This document shows, one piece after another, positions 1-64,000 of a stretch of DNA of 64,000 nucleotides. Position numbers and translations under genes: made by a program. Origin of the DNA: a virus. The stretch lies in IMG/VR virus record IMGVR_UViG_3300035670_000014, positions 96,001-160,000 of that record. One strand, written 5' to 3'. How positions within the stretch are numbered: the stretch's first letter is position 1; each line of letters starts with the position of its first letter. The notes under the pieces were generated by a model. That model did no database searches, was not told the origin of the DNA, and saw only the letters and a program-made list of their open reading frames with translations.

Positions 1-557
1 CTGATCCTTTCAGTCCATGCATCTTTAAGCTGATTGTTAGGTTGATTGCTTCTCAGTACATAGGCTGGATGAAATACTCCATGTACACCAATCTGAGAAT
101 CATTAAACTTAACAGAGTAGTCTACATTAATTGCAGGGCCTGCGTCTTGATTAAACAAAGTTTTTATTGCAGTAGATGCAACTTTACCCACACACAAAAC
201 AACCGAAGGTTGTAATATCTCTATCTCTCTAATCAGGTGATTAGATGCGCACTGCATTGACTGCTCTAGAGATGGGGTTGCATTATTTACTGGCCTACAT
301 TTAACAGTGTTAGTGATATAGAAAATATTAGGTCTTTCATCAGAGGCTGCCAATAGAGTATCTCTTAGCAACTTACCTGACTTACCAACAAAAGGAACGC
401 CTTGGAGATCTTCCTCCTGACCTGGAGCTTCGCCAACTACAAGCACAGGCGGCTTAGAGTTAGTAGGTGCACTTGAGTGCCCAACAACTGGACGAGTACA
501 GCTAGATCTTAGTTGGCAAGAGTGACAATTAAGTATAGACTCTTGTAGTATTCTCAT
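1..557 (-). CDS. Uracil-DNA glycosylase, family 4 (3' end outside window)
   Basis: Manual translation from ATG 557: CHSCQL, VVGEAPGQEED, PFVGKSG, TNTVKCRP and HPAYVLR motifs; frame open to the window edge. Confidence 0.9.
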   Translation of the reverse strand, partial: MRILQESILNCHSCQLRSSCTRPVVGHSSAPTNSKPPVLVVGEAPGQEEDLQGVPFVGKSGKLLRDTLLAASDERPNIFYITNTVKCRPVNNATPSLEQSMQCASNHLIREIEILQPSVVLCVGKVASTAIKTLFNQDAGPAINVDYSVKFNDSQIGVHGVFHPAYVLRSNQPNNQLKDAWTERI

Positions 558-563
558 ATGCCT

Positions 564-887
564 TTACATTAAGGATTCTTTTATTTTAATAATGAGCGGA
601 AAGACAGACTTGAAGTGATCATTCCACTCTTTGGCTTTGTTAGATTCAAAGTCAAATGCTAAATAAGATAAAAGAGAAAAGTCAGAATCAGATTCAGCAG
701 CTGAAATAATTTCATCTGCTGTCATTTGAAAAGCTGGGATATCCTTATCAAAGAATACAAACCTGCGAGTCAAAGGGCTATAGTAAATAGAATAAACTTT
801 TCCCCTTATTGTTTCTTTACCAAGTGTGTAAGTCAGACTTTCAATGAGAGACATGCTCATTTTCCTTACGCTTCTTCTTCTGCTCAC
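564..887 (-). CDS. hypothetical protein
   Basis: ORF in a tightly packed operon; true start probably ~854. Confidence 0.5.
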   Translation of the reverse strand: MSRRRSVRKMSMSLIESLTYTLGKETIRGKVYSIYYSPLTRRFVFFDKDIPAFQMTADEIISAAESDSDFSLLSYLAFDFESNKAKEWNDHFKSVFPLIIKIKESLM

Positions 888-1473
888 AAAGCAGGATTGT
901 AGCTATAAGGTTATCTTGTGCCTCTGGGATTGGGAAGTCAGTATAGAGCATCTCCCAACACTCAAAGTAGTCAGATGGCCTAGAAGGATCGTAAGAGAGA
1001 AAAGAATAATATGAATCAATATAGGTACTTATAATCATCCTGGCTAAGTCAGACTTAAAAGGCACTACAGAAAATACTTCATTCAGATTAACTTCTGGAT
1101 GATCCTTAATAAAGTCAATGAAATCAAAAGCTTTGCTTAGTTTCTCATAAGGACAATCTCTAAAGTCCATAGATGAACCTTCAAAGATCTTCCTTAGATA
1201 AGAATCTACATCAACAATAGTATTAATAGGAGGGCTGATAAAGTAATGCTTTCCATTAAACTTCAGGAGCAATGAGGAGTCTATATAGATACAATAGTCT
1301 TCATAAGTTTTACTAAATAGTAAAGCTATAGCTTTACGAGAAGTAGAAAGATTGCCCTGAATCAAAGGAAAGTAAATTGGAGAATCAATTATGTAACTAA
1401 AAACAGTAGAATGAAAATGATTTAGGTAATAAGCACTAGCTGAAGCAATTTTAGAAATAGCAATCTTAAGCAT
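841..1473 (-). CDS. hypothetical protein
   Basis: 210-aa ORF with GGAG RBS. Confidence 0.6.
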   Translation of the reverse strand: MLKIAISKIASASAYYLNHFHSTVFSYIIDSPIYFPLIQGNLSTSRKAIALLFSKTYEDYCIYIDSSLLLKFNGKHYFISPPINTIVDVDSYLRKIFEGSSMDFRDCPYEKLSKAFDFIDFIKDHPEVNLNEVFSVVPFKSDLARMIISTYIDSYYSFLSYDPSRPSDYFECWEMLYTDFPIPEAQDNLIATILLCEQKKKRKENEHVSH

Positions 1474-1544
1474 AAAACTCCAATGATATAGCTAAAATAA
1501 ATACCCCGATGGGGTATAGTCATTTAGTTTAATGTTTACTTTTA

Positions 1545-4250
1545 CTAAAGCAGTTTCCCAACTTTAGATGCAAGTGAATTTAGTGAAGTAAAAGTCTTCT
1601 CTATCAGGTTAGGCAGAATAGAAGTATCTACTACTGAGTCTACAAAAGTCTCGACAGGAAGAGTAAGTTGCTTGATTTCATTCAAGGGAACTTTCTCAAT
1701 AATAATGTCGTCATCAAGTAGATCAATAACAGGAGGCTTAGATTCAAATTTAAACTTGAGTCTAATTCTATCCGCTAAAGCCTCAGGACAAAGAGAAGCA
1801 AAGTGTATATAAGTTTCTTTGTTTCTTTTGTTGTTAGTAGAACAGTAGTCAAGATAATGATCAATTGAATCTGCCCAAATGCCTAGAGCTTCTCGAAAGA
1901 ACTCATTGCATTTATTATGATTGCGAGAAGTAATTGCGTCAAGTAGTTCTTTACTTGATTGCTCATAAGAAACAACCTGATCGTATACACGACCCAAAGA
2001 GAAGCCTAGTACTTTTTCTGGCGCAAAGCCAGGCTTAGATACTACATGCTTAAGAAGCTGTCCTCCCTTTTGGCCATCGTAAAATCCTGCCTCAAATGAC
2101 TTTTTATCAAAAGCAAAAGACGGAGGAGTCAAGCTGCTATCACTACTGGTAAAGTTGCACTCATAAAAATAAGCAAACATGTCCCTGAAGAAAGAACTGT
2201 TAAAATCCTTAAACAGAGTCTTATTTAGAGTGGCACTACTAAGCTTAGCAAAGTTTATATCTGTGTCGATCATAAAGTCATCATCTGAAATTAGCATCGA
2301 GATATAAGTAGTAATGAAAGGCCAGGCAATATCTTCTGTAAAGCAATAGAACTTATCATCAGTAGAGAATTCATTGCTAAGAAGACTCGGATCTGACATC
2401 ACACAAGATGTACCAATAAGAGTAAGAAAGATATCATCAAAGCTAAGATTGTAAGATTCATCTGCCTTGGACTGATGCCCGTGAGACTTAAGATCTCTAT
2501 CAATGTCAATGATCCTAATCGCATGACCTGCAATGAAAGCAAAATACTCTAGCTCATTCATCCCAAATTGTGAACTTAATGATATGGGCTTAATGCCTAG
2601 CAGGCCCATATAGTAGAAATCCTCTTCGTTAGAGCAATATTTCCTAACAGCATCAAGAGTATGCCTAATGTTAGGATCATAAAAGGTATGATTATAAATT
2701 GAGCTAAATGCACTGTTAGGAGTGTCTTTAAGATTACTCATGTAGAAGTCAGCAAGATCAGGATTAACTTTCTTATACATAAGAAAGTCTAGCTCGCTAA
2801 TAAACTTGCCCCTAGACATGAGGTCTTTCATGACAGGTATGTTGTCATCTTTTAGATTAAGAAAAGATATCCTACTCTCTAGATTTGACTTGAAGAAGCC
2901 ATTTGCTTGAGTGTTAGACTTCAGATCAATGCTAGGCTGCTTCTTTGGTTCAGAAGTTGGAGCAATAGAAGTCAAACAATCAGTATTATTACTGAATAAC
3001 TCAGACCAATAGTTAATCTCTTTAGTCAATTCAGTGCCAGTAAAGTAATCAAACTTACCATTCTTGATAAGAGATTTGCTTCTACTGTTAGTCTTTGAAG
3101 TAGACTGACTAGGTGTAGTTCCACTAAAGGTCAGGTCCTTGTAAGGATAACCGACACTAATAGAAGCATCAGAAACATATGTATTACTTTTGGCAGTAGT
3201 AGTAATCTTCTTATTCTTGTAGTTAATTGAACCATAAGGCTTATTGTTCAATATGCCTTTGTCAATCTCACTAGACCATTCATTGGTCGATATCTTGAAG
3301 AGTAATGAAGTGAAGTAATCCATGTCATGCTCATTGGCATAAATGAATTTATCTTCGTTCTTGTGGCATATGCTCCAGATGTGGGGGATGGGTTCTGATT
3401 TAGAAAGAACCTTCTTCATCTCCTTTCTTGTCAGCGTACCAATGCAAGCAGCATTGTAACCAGCTGTCCTGAGAGGCATTGCGTCATTAGGAGGGCAGTT
3501 AATGTTTGCGTAAGTAGAACAAGTATGGTTCTTTACAGCTTCCTTAAACACCATAGAAGCAGAGTTGTAGCTCTGGTCAATCCAGTAGTGAGTGCCCCTT
3601 GCTGTAAGCTCCAGATTAAGAATCAGCCCGATTTTACCATATCGGTCTGTAGCCCTGAGTACATTAGCAAGTGCCTTGCTGCCTCCCATGCCTGACTCTT
3701 CTTCGTCAAGGATCGCAATCATAATATTATGATAAAGCAATCCTCCGCTGGCAAGGTAGTTACAGATCCTTTTGTTAAGAGCAATCAGGTGACAACAGCT
3801 AGCAAGGTTATCTTGAATGTTATCACTGTAAGAGTTTACTATGTCGTGATGGGCGGTAAAGACAATAGTATATTCTTCTTCTACCTTCTTAAGTCTATTC
3901 CTAACAGCTGATGACATAAAAATAGAATAAAGATTAACATTGGAAGGTTTATCCTGGTTTTTATTCTTGCTGTAGTTATGAAACTCAACTTTTGAGAATG
4001 GAGTATCACCCTGAACTGAATGGGAAGCTTGAAGCAAATAAGAAATCATCTTATCTGGTCTTTCTAGCAATCCATAGTCAGGATTAAAGACGTTAAGACT
4101 TCTATTCTGAGTGCAATGAGCTTTACTAGAAAGTAAAGACTCAGCAATAAGATAAGCATTTGAATCAAAGGGAGGCAAAGCCCCCCTTTGATTCAAGTTG
4201 TAGCTTCTAGTGTCAGGAATTTTTTCATTTGAAATACTAATGGCAACCAT
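1545..4250 (-). CDS. Large protein with N-terminal M28-like metallopeptidase domain
   Basis: AHHD, DNLAS, DEEE, LNLE and distal H Zn-ligand pattern; C-terminal half unassigned. Confidence 0.65.
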   Translation of the reverse strand: MVAISISNEKIPDTRSYNLNQRGALPPFDSNAYLIAESLLSSKAHCTQNRSLNVFNPDYGLLERPDKMISYLLQASHSVQGDTPFSKVEFHNYSKNKNQDKPSNVNLYSIFMSSAVRNRLKKVEEEYTIVFTAHHDIVNSYSDNIQDNLASCCHLIALNKRICNYLASGGLLYHNIMIAILDEEESGMGGSKALANVLRATDRYGKIGLILNLELTARGTHYWIDQSYNSASMVFKEAVKNHTCSTYANINCPPNDAMPLRTAGYNAACIGTLTRKEMKKVLSKSEPIPHIWSICHKNEDKFIYANEHDMDYFTSLLFKISTNEWSSEIDKGILNNKPYGSINYKNKKITTTAKSNTYVSDASISVGYPYKDLTFSGTTPSQSTSKTNSRSKSLIKNGKFDYFTGTELTKEINYWSELFSNNTDCLTSIAPTSEPKKQPSIDLKSNTQANGFFKSNLESRISFLNLKDDNIPVMKDLMSRGKFISELDFLMYKKVNPDLADFYMSNLKDTPNSAFSSIYNHTFYDPNIRHTLDAVRKYCSNEEDFYYMGLLGIKPISLSSQFGMNELEYFAFIAGHAIRIIDIDRDLKSHGHQSKADESYNLSFDDIFLTLIGTSCVMSDPSLLSNEFSTDDKFYCFTEDIAWPFITTYISMLISDDDFMIDTDINFAKLSSATLNKTLFKDFNSSFFRDMFAYFYECNFTSSDSSLTPPSFAFDKKSFEAGFYDGQKGGQLLKHVVSKPGFAPEKVLGFSLGRVYDQVVSYEQSSKELLDAITSRNHNKCNEFFREALGIWADSIDHYLDYCSTNNKRNKETYIHFASLCPEALADRIRLKFKFESKPPVIDLLDDDIIIEKVPLNEIKQLTLPVETFVDSVVDTSILPNLIEKTFTSLNSLASKVGKLL

Positions 4251-4510
4251 TAGCGAGTTAACGTTGCGTAGTTAACCAAGATGATTGAAGTTCCAGCTTT
4301 ACTAAATTTAAACTCATAGTTTTTATCTGGAGAAATATCAAGACGATCCGTATTTACATACGGGAAAGACTGTGAGTTCAAATAAGTACCGTCAGGCTCG
4401 CGATAGGCGACCCTCATAAGACTTGGCTTACTCGTGTTAAGGTAAGCAATCCTATCAGGGTTAACAGTAGGTTGAGAAGGGATCTTTTGCTGCGGAATCT
4501 GAGTCGCCAT
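4250..4510 (-). CDS. hypothetical protein
   Basis: ORF with stop/start overlap to the next gene. Confidence 0.55.
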   Translation of the reverse strand: MATQIPQQKIPSQPTVNPDRIAYLNTSKPSLMRVAYREPDGTYLNSQSFPYVNTDRLDISPDKNYEFKFSKAGTSIILVNYATLTR

Positions 4511-4708
4511 TAGATAACATCTTTGTTATTTTGTTAACGAAAGCCTCAACGAGGCGAGTGATATATTGAGTAATTTCATCAAGTAAATTCAAAACATAAT
4601 CTCTACCTTTTTGAGAAATGAAAAATTCAAGAACATAATCAGTGATGATTGAAGCTACTAGAGAAATAAATTTCATCAAAGTCCTTAGGTAATATACAGG
4701 AAGTCTTC

Positions 4709-5089
4709 TTAGTTAGAAGTTCCTTCCTGAGGGGTGGATAGCAAAGTCTCATCAACAGCATCCAGAACTATAGGAGTAGTTGAAGCTTCAACTGGGACTT
4801 GAGGTGTACCAGCTTCAGTTACTTCTCCTGCGTCAACTTGTACAGGTGCTGATGCTTCTTGTGCAGGAACTGTATCCGATTGTAAGTCCAAGTTACAATC
4901 TGCATAAGGTGCGTCAGCGGATCCACAAGGACCAGTACCTTCAGTCTGAGCGCTAGCTTCTAGTGCCGAACCATCTGCCGGAACGGCAGGAGTCTGGGCG
5001 CTAAAAGCCCAGTATCCTAGGATCGATAGAATAATCAAGATTGCTAGAATTGACGAAAGAACTGGGTTGGGAGTTGAAAGTGATCTCAT
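4709..5089 (-). CDS. Membrane-anchored or secreted acidic low-complexity protein
   Basis: N-terminal hydrophobic helix, Ala/Glu/Pro-rich tail, GAGG RBS. Confidence 0.6.
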   Translation of the reverse strand: MRSLSTPNPVLSSILAILIILSILGYWAFSAQTPAVPADGSALEASAQTEGTGPCGSADAPYADCNLDLQSDTVPAQEASAPVQVDAGEVTEAGTPQVPVEASTTPIVLDAVDETLLSTPQEGTSN

Positions 5090-5645
5090 GTTGTTGTTCC
5101 TCTAAAATAAGTTTGGTTGATTTTTGCGAGCTAATAGATGAAGTACACAATGTAATCCTATCTTTTAGCTCTAGTAAAGATGCATACTGACTAGAAAGTA
5201 AGTAAGTATGTAGCTCTAGTACATATTGAAATAGATTTGTATTCTCTACAAAAGTAGAGAATGGCAACCTATAAGTGCTAGGAGATTTAAACAATCTCTG
5301 TAAGTCTACAAAGTTTGTATTAATATTAAGAACAGTATTGGGCGAGATCGCCTGAGAAAGATTCTTCAAAGTAGAAGAACCAAACTGGATATCGTTCCTG
5401 CCATAAGTCTTAATGGGATTAGAAGCATTAAGAATATTGCAGGTAGTAAATGTAAGATTCATCTTGAGAGATGACAAGTCACCGAAGTCATCATTCTCAT
5501 TGAATGAAACAAAGAATGAATCACAAGCATAAATGTGTGAAGAAGAAATATTCTGGTACTGAAAATCAATTGAAAAGTTAGACTTAAAGAAGTCAAGAAG
5601 TAATTTTTCAGCAGATTTGTTTTTAGTAAACAACTTATTATTCAT
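5001..5645 (-). CDS. hypothetical protein
   Basis: 214-aa ORF. Confidence 0.5.
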   Translation of the reverse strand: MNNKLFTKNKSAEKLLLDFFKSNFSIDFQYQNISSSHIYACDSFFVSFNENDDFGDLSSLKMNLTFTTCNILNASNPIKTYGRNDIQFGSSTLKNLSQAISPNTVLNINTNFVDLQRLFKSPSTYRLPFSTFVENTNLFQYVLELHTYLLSSQYASLLELKDRITLCTSSISSQKSTKLILEEQQHEITFNSQPSSFVNSSNLDYSIDPRILGF

Positions 5646-5847
5646 TTCTTTTAAGAGCAGCGATTTTGGAAATCAAAAGTTTTTGTGCTCTGTTGAGTTC
5701 ATGTAAGCTAACAACGAGGCCTTGATAATCAGGTCCCTTAGGAGTTTCTTTCATCTCTACTTCAAGATTATATATTTCATCTTGTACAGATTCAAGTTCC
5801 TCGCTAAGTTCTTCTAAAGTTTCACTAAAATTAAGTTCTTTGTTCAT
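5638..5847 (-). CDS. small coiled-coil hypothetical protein
   Basis: Heptad-like sequence; overlaps the next start. Confidence 0.5.
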   Translation of the reverse strand: MNKELNFSETLEELSEELESVQDEIYNLEVEMKETPKGPDYQGLVVSLHELNRAQKLLISKIAALKRNE

Positions 5848-6136
5848 TTTAAGGTATGATAAGATTATATGTTATAGGTATAGTATGAATTGGAACATTA
5901 AACCAGACAAAGATTTGCTCGAAAAACTTGTTTGGGATTATTCATTAGTTGAATTATCCCTGTTCTTCGAGACATCTAATAAAACAATTGAAAAAAAATG
6001 CAAAGAGCTTAATATTGAATTGCCGCCTAAGGGGTACTGGCACACAGGAGCCAGAAGAGATTCAAAGATTAAAAGACTTGAATCACTCTTTTCTCTCAAA
6101 GAAAAAATACAAAGTCCACAAGAAGCCGGCAAATAG
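5840..6136 (+). CDS. small HTH-like DNA-binding protein
   Basis: LEKLVW..SLVELS..F..S..TI.K.CK.LNI.LPPKGYW pattern; true start probably 5886. Confidence 0.45.
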   Translation: MFILRYDKIICYRYSMNWNIKPDKDLLEKLVWDYSLVELSLFFETSNKTIEKKCKELNIELPPKGYWHTGARRDSKIKRLESLFSLKEKIQSPQEAGK

Positions 6137-6325
6137 AGAAGCGAATACTCCAATTATACTTTTAGTAACAGAAGTAATTGTAAAGTAAAAGAAGACCAAG
6201 CTTAGTACCTCAGATAAGAAGGGTGCCTTCTTAAAGAAGCCTCTGATAGTAATAGGTAGCTTTACATATATAAAGTATAAAGCCATGAAAGCAAAGAATC
6301 CGAATAAAAGAACCTGGATTATCAC
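6083..6325 (-). CDS. small membrane protein
   Basis: Three hydrophobic segments. Confidence 0.5.
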   Translation of the reverse strand: MIIQVLLFGFFAFMALYFIYVKLPITIRGFFKKAPFLSEVLSLVFFYFTITSVTKSIIGVFASLFAGFLWTLYFFFERKE

Positions 6326-6404
6326 CTACAACCTCTTGGGAACAGAGTAATTTATACTCATGTTTAAGTAAAAGTAAACCCCTTATGGGGTTTATCTTCT
6401 AAAG

Positions 6405-6523
6405 TGATAAGGGTTGGATTCGAACCAACAACGCGAGGTGTATCAAGCCTCCGCTCTACCGAGAAGTAGTTCTTAGTAGTAAATTAATACTAGTTAAGCT
6501 TTCTTCATTGGAGCTACCTTATC
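6405..6523 (-). tRNA. tRNA-Ile(GAT) with a ~45-nt insertion in the D-loop
   Basis: Acceptor GATAAGG/CCTTATC, D-stem GCTC/GAGC, anticodon loop TTGATAC, T-arm GTTGG-TTCGAAT-CCAAC; extra hairpin at ~6461-6505. Confidence 0.75.
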
Positions 6524-6550
6524 ATGCACTGCAAATTTCGCGAAGCGAAA

Positions 6551-6673
6551 TGTCTTCCCCAGAGCAAGACACTGTTCATTTAATTAAAAATGAAACTTTG
6601 AAACCTAAGTTTACAGAGTATACTTTGAGTATCAGTGCCTTACTCCAGGGAGAACACCACACCAGAGACATGC
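6551..6673 (-). ncRNA. putative structured ncRNA
   Basis: 19-bp stem (6556-6574 with 6633-6651, G-U pairs on the minus strand) enclosing three short hairpins; lies between two GAA hairpins. Confidence 0.5.
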
Positions 6674-6711
6674 AACATAAATTTCGCGAAGCGAAATTAT
6701 TCCTTAGTAAG

Positions 6712-6987
6712 CTAATCTTCTGTAGAAAGTAGAAAAACTTCGTAAGGAATACATTCCATGTTATCTGATGTACAGATAACGGAGGTAACTAGACCTTCTG
6801 TTTCTGTGAATTCTGCATAGCAAAAGTTAAAGTCATCAAGTTCCCAGCACTTAATGATTTCAAACTCAAGTGGTTCGGGTGCAAAAGAATTAAAGAGATA
6901 ACCTATTAAGACGCCAATAATTAATGTAAAAATTATGAACTCAAGATTCTCTTTAATGTATTTTTTAATATCTAAACGGTTTGACAT
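6712..6987 (-). CDS. small membrane protein
   Basis: One TM helix followed by a four-Cys segment. Confidence 0.55.
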   Translation of the reverse strand: MSNRLDIKKYIKENLEFIIFTLIIGVLIGYLFNSFAPEPLEFEIIKCWELDDFNFCYAEFTETEGLVTSVICTSDNMECIPYEVFLLSTED

Positions 6988-7318
6988 TTAACCTTGTTCT
7001 TAGGCGCTTTGTTGTAAAAGGCCTGTATTTGGCTATCCTGGAGGCTCCTTCTGAGGGAGCATCTGGCTTACCAACTTTAAGCCTAGGAGCTCTTAATGGA
7101 GGCTTTTTAAGCGTTAGAGGTTCTTCTACAAGTATTGTGTGAATCTCCTCTTCTGCTTCGTCCTCTTTATCATGAAGGCCAAAGTATTTCTCGACAACTA
7201 TTTGACCAGCTACAGTCGCTGCTGTTCCGAGGAAAGTAGAAACAGTTGATACTGCAATGTCAAAGAGAACACTTTTAGTTCCTGCTGCTGCAAGAAGCTG
7301 AATGGCCTGTAGATACAT
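6965..7318 (-). CDS. hypothetical protein
   Basis: ORF with AGGAG RBS. Confidence 0.55.
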   Translation of the reverse strand: MYLQAIQLLAAAGTKSVLFDIAVSTVSTFLGTAATVAGQIVVEKYFGLHDKEDEAEEEIHTILVEEPLTLKKPPLRAPRLKVGKPDAPSEGASRIAKYRPFTTKRLRTRLNVKPFRY

Positions 7319-7349
7319 AAAACTCCTATTAAGGTATACTTTTATGGTA

Positions 7350-8660
7350 TCAACTATAGTACTGACAGACTTGATTTATATTGATCGGCTCAGTTGGTTG
7401 ATTCGGAATCATAAGAACAGAACAGCTTTTTCGACTTGATGCAGCATAAGCACTAGAGTTTAGATACAAATATGGCAAGTCATAGCGTGGATCTCTAAAG
7501 CCAAACTTGACGCCCATAGATCTGCAGTCATTAAATCGAGTAATAATGTCAAATCTCAAAGGCTGCCAGTAAATAATTGGACTAGGATCCATATCTTTAA
7601 TTAGAGTACTTGTATTTCTTGACTCAGTATTGTAAGATCGCGCATAAGTAGGGTTATTAAACCAATCTACAGCAGTAATCCACTCATTACATTGTGCAAT
7701 TGTATTGCTAGTTGACTCTTGAGTTTCTGCTTTGTATGCAAAACTAAGGTCTAAAGAAGCAAACATTTTATTAGAGTGAGATCTTTTAGCTAGACGAAAA
7801 GAAAAATCTTCAAACGAAAACTCAGAAAGAATAGACTGGTTAATTATCTCAATCTGATCGCTAAAGTTAGGATCCTCAATAACAGAATATAAAGCAGAGG
7901 TAAAATCTTGAGGAACAAGACCCTGAAATAAATATTTTGAAGAACTGTGAAGGATGCCTTCTTCTGGAAGAATACTAAGCAGATCAGAGAACTTCCGATT
8001 AGTCTTCATGTGCTCGAAAACTAAAATCTTCTTAACATAATTAAGAACATTGAAGAATAAGTATCTATAGTTATCGTGGCTTTTTCGTGAAGATGACTTT
8101 AGTATAGGATTAACACAAGCCTTAACAAAATCCATAGATAGATCTAGGCAATTTTGAGTAAGCAAAGGGAAGTCACCCATTGCATAACCCTTGTTAAAGC
8201 CTCCAAAGAAGTAATCTATACCGATTAGACCTTTATATCGCCTGTTCCAGCGTGACCAGTTAGAGTCAATAATCTCAGGATAGTGTTTTCTGAATAAAGT
8301 ATAAATTTCAGTACCTGAAAAATAATCAAAGTTATAAGAAGGAATACCAGAGCTACCAAGAATACCAGAGTAAGAAATCAAGTCATTAACATGATTCGTA
8401 TAGTCAGCCATAATAGGCCGCTCTGGCTCCCTTTCTCTAAACCTCAGGTCCATACCATTGGTGTACAAATGGAAAGTGGTACTCCAGGGATTATAAAGAA
8501 TCGTGCCTGGAATATCAGAGTAAACCTCTAAAGCTTGAATAGATTCCTTATTAAGATCATATAGCTTTACAATCTTATAATTATCAGATTCAAAATTTGA
8601 ATGCACTCCAGAGGTTAAGTTAAATGTTTTTTTATTTTTCTTTGTAGATATATATGGCAT
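7350..8660 (-). CDS. hypothetical protein
   Basis: 436-aa ORF. Confidence 0.6.
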   Translation of the reverse strand: MPYISTKKNKKTFNLTSGVHSNFESDNYKIVKLYDLNKESIQALEVYSDIPGTILYNPWSTTFHLYTNGMDLRFREREPERPIMADYTNHVNDLISYSGILGSSGIPSYNFDYFSGTEIYTLFRKHYPEIIDSNWSRWNRRYKGLIGIDYFFGGFNKGYAMGDFPLLTQNCLDLSMDFVKACVNPILKSSSRKSHDNYRYLFFNVLNYVKKILVFEHMKTNRKFSDLLSILPEEGILHSSSKYLFQGLVPQDFTSALYSVIEDPNFSDQIEIINQSILSEFSFEDFSFRLAKRSHSNKMFASLDLSFAYKAETQESTSNTIAQCNEWITAVDWFNNPTYARSYNTESRNTSTLIKDMDPSPIIYWQPLRFDIITRFNDCRSMGVKFGFRDPRYDLPYLYLNSSAYAASSRKSCSVLMIPNQPTEPININQVCQYYS

Positions 8661-8670
8661 TTACTTTTAC

Positions 8671-9168
8671 TTAAAGTACAGTTAAGGATGATGTGTTTTT
8701 CATATTCTCAAGTTCATATAAGTCTCTGTTAATTACATACTCTCTCCTGGTGGTCAGACTATATGTCTCAACTAGAAGATCAGAGACAAAATTCCAGGGA
8801 AAAGATTTACAGGAACTAATATCGACCTGAATAAGACCAGATTCAGGAAATGTATGAATAGCAATATGGCTTTCAGCTATAACTGCAATAGCAGTGTGTC
8901 CATATACACCTTCAGATCTATAAGACAAAGACTTTCTAAGTAAGTCGGCCGTCTTAGAGTTACCCAATCCTTCTTCTTCAAGAGACTGAAGACTTCTATG
9001 CATCTCTGAAGTAGCCATTGGAAATGCTACGCAATAAGGAGCAACTATCAAAGTCATATCAAGTAATTCTACTGCTTTATTGATAAAAGCCAGAGTTACA
9101 TTGGTATCATTAAGTAGTTCAGGGGAGCCTATTGCGTCAAGTATATAGTGGAGACCATTGTATTGCAT
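8671..9168 (-). CDS. speD: S-adenosylmethionine decarboxylase proenzyme-like
   Basis: GLHYILD, IAESHIAIHTFPE (ES cleavage site), VDISSC. Confidence 0.85.
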   Translation of the reverse strand: MQYNGLHYILDAIGSPELLNDTNVTLAFINKAVELLDMTLIVAPYCVAFPMATSEMHRSLQSLEEEGLGNSKTADLLRKSLSYRSEGVYGHTAIAVIAESHIAIHTFPESGLIQVDISSCKSFPWNFVSDLLVETYSLTTRREYVINRDLYELENMKNTSSLTVL

Positions 9169-9209
9169 TTAATTACCAGTTACAGGGCTGAATTGCCTAA
9201 TAGATTCTA

Positions 9210-9713
9210 TCACTTACTAAGTAAACTAGCAGATTCTATAAGCAAAGGGTATGGATTTATATTGCTTTGGACTTTATATTCTTTGGATAGAGACTTCCAA
9301 AGGTGAATAGCAGACTCAGATGTACTGCCTGTGTCACTGTATAAAGCAGGAACAAACATAAACTTGGAATCAGGCCACATAGTAGAGGCAAACTGTATAG
9401 CAAACTTATAAATAAGTTTACCTACACCTTTATTCTTATGGGATTCATACTGAATGATTGCAAGATCAACCATTAGGCAGTTAAAATCCTTTATATAAGG
9501 ATGAGGAAAAGATTTAGCTTCATAAAGATGAAAGATAAAATGAAAAACATCTATCTCAAAGCCTGGAACAACATAATATGCTGTTATGTCCAGTATGGAT
9601 GGTTTATTAGCTAATCCTTTGTCAAAATTGACAGATATAGAAATATTAAGGCCTAATATAGAAGAGACTGTGTCTTGCAGTTGACGAGCAAGATTTTGGA
9701 TGCTATTAGTCAT
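9210..9713 (-). CDS. possible GNAT-fold protein
   Basis: HKNKGVGKLIY acetyl-CoA loop-like motif and SAIHLWKSL. Confidence 0.45.
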   Translation of the reverse strand: MTNSIQNLARQLQDTVSSILGLNISISVNFDKGLANKPSILDITAYYVVPGFEIDVFHFIFHLYEAKSFPHPYIKDFNCLMVDLAIIQYESHKNKGVGKLIYKFAIQFASTMWPDSKFMFVPALYSDTGSTSESAIHLWKSLSKEYKVQSNINPYPLLIESASLLSK

Positions 9714-9808
9714 AGAATAATTCCCAAAAATAAAATAGAGAAAATGGAAGCATTTTTTTTCTCAATTTTGAAACCTCCTATTAGGCCCCTTTTCTTTATA
9801 TGAGTAAA

Positions 9809-10402
9809 TTAAGGAAGGTTAGCGAAGTAATTAATTGCAGAATCTATAAGATCAGATGTAATACCGGTCTTATAGTTACTGTGTATTAATTGATTGCCAA
9901 ATACCAGACATTCGTCGTCATCGTCAATAACGATGTAGTTTCCAGTATAGTTGCAATAGCTAACCCAGTCCTTAATTTCTTCACTCCTGACAAAGAAACT
10001 ACCTTCGTTTCTTTGTTTGGTTCTAGAAATAATAGAACCAGTAAAACCTTGTAATTTAAGGTATTCTATAGTTCCGTAATAATTAGATCTCCATGTACTT
10101 GAGAGTACATATCTAATATCGGGATAAGTAGAATGAAGTCTATTTAGAATACTAACAAGATCAGGAAAAATACCAGGGTATTTGTCGTCTTGATTGGCGT
10201 TAAAACTACAGGTCCAATTGAGGGCATCTAGATTACTGCCCTCAAAGTTAAGGACACCATCTATGTCAAGAAAAACTAACCTGGTTATTTTAGCCAGGTT
10301 AGGTTTATTTAAGTAATCATCTGAATCATAGAAATTAAGTGGCATTTGAAAATGCCGACAATAATTTATCTCTGATAAATGACTAGAAGATGAATTAGTC
10401 AT
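9809..10402 (-). CDS. HAD-family phosphatase (Swiss Army Knife RNA-repair-like HAD)
   Basis: FLDIDGVLN, VLSSTWR, R.EEI..W, YIVIDDD. Confidence 0.85.
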   Translation of the reverse strand: MTNSSSSHLSEINYCRHFQMPLNFYDSDDYLNKPNLAKITRLVFLDIDGVLNFEGSNLDALNWTCSFNANQDDKYPGIFPDLVSILNRLHSTYPDIRYVLSSTWRSNYYGTIEYLKLQGFTGSIISRTKQRNEGSFFVRSEEIKDWVSYCNYTGNYIVIDDDDECLVFGNQLIHSNYKTGITSDLIDSAINYFANLP

Positions 10403-10676
10403 TGTAAGGAAACAGATTCATGATTGTTTCTTCGCATTTTTCAGTGATCATAAGAGTAACCAAATCAATATCACTCTCACAGTAACCAAATTTCTTCATA
10501 AACTGAAGCAAAGGTTGATAAGATTTAAACATTACAGTTTCTGTAATGTCATCATAAGTTTCGTACTTAAAGCAATCGGAAAACTTTTTGCCATTTTGCT
10601 TCTCGATTAAATAAGTTTGATAATAGAATAAATCAGCTAATTCCATAGTTGTAACCAATGATAAAGTCGCAAGCAA
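10395..10676 (-). CDS. hypothetical protein
   Basis: Short ORF overlapping the next start. Confidence 0.4.
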   Translation of the reverse strand: MLATLSLVTTMELADLFYYQTYLIEKQNGKKFSDCFKYETYDDITETVMFKSYQPLLQFMKKFGYCESDIDLVTLMITEKCEETIMNLFPYND

Positions 10677-10852
10677 ATGTTACTGGATATTGTTCTTTCT
10701 CAGTATTCATTGAATGACTTAAATAGGGGTAATGTCGTAATAAAGACACAAAACCCATGTTGAGTTTCGTTTATAATTTACTTGTATCGGATATAAAAGG
10801 CAAGTAAAGATAAACCAAAAGAAAGAAGGTGAAACCTTCTAGGTTTCACCTT

Positions 10853-11743
10853 TTAGAAAGCATACCTTATCCTGCAATAGGGGATGTACTCTTGTATTAC
10901 AGATTTAAAATTAGAAACACTTTTAGCCTTTAAATCGTATTTATAGCAAATAACATCAGGCTTGTTGTATTTAGTTTGTTGACTCTTAGGATTCCAAAGG
11001 AATGATTCTCCCTTTGGGTTCCATACTTCGTTGATCTTATGAAGCTGCTCACTATGGGTGAGCATTATGACTTCACAAGCAAGTTGATCTTTGGCCTTCT
11101 GAGATAAAGTTGAATCAATAAGCTGGAAAAGCTTAATCCAGTCCTGCCTGGCACCAGGATAAAGAATCACCGGACTAAAGTTCAAGTGAACTTCATAGCC
11201 GGCATCAACAAGTTGATTGATTGCATTTATTCTTGCTGATATTTGACTAGTCCTGATGTCAACATATTGGGATATAGATTGAGGCATAAGGCTATACCTT
11301 ATCCTTACCCTATCCCCAGGATCAAAAGCCAGTAGAGGGGCAATATTGACCGTTTTAGTAGCAAAGCTAACCTTAGCATTCTCGCTGTGCTTAACAGCTT
11401 CCATTATTTCCAGTGGAATGTTGGAAATCATAAGGTCAAGGCTTACATCATTGTTATTACCAATGTCATAAGTCCAATACTTGGAATCACACTGATTAGG
11501 TTCAAGCTTAGGACCCAAAGAGTTAGAATGAGAAATTATAGAATCTATAACATCATCTGTATTAACAAATATAGTAACAGGATTAGAACCACCCTTTCTA
11601 CGAGCCGTATAACAGTTGTGAGTTAGAATATTTTCAGCAAAATAATTTTCATAAACAGGAACATGGAAATTATAAACAGTCGTATTTTTTTCAATTTTCT
11701 TTATACTTTGAATTTTAGAAAACTTAGGAGTTTTAAGTTGCAT
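10853..11743 (-). CDS. Split intein C-fragment (43 aa, 11743-11615) fused to the C-terminal part of spore photoproduct lyase
   Basis: VYNFHV..ENYFAENILTHN/C intein end, then CYTARRK, SFATK, RIRYSLMP, GYEVHLNFSPVI. Confidence 0.9.
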   Translation of the reverse strand: MQLKTPKFSKIQSIKKIEKNTTVYNFHVPVYENYFAENILTHNCYTARRKGGSNPVTIFVNTDDVIDSIISHSNSLGPKLEPNQCDSKYWTYDIGNNNDVSLDLMISNIPLEIMEAVKHSENAKVSFATKTVNIAPLLAFDPGDRVRIRYSLMPQSISQYVDIRTSQISARINAINQLVDAGYEVHLNFSPVILYPGARQDWIKLFQLIDSTLSQKAKDQLACEVIMLTHSEQLHKINEVWNPKGESFLWNPKSQQTKYNKPDVICYKYDLKAKSVSNFKSVIQEYIPYCRIRYAF

Positions 11744-12574
11744 AACTGTTCTGTTTGTGGAAAGTTTACTAATAAAAAATGCTGTGAAGAAAAAGTATTC
11801 CTAGAGAAAGGTTTAGTATTTAACTATCACAGTGAAGCTGCAAGATATTTTAATGTAGATTCAAGATATGCAAAAAGAAAACTCTATAATGTAAACTATA
11901 CTTTAAGTGAAATAAAAATAACAAAAAACAGCAAACTAGTTAATTGTAAAATTTGCAATCAATCATCAATAACTTCAAAATGTAGAGCTGGATATTGTAA
12001 AAATTGCTCTCGTAAAGGATTAGGTAAGAAAACTAGAGGAATAGAATTAAGAAATAAATACCTTGGAGAGAAAAATCCAAACTTTAAAGATGGTAAAGCA
12101 AGGCAGTCGATAAGAAACAGACATGAATGGAAAGAAATAAGAAAAGAAATTCTTTCAGAAAGACAATGCTGTGAAGTAAGTGGACATAGTAAATACTTAC
12201 ATCTTCATCATATATTGCCAGTTTGCTTATTTCCACAATATTCATTAGAAAAATGGAACATTATTGTTCTTCAGGCTAATCTACACATAGAAGTTCATCG
12301 TCAAGATTTAGATATTGTGCTTCTACCCAACCTCTGTTCTTTGTATAAAGAGGATGTTCACCTGATACGCGAAGAGTTCGTCCGTCAACTGAAATTTCAT
12401 AAATTTCACTTACTTGACGAGATGCCAAATGAAAAGCTTGAGCTACTAAAGGAGAACCAGAATTGGTATCGTAAGAAATTACATCTGATCCCGATAGAAT
12501 TTGTTCTACAGGAATTTGGCCACTTGGAGTGGATATCAAAGTTCCTTCTTCCACGCAGTAGAGGCAAGAACTAA
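11663..12574 (+). CDS. HNH homing endonuclease with Zn-finger and NUMOD-like segments, antisense to the SPL gene
   Basis: CKIC, CKNC, GEKNPNFKDG, CEVSG...HLHHILP...NIIVL..NLH.EVH. Confidence 0.85.
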   Translation: MEIINSRIFFNFLYTLNFRKLRSFKLHNCSVCGKFTNKKCCEEKVFLEKGLVFNYHSEAARYFNVDSRYAKRKLYNVNYTLSEIKITKNSKLVNCKICNQSSITSKCRAGYCKNCSRKGLGKKTRGIELRNKYLGEKNPNFKDGKARQSIRNRHEWKEIRKEILSERQCCEVSGHSKYLHLHHILPVCLFPQYSLEKWNIIVLQANLHIEVHRQDLDIVLLPNLCSLYKEDVHLIREEFVRQLKFHKFHLLDEMPNEKLELLKENQNWYRKKLHLIPIEFVLQEFGHLEWISKFLLPRSRGKN

Positions 12575-12866
12575 AACAGCCGTTTGCATGAGACGGCGGA
12601 ATAAAATCAGTTGACCTTCCAGAATCAGTCATTGCCATATTAGACATACGACCAATAACAAGAACATGTCTTTTATTTGCTATCCAATCTACAGGATCGG
12701 CCTTAGCTAAATCTGGAATAAGCCAGTGATTCTTAACATATTTAACTTCATAGTTAGAGCCAGAATCTGCAAGCTTTTGACAGATTGATGTGATTCTAGA
12801 TATTTCCTTTTCACTATAATTACAATTCTGTATATAAAGAGTATTTATATCACTCAGTTTAATCAC
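12276..12866 (-). CDS. Spore photoproduct lyase N-terminal part fused to split intein N-fragment (93 aa, 12557-12279)
   Basis: GRSTDFIPPSHANGCFSSCLY/CVEEGTLISTPSG...SGEHPLY...WVEAQYLNLDDEL; likely GTG start at 12866 after a GGGGA RBS. Confidence 0.9.
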   Translation of the reverse strand: MIKLSDINTLYIQNCNYSEKEISRITSICQKLADSGSNYEVKYVKNHWLIPDLAKADPVDWIANKRHVLVIGRMSNMAMTDSGRSTDFIPPSHANGCFSSCLYCVEEGTLISTPSGQIPVEQILSGSDVISYDTNSGSPLVAQAFHLASRQVSEIYEISVDGRTLRVSGEHPLYTKNRGWVEAQYLNLDDELLCVD

Positions 12867-12916
12867 TAGGTCCCCTTGGTTGGTATTAAGAAAAGGCCCC
12901 AAGGGGCCAGATAGAG

Positions 12917-13465
12917 TTAAGACTGATACTCAGCAAGTAAATTCCTTACACGCTGAATTTCTTCTAGTGTATGAGGAGTACCTGTAGCGTTGATTCGTAG
13001 GTATAACATTAGCCGATCTGCAGGACTTAGGTCAACATACATAATCTTAACTTCCGTCTTGCGATATAGCTGTCGAATGTCCTTATCATCAAACTCATGT
13101 ACATAAATGTTCTCGCCGGTAGTCGGTTCGATTGCCGGGATGTTACCAAGCATCCAATGGTACAGCGAAAAGAGCCGATGTTGCCCATCAATGATCTCCA
13201 TATGATCATCGTAGATGTTTCGATTGATCCAGCATGGAGGACAGAATCCTCCAGTAATCATACTTCCGACAAAAGCACTAGCTTGATATACAGTCCAAGT
13301 ATGATTTCGTTGATAGTCAGGGACTACCCACTTTCGATTAGGATCATCTGGACTACCTGCAAATCCCTTTTGTATCTCAAACAAGTTAGCATGCGACTCA
13401 ACAACAAAAGGCAATGGTTTAAAGATAGAATCAAATGATCTTTTGATTAGAGTTGAAGCTGTCAT
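12917..13465 (-). CDS. DUF262/ParB-like domain protein
   Basis: PDYQRNHTW, IIDGQHRL, YLRINATGTP. Confidence 0.85.
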   Translation of the reverse strand: MTASTLIKRSFDSIFKPLPFVVESHANLFEIQKGFAGSPDDPNRKWVVPDYQRNHTWTVYQASAFVGSMITGGFCPPCWINRNIYDDHMEIIDGQHRLFSLYHWMLGNIPAIEPTTGENIYVHEFDDKDIRQLYRKTEVKIMYVDLSPADRLMLYLRINATGTPHTLEEIQRVRNLLAEYQS

Positions 13466-13475
13466 GTTTTAGATT

Positions 13476-13799
13476 TTAGCCTTTAATTTTAGTATTTAAA
13501 GCACTAATATTTGTTCTTTCAGGGATAGAAGTACTATACCAAGTACTATATTCATCTAGAATATAAGATAGAGAATTAATAAATAAAGATATAGAAGGAT
13601 CGAAACTATAAGTATTATCAAGAGTCATACTTAAGCCTAGATTTGAAATTCTATATCTTGCATAAAGAACTCTATCAATAAAAATGCTTAACTCTCCGGT
13701 ACCATAGTCTTCAAATAAGATTCCTGAATCTTGGTACTTGAAGAAGTATGAAAAGAGTTTCTGAGTTACAGTTCTGCTTATAGGTAAAGTTTTACTCAT
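13476..13799 (-). CDS. hypothetical protein
   Basis: ORF with AAGG RBS. Confidence 0.5.
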   Translation of the reverse strand: MSKTLPISRTVTQKLFSYFFKYQDSGILFEDYGTGELSIFIDRVLYARYRISNLGLSMTLDNTYSFDPSISLFINSLSYILDEYSTWYSTSIPERTNISALNTKIKG

Positions 13800-13831
13800 T
13801 TTTACCTTAATATAGGTTAGATTTAGTTAAG

Positions 13832-13906
13832 TACGCCTGGAAGGATTCGAACCTCCGACCGATCGGGTAGAAACCGATTGCTGCTATCCAACTGAGCTAC
13901 AGGCGC
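13832..13906 (-). tRNA. tRNA-Arg(TCT)
   Basis: Cloverleaf; anticodon arm ATCGG-TTTCTAC-CCGAT; CCA not encoded. Confidence 0.92.
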
Positions 13907-13942
13907 ATGAATAATGGCACTTAATATAAATTAAGTTAAGAT

Positions 13943-14296
13943 TTAGTGGTCAGGATAGTAGAGCATATCCTCAAAGAGATAAGGATCATCAAACGGCTCT
14001 TCTTGGGTAATAGAGCCATCAGGGTGAACTTCAAAGTGATCATGAATTGACCAAATTGAAGAATCGTTTACCAGAGCTCTAAGGTGCTTAAGGATTTGAG
14101 CATCCGTAAGCTGATTGCATGCTACATCTTCAAGAAAGATAGAAAAGTCAATTGACTTATCGCCCTTAATTGACCTGATATAGGGTGCCCTGACGTAGAT
14201 TACAATTTCAGCATCTAAATCTACAGCAAGTTTACGGGCATATTCAAATGCCTCAGACTTAGTAGTAAAAGTATTACCATTAACTAAATACTTCAT
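13943..14296 (-). CDS. hypothetical protein
   Basis: ORF with GAGG RBS. Confidence 0.6.
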   Translation of the reverse strand: MKYLVNGNTFTTKSEAFEYARKLAVDLDAEIVIYVRAPYIRSIKGDKSIDFSIFLEDVACNQLTDAQILKHLRALVNDSSIWSIHDHFEVHPDGSITQEEPFDDPYLFEDMLYYPDH

Positions 14297-14314
14297 AAGG
14301 TAACCTCTAAGGGT

Positions 14315-14533
14315 TTAGTTGAAAGATGTAAGTATATCTTGCACGTCAAGGAGGCAATCAATAGTATCCTGATGGGTAGGATTACTCATTTTCATAAGTA
14401 AGTCTATTCTATCAAGAGCTTTAGTGATTGTAGACCTGATAGGGCTACCATTTATTTTCATTTCAGTTACAGCTTTAATCAAAGCCGAAATATCTTCAGG
14501 AGATAAAGCAAACCTGTAGTCGGTTTCGGTCAT
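14315..14533 (-). CDS. hypothetical protein
   Basis: ORF with GGGGA RBS. Confidence 0.55.
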   Translation of the reverse strand: MTETDYRFALSPEDISALIKAVTEMKINGSPIRSTITKALDRIDLLMKMSNPTHQDTIDCLLDVQDILTSFN

Positions 14534-14609
14534 AGTTCCCCTATTATTTTAGAAATAAAAGCCCAACTAAACCCAAGATTAAAAGGATCTAGTTGGGCAG
14601 TTATTTGAA

Positions 14610-15011
14610 TTATTCTGAGTCAGACTCAGAAGACTCCAGAGCACCTAGCATGGGGAGTGCAGAACGCACACTTTCCATGAGGGGCTCGGCTACATCACGT
14701 CCTACAGCCTCAGATACAAGACTTGCAGCCTGACGGGCTGTACGAGCAGTACGACCAGTAATTAGGTTTGTATCTGCTGCCATTGACAGAGCCATAGCAC
14801 CAAGAAGCTTAACAGCAGCACGGCCGTAAGGATTCTCGAGAACTACATCTGCACTTTCACCAAGTAGGCCACGGCCTACCTGAATAGCAACTTCTGATGC
14901 CTGATTGGCAACACCGACCTTGACTCCGTGACGGAGGCCAGAGGCGATTGACTCAAGAGAATTTGAAACTGGTGAACTGCCAGGAGCAGTTCCGATAGTG
15001 ATTGTAGCCAT
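14610..15011 (-). CDS. Ala/Gly-rich hypothetical protein
   Basis: ORF; probable start MATIT at 15011. Confidence 0.55.
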   Translation of the reverse strand: MATITIGTAPGSSPVSNSLESIASGLRHGVKVGVANQASEVAIQVGRGLLGESADVVLENPYGRAAVKLLGAMALSMAADTNLITGRTARTARQAASLVSEAVGRDVAEPLMESVRSALPMLGALESSESDSE

Positions 15012-15453
15012 TTGTTTATTTTTCCATGGAGGTTGTTTTAGTATGAATTTTATATAAGAATAGACTTGTCTGATCAAGTAAGATTTTAATACTTGTCTGT
15101 ATTTAAATAATAAGACACGGGTTTACTTAATTAGACAATTTGAACTTTTAGTAAGATTAGTACCCGACTAGTGCTTTGTTTTAGCTTTTCTATTATTTTT
15201 TGTTCTAGTCGTGGGTGAATCTATAGTCTTACTATTAGTTCTTTGATCTACGCTTGTTGCAAGAATCCGATTGATCAAATTGGATCCAAGCTCAATCAAA
15301 TTAAAACGGACCGAAAAGGTGGCGGGGCCAACCTTTAGAGTTGTAATGTTACTAAGTCTGTTGTTTTTTAACATAAGCATATCCTGGTAGGACTTACACT
15401 ACAGATTGCCGGAACGGCAACAGGGCAGTTAAGCAAGTTTCCTTTAGGAAAAT

Positions 15454-15741
15454 CTACTTAGAAATTTCAATTTGGCCATTGAGAATGCAAACAATGGGAT
15501 TGATAGATCTAGATAGTATGCCATTAAATGTCTCTTCGGTCATTGAAACAAACTTCGCAGATTTAGGTAAGCAATCTGTAAGTTTAATTTCGTTAAGGTG
15601 AAAAGCATATATAGATTGTGTTCCATCTTGTGCTCTTAGAATCAGGTGGTAATTTTTAGCTGATAAGTTGGATAAAAATGAAATATCATTAGTTTTAGAA
15701 TGGGAAAAGTAACTATTGGCAAGTTTTATCGAATGATGCAT
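15454..15741 (-). CDS. hypothetical protein
   Basis: ORF. Confidence 0.5.
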   Translation of the reverse strand: MHHSIKLANSYFSHSKTNDISFLSNLSAKNYHLILRAQDGTQSIYAFHLNEIKLTDCLPKSAKFVSMTEETFNGILSRSINPIVCILNGQIEISK

Positions 15742-15751
15742 TTTTAACCTA

Positions 15752-16540
15752 CTAACTTAAGATTAACACTCGTCTATTCCATCGAGATAAGAAAGGAGTA
15801 GCTTGTTGGTTTTCTTTGTATTCCGTAATAAAGGAATGGGACAAACCATAGCAATCTTGAAGAAAGGACATTACTTCAACCTCCGAAGGAGGGTTGGCTT
15901 TTATATCAAGAATATTAGACTTAAATATAGGTCTTTTTATAAGATACTTATTAACTAAAGTGCCTGACTCAAAGTATGGTTCAAGACTGAATTTGATTGC
16001 ATAAAATGTTGAACAGAAAGCCTGATAAATAATATCAACCTTTTCATCTTTAACTTCATTTTTTAGATCAAATCCTGGTAAAGGAATGACTAAATCTTCA
16101 AAATGAAAAGCTAAATTATCAACTTTATGTACTAAATCATTAGCTTTGATTCCTAAGTGATTATAGAATGAAAGCCTAAGATTCTCAATTGCCAGGTGGG
16201 CATTGTCACTCAGATGCTTTTTAACAGGAGTAATAATGTCACCAGTAACAGATTCTTCTACATCATGAAAGAGGCATTCATCTATAAAATCTTCATAGAT
16301 TACTTGGCCCTTTCTGTTTAAGACAACATTCATTGCACTAAACATCTTAGTAGCAATGAGGTAGCAGAATATACAATGCTGAAGTACACTGTACTCAGCT
16401 CTTTGGCCAGCAAATCTGTTAATTCTACTTAAAGTTGCTTCAATAAGCTCAGGCTCAACTTCTTCAACAAATTTCCTGATTTGACTGTTATCAAATAAAT
16501 CAAAGTGAGAATAGTTGAGACCATTTAGTATAAATGGCAT
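15752..16540 (-). CDS. HD-domain hydrolase (YfbR/5'-deoxynucleotidase-like)
   Basis: LSRINRFAG, YSVLQH, LFHDVEESVTGDIITPVK, VD. Confidence 0.85.
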   Translation of the reverse strand: MPFILNGLNYSHFDLFDNSQIRKFVEEVEPELIEATLSRINRFAGQRAEYSVLQHCIFCYLIATKMFSAMNVVLNRKGQVIYEDFIDECLFHDVEESVTGDIITPVKKHLSDNAHLAIENLRLSFYNHLGIKANDLVHKVDNLAFHFEDLVIPLPGFDLKNEVKDEKVDIIYQAFCSTFYAIKFSLEPYFESGTLVNKYLIKRPIFKSNILDIKANPPSEVEVMSFLQDCYGLSHSFITEYKENQQATPFLSRWNRRVLILS

Positions 16541-16569
16541 TATCCAGGTCTCCAGGATTGTAGAGTAAG

Positions 16570-17211
16570 TTAAGATTCTTCCATTGAAAGAAACTCTACA
16601 TTATTCATTTTGTGTTTAATTGTAGACTTCAAGTTTGGAAAAACTTCAAGTACCTGATCAATAAGCTGCATTCTGACTTTAGACCTAAGACCAGATGAAT
16701 CAAAGTTAGTAGGCTCCTCAAAGTAAGGAACGCCTTTTCTATCGCACCAAGAGATTAGTTCAATCTTTGGAGTTGAAAGAACAGGCCTGGAAATGCCCAT
16801 AGAATGATTTACAGTGGGCATTAGCTTGGGATTGCCTCCAGAGAATGAAGACATAATCCAAGTTTCTACTTGATCATCCAGGTTGTGAGCAGTATGAACG
16901 TAAGCCATATCATACTGTCTCCTTAGAGCAGAGAAAGCAGAATACCTCTCATTTCTCCAGTATTCGTACCAAGATTCAGATGATTTCTTGGAAGATTGAT
17001 TCTTGGAGCAATGAAGTGTGATCTTGCGATCATTACAATAAGATTCAACTAAATCTTGTAGATAGTTACAAGAATCTGCACCATGATTATGGTGAAAAGC
17101 TATTACTTGTTTCTTTCGAGAAAGAAAATCAAGTAATGCCATTGAATCAGGACCGCCGCTGACAGCAACAAGAACACTATTATTTGGAGTTGGCCGAAGG
17201 AGTTTGATCAC
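16570..17211 (-). CDS. tilS: tRNA(Ile)-lysidine synthase, catalytic PP-loop domain only
   Basis: AVSGGPDSMALL, RNERY, TAHNLDDQVET, RP.L, R..VR. Confidence 0.88.
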   Translation of the reverse strand: MIKLLRPTPNNSVLVAVSGGPDSMALLDFLSRKKQVIAFHHNHGADSCNYLQDLVESYCNDRKITLHCSKNQSSKKSSESWYEYWRNERYSAFSALRRQYDMAYVHTAHNLDDQVETWIMSSFSGGNPKLMPTVNHSMGISRPVLSTPKIELISWCDRKGVPYFEEPTNFDSSGLRSKVRMQLIDQVLEVFPNLKSTIKHKMNNVEFLSMEES

Positions 17212-17368
17212 ATCAACACTCTTAGGGTTATAAGATTTAAACTTAAAATAAAGACCCCATAATAAAACATGGCTCTATAAGTTATATGTTTAGGAGTAAA
17301 AAAAATAACAACTAAAGCTGCAAATAACAATACAAAAACGTATAGATTAGTCACAAAGCTAAGCATGA

Positions 17369-17749
17369 TTAATTTCCTAGATACATACATGACCAGGTTT
17401 GATCATTATTAGAATAGAAGACTCTTCTTATTCCGACGTATCTAAGGGCATTTTCACACATAGAGCAGGGCTTACTGTTGGCAAGTTTATCATTGGAGAC
17501 TAATCTTGCAACGTAAACATCTGCTCCCCTTGTAACTTTAATATCAACGTTTAAGATTAAAGCAAGCTCAGCATGGCATGAAGCAAAGTATTTATTTTCT
17601 CTAAATCTAGCACCAAAGCTTGAAAAGCCAGGTTGATTAAAAGAAGTCTTATATACTTTACCGCCCTTATATAGAGCGGCACCATGGCGCATTCTAAAGT
17701 TAGAATCTAAAGCTGCCAGAGTGGCAGCGCGAATAGGTGCCTTTTTCAT
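17369..17749 (-). CDS. Cytidine/dCMP deaminase-fold protein
   Basis: HAE and KPCSMC Zn motifs. Confidence 0.85.
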   Translation of the reverse strand: MKKAPIRAATLAALDSNFRMRHGAALYKGGKVYKTSFNQPGFSSFGARFRENKYFASCHAELALILNVDIKVTRGADVYVARLVSNDKLANSKPCSMCENALRYVGIRRVFYSNNDQTWSCMYLGN

Positions 17750-17758
17750 AAGGGTAGT

Positions 17759-18607
17759 TTAATGCATAGAATCTGGTTCAGTATTTGGGCTTTTGACTGA
17801 AGTAGGAGAATTAATCTCCCAATTGTTAGTTAAGCGATCAGAATCCTGAAGCCAAAGTTCGTAGATGTACTCGTTGAGAGACGGGTAGTCAGCACCTTCA
17901 AGATTGAAAATCATACACTTGTAGTAGTAAAACGCATACCTAACAAAAGTCAAAGCAAAGGGAATGAAATCCAAATAATTCCAATACTCAAGCTCAAGCT
18001 CAATGCTTGGTTCATTGTTCTGGAGATTAGGATTATAGGTTCCACCTTCTCTACTATTCAGGATTTCTCTAGATTCTGTTTCTGCGAATTTAAAATACTG
18101 AGAAAGATAAGGAGTAACAATATCGGGAATGTTATAAATGGAAAAATATGTATGGCCATTTCGACTATAGTCTCTTGCAAGGGAGTAAGACAAAGCCAGC
18201 AAGAAGCAAGCATGTCTAGTGTGCAAAACTGGCCTATTGAGATTGTCAATATTACTGATGGTGATTGTATCTTCCTCTTCCTCGGCGTCGAAGAATGTAA
18301 AAGATTCAATTACGCCACTATGCTTGTAGTTGAAAACTACATCGCCCTTATTAAGATTAAGGGCTGCCTGATTTTGTCCCTTAATTCTTGAAGGAGTATC
18401 GTTGGTAGAGCAACGAGACAAAGAAACTAGCTTGCTATTTTCACTATGGGGAGCCATGCAGAAAGTGTAAACATGCTCACCCATGCTTACATATTCCTCA
18501 ATAACACAAGAAGTGTATTCGTACTCAGGAAACAACCTATGCTTCGATGCATAGCGATCAAGTGTACGGGACATTGACAAGAACTCATCATTATTTTTAT
18601 GTGTCAT
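17759..18607 (-). CDS. hypothetical protein
   Basis: 282-aa ORF. Confidence 0.6.
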   Translation of the reverse strand: MTHKNNDEFLSMSRTLDRYASKHRLFPEYEYTSCVIEEYVSMGEHVYTFCMAPHSENSKLVSLSRCSTNDTPSRIKGQNQAALNLNKGDVVFNYKHSGVIESFTFFDAEEEEDTITISNIDNLNRPVLHTRHACFLLALSYSLARDYSRNGHTYFSIYNIPDIVTPYLSQYFKFAETESREILNSREGGTYNPNLQNNEPSIELELEYWNYLDFIPFALTFVRYAFYYYKCMIFNLEGADYPSLNEYIYELWLQDSDRLTNNWEINSPTSVKSPNTEPDSMH

Positions 18608-18609
18608 TT

Positions 18610-19290
18610 TTACTTACAGGTTAAGAGTACAAAGAAACCAGGAGGAACTTCATTTGGCAAGTAAATATAACTATGCTCATGAAGTATACCTAAAAATAAA
18701 AGTCCGCCAGAGTCTAGTGTATAAGAGCCCTGCATCTCGTCTTCTAAGAAGTATAAATCCACATCAACTAAAGATTTGCCATCTTGAGGAATCCATAGTA
18801 AATATGAATTATGCTGAATAGGCTTCTCATAGGGCTTATCTGGTTTTCTGTCGTGTGAAGCAGGCAAGCTCAGAGTTAGAGCCTTGCAAGATTCAATAAC
18901 TGAGACTGAATAGCAAATATTTCTATTCCCCATCATTCCATCAATGACACCAATAAGTGCCATAAATGGGATTGGAATGGGGTCAAAGTAAGACTCAGAA
19001 GAGAGTGCCCACCAATTAGAAGAGTCAAAATAAAGTTCACTTCCAAAAAATAGGGAGTTAACTTCAAAGTAACTATTATCTGGCAAGGGCCAGTCAATAA
19101 TACTATATTCTAATCTCTCCAAATAAGACTTAAGCCATGATTCCATTTCAAATGGAATGTGGCCTCTATAAAGGTCAAAGGCATACTTCTCAACTTCAAT
19201 GCTTTCATTGTAATCAAAAAGTACATCTTGAAGAGAGAGTGATATTTCTCTATCAGAAAATCTACTTTCTGATTTGATTGGATCCCTCAT
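18610..19290 (-). CDS. hypothetical protein
   Basis: 226-aa ORF, ATGA overlap. Confidence 0.6.
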   Translation of the reverse strand: MRDPIKSESRFSDREISLSLQDVLFDYNESIEVEKYAFDLYRGHIPFEMESWLKSYLERLEYSIIDWPLPDNSYFEVNSLFFGSELYFDSSNWWALSSESYFDPIPIPFMALIGVIDGMMGNRNICYSVSVIESCKALTLSLPASHDRKPDKPYEKPIQHNSYLLWIPQDGKSLVDVDLYFLEDEMQGSYTLDSGGLLFLGILHEHSYIYLPNEVPPGFFVLLTCK

Positions 19291-20447
19291 AGTGTAAAGT
19301 ACTCCATCTTTTTGTTTACTTTAAACGAGTCAAAGTTATCAATTATTGACTTAACTTCTTCAGCAAACTTGGCTTTCCTGTAATAGCTTATTGGAATAAT
19401 GGTACATCCAGCACAAGATTGAAAGTCACCTGATAGCAAGTTATACTGCTTCTCTAAGGTTTCCATAAGCAAGTTAGAGTCAATGAAGTATCCTCTATCA
19501 GAATACTTTTTGACTCTTACATGAAAGTTAAGAATATTAGAATGATAAGGATTTATAACTAAAGTTTTCGACTCATTGTCTTCATAGAATGAATCAACGC
19601 AATTGACTTCACCATTGTAATAGTAGGCACTTACACAAGTAAAGTCATAGGTTTCAATCAAGTTATAAGGAGAAAGTATAAGTCTCCTAAGAGGATTTAA
19701 CATGTAATAATGAGTAAAAACTTGCTGTGATGGAGTACGAACTTTAGAAAAGAAATATGAATAAAACACTGAAATTATGTATTCAAGCTTTTCCTCGGGG
19801 AATGGAAGATTGAAAGAATTAATTTTACTGCTAAGAGTAGTAAAAGAAAGATCTCCTATAGGAGTAATTAATGTATCGTCAGTATCTGGGGTCAAATTAG
19901 AAACAGTAAAGAAATAATCAATAGGTTTTTCTGGAGGAAAAATATTCATCAGAGATTTAGAATTAAGTGCTATTACCTGAATGTGTACAGATTCAATTTC
20001 ACTTAAAACAACCTCCAAAGAGATTAGTCCAGAATTTCTAAGTTCCTGATTTCTATTTACACCAGCTGTATCTTCAAAAAAAGTAGAAACAATATAAGTA
20101 TCTACTTTATCTTCAGATTTAGAGTTATTAGAATGAATCTTAAGCTTAGAGTTAGGATATTTCTCAGCAATAAATTCAATCAAGAGCTTAAAAATAAATC
20201 CTCTTCCATTAGGAGTATAAGAGAAGCTTAAGTCCATAATGTATAAGTCCCAGTCATTAACTGGAGTATCATTCCATACGGAAGTTAGACTGCCACCTGA
20301 TAAAGCCAAAGCTGGGTAAGAAGATTCACCTAAAAAATCTTTAAATTTAGAATATTCAATAATAGGATTAACAACTTCAGCGAAGTGTTTATTTTTATTA
20401 AGTTTATCTAACAGAATTTTGTTGTTAGCTTGTTTCTCAAAATACAT
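19287..20447 (-). CDS. Pol-beta-type nucleotidyltransferase (CCA-adding/poly(A) polymerase head-like)
   Basis: LSGGS...NDWDLY, YDFTCV, R.KKY..RGY. Confidence 0.7.
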   Translation of the reverse strand: MYFEKQANNKILLDKLNKNKHFAEVVNPIIEYSKFKDFLGESSYPALALSGGSLTSVWNDTPVNDWDLYIMDLSFSYTPNGRGFIFKLLIEFIAEKYPNSKLKIHSNNSKSEDKVDTYIVSTFFEDTAGVNRNQELRNSGLISLEVVLSEIESVHIQVIALNSKSLMNIFPPEKPIDYFFTVSNLTPDTDDTLITPIGDLSFTTLSSKINSFNLPFPEEKLEYIISVFYSYFFSKVRTPSQQVFTHYYMLNPLRRLILSPYNLIETYDFTCVSAYYYNGEVNCVDSFYEDNESKTLVINPYHSNILNFHVRVKKYSDRGYFIDSNLLMETLEKQYNLLSGDFQSCAGCTIIPISYYRKAKFAEEVKSIIDNFDSFKVNKKMEYFTL

Positions 20448-20479
20448 TCAGTTAGTCCTACTATTGATATAGTTTAAAG

Positions 20480-20698
20480 TTAAAGTTTCTTATTTATTTC
20501 AAGGATGTTATCTTGGAGATCAGATATAGCTTGCCATAGCATTTTAATTTCTTCATCAGAAGAGCTCCTATTGCTCATTAGCTGAGGAAACTCAGGAACA
20601 AATACCATTGACACTTCATTCTGGAAGATGCTTTGATAAATCCAGCCGTTGGGAACTTTAAAGCGAGCCAAATATTTGTCTACTTTTTCGTATTCCAT
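20480..20698 (-). CDS. hypothetical protein
   Basis: ORF with GAGG RBS; RFKVPNGWIY...MVFVP. Confidence 0.55.
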   Translation of the reverse strand: MEYEKVDKYLARFKVPNGWIYQSIFQNEVSMVFVPEFPQLMSNRSSSDEEIKMLWQAISDLQDNILEINKKL

Positions 20699-20726
20699 TT
20701 ACCCTCTTAGATTGCGATTGGAGCAA

Positions 20727-20799
20727 TGTATCTGTCGGGACTCGAACCCGAAATCAGTAAATTAAAAGTTTACTGCCTTACCAATTAGGCCACAGATAC
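20727..20799 (-). tRNA. tRNA-Lys(TTT)
   Basis: Cloverleaf; GTAAA-CTTTTAA-TTTAC. Confidence 0.93.
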
Positions 20800-20812
20800 A
20801 AATAAAGAAAAA

Positions 20813-20895
20813 TGCCCAGAGCGGGACTCGAACCCGCAAGGCCCTAAGGCCGGGGGATTTTAAGTCCCCTGCGTCTACCATTTCGCCATCCCGGC
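20813..20895 (-). tRNA. tRNA-Leu(TAA), copy 1
   Basis: Cloverleaf with long variable arm; GGGGA-CTTAAAA-TCCCC; one acceptor-stem mismatch. Confidence 0.88.
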
Positions 20896-20926
20896 ATTTA
20901 CCCCAGTGAGCGGGGTGTTCTATCTA

Positions 20927-22084
20927 TCACAAGCGGATGGGCATGACAACTGCCATCTTGTCACCTGATTCATCCTGAAACAGGATCGGTGAAAGGGAAT
21001 TTTCCGCATACATCAAGACCTTATCATACCCCTTCAACGCATCCATCATGTAGTTTACGTTGACGGCGAATTTAGCGGCCTTGTGTTCTGCAAGGTAACC
21101 GCCTTGAATTATGATTTCGTGATCCTGCGTAAATAGGGTGTCTTCGGACACAACGCCGATAGAAATCTTCATTTCGTTATTTTCAGCAACGACACTCACG
21201 CATTTATACTTCTTATCCACTAGCCGCGAAAGGGTCTTGAACGCATCTAAGGCAACCTTTGCTGATCCCGCAAACACAGGAGATTTGTAATAGGGGATTA
21301 CCTGATTATAGTTTGGGAACGACATGGTATCGTCCCCCTTAATACGGATTTCGTACCCGTCAAATCCCGTGAATGAGTTATCGTCCCATATGATAGACGC
21401 ACGGGTACCGTTTTTACGCACCGTGGGATCAAACCGATATTGCGCGTTTTCTATGCCGGAAAACAGATTCCACACGTCCCGTGGAATTAGGTAGGTATCC
21501 GCCGTGTCATCTTCTGATCTGGTAGATGCGTTGGAGGGTGTTATCACCGCGTCTTTTTTTAGGGACTTGAATTCGAGTCAATCGGTGTCCGTCCGTTGAA
21601 ACGAGTGCCATCTTCCCGTTTTTCACTTCTGCCATAACATGCATAAGCGAGGGGAGGGATTCGTCCGCTGACACGTTAGACGCAACACTATCCGCATAAT
21701 TGCGAAAGGCTTTACCCGTATTTATCAGTACGGCGTCCGGTTGATCCACCGACGGAGGAATCTGGAAGTCCAAAGGCGGGATTTCATTCAACTGGTTGTC
21801 AACCGCAGGGGGAAGTAAATTGACTTGGGAAGTCAACGGGGATTTTTGACTCCGAAGCCTAAATCCCGTTTCCGTAGCTTCAATACTGTCAAACCCATTA
21901 GCGCGTAGGGAGTCGTGCAAAATCACCCCTAGAAAATTGGCATTTTCTGGAGCTGGGAGGATGTAGAACGCGGAAAATAATCCCGCATTTACACGAATCA
22001 CAGCCTTGCCCCTTCCGCCTTCACGAGGCATTTTGGGAAGGTGGATTTTTTCGGGATTAGGCTCAATAGGTGCTTTAATTGCAT
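20927..22084 (-). pseudogene. dnaN: DNA polymerase III beta clamp-like gene split across three reading-frame segments
   Basis: IPKKSTFP (from ATG 22084), LVSTDGHRL and C-terminal AVVMPIRL; frame changes at a G4 run (~22010) and an A7 run (21554-21560). Confidence 0.7.
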
Positions 22085-22110
22085 GATTTACCTGTGGGGT
22101 TATGGTTGAT

Positions 22111-22563
22111 TTACCAGAGGACGATCTTGTAAATCGTTTGATTAGTTTGGTAGTCGAATGACTCAGACATCTGAATCATGCCTTCAACACACATGTGTGT
22201 AAGGTATGTGTGTATTTCGCCTTCGCATTCCCTGAATGAGAGATTCCGATCTGCCATTAATTCCCACGGGGTTAGCTTCTTCGCAAGCTCCTCTATTGTC
22301 CCTGACAAGCAGGCAACGCCCGAAATCATTTCCGCGTAATTTTTCGCACGATCCATGATTAGGGTCATGACCTCATCTTCGCGGGGTATCTTGGGATCGT
22401 TAGAACCCGCATAAGGGGGATTAGGGGAGTCAATTAGCTTCACGCTCGCAGGGGATTCGCCGTAGATTTTTGCCAGTTCACGGTACGCCTGTTCGGGTGA
22501 AAGGGCAACCCGCGAGACCTGCCCAAATAGGTTAACTTCGATTACCACTTGCAATATGTCCAT
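22111..22563 (-). CDS. hypothetical protein
   Basis: 150-aa ORF. Confidence 0.55.
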   Translation of the reverse strand: MDILQVVIEVNLFGQVSRVALSPEQAYRELAKIYGESPASVKLIDSPNPPYAGSNDPKIPREDEVMTLIMDRAKNYAEMISGVACLSGTIEELAKKLTPWELMADRNLSFRECEGEIHTYLTHMCVEGMIQMSESFDYQTNQTIYKIVLW

Positions 22564-22642
22564 GATGATTCTCGGTATTATTTCGGTAGGGTTATTTCGG
22601 TAGGATTCGGATAATCCCGTCGTTACTAACGAAGAGAAAGCC

Positions 22643-22900
22643 GTGGAAAATGCTACTTCGCCGTATCAGGAATTTCAAGGATATTGGTTACAGTATCTGT
22701 TGACCAAACACATCAAAGATAACGTGGTCGAAATTGCCTGCCTGTACGAACTCATGCAGGAGCTGATTTCTAAGCACAAGGGAAATCCGGAATTCGTCGA
22801 TTTCCTTTATCAGATTCCGGGCTATCGGGATCACATGACGTATCTCTACGACGAGCACGGGGATTCGTCCACATATCGGCAGTTTCTACCAATTCGGTAG
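22643..22900 (+). CDS. hypothetical protein
   Basis: ORF filling the gap; AG-rich RBS. Confidence 0.5.
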   Translation: MENATSPYQEFQGYWLQYLLTKHIKDNVVEIACLYELMQELISKHKGNPEFVDFLYQIPGYRDHMTYLYDEHGDSSTYRQFLPIR

Positions 22901-22908
22901 AATCGCCC

Positions 22909-23214
22909 CTACACGAATAGGGAACGTAGCGGGTGCTTCGAGTCTAGCAGTGAAGGCAGTCGATCTACCCCTCCTATCTGAATGGCGATTTCACGATTAT
23001 ACATCGCGAGTTCGTGATTTCGATTCTGAGGGTACATGAACCCCATCGCGACGTATGCGAAAACCGACGCGGCTTCTTCCGGAGTCAGATCCGCCGTATA
23101 CTCAAAATTCCCGTCGTCGCCGTCGTTGTTGCTGTCGGCAAGGGGGTCCACAGGCTGCAAAGCCTCTGCGAGAGAAGCTGCGATTGCCGCTGCGAGGTCG
23201 TTCATGTTCATCAT
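22909..23214 (-). CDS. hypothetical protein
   Basis: ORF with AGGA RBS. Confidence 0.55.
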   Translation of the reverse strand: MMNMNDLAAAIAASLAEALQPVDPLADSNNDGDDGNFEYTADLTPEEAASVFAYVAMGFMYPQNRNHELAMYNREIAIQIGGVDRLPSLLDSKHPLRSLFV

Positions 23215-23308
23215 CTTGTTTCCTAGATCAAAGGGCGGAAGTGCCTATCAGATAGACACCGCTTGTGGAAGATCTTACAAGATCCTAATGCAATACCCTA
23301 ATGCGAAG

Positions 23309-23392
23309 TACCGAGAGCGGGACTCGAACCCGCAAGGCCCTAAAGCCAGGGGATTTTAAGTCCCCCTTCTTTACCAGTTTGAACACTCGGGC
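23309..23392 (-). tRNA. tRNA-Leu(TAA), copy 2 (imperfect acceptor stem)
   Basis: Anticodon, variable and T arms nearly identical to copy 1; acceptor pairing poor. Confidence 0.7.
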
Positions 23393-23396
23393 GAAA

Positions 23397-23471
23397 TGCA
23401 CTCAGCCGGATTTGAACCGGCAACCACCGAATTATGAGTACGGTGCTCTAACCAGATTGAGCTATGAGTGC
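23397..23471 (-). tRNA. tRNA with CAT anticodon (probably Ile2; elongator Met not excluded)
   Basis: Cloverleaf with G1-C72 paired and no initiator GGG/CCC stem; tilS is encoded in the window. Confidence 0.85.
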
Positions 23472-23539
23472 AAATTAGCTAAATAAAGCCTAAGAAATTG
23501 CCGGAACGGCAATCGGATATTGACTTATATAGCCTCTTA

Positions 23540-25210
23540 TTAAAGATACATTTCTTCTTCAAGATCTGTGTTACCGCTACCATTACCATTAGTAGAAAAA
23601 TCCCCAGCACAACGACTAAAGCCACAACCTAGTCCAAATTTGACAAAGCTCCCATAGCCATGGCCTCTACCACTACCATCACCATGAAGATCTATAGATC
23701 CATGACTTGAGCTAATACCAGAACCAAAGCCAGTAAAGAGTGGCTGACCATATTGGTCGCCATTACCATGACCAGTTAGGTAGCCAGATGCCACCCCATG
23801 AGCAACTCCTGGACTTGCACCGCATAGCTTATTAGTGCCAGCTGAATTGCTTAATCCAGCACCATAGCCTGTTTCTGTGTTTTTATACACTATAAGCTCC
23901 TTAGGTTATTACTAATTTAGTAATCTTGACTTGAACCAGTGCAGTCCCTGACTCCAGACCCATGAGCAATACCTCCTCCTATTCCTTTCATGTTTGAAGA
24001 TCCAGGAGAAGAACCAAAACCAGCTCCGTAGCCTTTAGCGTTTTCTGTCAGATCATTAGATTGATTAGCACAACCGTAACCAGTACATTTATAATATCCA
24101 TCACCATTTGAAATTCCGCCTCCATAATTAAATGTAATATTTTCAGTATGAGTCATATGTGCCACAAAGAGAGAAAGAGTAAACAGAAGACTTAGTCCTT
24201 TCTGCGTTAGTAGGAAATTGATTACCAAATCCCATTCCAGTTAAGTCTTTATTACCTGGGGATGTTGCCAGACCATCGCCTTCTCCAGTTAAATTAGTTT
24301 CACCAAATCCGTGAGCAATACCATCTCCCAAGCCTATAAATTGATTTAGACAATAATAGTTATCAAGGCTACTAAGTCCAATTCCCTTGCAGTTCTGTGA
24401 ACCATATGAATTGGAATTTTGGAATTCAAAAGTTTCTGTCATGGTATGTCCTTCAAAAGATTCGGTCATTAGTTATAGCTGAGCCAGAAAGAGATAAATC
24501 TCCATGTGCCAGGTCGTCACCTCCACCAAAGCCCATAGGAAGTGAAGATTCAAAGCCTGAAGCTTCACCAATACCGTCTCCATAACCATTGAGCATGCCA
24601 TCGCCGGCGGCAAAAGCAATGCCCATACCATAACCTGATATATCAATAAATCCAAATGAAGAGCCATACCCCTTTCCATTTCCTGTGGAAAGGAAGTTTC
24701 CATGGCAATCACTTTCGCCATAAGCGTCACCTGAAGAGTCATCATAGCCATAGCAACCGCTATCGCCATTGCCAAAGCCTAAAGCCTCTTCATCACCTGA
24801 ACTATTGTTGTAACCATTACCAAAGCCGGTAAGGAATTTATTTCCACAGCCAAAAGATGAACCGTATCCGAGGCCATAGCCAAATTCTTTGTTATTATCT
24901 AGAGAATCAACCATAAGTTACATTATTCAGTTTCATAGTCATCAGCGCCTTCACCTTCACCATAGCAGCTACTGTGACCTTTAGCAGAGCTATAGCCACA
25001 ACTAAAGCCATTGGCGTTTTTACTTCCAAAACCACAACTCATGCCACAGCCTGAGCCTTGATAGCCGAAGCCAGCAGCGCCACCTTCGCCTTGAGCAATT
25101 CCATTACAACTGCTATCACCAGATGCATCCGATTTACCATAACCCCAGCCATTATTTTCACAATAGCCGTATTTATAGTCAAGGGAAAGGGTAAATTCAG
25201 ATTCAGTCAT
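23540..25210 (-). CDS. Array of five AT-rich Gly/Cys-rich (GxG repeat) small proteins: 23540-23890, 23917-24156, 24143-24442, 24453-24914, 24923-25210
   Basis: Consecutive ORFs dominated by G-x-G-x repeats with scattered Cys. Confidence 0.7.
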
Positions 25211-25754
25211 ACTTCCTCCCAAGGTGATTCACTACCGCTTTCGATTAGATAAGCGTGTGCTTCGCTTATATCATTGAACGCCTGAAAACCGTTTTTGATT
25301 AGATAGGCGTGAACTTCGTTTACGTCATTGAACACTTGAAGATCACTACTTGTATCTAGGCGTACTACTGTTTCCTTTTCGTCGTCTGGGGTATCTACGT
25401 TGATGGGCATAGGTGGGTACAGGTATATTACCCCTGCCTCAGTGACTGACCGCCAGCCTTTACGCAGCTTTAACATACTTCCTCCAAAGGGGATTCTACT
25501 TCCTCCCATGGTGATTTATTACCTGCCTTAATCAGTAATTCATGCGCTTCCAGAATACTGCTAAATATCAGAAACTCGCTATCACTAGCGCGTCGTAATG
25601 ACTTTGGATATGCCACTACCTCTTTTTTACCGTCTGGCGCATCCAGATAATAAACGTACCATTCGGAACCAGACGTATCTCTACCGGGCGGATACAGATA
25701 GGTTATTCCATCCTCAGTAACCAAATCCCATTCGTTACGTAATTTCAGTGTCAT
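25207..25754 (-). CDS. Two paralogous small proteins of the 'LKLR...EAHAYL...SPWEEV' family (25207-25476, 25470-25754)
   Basis: N- and C-terminal motifs shared with the 28031-28751 ORFs. Confidence 0.75.
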
Positions 25755-25926
25755 ACTTTCTCCCACGGCGACTCGCTGCCTCTAGGCGAGGGTGCGACGT
25801 ACCTAACCACCTCGCGCCAAACCGGCGAAAAGCAATCTCAAGCATTTCTGCCTGAAGCTCGGCCTGTGATTTTGACCGCACTTCGTCAAGCAGTCGATCT
25901 ATGAGCTGCTTCGTTTCGGTGCTCAT
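25735..25926 (-). CDS. small hypothetical protein (MSTETKQ...)
   Basis: GGAGG RBS inside the repeated junction motif. Confidence 0.5.
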   Translation of the reverse strand: MSTETKQLIDRLLDEVRSKSQAELQAEMLEIAFRRFGARWLGTSHPRLEAASRRGRKYDTEIT

Positions 25927-26029
25927 ACTGCCTCCCATGGCGATTCGTCGCCGCAGCCGTTGCCGCTGCCGTCGCGGCCACTGCTGTAGCCGTAGCCGCA
26001 TCCTGTCTGTGTATTATTCTGAGTCATCG

Positions 26030-26539
26030 TCATCGCGAGTACCCGAGTTCCCGCAAGCGAATCAATATCATATACGCGGACACATCGAAGTCGCGCGCCA
26101 GCTGGTTACCGTCCACCATCCCACGCACCCGGATGGCTGCATGCATGTAGTCGGTCGGCATAAGGAAGCTGGTAGCAAACCGATTAGCCTGTCGTTCCTG
26201 GATGGGGTCACCGCTTCCCCGAAGTTCGGTGTCTCGAAATACCAGACCGATGGGGTGCAGGAGGATGTGCCCAAGTTCGTGCGCCATCGTGAACCGCTGG
26301 CGTTGGTGCGAATCGCCAGCCCGAACCCAAATCTGGCCATATCCAAGCACGTCGGTCTTGGCAGCGCCGGCCACGTCCATCACCGAGCGATAGACTGCGA
26401 TGCCCAAGGAGTTGCAGAGCGCCTCCACATTAACTGGCAGACCCTTGACTTGAAGCTGATTCAAAACCAACTGCGCCGCAAGTTGTGGGGAGTTAGTAGC
26501 CCACGTTTCCACTATGTTTTTGAGTTCAGTCCAATGCAT
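26030..26539 (-). CDS. ImmA/IrrE-family (M78/DUF955) metallopeptidase
   Basis: LPVNVEAL, RQRFTMAHELGH, ERQANRFA..FLMP, LA..FDVS; likely start MHWTE after GAGG. Confidence 0.88.
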   Translation of the reverse strand: MHWTELKNIVETWATNSPQLAAQLVLNQLQVKGLPVNVEALCNSLGIAVYRSVMDVAGAAKTDVLGYGQIWVRAGDSHQRQRFTMAHELGHILLHPIGLVFRDTELRGSGDPIQERQANRFATSFLMPTDYMHAAIRVRGMVDGNQLARDFDVSAYMILIRLRELGYSR

Positions 26540-27680
26540 GCCGACCTCGCGAGCTAGGTGTTGACTCGCTGCAACCGTATCCGCTGCTATGAGCGCCGCC
26601 ATAACCACTACCGCCGGTGTTGCCGGTGCCGTAGCCTTCACCGTATCCGTAGCCGCTGCCGGAGCCGACGCCTGTCTGTGTATTATTCTGAGTCATAGTC
26701 ATCATCGTCATCACTTGCGGTGCCATTGCCATAGCCTTCTCCCTCTCCAAAGCCGAAACCGTTACCGTAGCCATAGCTATCGCCGCTACCATAGCCATCA
26801 CCGCCACCAGAGCCGGTGCCGTAACAATAGCCTAATCCGTTTCCAGATCCGTAACCTTTGCCCCATCCGTAGCCATCGTCATCGCCATAACCATCGCCAG
26901 AGCCAGAGCCTTTTCCGCGGCCAGAGCATTTTCCGCGGCCAGATCCGTAACCTTTGCCCCATCCGCAGCCGAAACGGTATCCGTTGCCGGAGCCGCTGTC
27001 TATCTGTGTATTATTCTGGGTCATTGTCATCTCCGCAGCCTTCGCCGTAGCCGTTGCCTCCGCCGTTGCCGTCGCCGCGACGGTAGCCGCTGCCGTAGCC
27101 GTCTCCGGCGCCATAGCCATAGCCGTAGCCATCACCGCATCCATGGCCGCGACCGGGGCCACAACCATCTCCGCTGCCGTAGCCTTCGCCGTTGCCATAT
27201 CCATAGCCATATCCATATCCGCAGCCGTCGCCGTTGCCATGGCCATAGCTGTAGCCATAGCCGTAGCCATCACCGCATCCATGGCCTCGACCATCGGCGT
27301 ATCCTTCTCCGCAGCCATCGCCGCGCCCTGATTCGGTCTGTGTATTATTCTGTGCTATCGACATCGCCACCTCCATCGCCGCGACCGCAATCGTAGCCAC
27401 CACCGTAGCCGCAGCCATGGCCGTAGCCATCTCCTTCGCCGTAACCTTCGCCGTAGCCGTCGCCGTTGCCGTAGCCGACGCCGCCGCCGTAGCCGCTGCC
27501 GTATCCGCTACCGCTACCGTCGCCATTTCCTTTGACGTGACCTTCGCCGTTGCCGTAGCCGTGGCCGTCTCCGGTGCCCCAGCCGTAGGCGTAGCCGTAG
27601 CCGCCTCCCTCGCTGCCGTCGCGGCCACTTCCGTAGCCGTTGCCGTAGCCGTCGCCGCGCCCTGAAGTCACGGTGTCCAT
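26526..27680 (-). CDS. Array of GC-rich Gly/Tyr-rich (GYG/GDG) proteins: 27345-27680, 27011-27364, 26683-27024, 26526-26696 (plus 25923-26027)
   Basis: All but the first start with an M(T/SIA)QNNTQ motif that overlaps an upstream acidic DD..E-stop. Confidence 0.75.
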
Positions 27681-27967
27681 ACGGGTGCCCCCATGACACT
27701 AGCTGCACCTGCTTCGGAGCAGAGCACAATCTCCACCACGTCACACGAAACAACCGCAGCAACGACCGGGGCAACCTTGCTCTCCGCGTGACTCAGGCCG
27801 TTCGCGGCAATCCCGTGACAGGACGCTGCCCCGCTCCAATACCAGACCTTGCGCGCATCACGCAACACGCATGACTTGCTGGCAAGGTCCAGAGACACCA
27901 ATACTCCGACGTGGACACCCGCGCGGTGGTCCCGAACCAACACTGTCTTTCCAACAAACTGTACCAT
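27668..27967 (-). CDS. Conserved small phage protein (DUF6948-like), paralog of 30959-31267
   Basis: VLVRD.RAGVHVG.L...ARKVWYW.GAASC..IA; GAGGAG RBS. Confidence 0.7.
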   Translation of the reverse strand: MVQFVGKTVLVRDHRAGVHVGVLVSLDLASKSCVLRDARKVWYWSGAASCHGIAANGLSHAESKVAPVVAAVVSCDVVEIVLCSEAGAASVMGAPVWTP

Positions 27968-28030
27968 GATCTCTTCTCCTCTTGTTACGCCCGAAATTGG
28001 GCATTTTGCGAACCAAAATATGGAATGTAG

Positions 28031-28751
28031 TTAAAGCACTTCTTCCCACGGCGATTCGCTACCGCTTTCAATTAGATAGGCGTGAGCCTCATTCATGTCA
28101 TAAAATACCATATATTCTTCTTTCCCATTGGGGTATGCTGCTATTTCTTTTTCACCGTCTGCTATATCTAGATAATCGACGTACCAGCCGTTACCAGTGG
28201 TGACTTCCTCTAGAGGATATAAATAAGTTACTCCACGATCGGTAACTGATTTCCACCCTTTCCTTAATTTCAACATACTTCCTCCCAAGGCGATTCGCTG
28301 CCAACGCTCAGAAGGTAAGCGTGGGCTTCTTCTATAGAGTCAAATTCAAAATCATTCATACCGCCGTTGGGATACACATAAATCCCTTTGCTTTCGATTA
28401 AAGCATAGGCGTGCCCCCAGCTCTCCCCTTCCCGGTAAATCCGTTCATGGCCTTTTCGGTAAGGATTATACATTTTTTCAATTTTCCAACCCTCACGTAC
28501 TTTCAGTGTCATACTTCCTCCCAAGGCGATTTGCTACCAACGCTTAACAGGTAAGCGTGTGCTTCTTCGGTGGATTTACATTTAAATGAATCATTCCCAC
28601 CATTTGGATATGCATAAACAATTTTAGCATTTAAATCCATATAGACATACCAAAAAGGACCAAACTTAGGGCTAGTCCAGGGCGGGTAGAAATAAATGCT
28701 GCAATCTGTTTCCCAAGTCTTCCATCCTTCCCTTAATTTCAACATAGTCAC
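28031..28751 (-). CDS. Three tandem paralogs of the 'LKLR...EAHAYL...SPWEEV' family (28031-28276, 28270-28512, 28509-28751)
   Basis: Shared termini, translationally coupled junctions. Confidence 0.75.
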
Positions 28752-28781
28752 CTCTCTTGAAAGGATTAAGTGTTAAATGTT

Positions 28782-29105
28782 TTACTGAGCTACGTCAGAG
28801 TCTGCTTCCTCTTTAAGCATAAGTAATGCATAGCCAAGAATATCACCATAGGGTGACTCTCCAAAGGCATCTTTCCTGTTAGCAATGCGCATAAGCTTAT
28901 CAAAAATACGAGCAATAGTTAACATGTCTTTATACTGACTTACAGCAATTCCATTTGGATAAAGAATTTCAAGAAACTGCTGGGATTTACTAAAGCTACT
29001 TCCATAAGCTTCATTCTTTTGAGAAACAAGATTAGCAATAAATATTGCAATATTTTGATATGAGTTATTCATAGATTTTACTCTCTGATTACAAGTTAAG
29101 GCCAC
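28782..29105 (-). CDS. DUF1599-like (nucleotide-modification-associated) protein
   Basis: KNEAYGSSF, RIFDKLMRI, DILGYALL. Confidence 0.65.
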   Translation of the reverse strand: MALTCNQRVKSMNNSYQNIAIFIANLVSQKNEAYGSSFSKSQQFLEILYPNGIAVSQYKDMLTIARIFDKLMRIANRKDAFGESPYGDILGYALLMLKEEADSDVAQ

Positions 29106-29412
29106 AAGATTTTAATTCTTGCAAAGCAAGATATTCAATAAGACAATTATTAACAGACTCGTGGTCTAGTTCTTCATTATCAATCTTAGCTTTATTTATC
29201 ATAATAAAATCAGGGTCTTGAGTGTCTAAGGTTGCAGCAATGCACCAAGTATGAATACGTCTTGTATAAACAAAATCGGGGTCAAGAAGTGAAGTCCCTA
29301 TGTACTCTATATTAATAAAGTCACCAGGATTCACAACATTCTTCTCTAGAAGAGTAGAGATCTTCTTACTAGAGTATTTAATCAAGTTCTTTATAACATA
29401 TTCAGGCAGCAT
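29089..29412 (-). CDS. hypothetical protein
   Basis: ORF with AGGA RBS. Confidence 0.55.
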   Translation of the reverse strand: MLPEYVIKNLIKYSSKKISTLLEKNVVNPGDFINIEYIGTSLLDPDFVYTRRIHTWCIAATLDTQDPDFIMINKAKIDNEELDHESVNNCLIEYLALQELKSCGLNL

Positions 29413-29749
29413 TATAAGTCCTTTAGTTGGTTTAGCAAAATAAAATCTTCTATTTTATGAGTATACACCCATACCCATGGGTAAGCAGAGCTTACCAAGT
29501 CACAAAAGGCTAAATAAAACAACAAGTTCCTCGGCGGCGGAATATAACAATGTCAATTTTCTACTTCTTCTAGACTAAAATCTACAAGTTAGAAAAACAA
29601 TCCTTCTATTTTACCTAATAAAGCAACCTACCTAAAACAACCGAAGGTTGTTTCACCCAGTAACTATAAATCCTACTAACCCTAGATTCTACAAACCTAA
29701 TTACTACTAACTAACTACACCTAACACATAACGCATAGACATATATGCA

Positions 29750-29880
29750 AGTAGCATAAGACAGGTAAAGCAGAGTGCGAAGTGAGTGCAAAGACAGGTC
29801 AAGCAAAGTACGAAGTCAGGTCAAGCAGAGTGCATAAGGTAAGCATAAGATAGTTACAAAGTAGGCATGAAGCAGTTAAC
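29750..29880. repeat. Degenerate ~11-nt tandem repeat
   Basis: ggtaaagcaga/gtgcgaagtga/gtgcaaagaca/ggtcaagcaaa/gtacgaagtca/ggtcaagcaga. Confidence 0.6.
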
Positions 29881-29960
29881 CCTCCGCATAAATCCTACTT
29901 CCAGACTTCTTATTACTCTGTTTACTATGGTTATAGTGGGTTTAAGATTAGTTGTATTTG

Positions 29961-30535
29961 ATTTGTCTATGGGGGAATAAACCTATTTTAATATTCTTAT
30001 TATGGTACTTATAGGTGTATTGAATGATATCAAGTACTTAGCTTATTTAGTATCTAGAAGATAGATAAACTGTATCTATATTGCCGGCGATTTCCTGTGT
30101 GAAATAAAACCTCCTTTCGATTTCCCTATGGGGAAATAAACCTCTTTTGCTTCTTAAGAAGCCAAGGCTATATGTCTCTTGTGTAATATCAAGGACTTAG
30201 CGGAGTTGGGGTATAAGGCCCTCTTAGGAGGTTGGTACAAGTGGGTCAATTTCACTATGTAAAAATGAACCACCTTTCGATTTCACTATGTAAAAACAAA
30301 CCTCTTTTAGGGCCGGCGTAATACAGAATATACCTGATTGTAATAATATCAAACACTTACAAACTTAGCCTGCTAGATACATCCTAGACCCATATACATA
30401 TAGTGTCAATTTCATATAGGAGAAACAAACCACCTTTCCATTTCCCTGTGGGAAATAAAACCTCTTTAAGGATAAAGAGAGATGAAAGTGAGTCTAGTTG
30501 TAAAAGGGCAGGCCAAGGCTATATGTCTCTTATGC
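29961..30535. repeat. ~160-bp periodic repeat with paired ~30-bp iteron-like units and three IHF-consensus sites
   Basis: Paired units at 30090, 30249 and 30409; WATCAANNNNTTR at 30028, 30187 and 30347. Confidence 0.8.
30381..30409 (-). promoter_or_regulatory. sigma70-like promoter
   Basis: TTGACA-17 nt-TAGGAT on the minus strand. Confidence 0.45.
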
Positions 30536-30579
30536 TGGTGTAGGCCGGAGTTTTAAGGCCCCTTTTCAGGGGCCTCGTT

Positions 30580-30798
30580 TCAGGGATCGTATTCCTCAAG
30601 GATCCCTTCGATCACTTCGATCCGGTCTCTGGCATCCGCGATGCTTGAGACGTGCCTGTCGATCTCTTCGTCGAAGAGAGTATGCTCACCTATACCCACT
30701 GGGTTTTCGATGATGGCTAGAAGGTTTGATTGTGCTGTAGCCTCTTTTGCCTTTTCACGCATAAGGGCCGCTTTAAGAAGTGCGATTCCTACTCTCAT
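30580..30798 (-). CDS. small conserved phage-type hypothetical protein
   Basis: NPVGIGEH motif; GGAG RBS. Confidence 0.65.
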   Translation of the reverse strand: MRVGIALLKAALMREKAKEATAQSNLLAIIENPVGIGEHTLFDEEIDRHVSSIADARDRIEVIEGILEEYDP

Positions 30799-30828
30799 TG
30801 TATTCTCCGTTTTGTTGTTAGGGACCAG

Positions 30829-30902
30829 TGACCCCGACAGGAATTGAACCTGTGGCCTACGGATTAGGAATCCGTCGCTCTATCCGACTGAGCTACGAGG
30901 TC
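30829..30902 (-). tRNA. tRNA-Arg(CCT)
   Basis: Cloverleaf; ACGGA-TTCCTAA-TCCGT. Confidence 0.93.
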
Positions 30903-30958
30903 AGATAAGAAAAGCCCACTAGGGATAATGACAAAGTCACTAGCTAGTGGGTCAGATC

Positions 30959-31267
30959 TTACGCAGGCTCAGGTCCCCATTCTGGGCAGTCCATTACTGA
31001 ACTTGCACCTTCTGGGGTACAGAGTACTACTTCTACCACATCTGTAGAAGCAACCATGGGCACCATGGGTGCGACCCTGCTACCCTTGTGGCACAAGCCT
31101 CTGGCTGCAATGCCATGACATGAGGCAGCGCCTTCCCAATACCATACCTTGCGCGCATTTGTCAAAGTGCACGTTTTTGATGGCAAGTCAAGTGACACCA
31201 GTGTACCTACATGTACACCTGCACGGTTGTCTCGAACGAGAACAACCTGATTGATCATTGTATCCAT
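30959..31267 (-). CDS. DUF6948-like protein, paralog of 27668-27967
   Basis: High visible identity to 27668-27967. Confidence 0.7.
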   Translation of the reverse strand: MDTMINQVVLVRDNRAGVHVGTLVSLDLPSKTCTLTNARKVWYWEGAASCHGIAARGLCHKGSRVAPMVPMVASTDVVEVVLCTPEGASSVMDCPEWGPEPA

Positions 31268-31296
31268 GAGAGCACCTTCTAGAAGAAGAAGTAAAC

Positions 31297-31707
31297 TTAC
31301 GCTGTGTGCGTCAGGTTCTCAGTTGGATAGATTACCTGAGCAACGCGTTTCCGAACTGTTTGATTGATTGTTGCCTTGACTTCCGGCTTTACTTCCGTTG
31401 TCACAGGAACAGCATTGGGAGCAGAAGCCACTGTCTCGGTCTTTGCTGCCGACTGAGCGATAGTCACTTCAACTGGAGTTGCAGTGGTGCCGCTAGCAGG
31501 AGCAGGAGCTGTCCAGTCCCGAGACTGCCTGAAGAGTTTCTTGTTAAACTCCCTGAAAGCTGGCAACATCTTCAGGCCGAAGGCCTGGTCGACAATAGCC
31601 AACGCAATCGTTACGCCAAATACTACAAAGATGTAGTAGCAGCCAACGAGGCAAAAGTAAGCGATAGAACCAAAGATAGCTGTCCAGATTGAACCTTCAT
31701 CTTGCAT
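31297..31707 (-). CDS. membrane protein with Ala/Thr/Pro-rich tail
   Basis: N-terminal hydrophobic segment. Confidence 0.6.
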   Translation of the reverse strand: MQDEGSIWTAIFGSIAYFCLVGCYYIFVVFGVTIALAIVDQAFGLKMLPAFREFNKKLFRQSRDWTAPAPASGTTATPVEVTIAQSAAKTETVASAPNAVPVTTEVKPEVKATINQTVRKRVAQVIYPTENLTHTA

Positions 31708-31892
31708 GGCATTTCTCAGTAGTTAAGGGGGTGATCCCTGTATGGTTGATGATACTCGTAACCAGAATGGGAAACTGCAGCAGGGCCACCTGCAAATACC
31801 CAAAGAATACTTGCAATGGGAATTAGTATTGCGAAAAGTAATGTGCTCAAAAGAATGACTGTCAGATTGAGGACAATACTCTGCATTTTCTC

Positions 31893-32318
31893 TTACTTGC
31901 GGCGAGAGGATTTACGAGCACTCGGAGTTTCCTCCTTGATACTTTCGATTGCTGCACTGAGTGCAGTATCTGGTTCCTCCTGTTGAAGGATCGTAACTCC
32001 TCCCTGGGTGGGGAGAATGAAGCACATCTGACTGAATGCAGGAGTACCCTCCTGATTCACGAAGTGCTCCAAGGTGCGGCGACGCAACTGAAGTGAGCCA
32101 GTAACACTGACTCGGGTCGAAACCTGAAGTTCCGAGACTGTCTCGGCACTTGGTTCGTCGATGAGCACGTTGAACACGTTAGGTCCATTCAACTCACGAG
32201 TGTGAGCTGAAGTGGCCACCTGGATTTCGAGTACCTGCTTCCCCGCACGGGTCGCCTTGAGGCGAGGAGCAGCCACGATGTTGCCCTCAATCTGAAACTG
32301 GTTGATGTCTCTTGCCAT
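31893..32318 (-). CDS. ssb: Single-stranded DNA-binding protein-like (OB fold), basic C-terminus
   Basis: INQFQIEGNIVAAPRL, RVSVTGSLQLR. Confidence 0.75.
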   Translation of the reverse strand: MARDINQFQIEGNIVAAPRLKATRAGKQVLEIQVATSAHTRELNGPNVFNVLIDEPSAETVSELQVSTRVSVTGSLQLRRRTLEHFVNQEGTPAFSQMCFILPTQGGVTILQQEEPDTALSAAIESIKEETPSARKSSRRK

Positions 32319-32415
32319 ACAAATCTCCTAATGCTTGCCCCGTATCTGGAAATCAGATACTGATAAGAAAGGCATAATAAAGGCCCCGAAGGGGCCTGGG
32401 TCACAACAGTGGGAT

Positions 32416-32658
32416 TCACCGCGTGTATAACAGATCAGTCGCGAGTTCAAACACTCGGTTAAAGTATTCGAGCTGAGACTGGTTGAGTCTACTATAATTT
32501 GCAATAGTAAACTCCAGAGGATGCGCATCCGGCGTATATTCAATTTCAACATTGAACAACCCAGACTGCAAATCCAGCTTCTTACTCTTGGAAGATAGCA
32601 TGACCCTACATAAGTTGATCACATCTCCCTCTTCAATGAGCTGTTGTATTTTACTCAT
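32416..32658 (-). CDS. hypothetical protein
   Basis: ORF with GAGG RBS. Confidence 0.5.
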   Translation of the reverse strand: MSKIQQLIEEGDVINLCRVMLSSKSKKLDLQSGLFNVEIEYTPDAHPLEFTIANYSRLNQSQLEYFNRVFELATDLLYTR

Positions 32659-33194
32659 CACATCCTCTTGAAAGAAACTTCAGCAACAATCTTGTGATTG
32701 TCGATGAGATCAGGGATTGAGCACAATTTGCCTAAGTCTAACCAAGTCTGAATGTTCCCATTAGGGTCACTTTCAAATCCCAGAATCTCACTAGGACCAC
32801 CCCAAGGAGGAATGGTCCAGGAAGTTACAATGTAACTGTTTCCCTTCTTCCAAAGAAACTGAGATCCCTTGGCATCGGGATTGACCGGCCCAAGAAGTTT
32901 CAACTCACTGAACTTCTCGTTCTGAGTCTTGATCTTGATGATGAACGTCATCTCATTCAAAACATAGTTTTTGAACTTCTGGAAGAACACACACTGTTCA
33001 AACATGTCACTGAATTTGCCATTGATTGCATCAATGACCTCGTACTCGTCCTGAGCGATGAAGACATGAATCTTCTCATACTCAGTGTGGATTGAGATGC
33101 AGTACTCTTTACTTTGAGTACTGTTCCCGAAGCTGTAAGTAGCACCACTCTCAGCTAAAACCTTAGCCGTACAAAAGAAAACATCGTTACTCAT
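32658..33194 (-). CDS. hypothetical protein
   Basis: ORF with AGGAGG RBS downstream of a GAA hairpin. Confidence 0.65.
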   Translation of the reverse strand: MSNDVFFCTAKVLAESGATYSFGNSTQSKEYCISIHTEYEKIHVFIAQDEYEVIDAINGKFSDMFEQCVFFQKFKNYVLNEMTFIIKIKTQNEKFSELKLLGPVNPDAKGSQFLWKKGNSYIVTSWTIPPWGGPSEILGFESDPNGNIQTWLDLGKLCSIPDLIDNHKIVAEVSFKRM

Positions 33195-33358
33195 CTAACC
33201 CTCCTAATCTAAAGTAAAAGGAACCAAGATAAAGGCCCCGAAGGGGCCAAGGTCATTTGTCTCTAATGTCGGAGAGACCCGTGATCAAAAAGCCCCTGAA
33301 CACAGATAACACCAGTATGGTGCACCTGTGCCCAAGGGCATCACGTCCCGAGTGGGAC

Positions 33359-33901
33359 TTAGAACGGCAGGGCCTCGTCTTCCGACGAAGTGGCCACCGG
33401 CTCCGAAGGAGCCGTGGCCTTGCGGCCCGGTCCCCGACGGGCCGGCTGGGCTGCCTCGGTGCCTTGCTTCGCGATCAGCGAAGCAAGGTGGCTGAGTTGC
33501 TCCGGGGTGAAGTTCATTGCTGAACCACCACCTGAACCCGAGCCGCCAGTCGAACCCGACCCACCGCGAGCACGCTCTGCACCGCGGGGATCCAGCGTGA
33601 GCTGGGTCACCTGCATCTTGAGCGCAACGCCGTCCGTCCCGTCCTTACGCTTGAAGGACACGGGCTCCAGCGAAGTAGAGTCCACGGTCAAGAAGTCGCC
33701 CTTGTGGACGTAGCGCTTCACTACGTCTGCGAGCGAGTCGCTGTTGACGTAACAGTCGTGCTGTGTAGCACGAGTCACTTCCACTCCGTTGGCGTCCTTC
33801 CACCGCTTATTGTGGATAAGGCGGAACACCACGGAACCGGAGTCAAGGATCTGAGGGTCTGCTGCAACGTTTCCGGTGACGGAATAATTCTGTCGTGACA
33901 T
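33359..33901 (-). CDS. ssb: Single-stranded DNA-binding protein with acidic PF tail
   Basis: VTGNVAADP, YVHKGD, Gly-rich linker, C-terminal EDEALPF; AGGAGG RBS. Confidence 0.88.
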   Translation of the reverse strand: MSRQNYSVTGNVAADPQILDSGSVVFRLIHNKRWKDANGVEVTRATQHDCYVNSDSLADVVKRYVHKGDFLTVDSTSLEPVSFKRKDGTDGVALKMQVTQLTLDPRGAERARGGSGSTGGSGSGGGSAMNFTPEQLSHLASLIAKQGTEAAQPARRGPGRKATAPSEPVATSSEDEALPF

Positions 33902-34272
33902 GGTGGCACCTCCTGGTGTGTTTGGTAAATGAGCAGGACATGTCAACCTGCTCACCATAAAGGACCCGAAGGGGCCTTGCGCTAGAAGCCTCGGAATGAA
34001 GGCGAAAGGTAGTTGTGTGCACGGCGCTGGGTAATGGACACGGAGCGAGCGAAGCGAGCGGAGTTCGCCGGCTTACAAGAAAGAACTGAGAAAAAAGCCC
34101 CAACTGGGGCTGAGCACCTACTCACGAAGCATTTGCTTGTAGTGAGTAAGTTCTAGCTGGTGGGCGATCTTTATCCGGCGTATCTTGGTTTCCAGCTTGT
34201 CTATGTAGATAGCCAGGCCGGCGTTGCAACCACAGGCAAATACTAAGATGATGTCATACATGAACTGGGGCA

Positions 34273-34765
34273 TCATGACTTCACCAGAGCCATGTCCAGG
34301 AGCCGCTGGACCTTCTGACGATAGACCTGGCGGTCGTAGTCCTCAACTGGAATAGACTGCTGAAGATGAGGCGTGTTGGTCAACTCAAAGACCTGAGCCT
34401 CCAGGTGATTGATTCGCTCAACAAACCTCATCTTCATTTCCCAGATGTACATCCACATGATGATCAACAGGGCAGTCTCAGCAGCGGAAAGGAACATGAG
34501 AAAATTTAAACCAGTATCCATGGCAATCCTCCTGTTTTAGTCCGGCGAAATGCCAGACTTGTCATTATAAAGATCCCGAAGGGATCTTGTGCCCTGTAGC
34601 TTCTTCATTGATCAGACTCGGCCAAGAAGTACGAGCCAGCTGAGCTTCAAGGTTGGCAACTCGGTCAGAGTTGCGCATCTTGAGTTCATAGATGTAAAGC
34701 CAGAGGATCACAACCATTCCGGTCATGAAGGCAGAGAGTGTCATGTAAAAGTAAGTAAAGTCCAT
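34273..34765 (-). CDS. Two paralogous small TM plus coiled-coil proteins (34273-34521, 34565-34765)
   Basis: Shared W.YI.E.KMR...R...LEAQ; each has its own hairpin and leader. Confidence 0.7.
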
Positions 34766-34804
34766 GAGAATCCTCCTGTTTAGTTCAGCGAAATGCTGAA
34801 CGTG

Positions 34805-35062
34805 TCAGGCCAAAGACCCCGAAGGGGTCTGAGTCCCGCAGTAGTTCAAATCATGGTTATTAAGAGTAGAGATCAGAGCCACATAAGACACCTGGATGTC
34901 AAGCCGGGCTCCGTATCCAAATCTTTGCTCGACGTCACGAATGATTCGATGCTCAGCATCACTGCTTGAGCAGCAAACTCTTCCTCTGGCAAGAAAATAC
35001 TCACTCTCTCCAAGTATTGGAGTCTTGAATACTTTAGCTTCGTAGTACCATGGCATTCTCAT
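34805..35062 (-). CDS. hypothetical protein
   Basis: GAGGA RBS, downstream of a GAA hairpin. Confidence 0.6.
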   Translation of the reverse strand: MRMPWYYEAKVFKTPILGESEYFLARGRVCCSSSDAEHRIIRDVEQRFGYGARLDIQVSYVALISTLNNHDLNYCGTQTPSGSLA

Positions 35063-35299
35063 AAGTCCTCCTGTATTTTGGTTTTACTTGGGGTATCCCA
35101 AGTGCAAGATGCAAGTAAAAGATCCCGAAGGGATCTTTGTGCCTTGGAGCTGTTTACTTTTGAGGATAAAGGTCTCTAATGTCGGAGTGCAAGTTTGAAA
35201 AGACGGGGCGTTACGAAAGCCCCTGAACAACGACACTGTTCAATGCGTGCGCCCGCGCTGGTTTTCAGGCCGGCGTACAAAAGTTTAGTCTTCTTCTAG

Positions 35300-35397
35300 A
35301 AAAAAGAAACCCCATAGTGACCAGCTATGGGGGAATTCACTAAGGATACACTAATGTATCAACTCGTGAACTCGGCAGGGAGGGTGTCTGCCTTCTC
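35300..35397 (-). ncRNA. putative ~100-nt ncRNA
   Basis: Lies between the GAA hairpin (35405-35421) and a terminator (35301-35332); stem-loops, no ORF. Confidence 0.45.
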
Positions 35398-35516
35398 ACC
35401 ACATAGTCCCCGAAGGGGACTTGTTCCCTTAGCCAGAGATTATCTGTCTAGTATAAGGGAAATAACTGAAAATGAAAAGCCCCACTAGGGGGCAGAGCGA
35501 GATAGATGATGTTCTT

Positions 35517-35756
35517 CTATTCTGTGATTGAAACAGAATCTTCTGACACCACCGGCTTGATACCCGAGCGACCTTCTACGATCGCCATAAAGCGACCGAG
35601 GAACTGCTCGCTAACACCAAGAGCAGAGATGTACTCTGCTTCAGTGTATTCGACGGTAGCCTCTATCTCCAACTTTAAGGACTTATCCAGAATCCCAGCG
35701 CCAGGGTTAACGAAGGAAGCCGGAACAAGGGCATTGATTCTGAAAGAAGACTTCAC
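35517..35756 (-). CDS. hypothetical protein
   Basis: GTG start after AAGGTG; terminator downstream. Confidence 0.55.
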   Translation of the reverse strand: MKSSFRINALVPASFVNPGAGILDKSLKLEIEATVEYTEAEYISALGVSEQFLGRFMAIVEGRSGIKPVVSEDSVSITE

Positions 35757-35889
35757 TGTTTCACCTTTTAATTGACTGGGGCGAAATTGCCCAGATGGTT
35801 TAATACCCTCGTTGCCATGAGGGCGGAGCCCGATGGTCTGCCTGAGCGAAGCGAACTACGCCGGCGCCAGTTGAAACTCAACTTCCTGC

Positions 35890-36108
35890 TCAATGATAGT
35901 ATGAGAAGTAACTCTCATGGAGCAGTGTGCTGAGGCAGACCAGGGACAATATGGTCGGTGCCCAGAAGAAACCAATCATCATAAAGTGGTCGAAGTTGTT
36001 GATGCTTGAGAAGCCTCGCTTGGCCCCATCAACCTGCTCGTTGGTAAAGCGAACTGTACACATGATTGACAACCACAAGCTAGCAGCAAATGCAAATACC
36101 TGGAACAT
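35890..36108 (-). CDS. small membrane protein
   Basis: Two hydrophobic segments; GAGGTG RBS. Confidence 0.6.
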   Translation of the reverse strand: MFQVFAFAASLWLSIMCTVRFTNEQVDGAKRGFSSINNFDHFMMIGFFWAPTILSLVCLSTLLHESYFSYYH

Positions 36109-36276
36109 AATTCACCTCTAATTTATCAGTAGGAAGAAATAGCCGAAATGGCCGGAGAAAATGCTCGGTCACACTATGGGCCCCGAAGGGGCCCTGGAGC
36201 CTATGTGTCTTGGATGCAGGATAAGAGCTGAAAATGAGAAGCCCCACGAAGGGGCAAGAAAATACCATGGACACAG

Positions 36277-36453
36277 CTAAGCGGGTGTTACGACCACTGG
36301 CTGCATCTGATAGTACCCATAGCCGACTACACCAAGAAGGTAAGCCTCGGCTGACTGCTGTGCCTCCTCCAAAGAGGAGGCTTCAATTGCCCACGTCAAG
36401 ACGAACGGATCGTCCCACGCGGGGCTAAGGTTAAAGTTGGCTCTGAAAAGCAT
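36277..36453 (-). CDS. small hypothetical protein
   Basis: AGGAG RBS; complete hairpin-leader-terminator cassette. Confidence 0.6.
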   Translation of the reverse strand: MLFRANFNLSPAWDDPFVLTWAIEASSLEEAQQSAEAYLLGVVGYGYYQMQPVVVTPA

Positions 36454-36619
36454 GGCAACTCCTGTGGTGCTTTGCACCCGTGTTTGATCCAGGGAATCCC
36501 AGATCTAGTCGACTTATGGGCCCCGAAGGGGCCCTGGAGCCTATATGTCTAAGACTTAGGGTAAAGCTGGAAATGAAAAGCCCCCAGAAGGGGGCAGGCG
36601 GTAGAGTTACCGCAACAGC

Positions 36620-37621
36620 TTAGCGGCCGGTGGCTAGCTTCGCCATTGCAAGCACACCCTCTCGGGTGGCCGCGCCGGCGATGAAGCGTCCAGGGTGACA
36701 GAAGATGGCATCTGCCACTCCAGTCAGAGCCTGAAGCTCCGAGTCACGCTTCGCTGCCCACTCCTCGGGCAGAGGAAGTCGCTTGTCAAACGACCCCTCC
36801 GAGGGAGGAACGCACTGAAGCATCCACTGACCTCTGGGGTCGGGATAGACAACGAAGTCTATCCCTGTGGAGGAGTCAGCGTTAGCAGCGATAACTGGTC
36901 CTTGCCAGGAGCCGCCACGCTCCAGCACCAGCACGGTTTCGCCCTCAGCGAGGGCTTCCTGTGCCAGTTCCAGGATGCGGGCACGATCCAGCTCCGCCTT
37001 CATAGCGGAGCGAATCTCGGCAGCCAGCAGCGTGCCGGCCAACTCGACTGCCCGCTCGAAAGCGGAGTCGAAGTCACCACCGTCCTCGGTGGGGTTCATC
37101 GCGCTGATAGCGCGACTCACCGACCAAACGTTGAGGCCCCGAGGAGCTGCTCCGACGTCTGCAGCGTCCACTGGCTGCACGACCTGTCGGTCGATCAGCT
37201 CCCAGACTGCCTCGGTGGCCGGGTCCGTGGTGTGCCCGCAAACCATGGCGATTGCGGTCCTGCCGAACGCGGCCCATGCCAGCCCGAAGGCTGCATAGGG
37301 AGCACCCTCGGGGGTGCCACCTCGACGGCCAGCAGCGTCCGTAGGCCTCCACTGGTGGTGGTCGAGGTAGTGGAGCGGGCCGGACTGTGCATGGTTGCGC
37401 TGCGTTTCATGACGTCCTCCGACGTCAATGACCGCAATCATGCAGCTGTCCAGGATCTCGGGCTGGCGAGTCCTGACAACAGCCAGACCCTCGCCGCAGT
37501 CAAATGCCAGCGCCGCCACGGCGCAGGCAAACGTCTCGTCTGCGTGGAACACACCATCGTGTGTTCCGATGTGAGCGGGAGCAATTTTGGCTGCAGTTGT
37601 GTCGATGGTATGAATCAGCAT
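36620..37621 (-). CDS. MYG1-family (DHH-like) exonuclease/hydrolase
   Basis: THDGVFHADE, RTR, DVGG, DHHQ, FCHPGRFI. Confidence 0.9.
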   Translation of the reverse strand: MLIHTIDTTAAKIAPAHIGTHDGVFHADETFACAVAALAFDCGEGLAVVRTRQPEILDSCMIAVIDVGGRHETQRNHAQSGPLHYLDHHQWRPTDAAGRRGGTPEGAPYAAFGLAWAAFGRTAIAMVCGHTTDPATEAVWELIDRQVVQPVDAADVGAAPRGLNVWSVSRAISAMNPTEDGGDFDSAFERAVELAGTLLAAEIRSAMKAELDRARILELAQEALAEGETVLVLERGGSWQGPVIAANADSSTGIDFVVYPDPRGQWMLQCVPPSEGSFDKRLPLPEEWAAKRDSELQALTGVADAIFCHPGRFIAGAATREGVLAMAKLATGR

Positions 37622-37767
37622 GACTTCTCCTGTGGCCCAGAGGGCCGGTTTTGACTCGGGGGAGTCCCGAGTCTGGTCGCCTTATGGCACCCGAAGGGTG
37701 CCTGGACTTATAAGTCTCAGATCTAGGCAAGACCTGAGAAAGAAAAAGCCCCTTTCGGGGCGGGGGC

Positions 37768-37986
37768 TCAGGAGCTGGGAAGCCCCGGGAGGTTAATTAA
37801 GTGGGGACGCTCCGTCAACAACCGGAGCGCGGGCTCATCGCCCATACCCGGGCGCAGCACTGCCGCGTAGAGGTCCCTCAGCTTTTCGTAGTGTTTCCAG
37901 GTGTCCATATCGCGGGTTGTCGACGCGATCCACTTTGCATCATGGTAGTTGTTATAGCAAATGCTATGGGCCTCGGCTGCTGTCAT
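37768..37986 (-). CDS. small hypothetical protein
   Basis: GGAGG RBS before MTAAEA; complete cassette. Confidence 0.6.
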   Translation of the reverse strand: MTAAEAHSICYNNYHDAKWIASTTRDMDTWKHYEKLRDLYAAVLRPGMGDEPALRLLTERPHLINLPGLPSS

Positions 37987-38104
37987 AACTCCTCCGGTGG
38001 CGCCATGCGCCGGTTTTTGACTCAGGGAAATCCTGAGTCTGGTCACACTATGGCACCCGAAGGGTGCCTGCAGCCAAAGTCCGTGATATAAGGCAAAAGT
38101 TGAG

Positions 38105-39022
38105 AAATAAAAAACCCCTTTCGGGGTAGTTTACGCTTATTGCAACTCACTTCCGGTTTCATCACCGGCTGGACCCTTCACCTTTACTACCAGCCCTATG
38201 ATAGGGTATAGTTGCGACCGAAAGGTCGCAGCTGGTCGCTTCCGCGCGAATAGCGCCGCAGTCAACTATCCACCGGTTTGCACCCCGATGGTAGTCCTGC
38301 TAATATGAGTCTAGGTGACTCACAATAAGGGACCCGAAGGGTCCCTGCAGCTAAAACAACGTAAGAAAAAAGCCCAATCTTGCGACTGAGCTTAATCCCC
38401 ACCTTCGGTGTATGTTTCGTGGTCTCATCACTCCAACCGCCACTTTCAGCGGGCCTTGGCAGGCGACGTGTTTCGGTTGTTCCTTGCCTAAGGGAAGCCT
38501 AGGTCATAATCTTGACCAATAGAAAAACCCCGAAGGGGTGCATGTCTTTATAAGAAAAATACCCAACCTGCAGATTGAGTAAATTTCCGAAGAGTGGCCA
38601 CTCTTCTACCCGAATACCAGAGCCTCTGGTGTTCCCCTCGGGTCAGGGGGGCTTTGACATGCCAAAATTATTCTCCCCAAGTTGTCAGCTTGGGGACCCA
38701 GTTGTCGCTGGGATGGGGACTTCGCTCCCTGGGGTGACAGCCTCCCCTTGGGTTCGTATGCACGGTATCAGCGTGCTTAGATACGAAGAACATACCATGG
38801 TACCCGAAGGGTACCTGCAGTAAAAGCGGCGTATACAAATCTTTTCTTCTAGAAAAAAATACCCGCCTAGCGGAGTTCCAATAGTCAAACTATAAGTCTA
38901 ACTACAAAGGAAAAGAGAACCCCTGCTCGCACCGCCACCTCCAATGGGAGATGACAGACACGACAGGGGGAGGTTCGCTGCGCTAGACTAGGCAGGCCTC
39001 ATGTGGCGGGGGGACCACACTC
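38105..39022 (-). ncRNA. Four tandem ORF-less structured transcription units (~38105-38321, 38365-38517, 38553-38791, 38852-39022)
   Basis: Each starts after a GAA hairpin and ends in a hairpin plus U-tract; dense stem-loops. Confidence 0.6.
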
Positions 39023-39125
39023 ACAAGAAGGCACCCGAAGGGTGCCTGCAAGTGTGTCCGAATGTCCGGCCGGCAGGGTGTCCGGCAGGGTGTGCGGAGC
39101 CCGCGAAGCGGGCAAGCTAGCGGAG

Positions 39126-42100
39126 TTATTCCTTGAAGAACTTCTCCACGTACTTCTTGGCCGCAAGCTTGACTTTTGGCAGATTTGCAACCTTACACAG
39201 AAGCTGGCCAAGGTGATTCTCACCTTTACCCTTACACTTACCCCAGAAGGTATCACCCCAGTGGTTATTTTCCACAGGAGTAACTTTGCCGCCCGAAGTT
39301 GCAGCGTAAAGGCGAAAAGCCAAATACATTCCTTCTGGAGTATCTGCTTGGTCAGCAAACTTAGACTCCAGGATGCAGTACATGACATCTAACCTTAAAG
39401 CCTCCCAGGTTGCCATTGCATCAGGTGAAGAAGGCTTAAAGTCCTTAGCCTTCTTCTTTGCCGTGTACCCGTTGTCAGTAGGAAGAATAGTGTTTTCTTC
39501 TTGATTGAGAATATTACACTTAATCCACTGATACAAGGTCTCACTTGAGGCAAAGACAACACCATCTGCCACTACGGAGCACGGATACATGTTAGACATA
39601 AACTCAAAGTCCTTAGACTTAAAGTTATCAGTCTCACTGATTACCAGTTGTCCATAGTGGCTCTTTCGAGCTGAAGGCTCGTGCTCGGTCGACTTATTTG
39701 CCAGCTTCAACAAGATGTCACCGTGACACTTCTTGGGTGCACACCAGCACACTAAGTCCTTGCCTTTCAATTCATGCAAAGATTTCATGAGTTCTGGTTG
39801 TTGTACTACCCAGTCAGCGTACTTCTCCACAGCTTCGTCTCGCGTCTGACACTTCCACTTGGCTGATGTTTCAGCCTGGTGGCTAAATGGATTACCCCAC
39901 TTAGTAGGGCGTCCAATGTAGACTGCGGTTTCGGGAGCCGTGTTGGCATGCTTGTTGTGCACCACTGGCAAGCCAGGAGGAGTCGGAGGCGTGTCATTAA
40001 CAACACCAACCAAAGACACATGACGAGCATTCTTCTTGCCCAAGGCAAGATACTTGTCATAGGTGTCCTTAACACCTCCAATTGGTCCGTTCTCCCCAAA
40101 GGTAAAGGCAATCAAGAAGTCCGAATCTTCCGCAATCAGAGTATTGCGATCAAACAGGCCCTTGATCTCTCCACTCTGGAAAGTTACCTGGTGCCGCTCA
40201 TCCCGAGGATCATTCCAGTAGGTATTAACCATTGCCTGGATGTCCTCAAGAGACCAGGACTGGCTTTCGCCGTCAGTCATGGCAAGGCTAAACTGCCGGT
40301 GATACTTATTCATGGCATCACCTGCGTCGTTTGCCTCTTTGACAGTAAAGGCATTATTCTCAAACTCAGCACCAAGGTGCAAAGTAAGAGCTTCAACCTC
40401 TGCGCCCATGAGGAGGGATATTGCAACATGGTCAGACCAAGCCGCACCTCCACTGACAAGACGAATCGCCTCGGCACCAGTTGCAGCCTTAATTGCTGCA
40501 ACAGCCTTCTTGGTGCGCTCAACCATGAACAAGAAATGTTCTTTGGTCAAGTTCTCACCGCGGCCAGCGGTGCCAATAACACCCAGAGTCACCGTCTTCT
40601 CAGGCAAACGGTAGTAGCCGTCGATGTCCTCGGTGCGATTATCGCCATCGCCGTCAAAAGTGACGACATAACGACTCTCATCGTTCCCAAGGAAGCTGAT
40701 ACCAGAGTAACCAGCTGCCTTCACTCGTGTGAAGAAGGCGTTGCTGTTGTCCCCTGGATTCAGCAGGTCGAACGGCTTACCAGTCTCCCGGTAGTGCTCA
40801 GACCGCAGCTGCTCGTAGGCCGCCCTTCCATCCTTGGACAGTCTAACCAAGAAGTTGGTAAGGTCAACCTTACGGGAGTCAATCTGACTTCCATAGGTCT
40901 TTGCCTCCTCCTTGTCCTCGGTCCAGTACTGGAATTCACGTCCATCGCTCCTACCATGAAGACCCTGATAGACAGTGACCTCAGCAGCAACTTCTGGTTC
41001 GACTTCTACTTCTGCTGGCCCTGGCTCAGGATCAGAGCCACTACAGAAGTCAAGAGACAGCTGATAGCGGTAGGAGTGACAGCCACTTCCATCTTCATCT
41101 CCGTAGAACCAGAACAAAAGAGGCTCTGAGAAATGGTGCAGGAAGTGCTCCATGAAAGCTTCATCCATGTCCCCTTGTTCCTCGAAGTACCCTACCTCAA
41201 TGTAGAGGCCAGTATAGCCTCTCTTCTTGAGGTACAGGAAGAATTCACCATCAGACTTCAGGTCCTCAATGAAGTCTTCACGAGTCTGCAGTGACTTAAC
41301 ATCAAGGCAGTACTCGATGTGGATCTTGAGGAGCTGACGAAGGCTGCTGGGCGACTCAATGACCAGCATAGCCGACCTATCAAAGACTCTATAGTCTCCG
41401 ACGCCTGCCATGGAAGCTTGACTAGCAAGCCAGGTCGAGAAGTCCTCTTCCTCTTCCTCATCCCCCTCGTAGTACTTAGACGCAAGGATAAGGTTTGGAT
41501 CAGGATCTGTAAATGGATGCCTATAAGTAGGCACTTCCACTTCAGGTTCCGCCTTCACCTCAGTCTTGATCTCGACTACCTCAGACTCGACAACCTCAGG
41601 CTTAGCCTCGACAACTTCAGCCTCGATCACCTCACTGTAAGTGAAGTCCTCGACTGCCACATCTTCGAGACCATCGAAGTCGTAGTTGTCGAAGTCCACA
41701 TCAGTGTGATAGCCGATGGGGCCTGAGGTGTAGTCCACCTGCTCAACCGAAGGAGCGAACTCCGACAGGTCCAGCTTGCCGAGAGGAGAAACCTCGCCCT
41801 CAAATGCAACCGTGACCTTAAAGGTCGGGTGCAGAACCTGCACCGCTGGGTTGCTTGCCTTGGTATTCCCGGTCACATCAGTTTCGATGCTGATGACACG
41901 GTACTTGTCAAGGCCCTTGTGGGAGATAAACTCCTCAAGCAGCTCGGGGGTGACGACCTTCGTGTCTTTGAAGAAATCCCTGAAGGCCGTGTTGATCAAG
42001 GTTGTAGCACCCCTCTCAACCCTCAGCTTGCCAAGGAAATTCTCACCCTTGGTCTTGAGGATTCCACCACGCAGAACGTCACTCAGAAGCTGACCAACAA

Positions 42101-45100
42101 CCTCAGAGTTGATCTGAGAAGCAACCTCAGAATCAAGCACGAAGGCATCGCCAAACTCTGACTTCCGCTTGACCATCGGGGTCTTGATGTCAAGTCCCAA
42201 CTCAGCCACGTCAGGCCCCTTGCCATTGATGAAGGCAAAGTAGGCCTTCCCGAAGTCCTTATACTCGTCGTTAAACGAGAAACCAAGGACAACGGTGCTC
42301 TGAGGAGCGGAAGCGCCCAGGACATTCAGGGCCTTGAGCGAGTAGACCCAAGGACCCTCAGGCAGGCCGTCAGCAGACATGACCGGCGTCCCGTCCTCAT
42401 TCAGGTAGTTGCCCACATACAGAGTGTGGATGGGCAGCTTGTCAACCTGAATTGAACCGAAGCTCCGGCGGCCGCTCTTGATGAACTGCTCGCAGGAAAG
42501 CGCCCGCTCAGGATTGGCCTGGTCAGTCTTGAACGCGTTCGCACGCTTGACCAGCTGGAGGAAGGTCCAGAGGGCAAAGCGCAGCTTGCCAGACTCATTC
42601 CAGGCATGCCACTCCTTGAGCCAGGCCTGCTCGACAGCTGCCCTTGCACGGATTCGGCTCTTCTTGTCAAGAGGAAGAGCTTCAACCTGGGCAATCTTGT
42701 CGAATCGACCCCTGTTCAAGCGAGAGCAGAAGTCTGCAAAACCTGCAATCTCTGCCTCGTGGGTGCCAAGGGCAGCCTCAAGCTGAAGCCAGGGTGACTC
42801 CTCAAGAGTCTGCTCGACCTGCTCGAAGGCGATCCGCAACACGGAATCCTTGTACTTCTCGAACAAGTCAAAGACCCATGAAGTAGCACGCTCAACCTTC
42901 ACGTTCTTGAACGCAAAGTGCAGTGCCTTGATGCCCTGACCGGTCGCAGCATCACCCTCCTGAAGGAGCTGACTCTGCCCAGCAAAAGGAGCCGCAAAGG
43001 CCGCAATGCCACGCTTCATCAGCCAGCCAGGGAAGTAGAACTTCATCTGGCTTGCAGGCAGCATGTGCATGCTGTACGAGACGGTAGTTTCACCCTCGTA
43101 CTTTTCGACCTTCTTGCTCGGGTCGCCGAACAGAGCAAGGCCCATGTACATGGAAACAGACCAGATCATCTGCATGACCTTTACTGCCTCCGGCACATTC
43201 TGACCCTGAGTGTCGGCGTCGATGACGTTCGACAGCATCTCTGACATGGTCAGCAAGATGAGGTCGAGGTAGGTCAAGGACTTCCACTCACCGTTCGGGT
43301 CAAGGCCATCAGACTCAATTACTGACCTGACGTTTGCCCTGAGGTTAAACTTGTCACCAAAGTGAACAAGCCCCTGCATGATGGCACCCATCAGCATCTG
43401 CACGTTAGCTGCAGTACCAGTGGTGCCCTTCATGTTCTCCAGTGCAAAGATTGCACTGTCGACCCTCTCCAGAGGAGAGCTGAACACCCGGAGGTTGCCG
43501 CTCGTGTCAAGTGCACCCTCGGTGAAGTACCTCTCGGCAAACTGCAGCTTCGCCATGTTCATGATGAACGCAGTCAAGCCGACTGGGATAGTCGAAGGGG
43601 GAAGCTTGGCATTCGTTTTACCTTCTGCCTGCTTCCTATTCCTCCGCTCCTCAGCCTTCAGGTGAGCGTTGTTCAGCTCCTTGAGGACGAAGTCGTTGGC
43701 TGCCCTGTCTCCAACAAGGTCACGAACCAAAGCCTCGTCGTCTCCGCCAAAGCCAAAGGAGTACCAGCCTTTGAAGTCAAAGCGGGTATCCAGTGCCATG
43801 TGCCGGAACTGACCGACCTGAGAGTTCAGGAAGTCAAGAGCCACCTTCCTCTTCTCCTCGCCGGGAGTCATGGCAATAATGGCCTGCTTCTTGCGCTCCT
43901 GGAAGCGGATGCAAGACTTGGCCAAGTCGCCGTGAATCTCCGCCATCCGGTCGTCAAGGTCTGCACCGTCCTGTGCCTTGAAGAAGATTTCAAAGGCCTC
44001 AGGAGTTGGCATGACCCAGCGGCACCCGACTGGCACCGAGTCCATTGGGACAAGGATACCCCATGCTCCCGACTTGAAAGTCGAAGGGTTCCGGTAATAG
44101 AACACCAACGGGGAGCCATGCAGACCCATGATCCGGTTGTAATCTGCAGTGTTGCAGAAAATAACCCGGTTGTAATCATAGGTCAAGCCAAGTGGCTTGA
44201 GGTGATTCTCGACCAGAGACTTAATCTGCTCCTCAGATACTGCATTCTTATATGCAGACCAAAGAGCCTTCGTCTCGTCCTTGACGTTGAGCTTCATCAC
44301 CTCAGCTACGGCCTCAAACATCAGGCCAGGGTGCACCTGCGGATACACCGACTCAGCGATCTTGGTATACACCATCTCGCCGTTGGCGTTTGGCATCTTC
44401 AATGCCAAGGGCAGTCGGGTCCTTGCAGGGTCCATTGCCTGATTGGTGAGCTGGTTCATGATTGGCGCTACCAGCTGAGGCAGAGGAATGCCGTTCCCAA
44501 TCACCTTAGCAGTCCCACCGAGGACCTCCTTGAGGCGGCTCGCAGCGAGGAGTGCGTCAGCAACGCCTTCAGGCTCTGACTCATCCCCATCCATGAGGTC
44601 GGTGAAGATCTCAGAGTCAAGCTCTGACATTTCGTTCTTCACTCTCAGGTTGGAGAGAATCTCCTCAAGGCGGGTCGTTGCATCCTCTTCAATCTTCTTG
44701 AAGATGTCAATGACCGCCGGATCCCTCAGGTCAAACCCGTTGATCAGGCTCTGAGTGTCAGTGCAGACACCCTTACGAGCCTTCGGGACACCCGAGTTCA
44801 GGATGATCGTAGCTCGATCATCTGACCAGGTGGGGCAGATTTCACCCTTTGACCCGTAGGCAATCATGTCCTTCCCAGTAGCCTTCATGAACTCTGGAGA
44901 CATGATGTGGAAGCCACCCTTCACCATGAAGTTGGTGAAGTAGGCTCGGCCAATGAGGATCTTCCCATCGAGCTTGCCTGCCTTGAGGTCAGCCAGATAG
45001 TCCTGAGGCAGCACGAGAGCCATGAGGCGGCGAGAGACAAACACCACGCCGTCATAGATCTCATCGGCAAGCATTGCTGCCTTAGCCTTCTCGAACAGGC

Positions 45101-46136
45101 TGTCACCGTTAACTGGCTTGACGACCAGGACAGAGTCCTTAAGAGCATTAAGCTTGAAGGTCTGCCCTTCCAGCTTGTAGCTCTTATTGAACTCAACGAC
45201 CTTGCCACGGAGCAAGTTCGGCGCAAAGTACTGAGAAATGTACTTCTGCGCCTTCGCTGCAGCCTGCACCTGCTTCGCCGGTGAGCCGTCCTCTTTGACC
45301 TTCACTCCATAGACGCAAGAAGCAAGCTTCATTGCTTCGTCGTCAGTTGCCTTAGACAAGGCATCATTGGTCAAGTTGAGGAACAAGCAGGTGGGGTTGA
45401 CATCGGGAGTCTTATCAATTCCCTTGTCGCTCTCCTCCCAGGTCTCCCCAGCGGCCTCAGCTGCCTTCCGCTTCAACTCCCTGAGCTGCTTCTTCTCAGC
45501 CTTCTTGGAGGCCTCGATTCGTCGCTCATAGAGTGAGTCCATCGAGTCTTTGCTGAGAGCATTGACCAGAGAGGTCCTGGCAGCAACCTCGACCTGCTCG
45601 GACCCATAGTTGGTCTGAATCAGGTTGAGTGTTGCCCATGCCTGAGCAAGCTCGCCCGCAGTCAGGTGGCGCAGGTCGCCGTGCTTCTTCAGACAGTCAA
45701 GCGCTCGCTTGACCGTGAAGTAGAAGTCAATGCTTGCGCCTGAGCTTGGAGCCCGGTGCAGGTGATGCAAAGACTTCTGCCAGACATTGACGTCGCCAGG
45801 CTTCACGTTAAACGGCTTAAAGCCGTAAAACTTCTCAAAAGCGGCCATGATTTCTGCCGTCTTCTGAGCATACGGTGCCATGGAGTCAACGTGGACCTTG
45901 TAGGCCACCTTGGCATCTTTCTCGTCAAATCCTGGCCAGTTGAAAAGCTCAGGAGACGTCAGGTTGAGTCCAACCTTATGCCCAAGCAGAACACGGATCA
46001 TTGCCACTGCCGCAGGCAATACGAGGGACTTGTAGTCTTCCTCGTTGCAGCGGATAGCCTCGATGTTCTCAGACTTCAGCGTCTTGAAGAGTTCGAGTGC
46101 CTGGTCATTGGCTACTTCTACTTTCACTTCGCTCAT
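39126..46136 (-). CDS. Two-barrel single-chain RNA polymerase (YonO/QDE-1-like) fused to ART-like, SLOG, DUF4326 and NADAR domains
   Basis: YDGVVFVSRRL, GR...VKG, YRNP, DGADLDD, TGTAAN, SNVIDADTQG; C-terminal GRPTKWGNPF/CWCAPKKCHGD and SN.Y..ENNHWGDTFWG..GENHLG; AGGAGG RBS before ATG 46136. Confidence 0.75.
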   Translation of the reverse strand: MSEVKVEVANDQALELFKTLKSENIEAIRCNEEDYKSLVLPAAVAMIRVLLGHKVGLNLTSPELFNWPGFDEKDAKVAYKVHVDSMAPYAQKTAEIMAAFEKFYGFKPFNVKPGDVNVWQKSLHHLHRAPSSGASIDFYFTVKRALDCLKKHGDLRHLTAGELAQAWATLNLIQTNYGSEQVEVAARTSLVNALSKDSMDSLYERRIEASKKAEKKQLRELKRKAAEAAGETWEESDKGIDKTPDVNPTCLFLNLTNDALSKATDDEAMKLASCVYGVKVKEDGSPAKQVQAAAKAQKYISQYFAPNLLRGKVVEFNKSYKLEGQTFKLNALKDSVLVVKPVNGDSLFEKAKAAMLADEIYDGVVFVSRRLMALVLPQDYLADLKAGKLDGKILIGRAYFTNFMVKGGFHIMSPEFMKATGKDMIAYGSKGEICPTWSDDRATIILNSGVPKARKGVCTDTQSLINGFDLRDPAVIDIFKKIEEDATTRLEEILSNLRVKNEMSELDSEIFTDLMDGDESEPEGVADALLAASRLKEVLGGTAKVIGNGIPLPQLVAPIMNQLTNQAMDPARTRLPLALKMPNANGEMVYTKIAESVYPQVHPGLMFEAVAEVMKLNVKDETKALWSAYKNAVSEEQIKSLVENHLKPLGLTYDYNRVIFCNTADYNRIMGLHGSPLVFYYRNPSTFKSGAWGILVPMDSVPVGCRWVMPTPEAFEIFFKAQDGADLDDRMAEIHGDLAKSCIRFQERKKQAIIAMTPGEEKRKVALDFLNSQVGQFRHMALDTRFDFKGWYSFGFGGDDEALVRDLVGDRAANDFVLKELNNAHLKAEERRNRKQAEGKTNAKLPPSTIPVGLTAFIMNMAKLQFAERYFTEGALDTSGNLRVFSSPLERVDSAIFALENMKGTTGTAANVQMLMGAIMQGLVHFGDKFNLRANVRSVIESDGLDPNGEWKSLTYLDLILLTMSEMLSNVIDADTQGQNVPEAVKVMQMIWSVSMYMGLALFGDPSKKVEKYEGETTVSYSMHMLPASQMKFYFPGWLMKRGIAAFAAPFAGQSQLLQEGDAATGQGIKALHFAFKNVKVERATSWVFDLFEKYKDSVLRIAFEQVEQTLEESPWLQLEAALGTHEAEIAGFADFCSRLNRGRFDKIAQVEALPLDKKSRIRARAAVEQAWLKEWHAWNESGKLRFALWTFLQLVKRANAFKTDQANPERALSCEQFIKSGRRSFGSIQVDKLPIHTLYVGNYLNEDGTPVMSADGLPEGPWVYSLKALNVLGASAPQSTVVLGFSFNDEYKDFGKAYFAFINGKGPDVAELGLDIKTPMVKRKSEFGDAFVLDSEVASQINSEVVGQLLSDVLRGGILKTKGENFLGKLRVERGATTLINTAFRDFFKDTKVVTPELLEEFISHKGLDKYRVISIETDVTGNTKASNPAVQVLHPTFKVTVAFEGEVSPLGKLDLSEFAPSVEQVDYTSGPIGYHTDVDFDNYDFDGLEDVAVEDFTYSEVIEAEVVEAKPEVVESEVVEIKTEVKAEPEVEVPTYRHPFTDPDPNLILASKYYEGDEEEEEDFSTWLASQASMAGVGDYRVFDRSAMLVIESPSSLRQLLKIHIEYCLDVKSLQTREDFIEDLKSDGEFFLYLKKRGYTGLYIEVGYFEEQGDMDEAFMEHFLHHFSEPLLFWFYGDEDGSGCHSYRYQLSLDFCSGSDPEPGPAEVEVEPEVAAEVTVYQGLHGRSDGREFQYWTEDKEEAKTYGSQIDSRKVDLTNFLVRLSKDGRAAYEQLRSEHYRETGKPFDLLNPGDNSNAFFTRVKAAGYSGISFLGNDESRYVVTFDGDGDNRTEDIDGYYRLPEKTVTLGVIGTAGRGENLTKEHFLFMVERTKKAVAAIKAATGAEAIRLVSGGAAWSDHVAISLLMGAEVEALTLHLGAEFENNAFTVKEANDAGDAMNKYHRQFSLAMTDGESQSWSLEDIQAMVNTYWNDPRDERHQVTFQSGEIKGLFDRNTLIAEDSDFLIAFTFGENGPIGGVKDTYDKYLALGKKNARHVSLVGVVNDTPPTPPGLPVVHNKHANTAPETAVYIGRPTKWGNPFSHQAETSAKWKCQTRDEAVEKYADWVVQQPELMKSLHELKGKDLVCWCAPKKCHGDILLKLANKSTEHEPSARKSHYGQLVISETDNFKSKDFEFMSNMYPCSVVADGVVFASSETLYQWIKCNILNQEENTILPTDNGYTAKKKAKDFKPSSPDAMATWEALRLDVMYCILESKFADQADTPEGMYLAFRLYAATSGGKVTPVENNHWGDTFWGKCKGKGENHLGQLLCKVANLPKVKLAAKKYVEKFFKE

Positions 46137-46219
46137 GAGACCCTCCTGGTCTACGTGGGGTTGGTTCCCCTGGTCATTTGCATCCGGCAGACTATCTGCC
46201 TTTTGCACAGTAATAATTG

Positions 46220-46954
46220 TCATGACTTGGCCTTAGGCTCGGCTAAGCAGGGTGACTGCAAACCCTCCGAAGGAGGGTCGGGCCATGCTTGCTCTGTATC
46301 CAGAGCAAGGTAAGCAGCCTCGGCAGCTGCCTGCTCCTCAAGCTGGCAGTCGTGCATCCACTGGTCGAACATTGCCTGAGACCAAGCAAGCTCGTCATCA
46401 TCAGTGAAGTGCCTAGACCTGTCCGCTGCAGCAGGTACTTGCTCGACCCACTTCTCCAAAGCTCGTTCCAGTTCCCATCGCTGGAATTCCAGGTTTGGCC
46501 AGTCATTGCCAAGGAACAGGGAACAGCCCATGGCCGAGGGCAAGCTGGCCATAGAGAAGACCTCAGCCTCCTCCTCAACATGCCACTGATCGTAGCTGTT
46601 AATGGCTTGAGCCCAGCGGATTCGGACCCCGCAGCTCAGAACCTGCCCTTTTTCCTGAGCCTGAGCCCACTCGATCTGCTCTCGCAGCTCCGAGTAGTAC
46701 TCATCCCAGTCGTGCATGGTAGCGTAAGATACGCCACCCACTGCAACCTCAGTGTTGAGGCTGTAGAAGTGCGAATCCTGACGCAACATCTCTGCCGCGA
46801 CCTCGGCTGCTTCCTCAGTAGTTTCCCACTGAGCAAGGAGATCAGGGCACTCGTCCGCCTTACTGGCCTTGAACTTACCCACAATCATAGAGATCATAAG
46901 CTTAAAGTATTTCATTTTATTACCCTCGTGTTGTTTGGTTTGCTGGTTGAGCAA
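46220..46954 (-). CDS. acidic hypothetical protein
   Basis: ORF; likely start MKYFK at 46915 after GAGG. Confidence 0.6.
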   Translation of the reverse strand: MLNQQTKQHEGNKMKYFKLMISMIVGKFKASKADECPDLLAQWETTEEAAEVAAEMLRQDSHFYSLNTEVAVGGVSYATMHDWDEYYSELREQIEWAQAQEKGQVLSCGVRIRWAQAINSYDQWHVEEEAEVFSMASLPSAMGCSLFLGNDWPNLEFQRWELERALEKWVEQVPAAADRSRHFTDDDELAWSQAMFDQWMHDCQLEEQAAAEAAYLALDTEQAWPDPPSEGLQSPCLAEPKAKS

Positions 46955-46965
46955 AGACTGGCTGC

Positions 46966-48420
46966 TTATGCAGCCTTCTTTGCGTAGCGGGCCAGGACAT
47001 CCGCAAACTTAAAGTTTGCGCTGCCTCCGACCTTGCTGGCTGCTGCCCAGTCTTCAGTGAGCGTAAGGTCCATGAAGACCTCCGACTCCTGGCTGGCCAG
47101 CCAAGCCTGGCGCTTTGCTTCGCGCTCAAGCTCCTTGATGGTGCGGCGGTGAGCCGCAGCCTTCTGGTTCATGACCAGTCGGTAGCCACGGAAGCTCAGA
47201 ACCCGCAGGTTCTTTGGCCCGGTGATGCTGTCCGTCGTCATTGCCCAGACGAGCCTTTCGATCTGCTCGTTGATGCAGGCAATGTCGCTTCGCAGCGATT
47301 CGGTCGCCAGGAAAGCTGCCTTCTTGGGAAGGCGGGTGAAGGCCTGCGTGACCTTCTCCTGCACTTCTGCGCGGCTAGCCAACAGGCTTCCAATCTTGGC
47401 CATCACGACGGCCACAATCGACCGGCGGCGAGCAGCGAGGGCCTTAGCGGCCTTGATCTGTGCCTCGGTCTGGACCTGACGCCAGGCCGGGGCAGCTGCT
47501 GCTGCCTTTGCGGCCGCCTTGCCCTTGCGGGTCATGGCAGCGCGCTGAGCCGGAGTGGTCTCCGGTGCAGTAACAACGTGTGCCCAGCGAGCGCGGGCAG
47601 GAGCCTTCGGAGCAGTTGCCACTGCCTTGGGTGCCAGCACGTCGCTGGCGATGAGGCGAGCACGACTAGCCGTGCTGACCTTCTTAGCCATGGTGGCCCG
47701 CTCTGCAAGAGAGCAGGCTTCCCAGAAGCCAAGAAAACTGAAGATGGCCTTGACGAAGGCCTTCTCAGCTGCACGCTGAGTGCGTGCAGCAAGCTTTGCC
47801 TCAGCGCGGGCTTGCGCCTTTGCTGCAGCGGGGCTGACGGTAGCCTGGGAGTCCAGGTCGCCGGTCGAGGTGCTGTGGTCAGCGTGCTTCGATCGGTCCA
47901 TGATGACCAAAGGAAGCACACGAAGGGGTGCCGGGGCCGCCGGTACGGTGGCCTTCCGGCCGTAGATGTTTTCGCGGACCGCAATCCGGTCCGCATTGGC
48001 AAGCACCTTAAGTGCCGCCAATGAAGGAATAAGGTTTGCCACGGTAACCTCCTTGCTCATAGAGCATTTGATGCCAACTAAACGCCCAACAACGGGCTGA
48101 TTAGCTTTCTCTGTGGCAGAGAAATGACCACTATGGTCAAGGCAATAGTCGACTGGGATTTGAACCCCATTAACTCCACAGTTGGAGCTATCAACTTTGG
48201 GCCAAGTGCAAGGCCCAATGGTATCTGTCTGGCACTTCAAACAATTGCCGCTCGTTGCCAAAGTGGCATCCTGTGAGCGGGTTGAGCAGAAGCCCATGCT
48301 GGTCAGGCACTGGAGGAGAAAGACCGAGGCTTGACCAGAGCCTCGGTTTGCCCAGTTGCCCTGGGCGGGGGCGCAGCCAAGGGTGGCTGCCACCGCGAGA
48401 ATGATCTCGCAGGTGTTCAT
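46966..48420 (-). CDS. Ala/Lys/Arg-rich basic hypothetical protein
   Basis: Long ORF; start uncertain (48420 with GGAGG, or 48060). Confidence 0.55.
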   Translation of the reverse strand: MNTCEIILAVAATLGCAPAQGNWANRGSGQASVFLLQCLTSMGFCSTRSQDATLATSGNCLKCQTDTIGPCTWPKVDSSNCGVNGVQIPVDYCLDHSGHFSATEKANQPVVGRLVGIKCSMSKEVTVANLIPSLAALKVLANADRIAVRENIYGRKATVPAAPAPLRVLPLVIMDRSKHADHSTSTGDLDSQATVSPAAAKAQARAEAKLAARTQRAAEKAFVKAIFSFLGFWEACSLAERATMAKKVSTASRARLIASDVLAPKAVATAPKAPARARWAHVVTAPETTPAQRAAMTRKGKAAAKAAAAAPAWRQVQTEAQIKAAKALAARRRSIVAVVMAKIGSLLASRAEVQEKVTQAFTRLPKKAAFLATESLRSDIACINEQIERLVWAMTTDSITGPKNLRVLSFRGYRLVMNQKAAAHRRTIKELEREAKRQAWLASQESEVFMDLTLTEDWAAASKVGGSANFKFADVLARYAKKAA

Positions 48421-48707
48421 GATCACTTATTACCTCCAAGGGTAAATGAAGTTTAGGAGTAGCAGCAGGATTGCTACTATCCAGGGCTAGGATCACGGCC
48501 CAAGACCAAAGTGTCATGTCTTTGACACTATGGGTCTCATATTAAATGAAAAAAGAATGGAATACATCTTCTAGAAGAAGAATGAACTCCAATTCCCCGC
48601 GAAGATAAATGCCAATGGCAAATGTCTCCTGTGAGATTATAAGTCTCATATTAAATAAAAAAGGAATGGAAATTAATCCATTCCTTCCCCCTGACCTCAC
48701 CTAAGCG

Positions 48708-48854
48708 TTATTCAACGCAAAGGCGGGTCAGTTCATCAGGCGGGCAGTGGTGGTTGTACTCCTGCGCGTTCCACACATGCAGCGCGATAGCTGCAGCGAG
48801 AACCACCAGGAAAAATACCACCGTTACCAACCGATCGACAAACACCTTGTCCAT
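48708..48854 (-). CDS. small membrane peptide
   Basis: GGAGG RBS, one TM segment. Confidence 0.55.
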   Translation of the reverse strand: MDKVFVDRLVTVVFFLVVLAAAIALHVWNAQEYNHHCPPDELTRLCVE

Positions 48855-48978
48855 AACTCCTCCGATGGTTAACCTATACACCATAAGGTAAGGGATTAAC
48901 AGAGAATGAGACGACATGTCTCATTCCCCATGAAAAAAGAATGCAACCAGGCCGAAGCCTGGCTGCATTCTTCAAACT

Positions 48979-49416
48979 TTATGCCCAGTTTCTACTCTTG
49001 GCCTTGAGGGGCCTGTGGTACCTGGGCTCCGGTGGTGGGAGCTTTGCCGGCTCCCACTCCTGGGCCCAGGCCAGTCGCTCTTCCGCCTCCCGCTCCAAGC
49101 GGGCCCGGAGGCGGCGGTCGGCCTCCGCCTCTTCCCGGGCGGCCTTGGCCGCCTGGGCCTCCCGCACCAGGCGGGCGTCTTTCGACGCCCACTCATTTTC
49201 CCAGGCCGAGCACCTGGGTACGTAGTCGGGCATTGGGGCCTGCGCCCAGAGTGGGCGCTGGTCCTTGGGTGCGGGGGCCGGGGCAGGTGCGGCGGCGGTA
49301 GTGCTGGTGGTTGCGGTGGGGGTGGTGGCGGTGATGGCAGCCATGGCCCGAGCTTCTGCTCGGGCAACGATGACTATGACTACGACGACAATAACAACGA
49401 TGATGTCAAGCAACAT
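48979..49416 (-). CDS. membrane-anchored Ala/Pro-rich protein
   Basis: N-terminal Val/Ile TM segment; GGGAG RBS supplied by the repeat. Confidence 0.65.
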   Translation of the reverse strand: MLLDIIVVIVVVVIVIVARAEARAMAAITATTPTATTSTTAAAPAPAPAPKDQRPLWAQAPMPDYVPRCSAWENEWASKDARLVREAQAAKAAREEAEADRRLRARLEREAEERLAWAQEWEPAKLPPPEPRYHRPLKAKSRNWA

Positions 49417-49542
49417 GAGCGAAACTCCCGACTAGTACCTACTAGCCTTAATGGGATGGATAGGAAATGAGACAGAATGTCTCATTCCCCATGAAAAAAG
49501 AATGCAACCAGGCCGAAGCCTGGCTGCATTCTTCAATCTTCC

Positions 49543-49728
49543 TTACTTAGCCCGAGTCCTCCAGGCATGAAGGAACTTAACTGGATGCATTACTGCATCC
49601 AAAAAGTCAAGGAAAGTGACCGGGTCTGCGCCCAGGTGGGCCCATGCCCACTCCGCGACGACGTAGATCAGGAAGGCCACCGATGCCAGAACGAGGATAG
49701 AAACAGCCACCAAGAACAATGTGAACAT
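49543..49728 (-). CDS. small membrane protein
   Basis: One TM segment; RBS supplied by the repeat. Confidence 0.65.
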   Translation of the reverse strand: MFTLFLVAVSILVLASVAFLIYVVAEWAWAHLGADPVTFLDFLDAVMHPVKFLHAWRTRAK

Positions 49729-49853
49729 GGCGAACTCCCGGCTAGCGACACGCTAGCCTTATTGGGATCAATAGGAAATGAGACAGAATGTCTCATTCCC
49801 CATGAAAAAAGAATGCAACCAGGCCGAAGCCTGGCTGCATTCTTTAATCTTAC

Positions 49854-50156
49854 TTACCAGCTATCGACAAAAGCGTCGACAAGCTGACCCCAGGTCACCC
49901 AGTCCTGGCACGCCAACCCAAGCTCGTCGTGCCAGCCCAGGTCGGGGTCCATGCCCCCGAGCTCGCTGAGGATCACGACTGTGTCCCACATTGCGCCAGA
50001 TGGAGTTCCCTTGAAGAGGAACTCGGCCGTCAGGCGGTCGATCCCATGGGGGCCGACGTAACCCACTGTAAAATCTCCGCTGTAGCTGAGGATGTTGGGG
50101 CAGTAGCCCAGCAGGATGCGGGTGGCGGTGATGGTGGTGGTAGTGGTGTTCTGCAT
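49854..50156 (-). CDS. hypothetical protein
   Basis: Start MQNTTT; RBS supplied by the repeat. Confidence 0.65.
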   Translation of the reverse strand: MQNTTTTTITATRILLGYCPNILSYSGDFTVGYVGPHGIDRLTAEFLFKGTPSGAMWDTVVILSELGGMDPDLGWHDELGLACQDWVTWGQLVDAFVDSW

Positions 50157-50284
50157 GGCGAAACTCCCGGCTAGCGACACGCTAGCCATGATGGGATGGA
50201 TAGGAAATGAGACAGAATGTCTCATTCCCCATGAAAAAAGAATGCAACCAGGCCGAAGCCTGGTTGCACCTTTAATCTTAGACC

Positions 50285-50626
50285 TTACTTCCTAGCAAGG
50301 CAGGCACTCATTGCCTGCCAGTGTTGGTCGAGAGTGGGGCGAGCAAAGCCAACCTCCACTTCGTTGTAGGACATCATTGAAACTGGGGATCCGTCCTCCC
50401 TACAGGAAAGGACGGCCAAAACGCCGTCCTTTCGGTGAAGTGATTTTACCCATCCCGCTCCGGGCACTGCCCAAAGAACAATTCCCTGGTTGATGCGGTG
50501 AGCATCAAACCAGATGGTGTTGGCGAGGGGGCTGCAGATCTCGCTGTTAGCGACGGCGTGGTCGGCCTCGGTGATGATCTGTGCGGCGTTGGGAACAATG
50601 AGAGCGATGATGGTAGCGTTCAACAT
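50285..50626 (-). CDS. hypothetical protein
   Basis: AGGAG RBS. Confidence 0.65.
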   Translation of the reverse strand: MLNATIIALIVPNAAQIITEADHAVANSEICSPLANTIWFDAHRINQGIVLWAVPGAGWVKSLHRKDGVLAVLSCREDGSPVSMMSYNEVEVGFARPTLDQHWQAMSACLARK

Positions 50627-50730
50627 GAGAGACTCCTATGCCAGTTAACCTAATACACTGGCAGGTCGAAAGTTTCCAGGGGGTGGGCTCGGAATTAAGC
50701 CTATATCCCTGGTGCCATAATCGGCATAGT

Positions 50731-50910
50731 ACCCTCTCATCCACATTTTTTACCTTTTCCATAAGGCCCTATAAGGTCCACCCAAGACCCTCTCATCCAC
50801 ATTTTTCACTACTTCTATAAGCTCCCTATGGCCCAGTCTCAAGCTACCTCGAACCCACCTATCTACATTTTTTAACGCCCCCTAAGGCCCCATAAGGCCC
50901 ACCTGAACTA
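50731..50910. repeat. Three degenerate ~56-66-bp direct repeats at the strand switch
   Basis: ACCCTCTCATCCACATTTTT...TAAGGCCC.ATAAGG units at 50731, 50787 and 50853. Confidence 0.7.
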
Positions 50911-51090
50911 TCCTAGGGCCCACTTGTCCATATATAATACTGTGTCAATATTTAGGAGGGGGTGGGGTGTGAGAAAATAAATAAGGAAATTTGCTATGGA
51001 GATTTTTAGATTTTTTTTAGTAAGATTTCGCCCATATGTAATAGGAGTTTTTATTCTTCTAGAACCATATTGATTTGTTGAAGCGAGTTT

Positions 51091-51348
51091 ATGAATACAC
51101 AGATTGAAAGAAATGATTTACTCAGACTCAGCCTTAAGGCTTACAGTTTATCAGCTATGCTTAGTAATGGGGCTATGGGCATAGTAGCAGGTAATTTTCT
51201 TAAGAAGCGTTACTTCTGTCCTATGGTTATCTCTGGAATGAAAGATCTACAGGACATGGTAGAGATTGGTAAGGTGAAGAAGGAATTACTTGAGCTTGTA
51301 GATTTAATTGATAAACTTGAAGGTAGAGAGATTAGCAATGACGAATAG
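51091..51348 (+). CDS. hypothetical protein
   Basis: First ORF of the plus-strand block. Confidence 0.5.
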   Translation: MNTQIERNDLLRLSLKAYSLSAMLSNGAMGIVAGNFLKKRYFCPMVISGMKDLQDMVEIGKVKKELLELVDLIDKLEGREISNDE

Positions 51349-52420
51349 AGGAACTGAGAAAGCTAAAGCCAGAGGAGAGACTTCGTCTCTCAGTCCAGAA
51401 GAAAGGAAAGCAGAAAGGCACAGGAAAGCCATGGCAAAGTACATGGCAAAGAGAAGGCAAAAGGAGAAGGAAGCCAGACAGATTCTGGCCAGGGAAGAGA
51501 AGGCAAAGCAAGCGGCCGAAAAGGAGGAAATTGCAAAAAATCTGGAGGAACAAATTGCAAGTGTTCCCCCTGGGAAGCATTTTGCAACAGAGTTGCAAAA
51601 GAAGAACTCCTTAAATGAATTAGATTTTGGCCGCGTTTTAAATGATGCTTTAACTGTAATTGAACCTTCTCAGGTAAATGTAGAAGAGTTCTTCAGTTTT
51701 CTGGAGTTGAACAAATATAATGAGACCCTTTATAAGGGCATAACCATGACCAGGGCCATGGCAGAGGGAATTAAGAATCACCTCATGGCAATGAAGCATG
51801 GTACTTACAGTGCTGTTCCTTTACTCTGTAAAGGTGGTCTTAAGTGTCCCATGGTCAGTCAGTGTTGGTTTGCTCACAGGGATGATGATGGTCAAATAGA
51901 TCATGAGAAATCTACATACCCTTTATTTAAACCTTGTCCTGTAGAGTCTGGAATTATTGAGTTAAAGATTAGACAATATATTAGTGAACACCTGGGGAAT
52001 AACATGAACATTACTCCCAGTGTTATGAATCTTATTTCCCGGCTTGCTGAGTTGGATATATATGAAATAAGAGCTGACATATTACTTAGTACCGGTTCTG
52101 CTCTTAGCTCGGATGGGCAGAATCTCCTTATTACCGTGGTTGATGCAATAAATCAAAAAAGCGGGGAGGCATTCTTCACCGTAAAAGAGCATCCTGCCTT
52201 GGTAATCAAAGAGAAGCTACAGAATCAAAAAGATCGACTTATGAAAAGTCTGCTTAGTACACCTGAAGCTAAGCTTGCTATGGCAGCTAAGCTTAAAGGT
52301 ACAAGTGAAAAATCTGATCAGACAAACATATTAACTCAGATTGCAACTACCCTGAAAAAGAATGCATCAAAAGTAGATTCTTATTGGGACGTTGATTTAA
52401 TTGATCCAGAGGATCTATGA
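51338..52420 (+). CDS. hypothetical protein, possible terminase small subunit
   Basis: Cys cluster C-x5-C-x5-C...CPVE, KEHPAL..KE; lies upstream of terL. Confidence 0.4.
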   Translation: MTNRGTEKAKARGETSSLSPEERKAERHRKAMAKYMAKRRQKEKEARQILAREEKAKQAAEKEEIAKNLEEQIASVPPGKHFATELQKKNSLNELDFGRVLNDALTVIEPSQVNVEEFFSFLELNKYNETLYKGITMTRAMAEGIKNHLMAMKHGTYSAVPLLCKGGLKCPMVSQCWFAHRDDDGQIDHEKSTYPLFKPCPVESGIIELKIRQYISEHLGNNMNITPSVMNLISRLAELDIYEIRADILLSTGSALSSDGQNLLITVVDAINQKSGEAFFTVKEHPALVIKEKLQNQKDRLMKSLLSTPEAKLAMAAKLKGTSEKSDQTNILTQIATTLKKNASKVDSYWDVDLIDPEDL

Positions 52421-55400
52421 TAGATAAGGACTTACTCGATAAGCTTGGAAGCGTCACCAGCGTTGCAAAAATGCGCATTCTGATGCAGGGAATACAAGAT
52501 AAGGATACAGACATAGGTACGATAAGAACCATGTCTAAAGAGGCATTTGAGGCCATTAAATTCGATCTTGCAACCGGGCACTTAAAGGCGATGAGACACC
52601 TTACTCTCGGAGTAAGTCCTGAGATTAGAAATGCTTTACTTCTAGATATTGAAGGTGGAGGTATTGACAGATTTGCTCCTGTTCTTCAGATTGCTGTTGG
52701 TACAGTTGGTCTTGATTCTACTGAGACTAAATATAGCTTTGTAGATAAAGCTGGACAAATAACTGAAGATTCTAGTAAGGCTATACAGGAACTTGAACTG
52801 TTGCCTGTTTCTCACATTAAAGATGTAGAAGAGGTTATTGATCAAAATAGGTCGGGTTATAAAACAGCGACCTATAAAGGTCGCAGGGAGATGTATTTAT
52901 CTCAGCAAGCCTATACTCAGAATGTAATGAATTCTGGATGGGTGTTTAATGCTTCAGAAAAGTCTGATGCGTTAAAGACAAGAGCCCTTTATGAGTACCT
53001 AGAAACCTTACCTGAAAATGAAAAACTTGCTAAGTTAAAGGAAGGCTTTGAAAAAGGTAGCTTTGAATTTACAGATAGAGCTGGAAAGGTTCAAAGGTTA
53101 TATACTCCGAGAGAAGCTGCAATTCGAGTTCTAGAAAGTCTCCTTGACATGAGGAATAAGAATGGCGCAGTAATTGGCGCTAATATTCAGTTCGACTCCG
53201 AAAGACTCATGACCCTTATAGGGTCCTACATCAAAGAAGAAGATGGATCTATTAATGCTCATAGATTCTCCAGTGAAACTACACTGGTAGATGAAGCGGG
53301 CAGGCGAATTGATGTTATTGAACAGGCAATTAATAACGATCCCCGTATAACTAAATTCTTTGGAGGGCAAGCCATAAAGGGCTTTGAAGACATCAGAGCA
53401 ATGATGTCTTCAACCTACAAAAACCCCGGCAAGACTAACATACTTGACCCGACCCAGACAAGATATAGAAGTAAAGTTGCTAGACTAAACCAGCTAGGTG
53501 CTGGTTATATGTCTTCTCTGTATCTCAAGTTATTTGAATCTGAACTAAGAGATAAAGGCTTAAGCTCAATAGACCAGCAAGATGTAACAGCAAGGGCAAT
53601 CTATAGTGCTGCATCTATGTTGACCAGAGACAAGGCACTTGAACAAGCGCAACTTAAAGATCAAGCAATAAGAATAGCAGATCAAAATAGAGCTTCAAAG
53701 ATATATGGCCTGAATATTCCAGACTCTGAGTCGATGCTTCCCCGAGGTGGAATACTGGATACCACGGATCCAGTAGAAGGTCAAGTTAGAAGGCTTGGTG
53801 TAGGAAGTAGAAATGTAAAAGCATTATTAGATGATACCTTTTCACTAACAAGTGTTCAGTATAACCTCAGTGTTCTTTTTCCTGAAGCAGCAAAACAAGC
53901 TCACACTGCTGGACAGGACCTAGTAGATCAGTTAAAAATTCTTAATAAAGTAAATCCAGTAGCTAGATTCCTTGCAACAAATGCAGGGCTATATCAAGCT
54001 GGTGGTTTTGTAAATTCAACACTAGCATTTTTAAGAGAAACTGCTGCTGTTCTAAATACAGAAACTAGAGAAGAAATAGAAAGTGTATGGAAGCTTTTTA
54101 CAACAAAAGCTGTTGATGTAAGTTACTATGATTTTATTTCTAAAAAAAATATAACAGGACCACTAGCTCAGGTCAAAAAGTATAGAAGCTTGCAAAGAGC
54201 AATGTTCCAACTTCAAGAGTCCATGGAGATATGGACTGCTAGTTTAGATGAGATAGAAAGAGGTGAAGTAAAGTCTACTTTATTAGCTAGAGATGCAACT
54301 GGAAAAGTAATTATTAATGAAGTAGATGGCAAAAGAGTACCAAAGATGGAGGAAGGATTTACTTTAACACAAGTAAAGACAACATCAAAGCAAATGGTAA
54401 GAGCAGATGGTCTTACCATTACTGAGTTAAGAAATGTAGGTAGAGATTACACAGTAGAAAATAGAGCTAGGCTTTACTATGATTTTAAATTTTCCGAACT
54501 TGGACAGGATCCTAGTGGTCTAGACTACCAGACAAAAAGAGCAGAAGCTTTAAAATTCGCAACATCAGAAATTAGAAAAGAATATGCTGCCTTGCCAAAT
54601 GTAAAACAAAGTGGATTTACTATTGAAGATTTGGAAAGAATGTCTTCTGAAATCCAGGCAAGGTATGCTGATACAGGTGGCCCTGAGGAACTAAGAAGCC
54701 AGTTAGTTCAAGGAGGCAAGTCAACTAATGTAGAAACAAATCAAAGCTTAATTAAGCTTGGTGCAACTGAATATAAAGGAGAAATAAATATTGAAAGAGC
54801 ACTAACAGATCAAGCTATAAAAGCAGAAGGTGCAAGCAGGACGCTTGGAGGTCAAGCTTCAATGCTTCTAGACAGTTATACTTCTAATTATATTAGAAGA
54901 CATGCAGGAAAGATTGCTGGTGGAGCCATAGGCTTAGGTGCAGTTGGTGTTATGAGTGCTGATGCAGCATATGAGTTTATTACTAAAGATAATTATGATC
55001 CAAGTAGAGTATCAACTTTAGATATTATTGGAAGGAGAGATGAAATAGATCCATTCCTAAGTCAATTTACAGAAGCAAATGATAACTCTTCAGATTACGA
55101 ACCAAGTAGATTCCAGCAGCCATTTTATATGGCCTCAAAAGCTCTTAGAGCAATAAGTAATCTTGGTAATAGTTTTATGCCTCAAATGGAAGCTGATATA
55201 GGTCAATATTTAACTGGACCAAGTCAAGTAAATAACATGTCTTCTTCTTATTCAGGTATGGGAGTTGATCTTAATAAGTTTGATTTGTCCGTTGAAGACG
55301 CAGATACAGTTAAGCTTATAAGTAAGTCAAATGCAAATGCAGAATTTCAAGTTCGTTTCTCTGGTGTCGATACTCCAGAAACAAGGCACACTGGTGGTGG

Positions 55401-56724
55401 TAGTGGCCTAATTATAGGTGAAGGTAACGTTGGTCAGCCAATGGCCAACGAAGCTGCAAACTATACTAAAAACTTACTTCTATCAACAAAGAACTTGAGC
55501 CTTAGCCTTGGTGAGAAGGATGCATACGGTCGATATGTAGGTGTCTTTTCCTCAGGGAGAGGCAAGAACATTAATATGCAAATGGTTCAAGCTGGTGTAG
55601 GTCAAGCTTTGCCATGGGGTCCACAGAAGGTAGATACCATTAATCAGAAGGATTTCCTTTATGCAGAAAAACTTGCACAGCAAACTGAATCAGGAATACA
55701 TGGGTTAAGCTACTATAAGAAATATTATGAATCTCTCGAAGGTCGCTTCTCTAAGAGAACTTTTAATACCATTTCTCAAATTTCACCCAACAGAGACAGT
55801 AGAAATAACCCTGCTCTTTTTGCTGTAATGAATGCAGGCACCAGAGAACAAGCAAGAAGATTTAAGCAAGTAAGAGAGATGGATGAAAGGCTTAACAGAG
55901 AAGTCTTCTCTGAGTTATTTGGCACAGGTGGTGACTCAAGGCAACTTGAAGCACTAGGTCACCAGGGTATTGCCTGGCAGATAAGGCAACAGATGACAGA
56001 TTTCGGATCAGGCTATCGAGGACTTGACGGTTCACTTTTTAAGAGAATTACTAATATTTTTGATAAAGGATTTGAGCAATCTCCTGGTCATAGAATTTGG
56101 TATCAGAAAGATCACCTTGCAATAGTTCAAAGAATATCGGATGACTTACTAAAGACAAAAGGCGGGGATAAATTTGTATCAGATCACCTTGTCTGGATGC
56201 ACGACCTGCCTAAAGCCTTAAATATGGATAAAGACCATAGTGTTTCTTTTAGCTTACTAAAAGAGGCATATGGCAGTAAGGTAGCAAGTCAAATAACAAG
56301 GAACCTGGAGGAAGTAGACAACATCAAAGAGATGAGTCCACTGGAGTTAATGAAGCTTTCTGCTGATGTAAAGAATGTATCTACTGCAGATGCCATGTCT
56401 CACTACTCTACAGGAGAAGGCGGGTTCTTACAAATCTTCATGAATGAAAAAGGTCATTCACTTAAACTAGAAGATGTAATGGAATCCAATATTAAAAAGC
56501 TGGCCAAAGACCAAAAGAAAATACAGTATCAAGAATATAACCTTGATGATGTTTCATTTGAATATGGGAAAAATAATAGGATTACTGTAGAAGGAACTGT
56601 TCCCAGTTTAGTTACATCAAAATACATGGGTAACAGAGATGAGATCTTAAAAGATAATACTTACCTTACTTTGGCTGGAACCATGCAAAGAAATCCAGGT
56701 AGGTCAAGAACCAGAAGATCTTAA
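52417..56724 (+). CDS. Large multidomain protein: DEDD exonuclease-like, thermonuclease (SNase) and HD-like domains
   Basis: LLDIE/NIQFD/HTAGQD; DADT..VRFSGVDTPE..DAYGRYVG..SGIH; H..WMHD..AD. Confidence 0.7.
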   Translation: MIDKDLLDKLGSVTSVAKMRILMQGIQDKDTDIGTIRTMSKEAFEAIKFDLATGHLKAMRHLTLGVSPEIRNALLLDIEGGGIDRFAPVLQIAVGTVGLDSTETKYSFVDKAGQITEDSSKAIQELELLPVSHIKDVEEVIDQNRSGYKTATYKGRREMYLSQQAYTQNVMNSGWVFNASEKSDALKTRALYEYLETLPENEKLAKLKEGFEKGSFEFTDRAGKVQRLYTPREAAIRVLESLLDMRNKNGAVIGANIQFDSERLMTLIGSYIKEEDGSINAHRFSSETTLVDEAGRRIDVIEQAINNDPRITKFFGGQAIKGFEDIRAMMSSTYKNPGKTNILDPTQTRYRSKVARLNQLGAGYMSSLYLKLFESELRDKGLSSIDQQDVTARAIYSAASMLTRDKALEQAQLKDQAIRIADQNRASKIYGLNIPDSESMLPRGGILDTTDPVEGQVRRLGVGSRNVKALLDDTFSLTSVQYNLSVLFPEAAKQAHTAGQDLVDQLKILNKVNPVARFLATNAGLYQAGGFVNSTLAFLRETAAVLNTETREEIESVWKLFTTKAVDVSYYDFISKKNITGPLAQVKKYRSLQRAMFQLQESMEIWTASLDEIERGEVKSTLLARDATGKVIINEVDGKRVPKMEEGFTLTQVKTTSKQMVRADGLTITELRNVGRDYTVENRARLYYDFKFSELGQDPSGLDYQTKRAEALKFATSEIRKEYAALPNVKQSGFTIEDLERMSSEIQARYADTGGPEELRSQLVQGGKSTNVETNQSLIKLGATEYKGEINIERALTDQAIKAEGASRTLGGQASMLLDSYTSNYIRRHAGKIAGGAIGLGAVGVMSADAAYEFITKDNYDPSRVSTLDIIGRRDEIDPFLSQFTEANDNSSDYEPSRFQQPFYMASKALRAISNLGNSFMPQMEADIGQYLTGPSQVNNMSSSYSGMGVDLNKFDLSVEDADTVKLISKSNANAEFQVRFSGVDTPETRHTGGGSGLIIGEGNVGQPMANEAANYTKNLLLSTKNLSLSLGEKDAYGRYVGVFSSGRGKNINMQMVQAGVGQALPWGPQKVDTINQKDFLYAEKLAQQTESGIHGLSYYKKYYESLEGRFSKRTFNTISQISPNRDSRNNPALFAVMNAGTREQARRFKQVREMDERLNREVFSELFGTGGDSRQLEALGHQGIAWQIRQQMTDFGSGYRGLDGSLFKRITNIFDKGFEQSPGHRIWYQKDHLAIVQRISDDLLKTKGGDKFVSDHLVWMHDLPKALNMDKDHSVSFSLLKEAYGSKVASQITRNLEEVDNIKEMSPLELMKLSADVKNVSTADAMSHYSTGEGGFLQIFMNEKGHSLKLEDVMESNIKKLAKDQKKIQYQEYNLDDVSFEYGKNNRITVEGTVPSLVTSKYMGNRDEILKDNTYLTLAGTMQRNPGRSRTRRS

Positions 56725-56750
56725 GTTTAAGTAATAATTGGAGATATTAG

Positions 56751-58007
56751 ATGAGTTTATCTAGAATAATATCAGAAATGGGCCAAAACTTAGCGGAGAA
56801 TAGTCCGCAGGGAGCGGGCCTGGTTACCTATGGTGTAAATAGAGCTACTAGGGGAGAAAGTGGATTTGGTGCCTACTCCACTCCACTAAAGTTACTTGGT
56901 GCAGCTGGCGTCCTATCACTAGGCGCAGGAGCGTACAAAGGAGCAACAAACAGAGACGATAAAGACAACGCACTAATAGGTGGAATAAAAGGAATGCTGG
57001 GTGCTACCTCAAATTTCAGTCAAAATGTACTAATGCCAACTTCAATTGGAGTCGGAGCTTTAGCAGCTACTGGATTCACAAGAAAGTTTGAAACCGGATA
57101 TATGTTGACAAAAAGGATTTCAAACAGCAGAGATCTTGCTACGAAATACAAAAAAACTGGAAAAGAAAAAGATTACAGAGCTGCTGTTTCTGCATTATTT
57201 CCAGGAGGCAAGCCTCCTAAGAATTCAGCAAATTATTTTGGGTCTATTGATGAAAGAAATGCCGTAGATAGAGTTACTAATTTGATTGAGAATCAAAAGG
57301 GAACTGTTAACTCTAGAAATTTCTCTACTGATATTATTTCAGAAATAATAGAAAGAGATACCAAGGGTCAAGGAAGTGCATTAAATAATGTATTCCAGGG
57401 AGCCAGTTCACTTGGCTATGCAGCAGGTGGCCTTATGGCTGAAGTAGACATTGCAATCGGCAAGGGAACAAAAGCTCTATTAGGCGGTAAGTATTACGGA
57501 AAAACTAAAAGTGAAATTAAACAAATGAAGGAAGCAGAGAAAGTAGCATATGCTCAAGCTCAACAAAGAAGAAGAGATCCTGAAGCTACAAATTTTTGGG
57601 CTGATGAATTTTCTACACTTGCAAAAGGTGGAGCAATTGCCTCCATGGTTGGAATGGGTATTTTTGCTGGGGCTGCAGCTGCAGACACTGGATATTTTGG
57701 TGGATCTCCCATCAATGCAGTAGGTAAAGGTCTTTCACTTAGACAAAATGATGCAGATTATATCTATTCAATGGAACAACAAAAAATGGGACAATATGAA
57801 ATGGTTGCTGCATATAACCCATCACAAGTCGGCATGAGAGATACAGATGATGCATATTCTTATGCAAGGTCTGTAAATCCATCTAGTGTAAATCCGATGA
57901 ATGCAGCTCTTGCAGAAACAGCAGGAAGACAAAGAAGTATATCTCCTGGTCAATTTGGAGATACTGGCAGCCTTGTCTTTGCAATGAATACATTAAGAAG
58001 AGGTTAA
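56751..58007 (+). CDS. Gly/Ala-rich putative virion or ejection protein
   Basis: Gly-zipper-like hydrophobic segments; late block. Confidence 0.5.
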   Translation: MSLSRIISEMGQNLAENSPQGAGLVTYGVNRATRGESGFGAYSTPLKLLGAAGVLSLGAGAYKGATNRDDKDNALIGGIKGMLGATSNFSQNVLMPTSIGVGALAATGFTRKFETGYMLTKRISNSRDLATKYKKTGKEKDYRAAVSALFPGGKPPKNSANYFGSIDERNAVDRVTNLIENQKGTVNSRNFSTDIISEIIERDTKGQGSALNNVFQGASSLGYAAGGLMAEVDIAIGKGTKALLGGKYYGKTKSEIKQMKEAEKVAYAQAQQRRRDPEATNFWADEFSTLAKGGAIASMVGMGIFAGAAAADTGYFGGSPINAVGKGLSLRQNDADYIYSMEQQKMGQYEMVAAYNPSQVGMRDTDDAYSYARSVNPSSVNPMNAALAETAGRQRSISPGQFGDTGSLVFAMNTLRRG

Positions 58008-58008
58008 A

Positions 58009-58848
58009 ATGGCAAGTTTTTTAGGTGCCTTATGGGAGCGTGAATTAGCAAACTCAGCCATGGACAAAGGCCTGGCAAGACAAATAAGCTCTATTGCTCC
58101 TGACTTTGGTTTTCAGAGATATACCGTAGAAGGAGTAAGTAAGCCAGTCGATACCTTTTTAGGTAAGGCTATAGGGTCCTCATCGGCAAGAGGTAGTTTC
58201 ATAGCAGGAGAGGGGGGCGCCATGTTTGGCAGCTCTACCAGTTACCGTGCTTATAACACAGCAGCAGAAGCATCACTATATGATGATTCAATTACTTCAA
58301 GAATTGCGAGAAAAGCCTTAGGTGGAACTGAAATAACTGGTAAAAAAGCGGCAATTAGAGGTGCAATATTTAGATTTGCAAACTCAAGAAATCCTGCAAT
58401 GCTATTCACTGGTGGCTTTGCTGCTTATTCTGGACTTTCCGCCCTAGGTAGAGGTGAAGGAGTTGGAGCGGCTGCTTTTGCTTTTGGGAAGGAATTTGCA
58501 GTTGCTTCAATCTATGCCAAAGGTTTAGGTTTATTAGCAACGCCAGCTGGAATGGCAACAGCAGCAGTAGCCGGTGCCGCAGGGCTTGGTGCGTATGGAG
58601 TATATTCAACAAGAGAATATGGAAACATGTACCTGAGGTCATATCCCAGGAGTTCTTTTAATACTCCAAGTCTTAGTGACTCCGTTATGGCTTCGACAAT
58701 GAGACAAAGAGCTGTCATGTCAATGCAGCAATCAAAAATGAATGCCTTTAGAAATCTATCTAACGAAGCGACTTTCGCACATCAACCTAGATCAAGATAC
58801 GGTAATAGCTACCAAGGCTTGACTCCTACTCCAGTTATGGGCTACTAA
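58009..58848 (+). CDS. Gly/Ala-rich putative virion protein
   Basis: Gly-zipper segments; TMRQRA...Q.S.MNA...L.NEA...H tail. Confidence 0.5.
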   Translation: MASFLGALWERELANSAMDKGLARQISSIAPDFGFQRYTVEGVSKPVDTFLGKAIGSSSARGSFIAGEGGAMFGSSTSYRAYNTAAEASLYDDSITSRIARKALGGTEITGKKAAIRGAIFRFANSRNPAMLFTGGFAAYSGLSALGRGEGVGAAAFAFGKEFAVASIYAKGLGLLATPAGMATAAVAGAAGLGAYGVYSTREYGNMYLRSYPRSSFNTPSLSDSVMASTMRQRAVMSMQQSKMNAFRNLSNEATFAHQPRSRYGNSYQGLTPTPVMGY

Positions 58849-60996
58849 ATGGAATTTGCAAAATCAATAGCTGAACTTTATATTCAGCCTGATGAAGAGC
58901 ATGAAAGTGTAAGCTATATAAATTATTGGACAAAAATAGATAAAAGGCTAAAAGATGAGTATAGGGATAAGTACAAAATAAAGTCCGATAACATAGCAGA
59001 AGAATGTGTTACTTGTCAAATAACTCACATTGATAAGTATAAATCACTATACCCAAATACTCCTAGGGAGTCCATAGTTCAATACAGGGCAAGTGGAGGT
59101 AAGGCAGCATTAAGCCATGCATGGCAAATTAGCTGTCCCTATATTCCGGTTGATTATTTGGCTGGTGTTAATAAAACTGTACTTGCTTCAATGAGTTCAG
59201 AAGAAAGAGAAATTATTAAAGCTACACTTGACCCTGTTGCATTTGGTAGAAGAAACTTTGCCTGGCAAGCTAGAAAACATCAAGAAATTATGATGAGGTG
59301 CCAGGCTAAGAAGAAGGTTTTAAGGTGCGGGAGACGTACTGGTAAATCTGAAGCAATGGCAATGGAGCTTTTATTTCATGCCTTAACAAGAGAAAAAGTT
59401 ACTATAAATCCAGATACAGGAGATGAAGTAACCTCACCAATAAAAGTGCTTATCATTGCCCCTTACCTGGCTCAGGTTAAGGAAATTTTCCTAAAGATAA
59501 AAGGCTTCCTAGAGAAAAACAAAGAACTAAAAGATACAGTCATTAGAGATGTTCAGACTCCTAATTATGAGCTTAAGTTTACTAATGGCTCTACAATAGT
59601 AGGATTTACTACAGGTTCTAAAAACACCGGTGATGCTTCTACTATCCGTGGTCAGGGTGCTGATGTTATCTATATAGATGAAGCTGATTACCTAGGAGCT
59701 GGGGATTTTAAAGCTTTAATTCCAGTCTTTGCTGATAATCCAGACATAGTAGTAAGAGCTTCCAGTACACCTTCTGGAAAAGATTTAAGATTTAAAGAAT
59801 GGTGTAATGACTCTCCTGGGTGGAAAGAGTTTTACTTTCCAACTCCAGTTCTTGAAAAAACCTCAGGAATAAACTGGAAGAGAATGAGAAGAGAGCAACG
59901 CTCTGAGTTTTCATTTGATGAGTGGCAGCAAGAAATGATGGCATTATTTATTGCCGGCTCTAACTCAGTATATCAGTCAAGGTTTGTAAGTGAAGCTATG
60001 GAAGATTATACATATGAAGATATGTCAGAACTTCAAGCTCAAGGCAGACTTATTGGTTGGGACTTTTCTGTTGGCGTTGACTGGAACAAAGATGTCGGTA
60101 CAGAAATATGCGTAATAGGCTATACCAGGTCATCTGGCAGGCACATGTTTAAAGTCTTTGATTATTACAATGTGCCGAAGCAAGACTTCACTCAACATGC
60201 AGGCTTGAGTGAAGTTATAAGGATATGCAGAAAGTGGCAGGCTAAGTATGTATATATTGACCGTGGATATGGAGCCGTGCAGTGGGAAATGATAAGGCTA
60301 TGGTCCTTACAGCAAAGATCCGGTACTTATGAAAGAAGTCTTGAAAGACGAGTTAAATCATTTGAGTTTGGCGGCAATATAGAAATAAGAGACCCAGCAA
60401 CAGGCAAGAAAGTAACCCACCCAGGAAAGGCTTACATGGTTGAGGCTTCCGTGAGGAAGTTTGAAGACGGCGTTATAAAATTCTCTAAAGATGATGAGAA
60501 GTTAAGAAAGCAATTACTTAACTACATCATAAAAGGAAGAGATAGAAGTAATAGGCCTTTATATGGAGTTGAATCTCCCAAAATAGGAGATCACTATTTA
60601 GATGCTTTTAATCTTGCTCTTGTAGCTTTTGTCATAGAAGAAGGAGTGTTAAGTAAAGGTTACTATAATGGGTCTGCTACAGTAGGCATAGCTGGAACTG
60701 AAATGCAACAAGAAGCAGCAGTAAATGCAGTTAAAAAGAATCCATCAGTGGCGTTTTTCCCAACAATAGAAGAGGAAGTAAAAGGGCCAAATGGAATTCG
60801 CCTAATGGCAGAAGCTAGAGCTAGTAATGTAGCTTCTAGAAATAATAACCTTGAAGGTAATAGTAAAAATGAAATGTTCCCTGTATATGATAAAGGTTAC
60901 AAAACAGGAAGTGAAGGAAAATATAGTAGTAAAACTTCTGCTGTAAGTAGAGGGTCTGGTAAAGGCAGTATTTTTGGAAGAAATTCTAGACTATAG
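58849..60996 (+). CDS. terL: Terminase large subunit
   Basis: Walker A GRRTGKS, IRGQGAD, Walker B IYIDEAD, SSTP, nuclease GVDWN...ID.G...DHYLDA. Confidence 0.93.
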   Translation: MEFAKSIAELYIQPDEEHESVSYINYWTKIDKRLKDEYRDKYKIKSDNIAEECVTCQITHIDKYKSLYPNTPRESIVQYRASGGKAALSHAWQISCPYIPVDYLAGVNKTVLASMSSEEREIIKATLDPVAFGRRNFAWQARKHQEIMMRCQAKKKVLRCGRRTGKSEAMAMELLFHALTREKVTINPDTGDEVTSPIKVLIIAPYLAQVKEIFLKIKGFLEKNKELKDTVIRDVQTPNYELKFTNGSTIVGFTTGSKNTGDASTIRGQGADVIYIDEADYLGAGDFKALIPVFADNPDIVVRASSTPSGKDLRFKEWCNDSPGWKEFYFPTPVLEKTSGINWKRMRREQRSEFSFDEWQQEMMALFIAGSNSVYQSRFVSEAMEDYTYEDMSELQAQGRLIGWDFSVGVDWNKDVGTEICVIGYTRSSGRHMFKVFDYYNVPKQDFTQHAGLSEVIRICRKWQAKYVYIDRGYGAVQWEMIRLWSLQQRSGTYERSLERRVKSFEFGGNIEIRDPATGKKVTHPGKAYMVEASVRKFEDGVIKFSKDDEKLRKQLLNYIIKGRDRSNRPLYGVESPKIGDHYLDAFNLALVAFVIEEGVLSKGYYNGSATVGIAGTEMQQEAAVNAVKKNPSVAFFPTIEEEVKGPNGIRLMAEARASNVASRNNNLEGNSKNEMFPVYDKGYKTGSEGKYSSKTSAVSRGSGKGSIFGRNSRL

Positions 60997-61005
60997 AGTT
61001 GTAAA

Positions 61006-62370
61006 ATGGCAAAGAAAAATTCTCCATCCTTTAAGTACTCAGATGATGAGTTATCAAATCTTATAAATGAAGCAGATGCTGCAAAAGCTAGGCAGCCTGT
61101 TTCTGTTGCTACAAATTATGATAGTGGCAGTCCTCTTTCATCTAGAGTATTTAATGATTCTGATGGAATGCTGCCTAAATTTGATACTGAAATTAAAGCT
61201 CCTAATAGTCGTAAAATTAATAAAAAAGAAACAAGAAAACTAAAAGAAATTTCTAATACTTATGATGCCTCTTCAGATATCGTAAAGGGTGGACCAACAG
61301 AGTCTCAATATGGAGAATTAAGAGCTTCACAAAAAAGCAGTTCAGTGACTGGTAATAGTCAAAAGTTTTATACTGCTGATGAGTTTACAAATCCACGCCG
61401 AACTGGTCCTGACTTTAGTTTTGTAGATAATGCAAATGAAGCTGCAAATGCAAATAGTGCAACTTCAGATTATAACATTCTTGATAAAGACTCAAGTGGT
61501 GTAGATAATCGTAAGCCAGTGTCAAATGCAGCTAAAAGAGAAGCAGCAAAAACTAGTGTTCCATTTTCTAATTCTTATGATAGTGCAGCTGACTTCACTG
61601 CATCTGGAGTTAGTGAGTCTGAGTATGGAAAGGTAAGAATTGGAGAAAAGGGTAGTCTTATAGGTGGAGCAGGAGGCTCAGACGCAGGCAGGGCACCTTA
61701 TTATCAAGCTGGACAGGTGAGTCCAGTAGGTGGACAGAGTAGATCTCCCCTGTCTTTTTCTCCCGCAATGGGAGGAGAAATTAAAAGTTATACTGGTGAG
61801 GGAAGTGTTTTATCTGATGACATAAATTCAATGAACTCAATGCCAGATGAAAAAATGGCTCAAAGAGCTCAAGCACGAGCTGCTAGTGCACAATATAAAG
61901 CTCCCCAGCAAGTACTAAGTGGCACAGGACCTTTATTTGCCCCAGCTGGTGGTAGTAAAGTTGGACTTAGCGGGATGCTTTCAAGTGGTAAAGTTGGAAG
62001 AAATGCAATAGCAGGTGCAGTTGTCGGTGCCGTAGCAGGAGGGTTAAATCCAGCTGGAGACGATGGTCTTTTTAGAGGCGCGGCAGGAGGAGCAGCTGTA
62101 GGTGCAGTAATGGGCGGGCTAGCTGGTGCAGTTAATGCTCAGATGAATCCCAAGGGAAGTGAAACAGTCTCAAAAGGGGGAAGGCTGTTCCCTGGTCCGA
62201 TGAAAGATGGAGCGCCGCCTAAAATTGGTAGAGCTGGAATGTTAATGTCAGTAGGTGGAGTAGTTGGTGGCCTGATGGGAGGCCTCCTAGGTGGATCAGG
62301 AAGAGGGAAAAGGCATAATACTATAGATAGCAACGGCTGGTCTAAGGGAACTCACCCGGCCTATTTCTAA
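61006..62370 (+). CDS. low-complexity protein with C-terminal Gly-zipper
   Basis: GAVVGAVAGG repeats; internal YD.S.D....G..ES.YGE.R duplication. Confidence 0.55.
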   Translation: MAKKNSPSFKYSDDELSNLINEADAAKARQPVSVATNYDSGSPLSSRVFNDSDGMLPKFDTEIKAPNSRKINKKETRKLKEISNTYDASSDIVKGGPTESQYGELRASQKSSSVTGNSQKFYTADEFTNPRRTGPDFSFVDNANEAANANSATSDYNILDKDSSGVDNRKPVSNAAKREAAKTSVPFSNSYDSAADFTASGVSESEYGKVRIGEKGSLIGGAGGSDAGRAPYYQAGQVSPVGGQSRSPLSFSPAMGGEIKSYTGEGSVLSDDINSMNSMPDEKMAQRAQARAASAQYKAPQQVLSGTGPLFAPAGGSKVGLSGMLSSGKVGRNAIAGAVVGAVAGGLNPAGDDGLFRGAAGGAAVGAVMGGLAGAVNAQMNPKGSETVSKGGRLFPGPMKDGAPPKIGRAGMLMSVGGVVGGLMGGLLGGSGRGKRHNTIDSNGWSKGTHPAYF

Positions 62371-62378
62371 GGTTAATA

Positions 62379-62771
62379 ATGTTAAACATATACAAGAGTC
62401 AAGAATCTTCCTCTATGATTGGGGAAGAAAATCTTTTACTGACAGTTCATAATGGAAGAATCGGTAGCTGGAATATAATTAAGTGCTTCTTAAGAAATGA
62501 TAACCCAAGCACAAAATATAATAATATAATACTGTCAGTTATTAACACCTCAAGCTCAGGTGCAACATTCCAGCTTTACCCTGGAGATTTTGAACCTACT
62601 GCACTTGAGTGGAATTTTGTTGGATTTAATAACTCTATTACAATGCAAGACATAGAAGGAACTGAAGTTTATCTTCCATTCTGGCTGAGAGTTTTCTATC
62701 CAGGCGAAACTGCAGCCAATCTATATCAGGAAGCAAGTATTAAAATCCTTGCTACAGAAGAGGCTATTTAA
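62379..62771 (+). CDS. putative structural protein
   Basis: Beta-rich; FLRNDN and YLPFWLRV. Confidence 0.5.
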   Translation: MLNIYKSQESSSMIGEENLLLTVHNGRIGSWNIIKCFLRNDNPSTKYNNIILSVINTSSSGATFQLYPGDFEPTALEWNFVGFNNSITMQDIEGTEVYLPFWLRVFYPGETAANLYQEASIKILATEEAI

Positions 62772-64000
62772 TGACCTTTAAGAAAATTAAGTCTCCGAAA
62801 ATTCCAATCTATACAAATCTTGGAGTTTCGTATGAAGATGAAATAGAATTTAGAAGTAGTTCACCTCCAGTAGAAAAAGAAGAAAAAAGCATAGCTGATT
62901 TGGTAAATGATCTTCTTTCCAAAATAGAAGAAAAAGGTACATATAATAATGTCAGTGACACTGTAAATAAGCCGGACTCTGGAGATACATATAATCCAGA
63001 AGAGATGCTTGCTCTTAGGTTGCAGAATAGAGAAAATGCAAAAAGAATAAGAGCAGAAATAGATGGGTTAAAAGCAAGATATATAGAAAGCGTAACTTTA
63101 AATAGTTATGAAATAAAGTATAAAGTTAATCAAAATTCTAAGATTAATCAGTTTATAAATGAATACTTAGATCGTCCTGCTGATAGTCCCCAGGTTGTAA
63201 AGTCCTCTCAGTATTTAGATTTAAAAGAAACTGAAAGGAGAATGATAAAGCAAGAATCAAGGGGAGTATTTGCGGAAGCAGAAGTTAATGCATCTGATTA
63301 TGTTTCTTTTCCTAATCTTAATAGCCGGGACAGGATAGCAACAAGGTATGGAATAGATGTCGTTAGTGCTAGTGTAAATCTAATTGAGGATAGTGATTTT
63401 TCTAGAATTCCTGATGGAATTCCAGTAGGCTATGGACTGCTTCCTGTTTTTGAATCTGTAATGGATGTAGAAGAACAAATAGCAGGAGTAGAAGAAATTC
63501 TAGCAAGAACAGATGAAGATACTTCCTATATAGAAAATTTATTTGGGAGAGATCTTGATGAGCCTATTGACGCTAGCGCACTAGGAAGACCAGCAAATTA
63601 TTCATTTAAAGAAATAATGAAGAATTGCTTTGATTGCTTTATTGGTGCATGGAATGGTCCTGTAGACTTCAAGTTTCACTTGCAAGTTGAACTTAGTATA
63701 AAGGAACTTCTTGCTCAGTTGGATTTTCTAATTGGAAGGATAAAGTTTGCCTTAGATATAGAAGGAATAATTAAGAGTAATGCTTGTTCATTATTTAACC
63801 TGGGAGTGCTATGTCCCATTGAAATAATGTTTCTAATTGCTTCGCTGTTTGGATTATTAAAATATTGTGCTCTAGAGATAGTATTAAATTTTAGAGGTTT
63901 CTTGATGGGGCTTATAGCTTCTATCCTAGGGCCTCTATTGCAAATGCTACAGCTTGCTGCCAGTTTTGGCATTGGTCCTCTTAATATATATATGGGTTGT
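62771..64000 (+). CDS. hypothetical protein (3' end outside window)
   Basis: ATG overlaps the previous TAA; starts MTFKKIKSPK; frame appears open to the edge. Confidence 0.65.
   Translation, partial: MTFKKIKSPKIPIYTNLGVSYEDEIEFRSSSPPVEKEEKSIADLVNDLLSKIEEKGTYNNVSDTVNKPDSGDTYNPEEMLALRLQNRENAKRIRAEIDGLKARYIESVTLNSYEIKYKVNQNSKINQFINEYLDRPADSPQVVKSSQYLDLKETERRMIKQESRGVFAEAEVNASDYVSFPNLNSRDRIATRYGIDVVSASVNLIEDSDFSRIPDGIPVGYGLLPVFESVMDVEEQIAGVEEILARTDEDTSYIENLFGRDLDEPIDASALGRPANYSFKEIMKNCFDCFIGAWNGPVDFKFHLQVELSIKELLAQLDFLIGRIKFALDIEGIIKSNACSLFNLGVLCPIEIMFLIASLFGLLKYCALEIVLNFRGFLMGLIASILGPLLQMLQLAASFGIGPLNIYMGC

Follow-up and report, generated by a model that had tools for sequence, protein, structure and literature searches.

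How can a radical-SAM enzyme be made whole when its gene is broken inside the Fe-S cluster motif? This question is raised by a locus in a viral sequence (IMG/VR record IMGVR_UViG_3300035670_000014, positions 96,001–160,000, a stretch of 64,000 nt termed here the window). Open reading frame anatomy shows a gene of the spore photoproduct lyase (SPL) family that is broken into two minus-strand genes precisely before the codon of the third cluster Cys. The locus is best read as a 943-bp mobile cassette, i.e. a split intein and an opposite-strand, free-standing HNH gene, residing in a phage SPL-family gene; we assign this reading a probability of about 0.82. Table 1 displays the features.

Table 1. 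Features of the broken SPL-family gene and its insertion; positions are those of the window.
Feature	Positions	Strand	Details
N-gene (N-extein + IntN)	12276..12866	-	196 aa; GTG start; TAG stop 12276-12278
N-extein	12558..12866	-	103 aa; C-terminal end C-FSS-C-LY (...GCFSSCLY)
IntN	12279..12557	-	93 aa, CVEEGT...ELLCVD-stop; Cys1, block A (TPxG), block B (S-G-E-H)
C-gene (IntC + C-extein)	10853..11743	-	296 aa
IntC	11615..11743	-	43 aa, MQLK...ILTHN, then CYTARRK
C-extein	10856..11614	-	253 aa; first residue = +1 Cys (11612-11614), third Cys of CxxxCxxC
HNH homing-type endonuclease gene	11738..12574	+	278 aa; probable TTG start
Dual-coding overlap HNH/IntN	12276..12574	both strands	299 nt
Entire mobile element (IntC + HNH + IntN)	11615..12557	.	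943 bp
Terminator-like hairpin directly 3' of C-gene	10826..10852	-	
Terminator-like hairpin ending upstream gene	12895..12908	-	GGCCCC-TT-GGGGCC + T run

The GTG start of the N-gene has an AAGGGG box upstream, and the first two Cys residues of the radical-SAM motif are at N-extein positions -7 and -3 relative to the intein. No terminator was found between the N-gene and the C-gene, thus the two are probably co-transcribed. A scan for sigma-70 promoters gave 8 matches with 9.9 expected, which is not above chance. Blastn searches of the locus against GenBank phages show no match, and in the 171-kb genome neither a further copy of the HNH gene nor another intein was found.

Intein_splicing/Hint models match both extein-intein junctions, and TIGR01445 (intein_Nterm) matches IntN with an E-value of 1.8e-4. 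An earlier note on this DNA had proposed a split intein inside the CxxxCxxC motif; the open reading frames, the lengths of IntN and IntC and the domain matches at both junctions bear this out. Among 20 aligned sequences, Cys1 and T10-P11-x-G13 of block A are invariant, as is E67-H68-P69 of block B; the window has S-G-E-H here, where relatives have T-G/A-E-H. Block G (L-T-H-N/C) is invariant in 19 sequences, with IntC residues H42 and N43 and the +1 Cys all kept. Block F displays an invariant Asn (VYNFHV or VVNFSV) in place of the Asp of most class-1 inteins; the block F:4 correspondence is a by-eye judgement from the motifs of gp41-1 and NrdJ-1. IntN also carries a conserved YTKNRGWVEAQYL..DDELL. 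Because the intein is inserted immediately before the third Cys of the CxxxCxxC motif, the +1 nucleophile would be the third Fe-S ligand.

A homologous intein is found at the same codon in ~40 independent viral contigs. Since the site recurs in so many contigs, and since intein-free alleles of the gene exist, a chance arrangement is excluded. All of the ~40 contigs with the split layout have a stop codon after IntN and an ATG before IntC. Longer (>518 aa) versions of the C-half with a contiguous intein were sought but not found, which is weak evidence.

The nearest solved relatives are distant: a BIL domain (E-value = 1e-8), followed by NrdJ-1 (8UBS, E-value = 1.7e-6). This agrees with the suggestion in the earlier note of a candidate new split intein. 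The modeled IntN/IntC complex has an ipSAE of 0.71, as against 0.00 for the best control. Of 80 solved complexes, 58 reach the same mark, and of 110 mismatched pairs, 2 do. Contacts agree to at least 90% between the three runs, and partner pLDDT values are 70–71. Split inteins have solved complexes, thus the pass may reflect likeness to these. NrdJ-1 and gp41-1 are similar in size to the split intein described here (IntN ~90 aa, IntC ~40 aa) and share with it YTKNRG(W/Y)V...DDEL(L/V) and NxFFAN(D/G)IL(T/V)HN. The NrdJ-type split inteins recovered by the IntN profile (L170 and L171) are only ~35% identical to IntN. gp41-1 and NrdJ-1 use Ser as the +1 residue. The intein in the window differs in having a +1 Cys, in the block F Asn and in its extein context (C-x-Y / C-Y). 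It appears to be a naturally split, class-1-type intein with an NrdJ-1/gp41-1-like split site, and is a candidate for trans-splicing.

The earlier note had also mentioned that fractured phage genes come with an intervening free-standing endonuclease. A gene for a homing-type HNH protein is indeed present; however, it runs on the plus strand, antisense to the two halves, and covers the whole of the IntN coding sequence. The note had overlooked both this orientation and the 299 nt of dual coding. Its TTG start codon abuts the start codon of IntC (TTG/CAT). The N-terminal fingers of the protein are rich in Cys, and it also has a NUMOD3-like box (GxxNPNF) and the motif HH...N...H...H, of which residues H157, H158, N174, H183 and H187 are invariant. 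PHROG families 12434, 144 and 655 (HNH/homing endonuclease) match with E-values of 1.5e-8 to 1.4e-6. No Pfam or NCBIfam model matches the protein, and a Foldseek search with the predicted structure yielded nothing at E ≤ 0.001; similarity to the folds of Cap5, McrA and the Cas9 HNH is weak (E ≥ 0.01). Distant relatives include HNH domains nested within ThyX inteins, as well as NUMOD3-HNH endonucleases, and these carry Pfam HNH/HNH_2 and NUMOD domains. The nuclease partner forms >25 clusters at 50% identity, and the split-intein family is present at ~40 viral loci. Substitutions in the HNH core are dominated by codon position 3 (49:26:13).

An alternative start for the HNH gene at ATG 11663, which would add an 81-nt overprint of IntC, was rejected for several reasons. 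The near-identical phage contig L129 has GTG at this place. The TTG at 11738 is preceded at 7 nt by an AGGAG (11726–11730), and in alignments it falls on the ATG of every relative. In addition, IntC diversity shows the usual dominance of position 3 (pi 0.243 vs 0.061), and the IntC sequences of the window and L129 differ at 5 third, 3 first and 0 second codon positions.

HNH residues ~180–278 (the last 99 codons, which include H183 and H187) are antisense to all of IntN, and the overlap further takes in the IntN stop codon and the final 17 nt of the N-extein. In this register, codon position 1 faces 1, 2 faces 3 and 3 faces 2. The antisense layout is found in ~40 viral contigs. The functional HNH protein might end near residue ~200, with the remaining frame over IntN an unselected read-through and the tail junk. 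In accordance with this, the distal 50 residues (227–278) are predicted with a pLDDT of 31–41, the tail matches no known domain, and distant HNH relatives align only to profile positions ~105–206. Nevertheless, no stop interrupts the frame in any of the ~40 members, and the HNH stop codon is always a few codons or less from the start of IntN. Under synonymous resampling of the window, 5.3 stops are expected in the antisense frame and none is found (P = 0.00055). The same procedure gives P ≤ ~0.001 in each of four other lineages (L008, L011, L017 and L083), even when the HNH gene's own stop codons are included. The overlap also begins within the catalytic motif, at H183 and H187.

Sequence diversity speaks against read-through as well. 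IntN wobble sites, which are the second codon positions of HNH, vary less than any other class, and do so in each of the four quarters of the overlap; pi at IntN position 3 is 0.067 inside the overlap and 0.456 in 8 codons outside it. Variable position-3 sites are 20 of 89 in the overlap, as compared with 34 of 47 in non-overlapped intein codons (Fisher P = 3e-8). For HNH, the corresponding values are 30 of 89 in the tail and 140 of 183 in the core (P = 2e-11). Thus wobble-site diversity falls sharply in both frames, and only within the overlap. Invariant residues make up 62% of the HNH tail vs 50% of the core. Low wobble diversity might in principle reflect a constraint at the nucleotide level and not selection on a second protein. 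Taken at the level of sequence, the variation demonstrates purifying selection on both the IntN frame and the HNH tail frame, and an unselected tail is improbable.

Pfam SPL (PF20903) matches both the N-half and the C-half of the host protein (E-value = 7e-20 for the C-half). NCBIfam TIGR03886 also matches both, with the N-extein covering model positions 26–94. The cut-off of TIGR03886 is 437.55 bits; the two halves in the window give 318 and 61 bits when scored separately, and an intein-free homologue of 46% identity (L004) gives 492 bits. The earlier note had named the enzyme a spore photoproduct lyase. Its place in the SPL family (TIGR03886) is probable, but TIGR04070, the model for SP lyase proper with an equivalog cut-off of 400 bits, is missed by the C-half (72 bits) and by L004 (123 bits). 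In addition, the H-donor Cys is missing. The aligned site reads GNNND in the window, GCNND in L004 and AACTSD in the G. thermodenitrificans SPL (4FHC), where C140 is the conserved H-atom-donor Cys. Thus SPL and most of the family carry this Cys at a site that is Asn in the host protein of the window, and because of this replacement the chemistry of the host protein may differ from SP repair. By its profile matches the host is best described as a radical-SAM protein of the TIGR03886 "SPL family" and not as a proven SP lyase.

When the two halves are joined in silico, the product is 356 aa long and C-FSS-C-LY-C (C-x3-C-x2-C) is rebuilt with the +1 Cys as third ligand, as the earlier note had proposed. 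The product is colinear with the intein-free homologues L003, L004 and L005 and gapless at the junction (GRSTDFIAPSHSNGCALSCAYCYVGRRKG). It also aligns without gaps to 4FHC, with the radical-SAM motif in register.

The proposed sequence of events is as follows. The half-genes, both on the minus strand, would probably share a single mRNA, from which each would be translated separately. IntN and IntC would associate to form a HINT fold. A thioester at Cys1 would be attacked by the +1 Cys and Asn43 of IntC would cyclize, and trans-splicing would yield the 356-aa enzyme with its C-x3-C-x2-C intact. The HNH enzyme, expressed from the plus strand, would cut intein-free alleles in co-infecting phages near the DNA that encodes CxxxCxxC, and repair of the cut allele would copy the cassette in (homing).

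The intein halves could instead merely dock the two polypeptides, giving a non-covalent heterodimer, or the gene could be dead and without activity; neither would involve protein splicing. There is a precedent in Aeh1 nrdA, an HNH-split phage gene whose product assembles non-covalently (cited in PMC2677866; see also PMC3045599), and the replacement of the block F Asp by Asn is consistent with this. On the other hand, all residues that the splicing chemistry requires, namely C1, the block B His, the penultimate His, the terminal Asn and the +1 Cys, are invariant across lineages of only ~45% identity. A mere docking module is not expected to show this. Without splicing, the Fe-S binding loop would be interrupted by ~136 extra residues. 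Purifying selection also persists on the exteins of split alleles (position 3 >> position 2). Docking or a dead gene is therefore quite improbable, and trans-splicing is the preferred reading.

The open reading frames, domain matches and related contigs identify the locus as a fractured gene in the sense of Dassa et al. (2009). In the genes described in that paper (PMC2677866), a split intein likewise interrupts a conserved phage enzyme gene at a catalytic motif, the halves are adjacent with an endonuclease gene in the gap, and the split is between blocks B and F. The hosts named there are gp41, NrdA/J, IMPDH, DnaE, ligase, terminase and one unknown; none is a radical-SAM enzyme. The endonucleases in that paper are GIY-YIG or Vsr-like only, HNH being predicted but not seen, and overlaps are 6–69 bp, between the C-terminal coding region of the endonuclease and the start of the downstream IntC half. 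In contrast, the layout in the window has an HNH gene on the opposite strand with a 299-nt antisense overlap with IntN.

The view in the earlier note that a radical-SAM repair enzyme is an unusual host is not borne out. SplB/COG1533 radical-SAM proteins, which are of the DNA repair photolyase/SPL type, rank with the most frequent hosts of bacterial inteins; PMC4760082 counts 48 of their inteins in Actinobacteria. The NCBI model NF038136 ("intein-containing Rv2578c family radical SAM") is colinear with the N-gene (positions 96–181 to model positions 68–155), although the match is weak (16.9 bits) and site equivalence is at the level of the model alignment. Because it is colinear from the first motif Cys into the intein, the insertion point in the Rv2578c family is probably the same or within 1–2 residues. 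The Rv2578c/SplB inteins of Actinobacteria are contiguous, bacterial and in another radical-SAM family, whereas the intein in the window is split and in a phage. A further example is L187, a B12-binding radical-SAM protein on a viral contig, which has a contiguous HNH-intein before its third Cys (GCKFGCNF/C). Unlike the element in the window, its HNH is nested in frame in one polypeptide with no split or antisense coding, and its intein is 27% identical. Contiguous HNH-inteins of the L187 type at the same radical-SAM Cys could suggest that the locus is really such an intein, altered by an assembly artefact or inversion error, but this is extremely improbable, as the split antisense layout occurs in ~40 independently assembled contigs from many samples, including a 10.5-kb metagenome contig and spanning Logan contigs from three further studies.

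The open-access literature yielded nothing relevant on split inteins in radical-SAM hosts or intein-bearing Rv2578c, nor on antisense or overlapping homing endonuclease genes with inteins. Inteins at this radical-SAM Cys and fractured phage genes are already known. The host, the split form of intein at the radical-SAM Cys and the antisense overprinted HNH are new.

Intein-free SPL alleles in related phages, which the earlier note had proposed as a check, were found both as the homologues L003, L004 and L005 and as contigs of a near-identical gene in two freshwater metagenomes from different studies (runs X4 and X5). The X4 and X5 contigs join 11614 to about 12558–12571; with the joints set at 11614/11616 and 12571, they skip 954–956 nt. 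One of them (X5 record 15) is ~98% identical over 131 + 395 nt. Since such alleles exist, the 943-bp element is polymorphic and evidently mobile. The flanks of L129 are 99.6%–100% identical to the window, as compared with 83.5% for the HNH-only part of the element, 93.8% for IntC and 94.0% for the overlap. None of the 8 N-extein differences between the two lies farther than 25 nt from the junction. Among 27 group-2 elements, divergence is higher in the exteins (pi 0.2–0.3) than in the element. Thus element and host gene diverge discordantly, and presence/absence boundaries are at the intein ends. From the presence/absence polymorphism, the flank-restricted differences and the discordance in divergence we infer homing.

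It is possible, though doubtful, that the antisense overprinting constitutes a genetic interlock and that trans-splicing is in addition gated by redox state or Fe-S loading. The interlock is suggested because the HNH catalytic helix and the ~95 C-terminal residues are encoded by the very bases that encode IntN. If so, deletions and many mutations that disable the nuclease would knock out the intein too, and with it the host enzyme, and the homing endonuclease would be shielded from the usual decay after fixation. With respect to gating, Cys1 stands in the place of the third cluster Cys, thus the N-precursor reads C-x3-C-x2-C1. The resulting C(-3)-x-x-C1 pair may render trans-splicing redox- or Fe-S-gated, and maturation of the enzyme would then be conditional. 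The Pyrococcus abyssi MoaA intein, where the disulfide Cys belongs to the cluster motif, is similar in that Cys-3 and Cys1 here also form a C-x-x-C across the junction. In that oxygen-labile enzyme, a disulfide between an N-extein Cys and Cys1 can block splicing (Callahan et al. 2011, as summarized in PMC10663303). However, the MoaA intein is contiguous and archaeal, whereas the one here is split and in a phage; the redox likeness is one of sequence.

The locus adds a natural split-intein family with a Cys1/Cys+1 pair, which is a candidate orthogonal trans-splicing tool with natural sequence variation. It widens fractured genes to radical-SAM enzymes and HNH nucleases. The presence of the intein Cys1 inside an Fe-S motif raises the question of redox- or cluster-gated splicing. 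A selfish nuclease and its own intein share ~300 nt of conserved antisense coding DNA, a rare and cleanly testable case of overprinting, which may explain how a homing endonuclease resists degeneration. Freshwater phage populations hold element-free, element-bearing and variant-element alleles, and thus offer a natural system for the study of intein homing.

Two adjacent open reading frames on the minus strand agree with the N- and C-genes described in the earlier note, and are the two halves of a fractured radical-SAM gene. The GTG is the best start for the N-gene. Both halves match Pfam SPL, and Hint/Intein_splicing models (Pfam) match the junction-proximal part of each. The host had been described as a spore photoproduct lyase. 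The exteins do belong to the TIGR03886 "spore photoproduct lyase family protein" group (NCBIfam; 318 bits for the C-half), but they fall outside the SP-lyase equivalog TIGR04070 (72 bits, cut-off 400).

Features at the locus and in the window
Feature	Position	Strand	Remarks
Protein with a HAD domain of the 'Swiss Army Knife' RNA-repair type	9809-10402	-	PF18143, E 5.5e-17
Strong hairpin	directly 3' of C-gene stop (10853)		
C-gene	start ATG 11743, stop 10853	-	43-aa IntC (MQLK...ILTHN) + 253 aa from CYTARRK
HNH open reading frame	11663-12574	+	stop codon 12572-12574
N-gene	start GTG 12866, stop 12276-12278	-	103-aa extein ending GCFSSCLY + 93-aa IntN (CVEEGT...ELLCVD)
Terminator-like hairpin	12895-12908		just before N-gene start
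GmrSD_N/DUF262 (ParB-like nuclease) domain protein	12917-13465	-	Pfam E 2.6e-13; directly upstream of N-gene
2365-aa open reading frame	39126-46223	-	inside GC-shifted segment

Relatives of the C-half are encoded in 284 viral stretches. The majority are contiguous, of ~290-350 aa, with the motif GRS(T/S)D(F/Y)I.PSF..GC...C.YCY..R. The spliced product, assembled in silico (356 aa), aligns without a gap at the junction to its three closest homologues, L003, L004 and L005 (44-48% identical, with the same long N-terminal form), and this bears out the proposed split of the radical-SAM CxxxCxxC before its third Cys. In the alignment of the L004 protein with the SPL of G. thermodenitrificans (4FHC; E 5e-17), the two CxxxCxxC motifs coincide. 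Together these alignments place the insertion immediately ahead of the third cluster Cys, the residue that would act as the +1 nucleophile; the N-extein holds Cys-7 and Cys-3.

At positions 11450-11480 of the C-extein (motif WTYDIGNNNDVS) an Asn is found in the window and in L129, a 10.5-kb metagenome contig of a near-identical phage. Most family members have Cys there (GCNND / SCNED), and this Cys aligns with Cys140 of the G. thermodenitrificans SPL, its H-donor Cys. The window's host enzyme may not use the SPL H-atom-return chemistry.

The best solved match of IntN is a bacterial intein-like domain (2LWY, E 1e-8). The second is the NrdJ-1 split intein (8UBS, E 1.7e-6), with which it has YTKNRG(W/Y)V and DDEL(L/V) in common. 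C1, TPxG, E-H-P (block B), L-T-H-N of IntC and the +1 C do not vary among 19-20 diverged family members; at the block-F position all of them have Asn, where Asp is usual. When IntN was modelled in complex with IntC (+10 extein residues), the ipSAE was 0.71, and that of the best of three controls 0.00 (of 80 solved complexes 58 reach the ipSAE mark, as do 2 of 110 mismatched pairs). Model runs show at least 90% contact agreement, with a partner pLDDT of 70-71. Because solved complexes of split inteins exist, this pass would indicate likeness rather than binding. The window halves are predicted to trans-splice. Related split IntNs (YTKNRGYVEA..DDELL-stop) also end the NrdJ/RNR large-subunit N-halves of the IMG/VR contigs L170, L171 and L183. 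These RNR genes are fractured in the Dassa manner and have no long antisense open reading frame.

The only long open reading frame in the gap between the halves lies on the plus strand. It matches PHROG HNH/homing-endonuclease families (E 1.5e-8 to 1.4e-6), with no match in Pfam or NCBIfam. An endonuclease gene, which the earlier note mentions as known between the halves of fractured phage genes, is present here on the opposite strand and overlaps the whole IntN. The likely start is TTG 11738, which has AGGAG 7 nt upstream, is kept in L129 and aligns with ATG in all relatives. An alternative start, ATG 11663, is GTG in L129 and was rejected. The HNH start abuts the C-gene start back to back (TTG|CAT), and the stop lies 15-17 nt past the IntN start, so that the entire IntN region is crossed on the other strand. 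HNH residues ~180-278 (the tail) are encoded in this 299-nt overlap, and with them H183 and H187, two invariant residues of the H-N-H motif. Modelled with AlphaFold (20-sequence alignment, mean pLDDT 65), the protein has a confident fold at residues ~130-225 (HNH core and first tail helices) but not at 227-278; the structural matches of this model are weak, and mostly HNH nucleases. The protein is a putative nuclease.

In the overlap, position 1 lies opposite 1, 2 opposite 3 and 3 opposite 2. Therefore a wobble site in either frame is always read as a second position in the opposite one. When synonymous codons of IntN were resampled, 5.3 stops were expected in the window's HNH frame and none is observed (P=0.00055). 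The same resampling in L008, L011, L017 and L083 gave P of at most ~0.001, even when stop codons belonging to the HNH gene itself are included. The remaining two antisense frames contain 5-7 stops.

Diversity was also compared by codon position in 27 unique elements of group 2, a large related lineage of the cassette. Position-3 pi is 0.067 for IntN inside the overlap (20 of 89 sites variable) and 0.112 for the HNH tail (30/89). It is 0.456 in the first 8 codons of IntN, outside the overlap (8/8), 0.243 in IntC (26/39) and 0.283 in the HNH core (140/183). Position 3 of IntN differs between overlapped and non-overlapped intein codons (Fisher P=3e-8), as does that of HNH between tail and core (P=2e-11); positions 1 and 2 show no such change in diversity (P=1.0). 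Each of the four quarters of the overlap shows the suppression, and 62% of tail residues are invariant vs 50% of the core. Both frames appear to be under selection across the overlap.

The C- and N-halves and alignments of HNH and IntN, used as queries against viral contigs, yielded ~40 distinct contigs with an SPL-family gene split at the same Cys, IntN, antisense HNH and IntC. In these the HNH frame (~273 aa) is open across IntN and IntC begins at the HNH start. The split with an antisense HNH is a family trait. The lineages are group 2 (short-form host gene, ~290 aa), L083/L107, L104, L130 and the window's own. Identity between the window and group 2 is ~46% for IntN, ~58% for IntC, 32% for the HNH core, ~43% for the tail and 37-39% for the exteins. 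L130 (2369-4206), a third cassette lineage, lies in a more distant SPL-like gene with the motif C-LGG-C-MKSY-C (C-x3-C-x4-C) and a 251-nt HNH/IntN overlap. An exhaustive HNH profile search gave 28 clusters (50% identity) at E <= 1e-30, the majority matching nearly the full profile. Distant hits cover only profile positions ~105-206; among them are NUMOD3-HNH endonucleases and HNH domains embedded in ThyX inteins.

L129 is 99.6% and 100% identical to the window in the flanks, 97.4-97.9% in the exteins, 93.8% in IntC, 94.0% in the overlap and 83.5% in the HNH-only segment. The N-extein has 8 differences, none more than 25 nt from the junction; of those in the C-extein, three are no more than 9 nt away from it. 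HNH-core differences are dominated by position 3 (49:26:13); the 17 in the overlap show no position-3 excess. Group 2 displays the reverse pattern, its element being less diverged than its exteins. From both patterns it follows that the element does not share the history of its host gene. Far from the junction, 10 of the 16 C-extein differences cluster at 11018-11105, which may be a separate recombination patch. The final HNH codons (12558-12574) lie within N-extein DNA; here 7 of 10 bases but only one residue (L/I) differ from L129 and the X5 empty allele, which could reflect a co-conversion tract or a target-site change.

Intein-free alleles, which the earlier note had proposed to seek, were found in two freshwater metagenomes from two studies (X4 and X5). 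In their contigs 11614/11616 is followed directly by 12571, with 11-13 letters substituted; they are copies of this gene that lack the 943-bp element. The X5 contig (635 nt) is ~98% identical on each side, and at the junction it has the same letters as the flank of L129. It is the stronger case, since runs were compared at 85% likeness and the short side in X4 is only 51 nt. An element-bearing variant is also carried by X4, as well as by the runs X6 and X7.

The source phage record (170,948 bp), of which the window covers bases 96001-160000, has direct terminal repeats and is estimated complete. GC around the locus is ~33-36% (AT-rich). The GmrSD_N/DUF262 gene is 100% identical in L129. Composition changes abruptly at 20000-50000 (GC 0.42-0.60 vs ~0.35 on either side), a segment with many shadow open reading frames. 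Six tRNA genes, two of them tRNA-Leu(UAA), lie at 13.8-30.9 kb.

A radical-SAM repair enzyme had been considered an unusual intein host. For contiguous inteins this does not hold: they are found in SplB/COG1533 (48 in Actinobacteria; PMC4760082), in NF038136 (NCBI "intein-containing Rv2578c family radical SAM protein", colinear across the window junction), in L187 and in MoaA. For the P. abyssi MoaA intein, a redox trap formed by Cys1 and a Cys of the N-extein is documented (PMC10663303). L187 (1724-4249, plus strand) encodes a viral B12-binding radical-SAM protein whose contiguous intein contains a nested HNH domain and directly precedes the third Cys (GCKFGCNF|C). This location suggests that inteins have inserted repeatedly at the third cluster Cys in different radical-SAM families.

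The fractured genes described in 2009 (PMC2677866) have gp41, Nrd, IMPDH, DnaE, ligase and terminase as hosts and GIY-YIG or Vsr-like endonucleases, whose C-terminal coding regions overlap the downstream gene start by 6-69 bp. In contrast, the window has an HNH gene, antisense, with a 299-nt overlap with IntN. No published account of antisense split-intein/HNH dual coding was found in the open-access literature. New features are the split form within the SPL host family, the HNH type of the endonuclease gene and, most of all, antisense, selected dual coding over ~300 nt.

Follow-up and report, generated by a model that had tools for sequence, protein, structure and literature searches.

A split-intein cassette in a phage radical-SAM gene with an inverted HNH endonuclease gene that appears dual-coded with the N-terminal intein half

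The stretch of DNA analysed here (the window, 64,000 nt) belongs to the record of a 171-kb freshwater phage in which a cassette cuts a radical-SAM repair-type gene in two. The SPL-like gene, on the minus strand, is interrupted at the third cysteine of its CxxxCxxC motif by a split intein, and an HNH endonuclease gene runs on the plus strand between the N-terminal (IntN) and C-terminal (IntC) intein halves (Table 1). An earlier note on this DNA had described a plus-strand ORF at 11663-12574 that overlaps the C-half ORF (11743..10853) by 81 nt and covers all of IntN, and these coordinates are right, as is the observation that the HNH stop codon (12572-12574) ends 17 nt past the codon for Cys1 of the intein (12557-12555). 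The residues LHIEVH are, as described there, encoded antisense to the last IntN codons, D-E-L-L-C-V-D, with 12281-12298 as their exact position, so that the last two catalytic histidines lie opposite dispensable C-terminal residues of IntN. The consensus scan that gave the hairpin in Table 1 detected no terminator-like site between the two gene halves or after the HNH gene on the plus strand, and a scan for sigma-70 promoters returned 8 sites against 8.9 expected, which amounts to no signal. No RNA run was found to contain the stretch, a result that does not speak against its expression, and the earlier note also raised a possible regulation of both genes by convergent transcription.

Table 1. 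Coordinates of the features at the interrupted gene, numbered within the window
Feature	Position	Strand	Remarks
N-half ORF (N-extein + IntN)	12866-12276	minus	
C-half ORF (IntC + C-extein)	11743-10853	minus	
N-extein of SPL-like gene	12558..12866	minus	103 aa from GTG 12866; end ...C-F-S-S-C-L-Y contains Cys 1 and 2 of CxxxCxxC
IntN	12276..12557	minus	93 aa + stop; Cys1 codon 12557-12555; GEHP block; stop 12278-12276
HNH homing-endonuclease gene (predicted)	11738..12574	plus	278 aa from TTG 11738; mechanical ORF 11663-12574 from ATG is 303 aa
AGGAG	11726..11730	plus	7 nt upstream of HNH TTG, within first IntC codons; read from sequence; AGGAG also in L081
HNH catalytic motif	12206..12298	plus	HH 12206-12211, N 12257-12259, H 12284-12286, H 12296-12298
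Dual-coded stretch	12279..12571	both	plus: HNH residues 181-278 (helical tail); minus: IntN residues 1-93 and five N-extein codons
IntC	11615..11743	minus	43 aa, end ...T-H-N; ATG 11743-11741 overlaps HNH codons 1-2
C-extein	10853..11614	minus	253 aa + stop; starts with third Cys of CxxxCxxC, codon 11614-11612
Putative mobile cassette (IntN, inverted HNH, IntC)	11615..12557		943 bp
Terminator-like hairpin	10826..10852	minus	12-bp stem and T run directly after C-half stop; consensus scan only

The C half matches the Pfam SPL family (PF20903, E 7e-20, 71.6 bits against a cut-off of 27) and the N-extein gives a weak match to Pfam SPL. The two exteins align end to end on the intein-less orthologues P0121 and P0122, the N-extein being collinear with these 355-356-aa proteins at 87% identity and the C-extein 93% identical to P0121, and the CxxxCxxC motif is complete only once the exteins are joined. 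By profile and motif, the predicted host protein is an SPL-family radical-SAM enzyme, either SPL proper or a relative. The residues expected for splicing (Cys1, the block-B histidine, the terminal His-Asn and Cys+1) are present as C|VEEG..., GEHP and ...THN|C. IntN has Hint and intein matches in Pfam, all below the cut-offs, and matches the BIL domain 2LWY (E 1.3e-8) and the NrdJ-1 intein (E 1.7e-6) in the PDB, while IntC matches positions 120-155 of Pfam Intein_splicing (E 3.5e-5), with the terminal HN followed by Cys+1. The earlier suggestion that an inverted insertion split a once-contiguous intein is plausible; a contiguous-intein form of the SPL-like gene was not found in a search for longer proteins, which gave intein-less SPLs only and is weak evidence of its absence.

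The plus-strand product matches HNH endonucleases in PHROG (E 1.5e-8 and 4e-8), has PDB profile matches to the HNH domains of IscB and McrA, and is matched by VIA structure comparison to the HNH protein of phage GVE2 (Z 7.2). Its H157, H158, N174, H183 and H187 (HH/N/H/H) are invariant in 27 diverse relatives in which mean column identity is 29%. Pfam recognises HNH_2 in 11 and HNH in 3 of these 27 family members, and the window's own nuclease has no Pfam HNH match at E 0.01. Judged by profile, structure match and catalytic residues, the predicted product is an HNH (beta-beta-alpha-metal) endonuclease. Relatives were detected by alignment-based scans, and a viral scan with the window's nuclease alone gave no matches. 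In phage records, tblastn of the HNH protein matched only a 37-45-aa motif in T4-like and Dickeya phages and blastn returned a tRNA match only; DNA scans with the divergent tailed members P0023 and P0026 found no loci.

The start of the nuclease gene bears on the claim in the earlier note that it overprints both intein halves, which holds for IntN, where open frame and synonymous constraint support it, and is not supported for IntC. The conserved HNH start is TTG 11738, and the 81-nt overlap with IntC is probably non-coding on comparison of the homologous genes. At the aligned position clade B, one of the three lineages in which the layout was found, has an ATG. With these starts the HNH gene shares 6 nt with IntC in the window, and in clade B the two share 2 nt (CATG). 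No Shine-Dalgarno-like motif precedes the HNH ATG of clade B. IntC has a largely single-coding pattern in which third positions vary the most, yet no variation is seen at 16 of the last 36 of them. The antisense frame over IntC has 4% stops per codon, so that its 43 codons would stay open about 17% of the time. ATG 11663 was considered as the true start, with the 81-nt overlap coding, and rejected in view of the 278-aa length of the JGI homologues, the clade-B ATG, the AGGAG ahead of the TTG and the largely single-coding pattern of IntC. The upstream start keeps some likelihood in the window's lineage, where L081 and contigs of runs X5, X6 and X8 have GTG in the place of ATG 11663.

The layout was found again at 14 viral loci and at about 40 loci from metagenomes, which fall into three lineages. 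Between lineages the nuclease is 33-35% identical and IntN, judged by eye, some 40-50%. Phages about 98% identical lack the cassette, with an empty allele that matches the intein borders exactly. Cassette-free alleles in contigs of runs X4 and X6 read ...SSCIY|CYTARR and ...SSCLF|C..., and these contigs lack 954 and 956 nt, with 11 and 13 other letters in their place, which leaves a net difference of 943 nt. Cassette divergence is decoupled from extein divergence, as the window and L081 differ by 16% in the nuclease core and by 2% in the exteins. A 548-kb phage has a sister cassette at the same cysteine of a different radical-SAM gene, one that is PflA/AmmeMemo-like. Taken together, the data point with a probability of roughly 0.8 to a composite 943-bp selfish element, made of IntN, an inverted free-standing HNH gene and IntC, at the third Cys codon of CxxxCxxC, with the tail of the nuclease dual-coded. 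The two gene halves would be translated separately from the minus strand, probably off one transcript, and IntN and IntC would associate and trans-splice to yield a 356-aa enzyme with its motif restored. The plus-strand nuclease would cut cassette-free alleles of co-infecting relatives, and repair would then copy the entire cassette into the cut allele.

It is unlikely, by comparison, that the HNH protein is kept for a job other than homing, such as regulating the split gene or aiding the intein halves, with the cassette passed on by vertical descent and now and then removed in a precise deletion. Such a role would fit the frameshifted nuclease copy in the 548-kb phage and has precedent in the co-option of homing endonucleases, e.g., HO endonuclease (as cited in a preprint). 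The invariance of the catalytic residues argues against it, however, as do the changes in the nuclease core, which fall mostly in third codon positions (26/13/49 by position), the decoupled divergence of cassette and exteins, the exactness of the empty allele and the presence of the cassette in a second host gene.

The dual-coded part of the composite element is evident first in its reading frame. The last 80-90 nuclease codons are the reverse strand of IntN, the gene running on past its catalytic motif, and no homologous HNH gene stops ahead of the IntN overlap. Some 85 codons of this DNA are thereby read in both directions. HNH codon position 1 lies opposite IntN position 1, position 2 opposite 3, and position 3 opposite 2. 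Of the three antisense frames in the window's genes, this one has the most stops, 7.5% per codon, and the geometric probability of 93 open codons over IntN is 7e-4; synonymous resampling of the window's IntN gives a probability of 0.0016-0.004, and the same plus frame extended over the N-extein contains 12 stops in 109 codons. The antisense frame is stop-free from intein codon 9-11 to the end in all 40 distinct IntN DNAs, which represent three diverged lineages, and synonymous resampling of these sequences predicts 2.7-7.9 stops, with a probability of an open frame of 0-0.03 in each. In most of them, antisense stops cluster just past the stop of the nuclease itself.

Selection was resolved at fine scale in clade B (35 loci), the window's own lineage being represented by two full sequences and contigs. 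Synonymous-site constraint across homologues, which the earlier note had put forward as a check, is found in the overlap, where pS in clade B is 0.09 compared with 0.51 in the nuclease core, 0.36 in IntC and 0.65 in the C-extein. Synonymous change in IntN is down 5- to 7-fold exactly within the overlap. The third-position diversity of IntN falls from 0.40-0.46 outside the overlap to 0.07 inside it (nuclease core 0.28), and IntN differences at positions 1/2/3 are.081/.107/.068 in codons 10-98 as against.044/.037/.396 in codons 1-9 of clade B, in which strong two-frame constraint begins at about IntN codon 10-14. Invariant third positions make up 64 of 89 in the overlap and 34 of 183 in the nuclease core of clade B, and third-position rates over 17 independent pairs are 3.9% and 16.8%, respectively (Fisher P 5e-40). 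In the nuclease tail, amino-acid identity reaches 0.894, above both the 0.817 of the nuclease core and the 0.833 of IntN, which the same DNA encodes, and the tail is the best-conserved part of the nuclease. As far as sequence comparison can tell, the IntN overlap is real dual coding in which both readings are under purifying selection, the nuclease reading being the tighter. The proposal of the earlier note that the HNH gene, antisense between the split-intein halves, is interlocked with IntN by dual coding is thus borne out by open frame and substitution patterns.

Constraint on IntN synonymous sites could also act at the RNA or DNA level, if the region pairs as antisense RNA, forms a structured element or contains the protected site of the nuclease itself. 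At such a locus one expects two transcripts that run in opposite directions and overlap, and the N-extein letters beside the insertion point have been recoded compared with the empty allele. This explanation is nevertheless very improbable, as it does not account for the avoidance of stops in one specific frame, the rates follow the HNH frame (position 2 least,.069; position 3 most,.109), and the dip is gap-free over about 255 nt. Neutral read-through, in which the nuclease is complete at its HNH motif, the 90-codon tail is junk and antisense IntN is stop-free by chance, could draw on the distant HNH relatives, most of which end 0-48 aa past the motif, and on the last 4-14 tail codons, which are unconstrained (the window and L081 differ there and the stop position shifts between lineages), but it appears largely refuted by the open-frame and synonymous-change results and sits badly with a tail better conserved than the nuclease core, so that hardly any weight is left to it.

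The tail is found in about 25 family clusters at the 50% identity level. An AF2 model of the nuclease has a mean pLDDT of 86.6 with tail helices spanning residues 191-270, and block means of 92-94 over residues 181-220 and 71-92 over 221-270, a confidence that depends on an alignment in which IntN may have influenced the covariation. Foldseek found no PDB match to the tail fold at E 0.001 or better, a VIA-wide search gave matches to the HNH core only (highest Z 7.2), which extended to model residue 230 at most apart from a few weak rows to about 250, and the tail alone had no usable match in the ESM Atlas; the absence of a structural match does not show that the fold is new. Some of the conservation that tail motifs show within the family could reflect the conserved blocks of the intein. 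Read-through into antisense IntN may have given rise to the tail as a helical domain that the nuclease now needs, in which case nuclease and intein would be inseparable by deletion. The role of the tail is most likely DNA binding or packing on the HNH core, and this is a guess because no structural match lies outside that core. A more far-reaching proposal, offered tentatively, is that the tail was born de novo by backwards reading of a Hint-fold gene and now bears the strongest constraint in the nuclease, and that the welded unit hops between unrelated radical-SAM genes because it recognises CxxxCxxC-coding DNA.

Modular phage HNH homing endonucleases (of the I-HmuI type, and NUMOD-bearing) have a central beta-beta-alpha-metal motif flanked by small DNA-binding modules. 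The present family resembles them in a Pfam NUMOD1 match in one member, CxxC pairs and a GxxNPNYxxG motif, and differs in a C-terminal helical part that is antisense to an intein and has no detectable relative outside the cassette family. Most long antisense overlapping genes in prokaryotes are contested and lineage-restricted. The cassette shares with them a second frame on the opposite strand that is kept by purifying selection, whereas here the overlap extends over about 40 distinct sequences, three diverged lineages and two host genes, and the older partner is a well-understood fold.

Fractured genes have been described in phage-like environmental DNA (Dassa, London, Stoddard, Schueler-Furman & Pietrokovski 2009, PMC2677866), with endonucleases that are GIY-YIG or Vsr-like and overlap the start of the downstream IntC by 6-69 bp, HNH having been predicted only as a possibility. 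As in fractured genes, the host gene is present as two adjacent genes in the original order, the intein is split at the usual point of endonuclease insertion, and IntN is detectably similar to their NrdJ-1 intein. Unlike them, the cassette carries an HNH gene on the opposite strand, which shares start-codon letters head-to-head with IntC, and 272-299 nt of its 3′ part are antisense to the upstream half, IntN, the overlap in the window being 299 nt. A second known kind consists of non-canonical inteins whose endonuclease ORF is antisense or out of frame (Gorbalenya 1998 and Gogarten 2002, both cited in bioRxiv 10.1101/2025.01.02.630785), and the dnaX intein (bioRxiv 10.64898/2026.09.14.751524) is of the same class. 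There too a separate endonuclease ORF overlaps intein coding, intein synonymous change drops in the overlap and the element still spreads. Those inteins are contiguous, however, their nucleases are LAGLIDADG, Vsr-like or EndoVII-like, and the second ORF covers a linker without structure and typically leaves the splicing domain free. In the present cassette a split intein is overlapped on its N-terminal splicing domain, and one piece of DNA thus serves two functional folds. In the split nrdA of phage Aeh1, the HNH gene mobE likewise lies between the halves of a phage gene and the enzyme is still active (as summarised in PMC2677866 and PMC3045599), but that system is without an intein, its halves assemble non-covalently, and its genes are co-oriented in one operon without long dual coding. 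Both fractured genes and inteins that carry an endonuclease gene in antisense are known kinds; what is new here is the overlap on the splicing domain itself.

The cassette adds the missing HNH, inverted form to the fractured-gene series. It is also a natural example, of unusual clarity, in which the same 255-270 nt encode a functional protein part on each strand and both constraints can be measured. Long overlaps of this antisense kind are a matter of dispute in prokaryotes and phages, and the present one is directly testable with two small proteins. In practical terms, the loci comprise a family of natural split inteins with Cys at +1, sited inside an iron-sulfur motif, together with a nuclease family likely aimed at DNA coding for the radical-SAM motif. 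As the 3′ part of the nuclease gene is not deletable without killing the intein and the host gene, the arrangement suggests that a homing nuclease may escape its usual cycle of decay.

The window encodes an HNH endonuclease gene on the plus strand between the minus-strand halves of a split intein, and the nuclease frame runs antisense through the whole of the N-terminal intein half (IntN). The two minus-strand ORFs combine into one radical-SAM protein resembling spore photoproduct lyase (SPL) on a complete viral record of 170,948 bp with terminal repeats. Joined, their host-protein parts (exteins) give 356 aa that align end to end with intein-less orthologues of 355-356 aa across ...CFSSCLY|CYTARRKG..., and the intein site is therefore the third Cys of the iron-sulfur motif CxxxCxxC. 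The C half matches the Pfam SPL family (E 7e-20); Hint/intein profile matches of the intein parts fall below the cut-off, and IntN also hits a bacterial intein-like domain of solved structure (E 1.3e-8) and, at E 1.7e-6, the NrdJ-1 intein. The one basis for regarding the halves as probably co-transcribed is that a terminator-like site follows the C half and none lies between them, and the intein halves would be expected to splice in trans.

Coordinates of the split host gene in the window and of a sister cassette in a 548-kb viral record (locus L169)
Sequence	Feature	Position	Strand	Content
Window	N half	12866/12902..12276	minus	N-extein ending C-F-S-S-C-L-Y, then IntN
Window	IntN start	Cys codon 12557-12555	minus	GEHP block present
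Window	C half	11743..10853	minus	43-aa IntC ending T-H-N, then Cys and remaining enzyme
L169	N half	4058-4750	minus	
L169	C half	811-1545	minus	
L169	HNH gene, frameshift-split	3318-3986 and 3874-4347		
L169	Two extra ORFs between nuclease and IntC	1599-2687; 2852-3100	minus; plus	

The strong terminator-like hairpin 3' of the C half lies at 10826-10852 (minus). A GC-rich hairpin with a T run (12895-12908, minus) covers the first codons of the mechanically called N-half ORF directly past the upstream gene, which favours GTG 12866 as the N-half start. The window also carries six minus-strand tRNA genes (Arg-TCT, Lys-TTT, two Leu-TAA, Met-CAT and Arg-CCT; one at 13831-13906), and tRNA-Arg genes of jumbo phages are 79-83% identical to its Arg-TCT gene.

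The HNH protein matches PHROG families (E 1.5e-8 and 4e-8), its structure model matches the phage GVE2 HNH (Z 7.2), and the catalytic HH, N, H and H are invariant across 27 diverse relatives. Rechecked coordinates uphold the description of the ORF in the earlier note: 11663-12574 shares 81 nt with the C-half ORF, spans the whole of IntN and ends 17 nt past the Cys1 codon, and strand mapping places LHIEVH at 12281-12298, facing the last IntN codons. The claim that the gene also overprints the C-terminal half (IntC) over 81 nt gives way to a probable coding overlap of 6 nt, or 2 nt in the large freshwater clade B, with TTG 11738 taken as the start. This follows from the start evidence, the chance of openness and the codon pattern of IntC. 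AGGAG lies 7 nt 5' of this TTG, two homologues in JGI data, 98% and 83% identical, have gene calls of 278 aa, which corresponds to the same start, and the large related clade has ATG at the aligned position, forming CATG with the opposite-strand IntC start. The frame 5' of TTG 11738 is open in all relatives, but it is a frame with only 4% stops per codon, giving 43 open codons a chance of about 17% as derived from that rate, and IntC differences by codon position are.099/.054/.231, with the third most variable. Judging from the sequence, an ATG/GTG start at 11663 could still be used in the window's own lineage. Among the last IntC codons 16/36 third positions are invariant; in clade B a run of invariant third positions at IntC codons 19-28 (e.g. 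L006 ~6060-6090), 57-84 nt 5' of the nuclease start, could be the promoter of the nuclease, lying within the intein gene.

The arrangement recurs. Scanning viral contigs with the C half identified 284 SPL loci; of the 80 retained, 14 have the window's split layout and the others are unbroken. Scans with nuclease alignments contributed another 50 loci from metagenomes, most with a freshwater label, and a further 41 viral loci. Three lineages are distinguished, A (the window and L081), B and C (L107, L116, L163), with between-lineage identities of 33-35% for the nuclease and roughly 40-50%, by eye, for IntN. No homologous HNH gene stops before the overlap, and the nuclease ORF crosses antisense IntN in every locus reaching that far. 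In B and C its stop falls about 8 codons into the intein, 22-31 nt beyond the first Cys1 base; in A it comes 14 codons farther on. The lineage-C SPL genes (L116 362-760, L163 4072-4485, L107 773-1066) read CLGGCMKSYC, with CxxxCxxxxC rather than CxxxCxxC spacing before the intein; the L107 N-half ORF begins only at MKSYC, and its N-extein seems to be cut off or frameshifted.

Dual coding over IntN, as the earlier note had proposed, is borne out by a frame open beyond chance and by substitution constraint in both frames. HNH codon positions 1, 2 and 3 face IntN positions 1, 3 and 2, the most stop-rich antisense register among the window genes (7.5% per codon), for which the geometric P of 93 open codons is 7e-4; when the window IntN is resampled synonymously, P(open) is 0.0016-0.004, and continuing the same frame into the N-extein meets 12 stops within 109 codons. 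All 40 distinct IntN DNAs are free of antisense stops from intein codon 9-11 onwards, where resampling predicts 2.7-7.9 (P(open) 0-0.03 each), and in most of them stops cluster within a few codons directly past the nuclease's own stop.

Among 35 distinct clade-B loci, the overlap has a share of synonymous differences (pS) of 0.09 in the IntN frame, vs 0.51 for the nuclease-only core, 0.36 for IntC and 0.65 for the C-extein; its pS is below the C-extein value in 567/567 pairs compared. Mean differences at IntN positions 1, 2 and 3 are.081/.107/.068 for codons 10-98 vs.044/.037/.396 for codons 1-9; third-position diversity is 0.46 in the N-extein, 0.40 in IntN codons 1-9 and then 0.07, the drop starting near codon 14. 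Invariant third positions number 64/89 in the overlap vs 34/183 in the nuclease core, and in 17 non-overlapping pairs 3.9% vs 16.8% of third positions differ (Fisher P 5e-40; Mann-Whitney tests, 8e-19 and 2e-13). This dip cannot be explained by recent spread of the cassette (IntN, inverted HNH gene and IntC), since the much more variable sequences on either side of the overlap are part of it too. In the nuclease frame, the overlap has the usual pattern, with position 2 least and position 3 most variable. Identity averages 89.4% in the nuclease tail, the part after the catalytic motif, vs 83.3% in IntN, which shares that DNA, and 81.7% in the nuclease core, so the nuclease reading is more tightly held than the intein reading. 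The last IntN residues, facing the catalytic His, vary freely between loci (VD, DMNGLIQ, ESRGLIL and others).

A profile search of 1.84 billion representatives yielded 119 proteins, with matches extending through the tail in about 25 clusters. In most distant HNH proteins the match is confined to the core, with 0-48 residues after it, and two distant loci stop 12-16 residues past the last His. An AlphaFold2 model from a 27-row alignment (mean pLDDT 86.6) has tail helices at 191-270, with block means of 92-94 at residues 181-220 and 71-92 at 221-270; structure searches with it gave matches limited to the HNH core, weak rows reaching residue 217-230 and a few about 250. The tail is probably a helical domain born by read-through into antisense IntN; DNA binding or core support would be a guess at its role.

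The cassette is present or absent at one site. Contigs from two freshwater sequencing runs (X4, X6), with flanks about 98% identical, skip 954 and 956 nt and have 11 and 13 other letters instead, a net loss of 943 nt that is exactly the cassette (11615-12557), leaving ...SSCIY|CYTARR and ...SSCLF|C.... Beside the site (within 12558-12571), 7/12 N-extein letters differ between the cassette-bearing and the empty X4 allele, mostly silently (Ser and Cys codons; Leu/Ile), with no change on the C-extein side; this recoding may reflect target-site protection or a co-conversion tract. The window and L081 differ by 2.1% in the exteins, ~6% in IntN/IntC and 16.4% in the nuclease-only core (11744-12275), there mostly at third positions, so the cassette has a history of its own; the mosaic suggests cassette exchange or faster nuclease evolution. 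From these sequence comparisons, the HNH nuclease would be expected to mediate homing.

A second radical-SAM gene, PflA/AmmeMemo-like, carries a related IntN and antisense nuclease tail in the 548-kb record (L169 1-4750, G001), inserted at the same Cys of CxxxCxxC (GCSLKCVF|CENWQIS); its tail ORF stops 5 nt before reaching the Cys1 codon.

In known fractured genes the nuclease gene is of the GIY-YIG or Vsr-like type and overlaps the start of the downstream IntC by 6-69 bp, and HNH genes there were only foreseen (PMC2677866). Reports of contiguous inteins whose nuclease ORF lies antisense or out of frame go back to 1998, and such inteins have been surveyed recently, the second ORFs typically lying outside the splicing domain (bioRxiv 10.1101/2025.01.02.630785), and in the dnaX intein a nuclease ORF lies over a disordered linker (bioRxiv 10.64898/2026.09.14.751524). 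A literature search found no report of a split intein with an antisense HNH gene, of nuclease-gene overlap with an intein splicing domain, or of phage SPL genes with inteins in the radical-SAM motif. What stands out in the element is that two functional parts overlap in antisense over a long stretch, which bears a strong signature of selection.

Follow-up and report, generated by a model that had tools for sequence, protein, structure and literature searches.

The window analysed here is a 64,000-nt stretch of an uncultured phage genome of 170,948 bp (~171 kb) with terminal repeats. Its minus strand carries two SSB genes that, as had been predicted, lie behind short hairpin elements, here termed class-1, and the gene of a 2365-aa protein, P0001, directly followed by the densest cluster of these elements. 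A different set of cassettes, termed class-2, is located on the other side of the P0001 gene. The genes and related features are the following:

39126..46223, minus strand: gene of P0001, 2365 aa, with an alternative RBS-linked start at 46136
42264..45266, minus strand: predicted two-barrel (QDE-1-like) RNA polymerase core, P0001 residues 320-1320 (AF2 model, Foldseek, VIA-align)
43950..43970, minus strand: acidic loop D752-G-A-D-L-D-D758 of P0001, a candidate metal-binding loop
39189..39947, minus strand: DUF4326 and NADAR domains at the P0001 C-terminus (PF14216, 3.8e-24; PF08719, 4.2e-07, the latter below Pfam's cut-off)
46220..48426, minus strand: two ORFs (486 and 244 aa) equivalent to the N-terminal part of a single 3002-aa orthologue and containing a hairpin at 46270
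48430..50300, minus strand: class-2 region upstream of the polymerase operon, four cassettes and two further units
33359..33901, minus strand: SSB gene 1 (phrog_44, 2.3e-10; PF00436 in orthologues)
31893..32318, minus strand: SSB gene 2 (phrog_44, 1.2e-06; PF00436 in the orthologues of related contigs L005 and L010)

The AlphaFold (AF2) model of the P0001 core (pLDDT 73.8, pTM 0.73) matched QDE-1 in Foldseek with an E value of 8.6e-07. VIA-align gave Z scores of 16.5 for QDE-1, 16.1 for RDR2, 11.9 for both P32 gp64 and P74 gp62, and 10.6 and 10.5 for two crystal forms of P23-45 gp96, the next unrelated matches being found at Z ~8; phi14:2 gp66 (6VR4) was absent among the structural matches listed. 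The modelled fold supports the presence of a QDE-1-like two-barrel RNA polymerase core in P0001, in agreement with the original prediction, which had placed a two-barrel enzyme in the gene at 39126-46136. Neurospora QDE-1 and gp66 of the crAss-like phage phi14:2 have the same type of fold; gp66 is packaged in the virion and carries DFDID, whereas the P0001 gene belongs to the early region and its product carries ADLDD. Single-chain two-barrel enzymes are also found in P23-45 (gp96, a tape-measure-fused virion RNAP, and gp64, a non-virion RNAP), P32 (gp64) and P74 (gp62), and gp96, P32 gp64 and P74 gp62 lie close to P0001 in structure (Z 10.5-11.9). However, P0001 shows a higher similarity to QDE-1 and RDR2 (Z ~16), is far larger, and carries the DUF4326 and NADAR domains, its C-terminal region matching the NADAR structures 2b3w and 8bau. 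Residues D755, D757 and D758 are invariant across 12 members of the P0001 family, and the acidic loop is a candidate catalytic loop; since ADLDD is non-canonical relative to DxDGD, the putative activity of P0001 is likewise presented as a candidate.

A class-1 element comprises a 5-9 bp stem and a loop whose template-strand sequence is GAA, followed on the sense strand by T at +10 and T-G at +15/+16. The 21 inverted repeats with GAA loops originally listed on the plus strand were recovered, with GAA at 21/21 centres, and the base counts on the sense (minus) strand were reproduced exactly (T+10 21/21, T+15 17/21, G+16 20/21). The stem length of 5-9 bp claimed for them holds for 20 centres but not for 33969, whose stem consists of 3 bp, a C.T mismatch retained in all relatives, and 4 bp. 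The class-1 elements of the window are listed below, including one (10832) absent from the earlier list:

39020..39048, minus strand: centre 39038, AGGCACCC-TTC-GGGTGCCT, with T+10, T+15 and G+16; first element past the polymerase gene
38789..38817, minus strand: centre 38807, GGTACCC-TTC-GGGTACC
38515..38543, minus strand: centre 38533, 5-bp stem starting ~12 nt past a terminator T-run
38319..38347, minus strand: centre 38337, AGGGACCC-TTC-GGGTCCCT
38042..38070, minus strand: centre 38060, RBS-linked ATG 58 nt beyond G+16
37676..37704, minus strand: centre 37694, upstream of a 333-aa gene (MYG1-like in relatives)
36508..36536, minus strand: centre 36526
36168..36196, minus strand: centre 36186
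35395..35423, minus strand: centre 35413
35110..35138, minus strand: centre 35128, 9-bp stem
34804..34832, minus strand: centre 34822
34561..34589, minus strand: centre 34579, followed by TATAAT-G
33951..33979, minus strand: centre 33969, precedes SSB gene 1
33223..33251, minus strand: centre 33241, precedes a 178-aa gene
32371..32399, minus strand: centre 32389, precedes SSB gene 2
29626..29654, minus strand: centre 29644, AT-richer stem AAACAACC
23487..23515, minus strand: centre 23505, tRNA-Met and tRNA-Leu 17 nt beyond G+16
15395..15423, minus strand: centre 15413
10814..10842, minus strand: centre 10832, AGAAGGT-TTC-ACCTTCT
6525..6699, minus strand: two elements, centres 6543 and 6689, ATTTCGC stems

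The hairpin at 46270 was rejected as a class-1 element: it is devoid of G+16 and corresponds to coding sequence (codons SPSFGG) in the uninterrupted 3002-aa orthologue. GAA hairpins at 49476, 49787 and 50216 were also discarded, being part of another cassette, the loop of which relatives do not conserve. Outside the window, candidates were found at genome coordinates 95247 (6-bp stem) and 88488 (7-bp stem), together with two, with stems of only 5 bp, at 87647 (inside a called gene) and 79108.

A genome-wide hairpin count provided a non-circular check, independent of the list of 21. With perfect stems of at least 6 bp, 32 GAA-triloop hairpins were found on the plus strand, compared with 11 for the next best triloop (AGA), 170 for all 64 triloops pooled and 4 in the reverse orientation (TTC on the plus strand). 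Of these 32, 27 carry T+10, 20 carry T+15 and 23 carry G+16, but only 13 have A at +11. When stems of at least 5 bp were considered in the genome plus three relatives, T+10 together with G+16 was present in 52 of 82 TTC hairpins and in no more than two for every other loop.

The stems were found to covary. For 64 elements picked solely by the loop, by the three inner pairs and by T+10/G+16, pairing holds in 94.2% of cells, compared with 65.2% after shuffling, 120 cells are doubly changed (28.8 when shuffled), and the covariation score is 0.75, against at most 0.18 for slid partners. In a set of 65 elements, 64 have Watson-Crick pairing at pair 5, and each of the four pair types is represented there. 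The 21 elements are not all independent events, many of them being paralogous cassettes. Loop and spacing are kept in four related contigs, with compensated changes between orthologous elements: the 39038 element has the same sequence in L009 and a compensated stem (GCACCT/AGGTGC) in L005 and L010, and the 38807 orthologue in L005 (ACATCCT/AGGATGT) has several pairs compensated. L012, whose polymerase is just 33% identical, shows the same loop and spacing with wholly different stems. All contigs with a polymerase orthologue of at least 33% identity carry elements, starting directly after the gene; TTC hairpins are absent from L011, a more distant P0007-family contig. The observation underlying the original prediction is thus confirmed, the hairpins being real, strand-specific, covarying and conserved in relatives; its statement that stem structure and not sequence is conserved held, and the scan for motif and strand bias that it had proposed, in the genome and in relatives, gave a positive outcome.

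At least 25 elements are spread across 56 kb, being densest in the first 6.7 kb past the P0001 gene and sparser farther on, and zero were found in the late plus-strand block in the whole-genome scan. As initially described, they follow terminators and precede ORFs and two tRNAs; this placement fails for the polymerase gene, since the hairpin assigned to it (46270) is coding sequence in relatives and a different cassette precedes the gene. Upstream terminator stems end 27-66 nt before the loop centre, and in nine units of the dense cluster G+16 is 31-58 nt from an RBS-linked start (start codons ~50 nt from the elements). One terminator T-run ends ~12 nt before the stem, so that another promoter has no room there. 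The sequence context supports promoter-like positions for the elements, and we give an even chance to their being promoters from which a single-chain two-barrel RNA polymerase of the phage transcribes early and middle units.

A rather unlikely alternative is that the elements are read by host RNA polymerase together with either a phage sigma factor or the host's primary one, T+10 to T+15 acting as a -10-like hexamer and the inverted repeat as a spacer or upstream determinant (a phage activator site, a cruciform, or a read-through insulator). About half of the dense-cluster elements read TAnnnT, TATAAT and TATTAT among them. A host polymerase role is conceivable because the phage encodes a sigma-70-family protein (region 2: PF04542, 1.7e-19; phrog_351, 7.5e-39), in which region 4 was not detected, a composition that would fit promoters devoid of a -35 box; T4 middle promoters, made up of a -10 element and an activator box, are a precedent. 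Nevertheless, the box downstream of the hairpin does not look like a good sigma-70 -10 element, because A is poorly conserved at +11, the -11-equivalent position, neither a -35 hexamer nor a TG extension was seen in the aligned elements, and consensus sigma-70-type sites, by the scanning tool's consensus, number 8 versus 9.5 expected. Also against this alternative, the freely varying stem sequence fits a structure and not a protein operator, and the loop is asymmetric yet invariant. Moreover, the sigma gene is located ~62 kb past the dense cluster, where the minus-strand block ends, and the few late intergenic regions, too few for certainty, show a different, TATAG-like box. In T4-type phages, PeSLs (promoter-early stem-loops) are short cassettes of a stem-loop and an early promoter repeated between small early genes, and class-1 elements resemble them in being repeated short cassettes of a stem-loop and a candidate promoter. 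However, PeSL promoters are of the sigma-70 type, with -35 and -10 boxes, whereas class-1 elements have no -35 box, a poorly conserved A at the -11-equivalent position, and a loop that is invariant and strand-specific. One E. coli promoter was abolished by an extruded hairpin in its spacer (PMC4496689), which also argues against host polymerase.

Nearest-neighbour DNA folding did not separate the two strands of the elements. Among the outer stem pairs, 15 G.T wobbles suit the sense strand and 3 suit the template strand, a slight lean that favours an RNA or non-template hairpin, or reflects the T-rich box behind short stems. Being G.U-compatible, these wobbles fit an unlikely scenario in which the hairpin acts in RNA (sense C-UUC-G), as a weak terminator of the upstream unit or a stabiliser of its 3' end, as a stem-loop protecting a 5' terminus, or as a site of processing or protein binding, the true promoter lying elsewhere, for instance at the upstream AGACATATAGG box conserved ahead of one cassette subfamily. 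In keeping with it, TTT(A/T) is found behind many elements, two of which were caught by the terminator scan, and some elements are located 14-41 nt past a stop codon with no other terminator. However, canonical long-T-run terminators already lie directly upstream of many elements, eight motif-bearing elements of the genome have no U-tract at all (the stem being followed by ATAG, ATAA, ATGG or ATGT), and a fixed distance from the loop to T+10/G+16, whatever the stem length, serves nothing in intrinsic termination. Furthermore, L005 and L010 have the upstream box displaced by 18 nt but keep the hairpin-to-box spacing, and RNase III requires stems longer than 5-9 bp. In addition, special stability belongs to GAA DNA triloops and not to UUC RNA triloops (PMC13037366). 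A dual role as RNA terminator and DNA promoter is possible.

For promoters recognised as DNA hairpins, the closest parallel is the set of early promoters P1-P3 of coliphage N4 (Schitoviridae), read by the virion RNAP gp50, which share with class-1 elements a short inverted repeat (with stems of 5-7 bp in N4), a 3-nt purine-rich GNA loop on the template strand, tolerance of any paired stem sequence, conserved downstream bases at a fixed distance, an early-region location and a link to SSB, present here as genes and in N4 as a dependence (PMC4496689). N4 differs in having three promoters at one genome end, a loop centre at -11, compared with a conserved G 16 nt from the loop centre in this phage, and an enzyme with a T7-like fold, the polymerase found here being two-barrel. 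The most likely reader of class-1 elements is, we infer, the QDE-1-like enzyme encoded at 39126-46223. This pairing, already put forward in the original prediction, is plausible, because the element is conserved and placed at gene starts and the modelled P0001 core matches QDE-1 and phage two-barrel RNAPs. A promoter consisting of a hairpin or of single-stranded DNA would suit such an enzyme, since phi14:2 gp66 and QDE-1 prefer single-stranded DNA templates and QDE-1 depends on the single-strand-binding complex RPA; no motif shared by the upstream regions of the phi14:2 early transcripts that depend on gp66 was found (bioRxiv 10.1101/2020.03.07.982082). As stated at the outset, hairpin promoters were not known for the two-barrel class, and our literature search found none described; if this reading is true, a hairpin promoter would be used by an enzyme class without such a promoter found described.

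A virion-delivered polymerase reading the elements in place of P0001 would mirror N4, but is improbable. The candidate is P0002, a second giant protein (2019 aa) whose gene is grouped with those of other giant proteins in the structural block, an arrangement shared with crAss-like phages and P23-45. Its motif TRFPTITG...SD(R/D/F)DGD, which we take to resemble the beta-prime motifs NRAPTLH and NADFDGD, makes it a second polymerase candidate on motifs alone, DxDGD and TRxPT being kept in four homologues. However, its fold was not predicted with confidence (pLDDT 31), and it has neither profile similarity to the P0001 family nor matches in PDB, Pfam or PHROG. In addition, the number and spread of the elements are easier to reconcile with a newly synthesised enzyme than with a small number of injected molecules, and they begin only downstream of the P0001 gene. 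A T7-like N4-type enzyme was not found, the large ORFs tested giving no PHROG virion-polymerase match.

N4 hairpin promoters require supercoiling and SSB, and the G.A pair in their GNA loop is sheared (PMC4496689); DNA mini-hairpins with the sequence GCGNAGC show unusual stability (PMC13037366). In the mechanism proposed, with P0001 as the reader, negative supercoiling would extrude the inverted repeat, and the template-strand arm may form a C-GAA-G mini-hairpin aided by the early SSBs. The polymerase would then recognise the loop and stem junction and start at a fixed distance, probably near G+16. The four class-2 cassettes upstream of the polymerase operon consist of a UUCG terminator, a GAATGAGAC hairpin and a leader, and the two further units of a terminator, ATGAGAC, and TATAAT or TATAGT. 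These class-2 units are candidate pre-early promoters, and the cassette probably switches the polymerase operon on through an injected enzyme or host polymerase. Late genes are probably transcribed by host polymerase with the phage sigma factor. In the P23-45 cascade, a second phage polymerase is expressed from promoters of a pre-early class and then itself uses another class (PMC10770324), matching the layout found here, from class-2 to the polymerase gene to class-1.

All 21 GAA triloops listed for the plus strand were confirmed, and the base counts that the original prediction gave for them, taken on the sense (minus) strand from the loop centre, proved exact (T at +10 in 21/21, T at +15 in 17/21, and G at +16 in 20/21). 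When perfect stems of at least 6 bp closed by a triloop were counted over the whole genome, with no selection on downstream bases, GAA on the plus strand was found in 32 hairpins, compared with 11 for the next triloop and 170 for all 64 triloops together, and the opposite orientation of the GAA hairpin was found only 4 times. Among these 32 unselected hairpins, T+10 was present in 27, T+15 in 20, and G+16 in 23. With three relatives added to the genome, 52 of the 82 hairpins with a TTC loop on the sense strand carried T+10 plus G+16, both at a fixed spacing from the loop, versus at most two for any other loop, indicating that the TTC/GAA loop is specific and asymmetric. Two TTC-loop hairpins without the downstream box were also detected (window 39,096-39,116 and 33,396-33,416, both minus strand), one located 20 nt past the polymerase stop codon and the other within an SSB gene, where it is kept in relatives.

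The proposal that structure rather than sequence is conserved was supported by covariation across 64 distinct elements, picked solely by the loop, the three inner pairs, and T+10/G+16, and by compensated changes at orthologous sites. In the 7-pair helix of this set, 94.2% of cells were paired versus 65.2% after shuffling, doubly changed cells numbered 120 versus 28.8, and the covariation score was 0.75, compared with 0.18 or less for slid partners. Stems range from 5 to 9 bp, and in a 65-element set pair 5 was Watson-Crick in 64, with all four pair types in use. Compensated changes between orthologous elements include GGTACCC/GGGTACC to ACATCCT/AGGATGT, and GCACCC to GCACCT/AGGTGC. In the related contig L012, whose polymerase is 33% identical, nine hairpins of this type were found with quite unlike stems (GATGAA, GAGGAG, GGTGAA, GGTAGA), an unchanged T+10/T+15/G+16 spacing, and a loop-to-start-codon distance that is likewise about 50 nt. 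Enrichment of TTC hairpins was absent from L011, a groundwater contig of 58% GC with a more distant polymerase of the P0007 family; small genes, the polymerase-family protein, and SSBs follow each other there in the order seen here, but any promoters that L011 has must be of a different type.

Fifteen elements lie within 6.7 kb directly downstream of the gene for the 2365-aa protein P0001, about ten more are dispersed across the 56 kb of the minus-strand block that follow, and the whole-genome hairpin count gave zero in the late block. Units in the dense part follow the order canonical long-T-run terminator, hairpin, T+10...G+16-A-C, structured leader containing its own covarying hairpins, ribosome-binding site, and ATG. 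The loop centre lies 27-66 nt downstream of the end of the preceding terminator stem, and at one site about 12 nt separate the end of the T-run from the hairpin stem, leaving no space there for another promoter. From G+16 to the start codon the distance is 31-58 nt in nine units, and 17 nt to the tRNA pair. These distances agree with the placement originally described, upstream of ORFs and tRNAs and often behind a terminator. The placement is that of promoters, and the element is a genuine one, both conserved and promoter-like. Four units with terminators and without a convincing ORF (window 38,105-39,022, minus strand; 84-85% identity to the related contig L009) may be small non-coding RNAs; an Rfam search of window 28-52 kb returned only a tRNA and nothing for these units. 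One cassette subfamily (alignment A7, window 36,100-38,140, minus strand) has leaders with two RNA hairpins followed by AAAA and a ribosome-binding site. These leader hairpins covary among paralogues and orthologues, for example GACTCGGG/CCCGAGTC versus GGTTTGAG/CTCAAACC, and a AGACATATAGG box is present upstream of the element hairpin at a variable distance.

Not every hairpin of the initial list was retained. The one at 46270 was dropped as a promoter because it falls within coding sequence of the polymerase gene in relatives (codons SPSFGG). Elements had also been placed ahead of the polymerase gene; repeated cassettes do exist there, but they belong to a second class. Three GAA hairpins outside that list (49476, 49787, and 50216) were not accepted into class 1, given that their box differs and that relatives carry an ATGTC loop. 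Two conserved features were delimited in this upstream region:

Window 48,900-50,300, minus strand: class-2 cassette in four copies of about 110 nt each, with a small gene after each.
Window 48,430-48,700, minus strand: non-coding stretch of about 220 nt, 90% identical in the related contigs L005 and L009.

In the class-2 cassettes, a terminator with a UUCG loop is followed in turn by a GAATGAGAC-loop-GTCTCATTC hairpin, a structured leader, GGGAG, and the ATG of the small gene. The loop of this hairpin is TTC in three copies and ATGTC in the fourth. The set is very well conserved; the GAA loop is not kept in relatives. The shorter stretch, better conserved in L005 and L009 than its flanking genes, abuts the polymerase operon on its upstream side and holds two units, each made up of a terminator, ATGAGAC, and either TATAAT or TATAGT; these units are candidate pre-early promoters.

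The guess that P0001 is a two-barrel RNA polymerase was upheld by its fold model and structural matches. Searches of P0001 against Pfam, PHROGs, the PDB (by sequence and by family profile), and the ESM Atlas (by features) found no polymerase. Sequence methods detected only C-terminal DUF4326 and NADAR domains, pointing to ADP-ribose-related chemistry, and the polymerase surfaced solely through fold search. A scan of viral_contigs that used the family alignment detected no relative, a word-indexed profile search with alignment A4 returned the query alone, and an exhaustive HMMER search recovered an orthologue group together with a family of ~1100-1260-aa proteins, with the motifs R..KGG, TRxPxT, and QDGADLDD common to both. 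The AlphaFold (AF2) model of residues 320-1320, built on an alignment of 12 sequences, reached a pLDDT of 73.8 and a pTM of 0.73. Foldseek with this core placed QDE-1 at the top (E 8.6e-07), followed by P32 gp64, P74 gp62, RDR2, and P23-45 gp96, and VIA-align gave Z 16.5 for QDE-1 (rmsd 4.7 Å over 457 residues), 16.1 for RDR2, 11.9 for P32 gp64 and P74 gp62, and 10.6 for P23-45 gp96, against a baseline of about 8 for unrelated double-psi barrel (DPBB) proteins. The model and both comparisons show the two-double-psi-beta-barrel fold of the QDE-1/YonO/gp64 class and, since its scores exceed those of unrelated DPBB proteins, the core is identified as a QDE-1-like two-barrel RNA polymerase. An acidic loop, Q-D-G-A-D-L-D-D-R, is kept by the family, with D755, D757, and D758 invariant in the 12 sequences; compared with the DxDxD (DxDGD) metal-binding loop, for which it is the candidate, its third Asp is one position off, and because ADLDD departs from DxDGD the activity of P0001 is not certain. 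R..KGG(F), which varies little or not at all among family members (R107, K116, G117, and G118 of alignment A5), may correspond to the beta-like R...KG motif that supplies the basic residues of the second barrel. Relatives (P0003, P0004) have the gene as one continuous ORF, about 3000 aa long and with membrane-like segments in its N-terminal part, but in this genome three ORFs take its place (window 39,126-48,426, minus strand).

The virus record is a complete genome of 170,948 bp with direct terminal repeats. In a rough gene map, a plus-strand block extending from 147.1 kb across the genome ends to 57.4 kb contains the large terminase and three giant proteins of 1613, 2019, and 2798 aa, and a minus-strand block running from 146.6 kb down to 57.7 kb contains small early genes, SSBs, primase-helicase, and DNA polymerase; two SSB genes are found inside the element cluster. 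The majority of the proteins had no match in a PHROG search, and megablast found nothing resembling the region among GenBank phages. Across the genome, PF00623, PF00562, and the crAss capsid family gave zero matches, a PF00940 (T7-like RNAP) search gave none while its positive control was equally silent, and among the large ORFs tested there was no PHROG polymerase match indicating a T7-like virion RNAP (gp50 family). The sole polymerase fold detected in the phage is the two-barrel one. We infer that P0001 reads the hairpin on the template strand, which is the best-supported reading and one whose chances we regard as even.

Recognition by the host polymerase with a sigma factor would be suggested by TAnnnT, present in about half of the dense elements, and by a sigma-70-family protein encoded by the phage itself:

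Genome 65,554-66,549 (L013:988-1983), minus strand: sigma-70-family protein of 331 aa (PF04542 region 2, 1.7e-19; phrog_351, 7.5e-39).

No region 4 was detectable in this protein. That the phage has a sigma factor makes it probable that host polymerase takes part at one stage or another, with transcription of the late block as the simplest case. Among the 32 unselected hairpins, A at position 2 of a -10 box (A+11) was present in only 13 and T+15 (position 6) in 20, neither a -35 box nor a TG extension was seen in the aligned elements, and consensus sigma-70-type sites were not enriched in the early region (8 observed versus 9.5 expected). With A+11 so infrequent, and with neither a -35 box nor a TG extension seen, the downstream box makes a poor match to a -10 element of sigma-70, and the elements are not of the sigma-70 promoter type; that host polymerase reads them is rather unlikely.

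A role of the hairpin at the RNA level is improbable too, and is given still less weight. Some elements have TTT(A/T) behind the stem and two were flagged by a terminator scan; the U-tract is absent in eight, and separate canonical terminators stand immediately upstream of many. The element may also have a dual role, weakly terminating the RNA of the gene before it and serving in DNA as promoter of the gene behind it. We know of no status for a UUC RNA triloop comparable to that of the stable GAA DNA triloop. With regard to the active strand, the evidence is mixed. Outer-pair wobbles compatible with the sense strand outnumber those compatible with the template strand (15 versus 3), which counts against a template-strand DNA hairpin; the former occur where a short stem abuts the T-rich box. 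In favour of the template strand, a wobble that only this strand can form is retained in one orthologue. The wobble counts are not decisive. DNA folding energies did not separate the template and sense hairpins. Also in favour of a template-strand DNA hairpin, C-GAA-G forms the centre of the GCGNAGC DNA mini-hairpin, whose stability is unusually high (PMC13037366), and its loop is of the GNA type found in N4 promoters.

Hairpin promoters of phage N4 have a stem of 5-7 bp that closes a 3-nt loop of GNA type with a sheared G.A pair; transcription starts at a fixed 11 nt downstream of the loop, and extrusion needs supercoiling and is stabilised by SSB (PMC4496689). As in N4, the elements described here are inverted repeats with a 3-nt loop in which pairing, and not stem sequence, is conserved, and they bear a strand-specific purine GNA loop (GAA) on the template strand; N4 requires only 5 pairs, and stems here have 5-9. 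The N4 enzyme is a T7-like virion RNAP, and the candidate enzyme here has a two-barrel fold. In agreement with the claim that no hairpin promoter had been described for the two-barrel class, our literature search tied such promoters only to N4-like phages with T7-like virion polymerases, and a search combining two-barrel, hairpin, promoter, and phage returned nothing relevant. For gp66 of the crAss-like phage phi14:2, no early promoter motif was found and in vitro the enzyme transcribed ssDNA only (bioRxiv 10.1101/2020.03.07.982082); for P23-45, papers including PMC10770324 propose AT-rich and GC-rich linear motifs and make no mention of hairpins.

Promoters of single-chain two-barrel phage RNAPs are almost unknown, and a compact, covarying hairpin-plus-box of about 30 nt beside such a polymerase offers a concrete in vitro template. 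We tentatively propose, with slightly less than even confidence, that with these elements a promoter class is defined for the first time for a QDE-1-like two-barrel RNAP, and that their signal is a template-strand C-GAA-G DNA mini-hairpin, recognised in an N4-like manner by an unrelated fold. If so, two polymerase folds without common ancestry would each have acquired DNA-hairpin promoters on their own, a case of convergent evolution, and SSB-rich early regions would be tied to transcription. The element would also give a pattern with which early genes could be sought in many large phages that are uncultured, and would suggest how single-strand-preferring crAss-like polymerases and the ancestors of RNAi polymerases locate start sites.

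The genome layout runs from class-2 cassettes to the polymerase gene, class-1 hairpins, sigma, and the late block. It recalls the cascade from virion to non-virion polymerase of P23-45 (PMC10770324) and the three-enzyme programme of N4 (PMC4496689). A further protein of the structural block deserves mention in this setting:

Genome 13,449-19,508 (L001:5450-11506), plus strand: P0002, 2019 aa, between two other giant structural-block proteins.

Its motifs TRFPTITG...SD(R/D/F)DGD are kept in four homologues, and on account of this conservation P0002 could be a virion two-barrel polymerase. AF2 gave no usable model of it (pLDDT 31), hhalign showed no similarity to the P0001 family, and PDB profile, Pfam, PHROG, and Atlas searches gave no match. 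Finally, the divergent intergenic region separating the early and late blocks carries three spaced copies of AAAAATGTRGATRRGDGGGT (window 50,740-50,930), which could be origin iterons or regulator sites.

Follow-up and report, generated by a model that had tools for sequence, protein, structure and literature searches.

Candidate non-coding RNA genes arrayed in tandem downstream of a two-barrel RNA polymerase gene in a phage genome

Introduction

What a phage makes from four tandem units that lack an apparent open reading frame (ORF) and lie directly downstream of a polymerase gene is the question raised by the locus described here. The units occupy positions 38109–39046, on the minus strand, of a 64,000-nucleotide stretch of DNA that is referred to throughout as the window and corresponds to bases 96001–160000 of a viral contig of 170,948 bp with direct terminal repeats. 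The G+C content is about 36% across most of the genome and 50–60% at 26–50 kb of the window, and the array sits within this high-GC block. The original prediction, made from the sequence alone, saw in the units an array of phage small RNAs acting as decoys, antitoxin mimics or polymerase regulators. Small RNAs of phages have been described, for the most part as single genes or as products of processing.

Results

Organization of the array

The minus strand of positions 37900–39300 contains a common plan repeated four times: a GC hairpin, a G about 8 nt further on, a small stem-loop, a body, and a final stem-loop followed by a T-run. The units, numbered U1 to U4 from the polymerase end, had been predicted at about 170, 240, 155 and 215 nt, respectively, and measured 170, 237, 152 and 213 nt. 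Their starts had been placed at a conserved G after a GAA hairpin, and all four coordinates agreed (39022, 38791, 38517 and 38321).

U1 (38853–39022, minus strand) follows a hairpin at 39030–39046 (GGCACCC-TTCG-GGGTGCC). It begins with a 5′ stem-loop and a linker containing an invariant UCUAGCGC. These are followed by a G-U-rich hairpin, for which about 21 pairs are predicted, and then by a U-rich tract, a small hairpin and a second terminator. The hairpin ahead of U2 is at 38799–38815, and U2 itself (38555–38791) opens with a three-helix domain at its 5′ end and is variable in its centre, whereas its 3′ module, made up of a 7-bp hairpin and then a GGAAAUUUACUCAA..UUGGGUAUUUUU terminator, is conserved (alignments A3 and A8). 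U3 (38366–38517) is preceded at 38527–38539 by the weakest of the four hairpins, a 5-bp stem followed by TTTTTC, which in the consensus scan described below resembles a terminator as much as a promoter. The hairpin of U4 (38109–38321) is at 38329–38345; at the same site a close relative of the window, contig L019, has GTAACCC..GGGTTAC, a doubly compensated stem. All of these features are on the minus strand.

An 11-nt direct repeat, AACTCCGCTAG, occurs twice on the same strand. Copy 1 (39117–39127) overlaps the stop codon of the polymerase gene and is found in the same place in relatives L012, L016, L017 and L019; the more distant L027 has AACTCCGCT twice after its polymerase stop. Copy 2 (38867–38877) lies in the 3′ part of U1, where a predicted helix joins it to CUAGCG, an invariant sequence of the linker. 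The two sides of this helix, columns 40–48 and 159–167 of the alignment, are invariant and hence uninformative.

Related loci

No similar DNA was found among GenBank phages, and no relatives were found in IMG/VR by the polymerase protein, a polymerase alignment or three DNA patterns. The polymerase alignment also matched nothing in JGI metagenomes. Searching these metagenomes with a U1 DNA pattern yielded one true relative, L019, which is 96% identical to the window, and a chance bacterial match, L018. A large protein collection contained three polymerase relatives at about 49% identity, on contigs L012–L015, L016 and L017. These contigs have the same gene order as the window, a gene-free 0.7–1.4 kb past the polymerase stop, and the same hairpins. 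L028 and L029, which resemble L012 at 96%, were found through C-terminal polymerase fragments, and L027, whose polymerase is just 31% identical, through a profile search. Contigs L020–L026, which carry MYG1 homologues, were discarded, as they either fall short of the array or belong to phages without these hairpins.

ORF-less hairpin units were present downstream of the polymerase gene in L012–L015, L016, L017, L019, L028, L029 and L027. Five related metagenomic lineages hold such units in the slot after the polymerase. U1 was found in every lineage checked, namely the five of alignment A2 as well as L028 and L029, save the distant L027, in which no homologue was found. U2 was present in all but L016 and L027, where the U2 3′ module is attached to another body; covariance model R1 recognized this module in both (E = 4e-5 in L016 and 0.001 in L027). 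Nucleotide identity of U1 was 74–89% to L012, L016 and L017, and that of U2 ranged from about 68% (full length, L012) to 86%; both were 96% identical to L019. Coding genes in the same comparisons were 67–89% identical. Neither U1 nor U2 has a paralogue in the genome.

U3 was found only in the window and in the 96%-identical L019, and for U4 no homologue was found anywhere. As no diverged homologue of either was found, nothing shows selection on U3 or U4. Positions 3 and 4 in L017 and L012 are taken by unrelated ORF-less units, those replacing U3 and U4 in sister phages being 180–370 nt long. L027 has two ORF-less units after its polymerase gene (single-sequence fold z-scores −3.3 and −3.1). 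The pairwise pattern of presence therefore indicates that the slot is conserved, that its first two occupants are conserved in the closer relatives, and that the remainder turn over.

The hairpins as putative promoters

The hairpin core, CCCTTCGGG, is found in the array at 39042–39034, 38811–38803, 38537–38529 and 38341–38333. These are members of a series of 15 in the window, which is restricted to the minus strand and to positions 32385–39042, with 0.3 expected by chance; the rest of the genome has just two unrelated matches to the core. Alignment by eye showed that the outer stems of the 15 hairpins covary, and that a G is invariant at all 15 sites, 12 nt after TTCGGG and 16 nt from the loop centre.

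A consensus scan for sigma-70-like promoters and terminators found each of the four units to end in a stem and T-run, as predicted, with terminator-like sites at 38874–38862, 38581–38560, 38393–38370 and 38127–38114 on the minus strand; the site at 38393–38370 is AAGCUCAGUC-GCAA-GAUUGGGCUU. The same scan detected no sigma-70-like promoter on the minus strand inside the array. The spacers between units are AT-rich.

Solely from their position and co-occurrence, we infer that the hairpins are promoters. Alternatively, the array could belong to the polymerase mRNA as a long untranslated 3′ tail, carrying stable UUCG hairpins and terminators, from which small RNAs arise by processing. C(UUCG)G is a very stable RNA tetraloop, and in the relatives several of the hairpins are followed by TTTT and scored as terminators, both of which would suit such a tail. 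However, most hairpins lie 20–50 nt past a full terminator with a long T-run, most have no T-run of their own, and the G at a fixed distance from them is invariant. Nor is UUCG conserved: L012, L016 and L027 have a TTC loop with a T-A or C-G closing pair, and the U1-equivalent hairpin of L012, L016, L028 and L029 is GCACCT-TTC-AGGTGC, in which the closing pair has changed from C-G to T-A. The constant element is therefore the TTC triloop, which reads GAA on the template strand in agreement with the original prediction, and not a UUCG tetraloop. We consider processing from a polymerase mRNA tail to be very unlikely, and treat the hairpins as putative promoters below.

The upstream gene encodes a two-barrel RNA polymerase core

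The units had been described as directly downstream of the polymerase, and the fold of the upstream gene product bears this out. The gene (39126–46223, minus strand) encodes 2365 amino acids and ends in DUF4326 and NADAR domains (Pfam). No known domain was detected in the first 2000 residues, and the only match to the PDB by sequence was to the NADAR domain. A structural model built from four close sequences was unusable (pLDDT 33). An exhaustive profile search added 12 distant homologues, and with the resulting 16-sequence alignment the AlphaFold model of core residues 320–1340 reached a pLDDT of 77 and a pTM of 0.74. When this model was compared with the PDB using Foldseek, all 16 matches at E ≤ 0.001 were two-barrel RNA polymerases. 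The best were Neurospora QDE-1 (E = 6e-8), the virion RNA polymerase of crAss-like phage phi14:2 (6vr4; E = 1.3e-6) and gp64, the RNA polymerase of Thermus phage P32; P23-45 gp96, P74 gp62 and plant RDR2 followed at E = 1e-3 to 7e-3. The phage RNA polymerase structures that match the core by fold include 8f72, 8h2n and 8f5m. The T7-like N4 mini-vRNAP gave no credible match (Foldseek probability 0.03–0.06).

Residues D436, D438 and D439 of a DGADxDD loop are invariant in the 16 homologues, although the loop departs from the canonical DxDGD. The modelled core thus has the features shared by QDE-1, YonO, crAss gp66 and P23-45 gp64, a double-psi β-barrel and an acidic metal-binding loop, and on the basis of the predicted fold we assign the core of the 2365-residue protein (residues 320–1340) to the two-barrel RNA polymerases. 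From co-occurrence and position only, we infer that this adjacent polymerase reads the hairpins.

The units have no conserved coding potential

For all 15 hairpin units, every start codon behind a Shine–Dalgarno-like word was listed. Ten have an AGGAG or GGAGG and an ATG 57–88 nt past the hairpin, opening ORFs of 58–333 amino acids. No ribosome-binding site and ATG of this kind was present in U1–U4, in agreement with the original prediction that they differ from their neighbours in this respect, or in the unit behind the hairpin at 35417. The sole tempting micro-ORF was in U1 (GGAGG-N5-GTG, 15 amino acids), and its GTG start reads GAG in the 96%-identical L019 as well as in L017, L016 and L012.

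Micro-peptides could also be translated from the units without a canonical ribosome-binding site. Short frames do occur in each unit, such as that of 15 amino acids in U1 and those of 25–40 amino acids in U3 and U4, which run through the terminators. Against this, mapping all frames of at least eight codons onto the U1 and U2 alignments revealed no start and frame conserved together with a stop. The few frames that every sequence has in common fall in invariant nucleotides and open within the arm of a hairpin; indels give them different end points. The L012 changes within the sole shared U2 frame are non-synonymous, and the true cassettes here all use a strong AGGAG. Translation of micro-peptides from the units is therefore extremely unlikely in our estimation. 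Most indels in U1 and U2 are not multiples of three. In a translated comparison (blastx) of the ORF-less units of the window and its relatives with all ORFs of at least 35 amino acids from the genome and the related loci, only self matches and homologous RNA regions were recovered, and no coding remnants. U1–U4 are taken as non-coding.

The fifth ORF-less unit, U9 (35300–35397, minus strand; hairpin core at 35417–35409), is about 98 nt long and contains three hairpins, the last of which is the terminator; it likewise lacks a ribosome-binding site and ATG. As it lies away from the polymerase gene, units without an ORF also occur outside the slot that follows this gene. U9 is 89–95% identical in nucleotide sequence to its copies in four other lineages, at or above the value for every coding gene compared, and nearly all of its variable columns are compensatory. 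This identity puts U9 ahead of the other units as a candidate functional small RNA of the phage.

RNA structure and its controls

The units had been called highly structured. In absolute terms this is so, with single-sequence fold z-scores of −5.6, −2.6, −2.0 and −4.2 for U1 to U4. However, these values do not stand above the local background: control 200-nt coding windows from the same minus-strand block gave a mean z of −3.0 in sense and −3.2 in antisense, while low-GC minus-strand genes averaged −2.1 and plus-strand late genes −0.6. As coding controls fold equally well, local self-complementarity characterizes both strands throughout the early and middle region, and the units are not distinguished by it. 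The fold z-score was therefore dropped as evidence.

G-U pairs had been proposed to fix the minus-strand sense of the units, and this holds clearly for U1 only. In the consensus from alignment A2 (five lineages), 93.7% of cells were paired. The long hairpin of about 21 predicted pairs has 13 G-U pairs, and shows U-G to C-G changes that preserve pairing on this strand only. The minimum free energy of U1 was −75.5 kcal/mol in sense and −49.9 kcal/mol in antisense, an advantage of 26 kcal/mol. The G-U pairs and the weak antisense fold thus point to selection on the RNA of this strand rather than on a DNA cruciform. U2 showed no strand preference in folding energy.

Covariation, which had been proposed as a check in related phages, was tested with four to six sequences, the structure being derived from the same alignment. 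The four-sequence consensus of U2 had 71 pairs, of which 12 were compensated, and 96.8% of cells were paired; none of 500 shuffles was as good, and slid controls had 0–2 compensated pairs. With six sequences 63 pairs remained, 13 of them compensated, and the 5′ three-helix domain was almost without broken cells. These results are as expected of RNA genes. However, a 240-nt coding control from MYG1 gave 47 pairs, 10 of them compensated, with 93% of cells paired, and 0–1 of 500 shuffles reached the observed value. As a coding window passes the same test, the covariation is compatible with RNA genes but not decisive. Two observations still stand, namely the strand-specific pairing of the long U1 hairpin and the compensation in nearly all variable columns of U9. 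A hammerhead-like reading of the three-helix domain of U2 was rejected by eye, as its loop is not conserved in L012.

The results on structure and conservation bear on the possibility that the units matter as DNA or through the act of transcription. The array could be a promoter bank with four strong terminators that keeps transcription of the polymerase gene itself insulated from downstream genes that depend on the polymerase, or takes up the first polymerase molecules; or else U3 and U4 could be drifting cassettes that have lost their ORFs. Four tandem terminators directly after a long gene that is presumably expressed at a high level, and that lacks a T-run behind its own 3′ hairpin, would make sense on this reading, as would the presence of other sequence in place of U3 and U4 in sister phages, their lack of diverged homologues, and the failure of U2 and U3 to fold better than background. 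It is countered by the bodies of U1, U2 and U9, which, beyond the promoters and terminators, are conserved at least as well as coding genes, and by the absence of any former-ORF trace in the blastx comparison. Moreover, sister phages hold large, well-folded RNAs rather than decayed sequence (unit 4 of L017 is 367 nt, z −6.5), and the L012 and L028 versions of an accessory unit differ block by block, with the predicted helices kept. An insulating or decaying array is thus unlikely, and the reading of the units as RNA genes is retained in what follows.

Comparison with known RNAs and phage systems

The Rfam search proposed with the original prediction assigned none of the units to a family. With Rfam 15, judged at the gathering score of each family, the only matches in the window were six tRNAs elsewhere; a permissive search of 37950–39150 gave a best E-value of 7, and nothing was found within the units of relatives. 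ARAGORN detected no tRNA-like genes in the region. 6S RNA forms a rod, some 180 nt in length, that opens into a large bubble at its centre and has conserved closing helices. No 6S model matched, and in L012 and L016 the outer helix of U1 that would close its rod is broken (76.7% of cells paired), only the long hairpin being conserved. Antitoxin RNAs of the ToxI type consist of tandem direct repeats of about 34–36 nt that are processed by a neighbouring ToxN-like toxin. The sole tandem repeat here is a 12-nt unit present 2.3 times, outside the units, and there was no Rfam match. The likeness to 6S RNA and to phage decoy RNAs, such as pseudo-ToxI and CRISPR-repeat mimics, is that of a non-coding RNA made by a phage or acting on a polymerase. 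A gene for a bacterial trans-acting sRNA has its own promoter, its own Rho-independent terminator and no translated ORF. For the units, terminators and the absence of an ORF with a ribosome-binding site were observed, and the hairpins are putative promoters. The best antisense targets in the phage genome were matches of 18–19 nt with one mismatch (E = 0.02–0.1), which we treated as chance; there was no complementarity longer than 19 nt.

In the promoter-early stem-loop (PeSL) cassettes of T4-type phages, small cassettes between repeated promoter and terminator sequences are shuffled among related genomes. The retention by L016 of the U2 3′ module with another body, and the block-wise differences between L012 and L028, resemble this, but PeSL cassettes comprise small ORFs and host-polymerase promoters.

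The position of the array recalls phage T7, in which the tandem promoters phi1.1A and phi1.1B, right after gene 1 (RNA polymerase) and ahead of the genes for DNA metabolism, form the primary origin. In both phages tandem promoters, putative ones here, for the phage polymerase lie directly downstream of the polymerase gene. The array might thus be a transcription-activated replication origin of the T7 kind, whose transcripts prime synthesis or open the DNA, the short repeats upstream of U1 being protein-binding sites. In keeping with this, the spacers are AT-rich, and short repeats form a conserved cluster in the interval that separates the polymerase stop from the U1 promoter-like hairpin (39055–39097, minus strand); there, Tandem Repeats Finder detected the 12-nt unit and three copies of CGGACA. 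Three of the genome's 16 copies of CGGACA fall in this cluster, and relatives have similar repeats. However, the T7 transcripts extend into genes 1.1 and 1.2 rather than being structured, terminated RNAs that lack an ORF, whereas here a strong terminator would end each transcript and the bodies are GC-rich and conserved. The U1 hairpin appears to be selected on the RNA strand, and the cumulative GC skew turns at about 48–50 kb and not at the array. An origin is accordingly a very unlikely explanation.

In the N4-like phage LUZ7, promoters are hairpins with a 3-nt loop and transcription starts at a G 13–14 bp from the hairpin centre (PMC9163698). The hairpins described here share with those of N4 and LUZ7 the GC-rich stem of 5–7 bp, the 3-nt loop and the G at a fixed distance, and SSB genes, present among the cassettes here, are a further point in common. 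The hairpins differ in that the G is 16 nt from the loop centre, and in that the adjacent polymerase is of the two-barrel type and not T7-like, as is the virion RNA polymerase that reads N4-type promoters. LUZ7 also produces ORF-less transcripts of less than 250 nt from an intergenic region, which are late and overlapping (PMC9163698). Unlike the units here, they are not a tandem array of separate units, and they show no sequence relation to them. In phage P23-45, a tape-measure-fused virion RNA polymerase makes a second, non-virion two-barrel RNA polymerase, which transcribes the early genes (10.1101/2022.12.01.518664). The core of the 2365-residue protein matches Thermus phage RNA polymerases by fold, and by analogy the two-polymerase scheme of P23-45 (virion RNA polymerase and gp64) may be a reasonable frame for this phage. 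A difference is that P23-45 promoters are given as AT-rich and GC-rich motifs, and neither ‘hairpin’ nor ‘non-coding’ occurs in that paper (10.1101/2022.12.01.518664).

Discussion

The prediction of an array of phage small RNAs finds support in the units' own promoter-like hairpins and terminators, in the lack of a ribosome-binding site with ATG and of a conserved ORF, in the conservation of U1 and U2, and in a slot that is kept down to 31% polymerase identity. The roles proposed for them fared less well: in the absence of ToxI-like repeats, of a 6S or Rfam match and of an antisense target, action as decoys, antitoxin mimics or polymerase regulators is unsupported. On balance we favour the view that U1–U4 and U9 are independently transcribed non-coding RNA genes, with a conserved core and swappable accessory units, and think it probable, although the small number of relatives limits the claim.

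Each unit would probably be transcribed from its own hairpin promoter by the two-barrel polymerase encoded immediately upstream. Transcription starting at the invariant G and ending at the intrinsic terminator would yield discrete RNAs of about 100–240 nt with a 5′ stem-loop, and these RNAs would be expected to accumulate. The core would comprise U1, U2 and U9, which are kept across lineages, and the accessory set U3 and U4, which appear to be replaced by unrelated RNAs in sister phages. The accessory units seem to be swapped as cassettes running from promoter to terminator, at shared boundaries.

If the units are such RNA genes, our best guess at their function, and a tentative one, is that, during takeover, the RNAs serve as protein-binding decoys or sponges, with host or phage proteins as their targets. 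Pairing with mRNAs seems a good deal less likely. We prefer the former because of the size and multi-helix folds of the RNAs, the turnover of the accessory units from strain to strain, and the failure to find antisense targets in the phage genome. The accessory units appear to be exchanged between close relatives in blocks or whole cassettes, as is typical of counter-defence loci, and a NADAR domain forms part of the polymerase itself; these are weak hints. A more far-reaching and rather doubtful proposal is that the slot is a dedicated RNA locus of an undescribed phage clade, in which U1 and U2 act with or on the two-barrel polymerase as cofactor, template or timer, accompanied by strain-specific, cassette-exchanged decoys against host defences. 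Were this true, the locus would be to RNA what the anti-defence islands of other phages are to protein.

The units would be new RNA families in a new arrangement, within the known general kind of phage-encoded non-coding RNAs. If our favoured reading is correct, five of the 15 promoter-driven cassettes of the phage's own transcription programme make RNA and not protein, four of them in tandem right after the polymerase gene, and a conserved core stands beside a fast-changing accessory set. If the RNAs are real, there would be at least three new RNA families (U1, U2 and U9), together with a simple system to rebuild in vitro, consisting of one single-chain polymerase, one type of hairpin promoter and short, defined products. 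If the accessory units are decoys, these phages would trade RNA counter-defences as cassettes.

ORF-less units in the window and in related phages

A fifth ORF-less hairpin-to-terminator unit of approximately 98 nt lies on the minus strand at window 35300-35421. Copies in four other lineages are 89-95% identical to it, an identity at least as high as that of each coding gene compared, and nearly all of the substitutions in the unit are compensatory.

An accessory ORF-less unit was compared between two metagenomic contigs of related phages, L012 (19927-20207) and L028 (2039-2335). The two copies form a mosaic in which some blocks are identical and others have been replaced; the indels measure 2, 3, 2, 4 and 12 nt, and the predicted helices are retained. 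The phages are otherwise 96% identical. In a third relative, L017, a withheld or masked run of about 100 N (12176-12274) lies immediately 3′ of a hairpin promoter, the promoter-like GC hairpin with a TTC loop, and the next unit could therefore not be read. The distant relative L027 carries a TTC-triloop hairpin at 9920-9935, about 65 nt upstream of the polymerase start codon, whereas no hairpin of this kind lies upstream of the polymerase gene in the window.

Short sequence elements around the units

U1, the first unit after the polymerase gene, is flanked by copies of an 11-nt motif, AACTCCGCTAG, in all close relatives. The motif is found at window 39117-39127, 38867-38877 and 30197-30207, and one copy overlaps the polymerase stop codon. 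It or its variants are present at 19012, 19256 and 21273 in L012, at 10882, 11143 and 12723 in L017, and at 16070-16110 in L027, and variants precede other hairpins. Downstream of the polymerase stop in L027, AACTCCGCT is present twice. The motif could be a protein-binding site, a recombination boundary, or a partner that pairs with the invariant CUAGCG of U1.

Short repeats cluster at window 39055-39097, after the stop codon of the polymerase gene and before the first hairpin, and comprise 2.3 copies of a 12-nt unit and three of CGGACA; the latter account for 3 of the 16 copies of CGGACA in the 171-kb genome. The layout of this cluster is iteron-like. Similar repeats are carried by the relatives.

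Several terminators have a palindrome, TTCTAGAA, just 3′ of them (window 38825-38852 and 35270-35298; L012 ~19275-19320; L017 ~11170-11200 and 12610), with TA(T)ACGCCGC another 10-15 nt further on. This recurring element may be an operator or a second type of promoter.

Genomic context, base composition and folding potential

A protein of 1150-1445 aa with a staphylococcal-nuclease-like domain, whose gene has the opposite orientation to that of the polymerase, is conserved in all relatives (window 52417-56724; L012 1781-6118; L027 612-4064).

The G+C content is 50-60% in window 26000-50000 compared with ~36% in the remaining genome, and this block contains both the polymerase gene and the hairpin-promoter cassettes. 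Local folding potential is unusually high throughout the minus-strand gene block (window 1-48000; mean fold z-score -2.1 to -3.2 in 200-nt windows) and is equal on both strands; the plus-strand late genes (window 49000-64000) fold ordinarily (mean z -0.6). The high folding potential of window 1-48000 is a property of the DNA.
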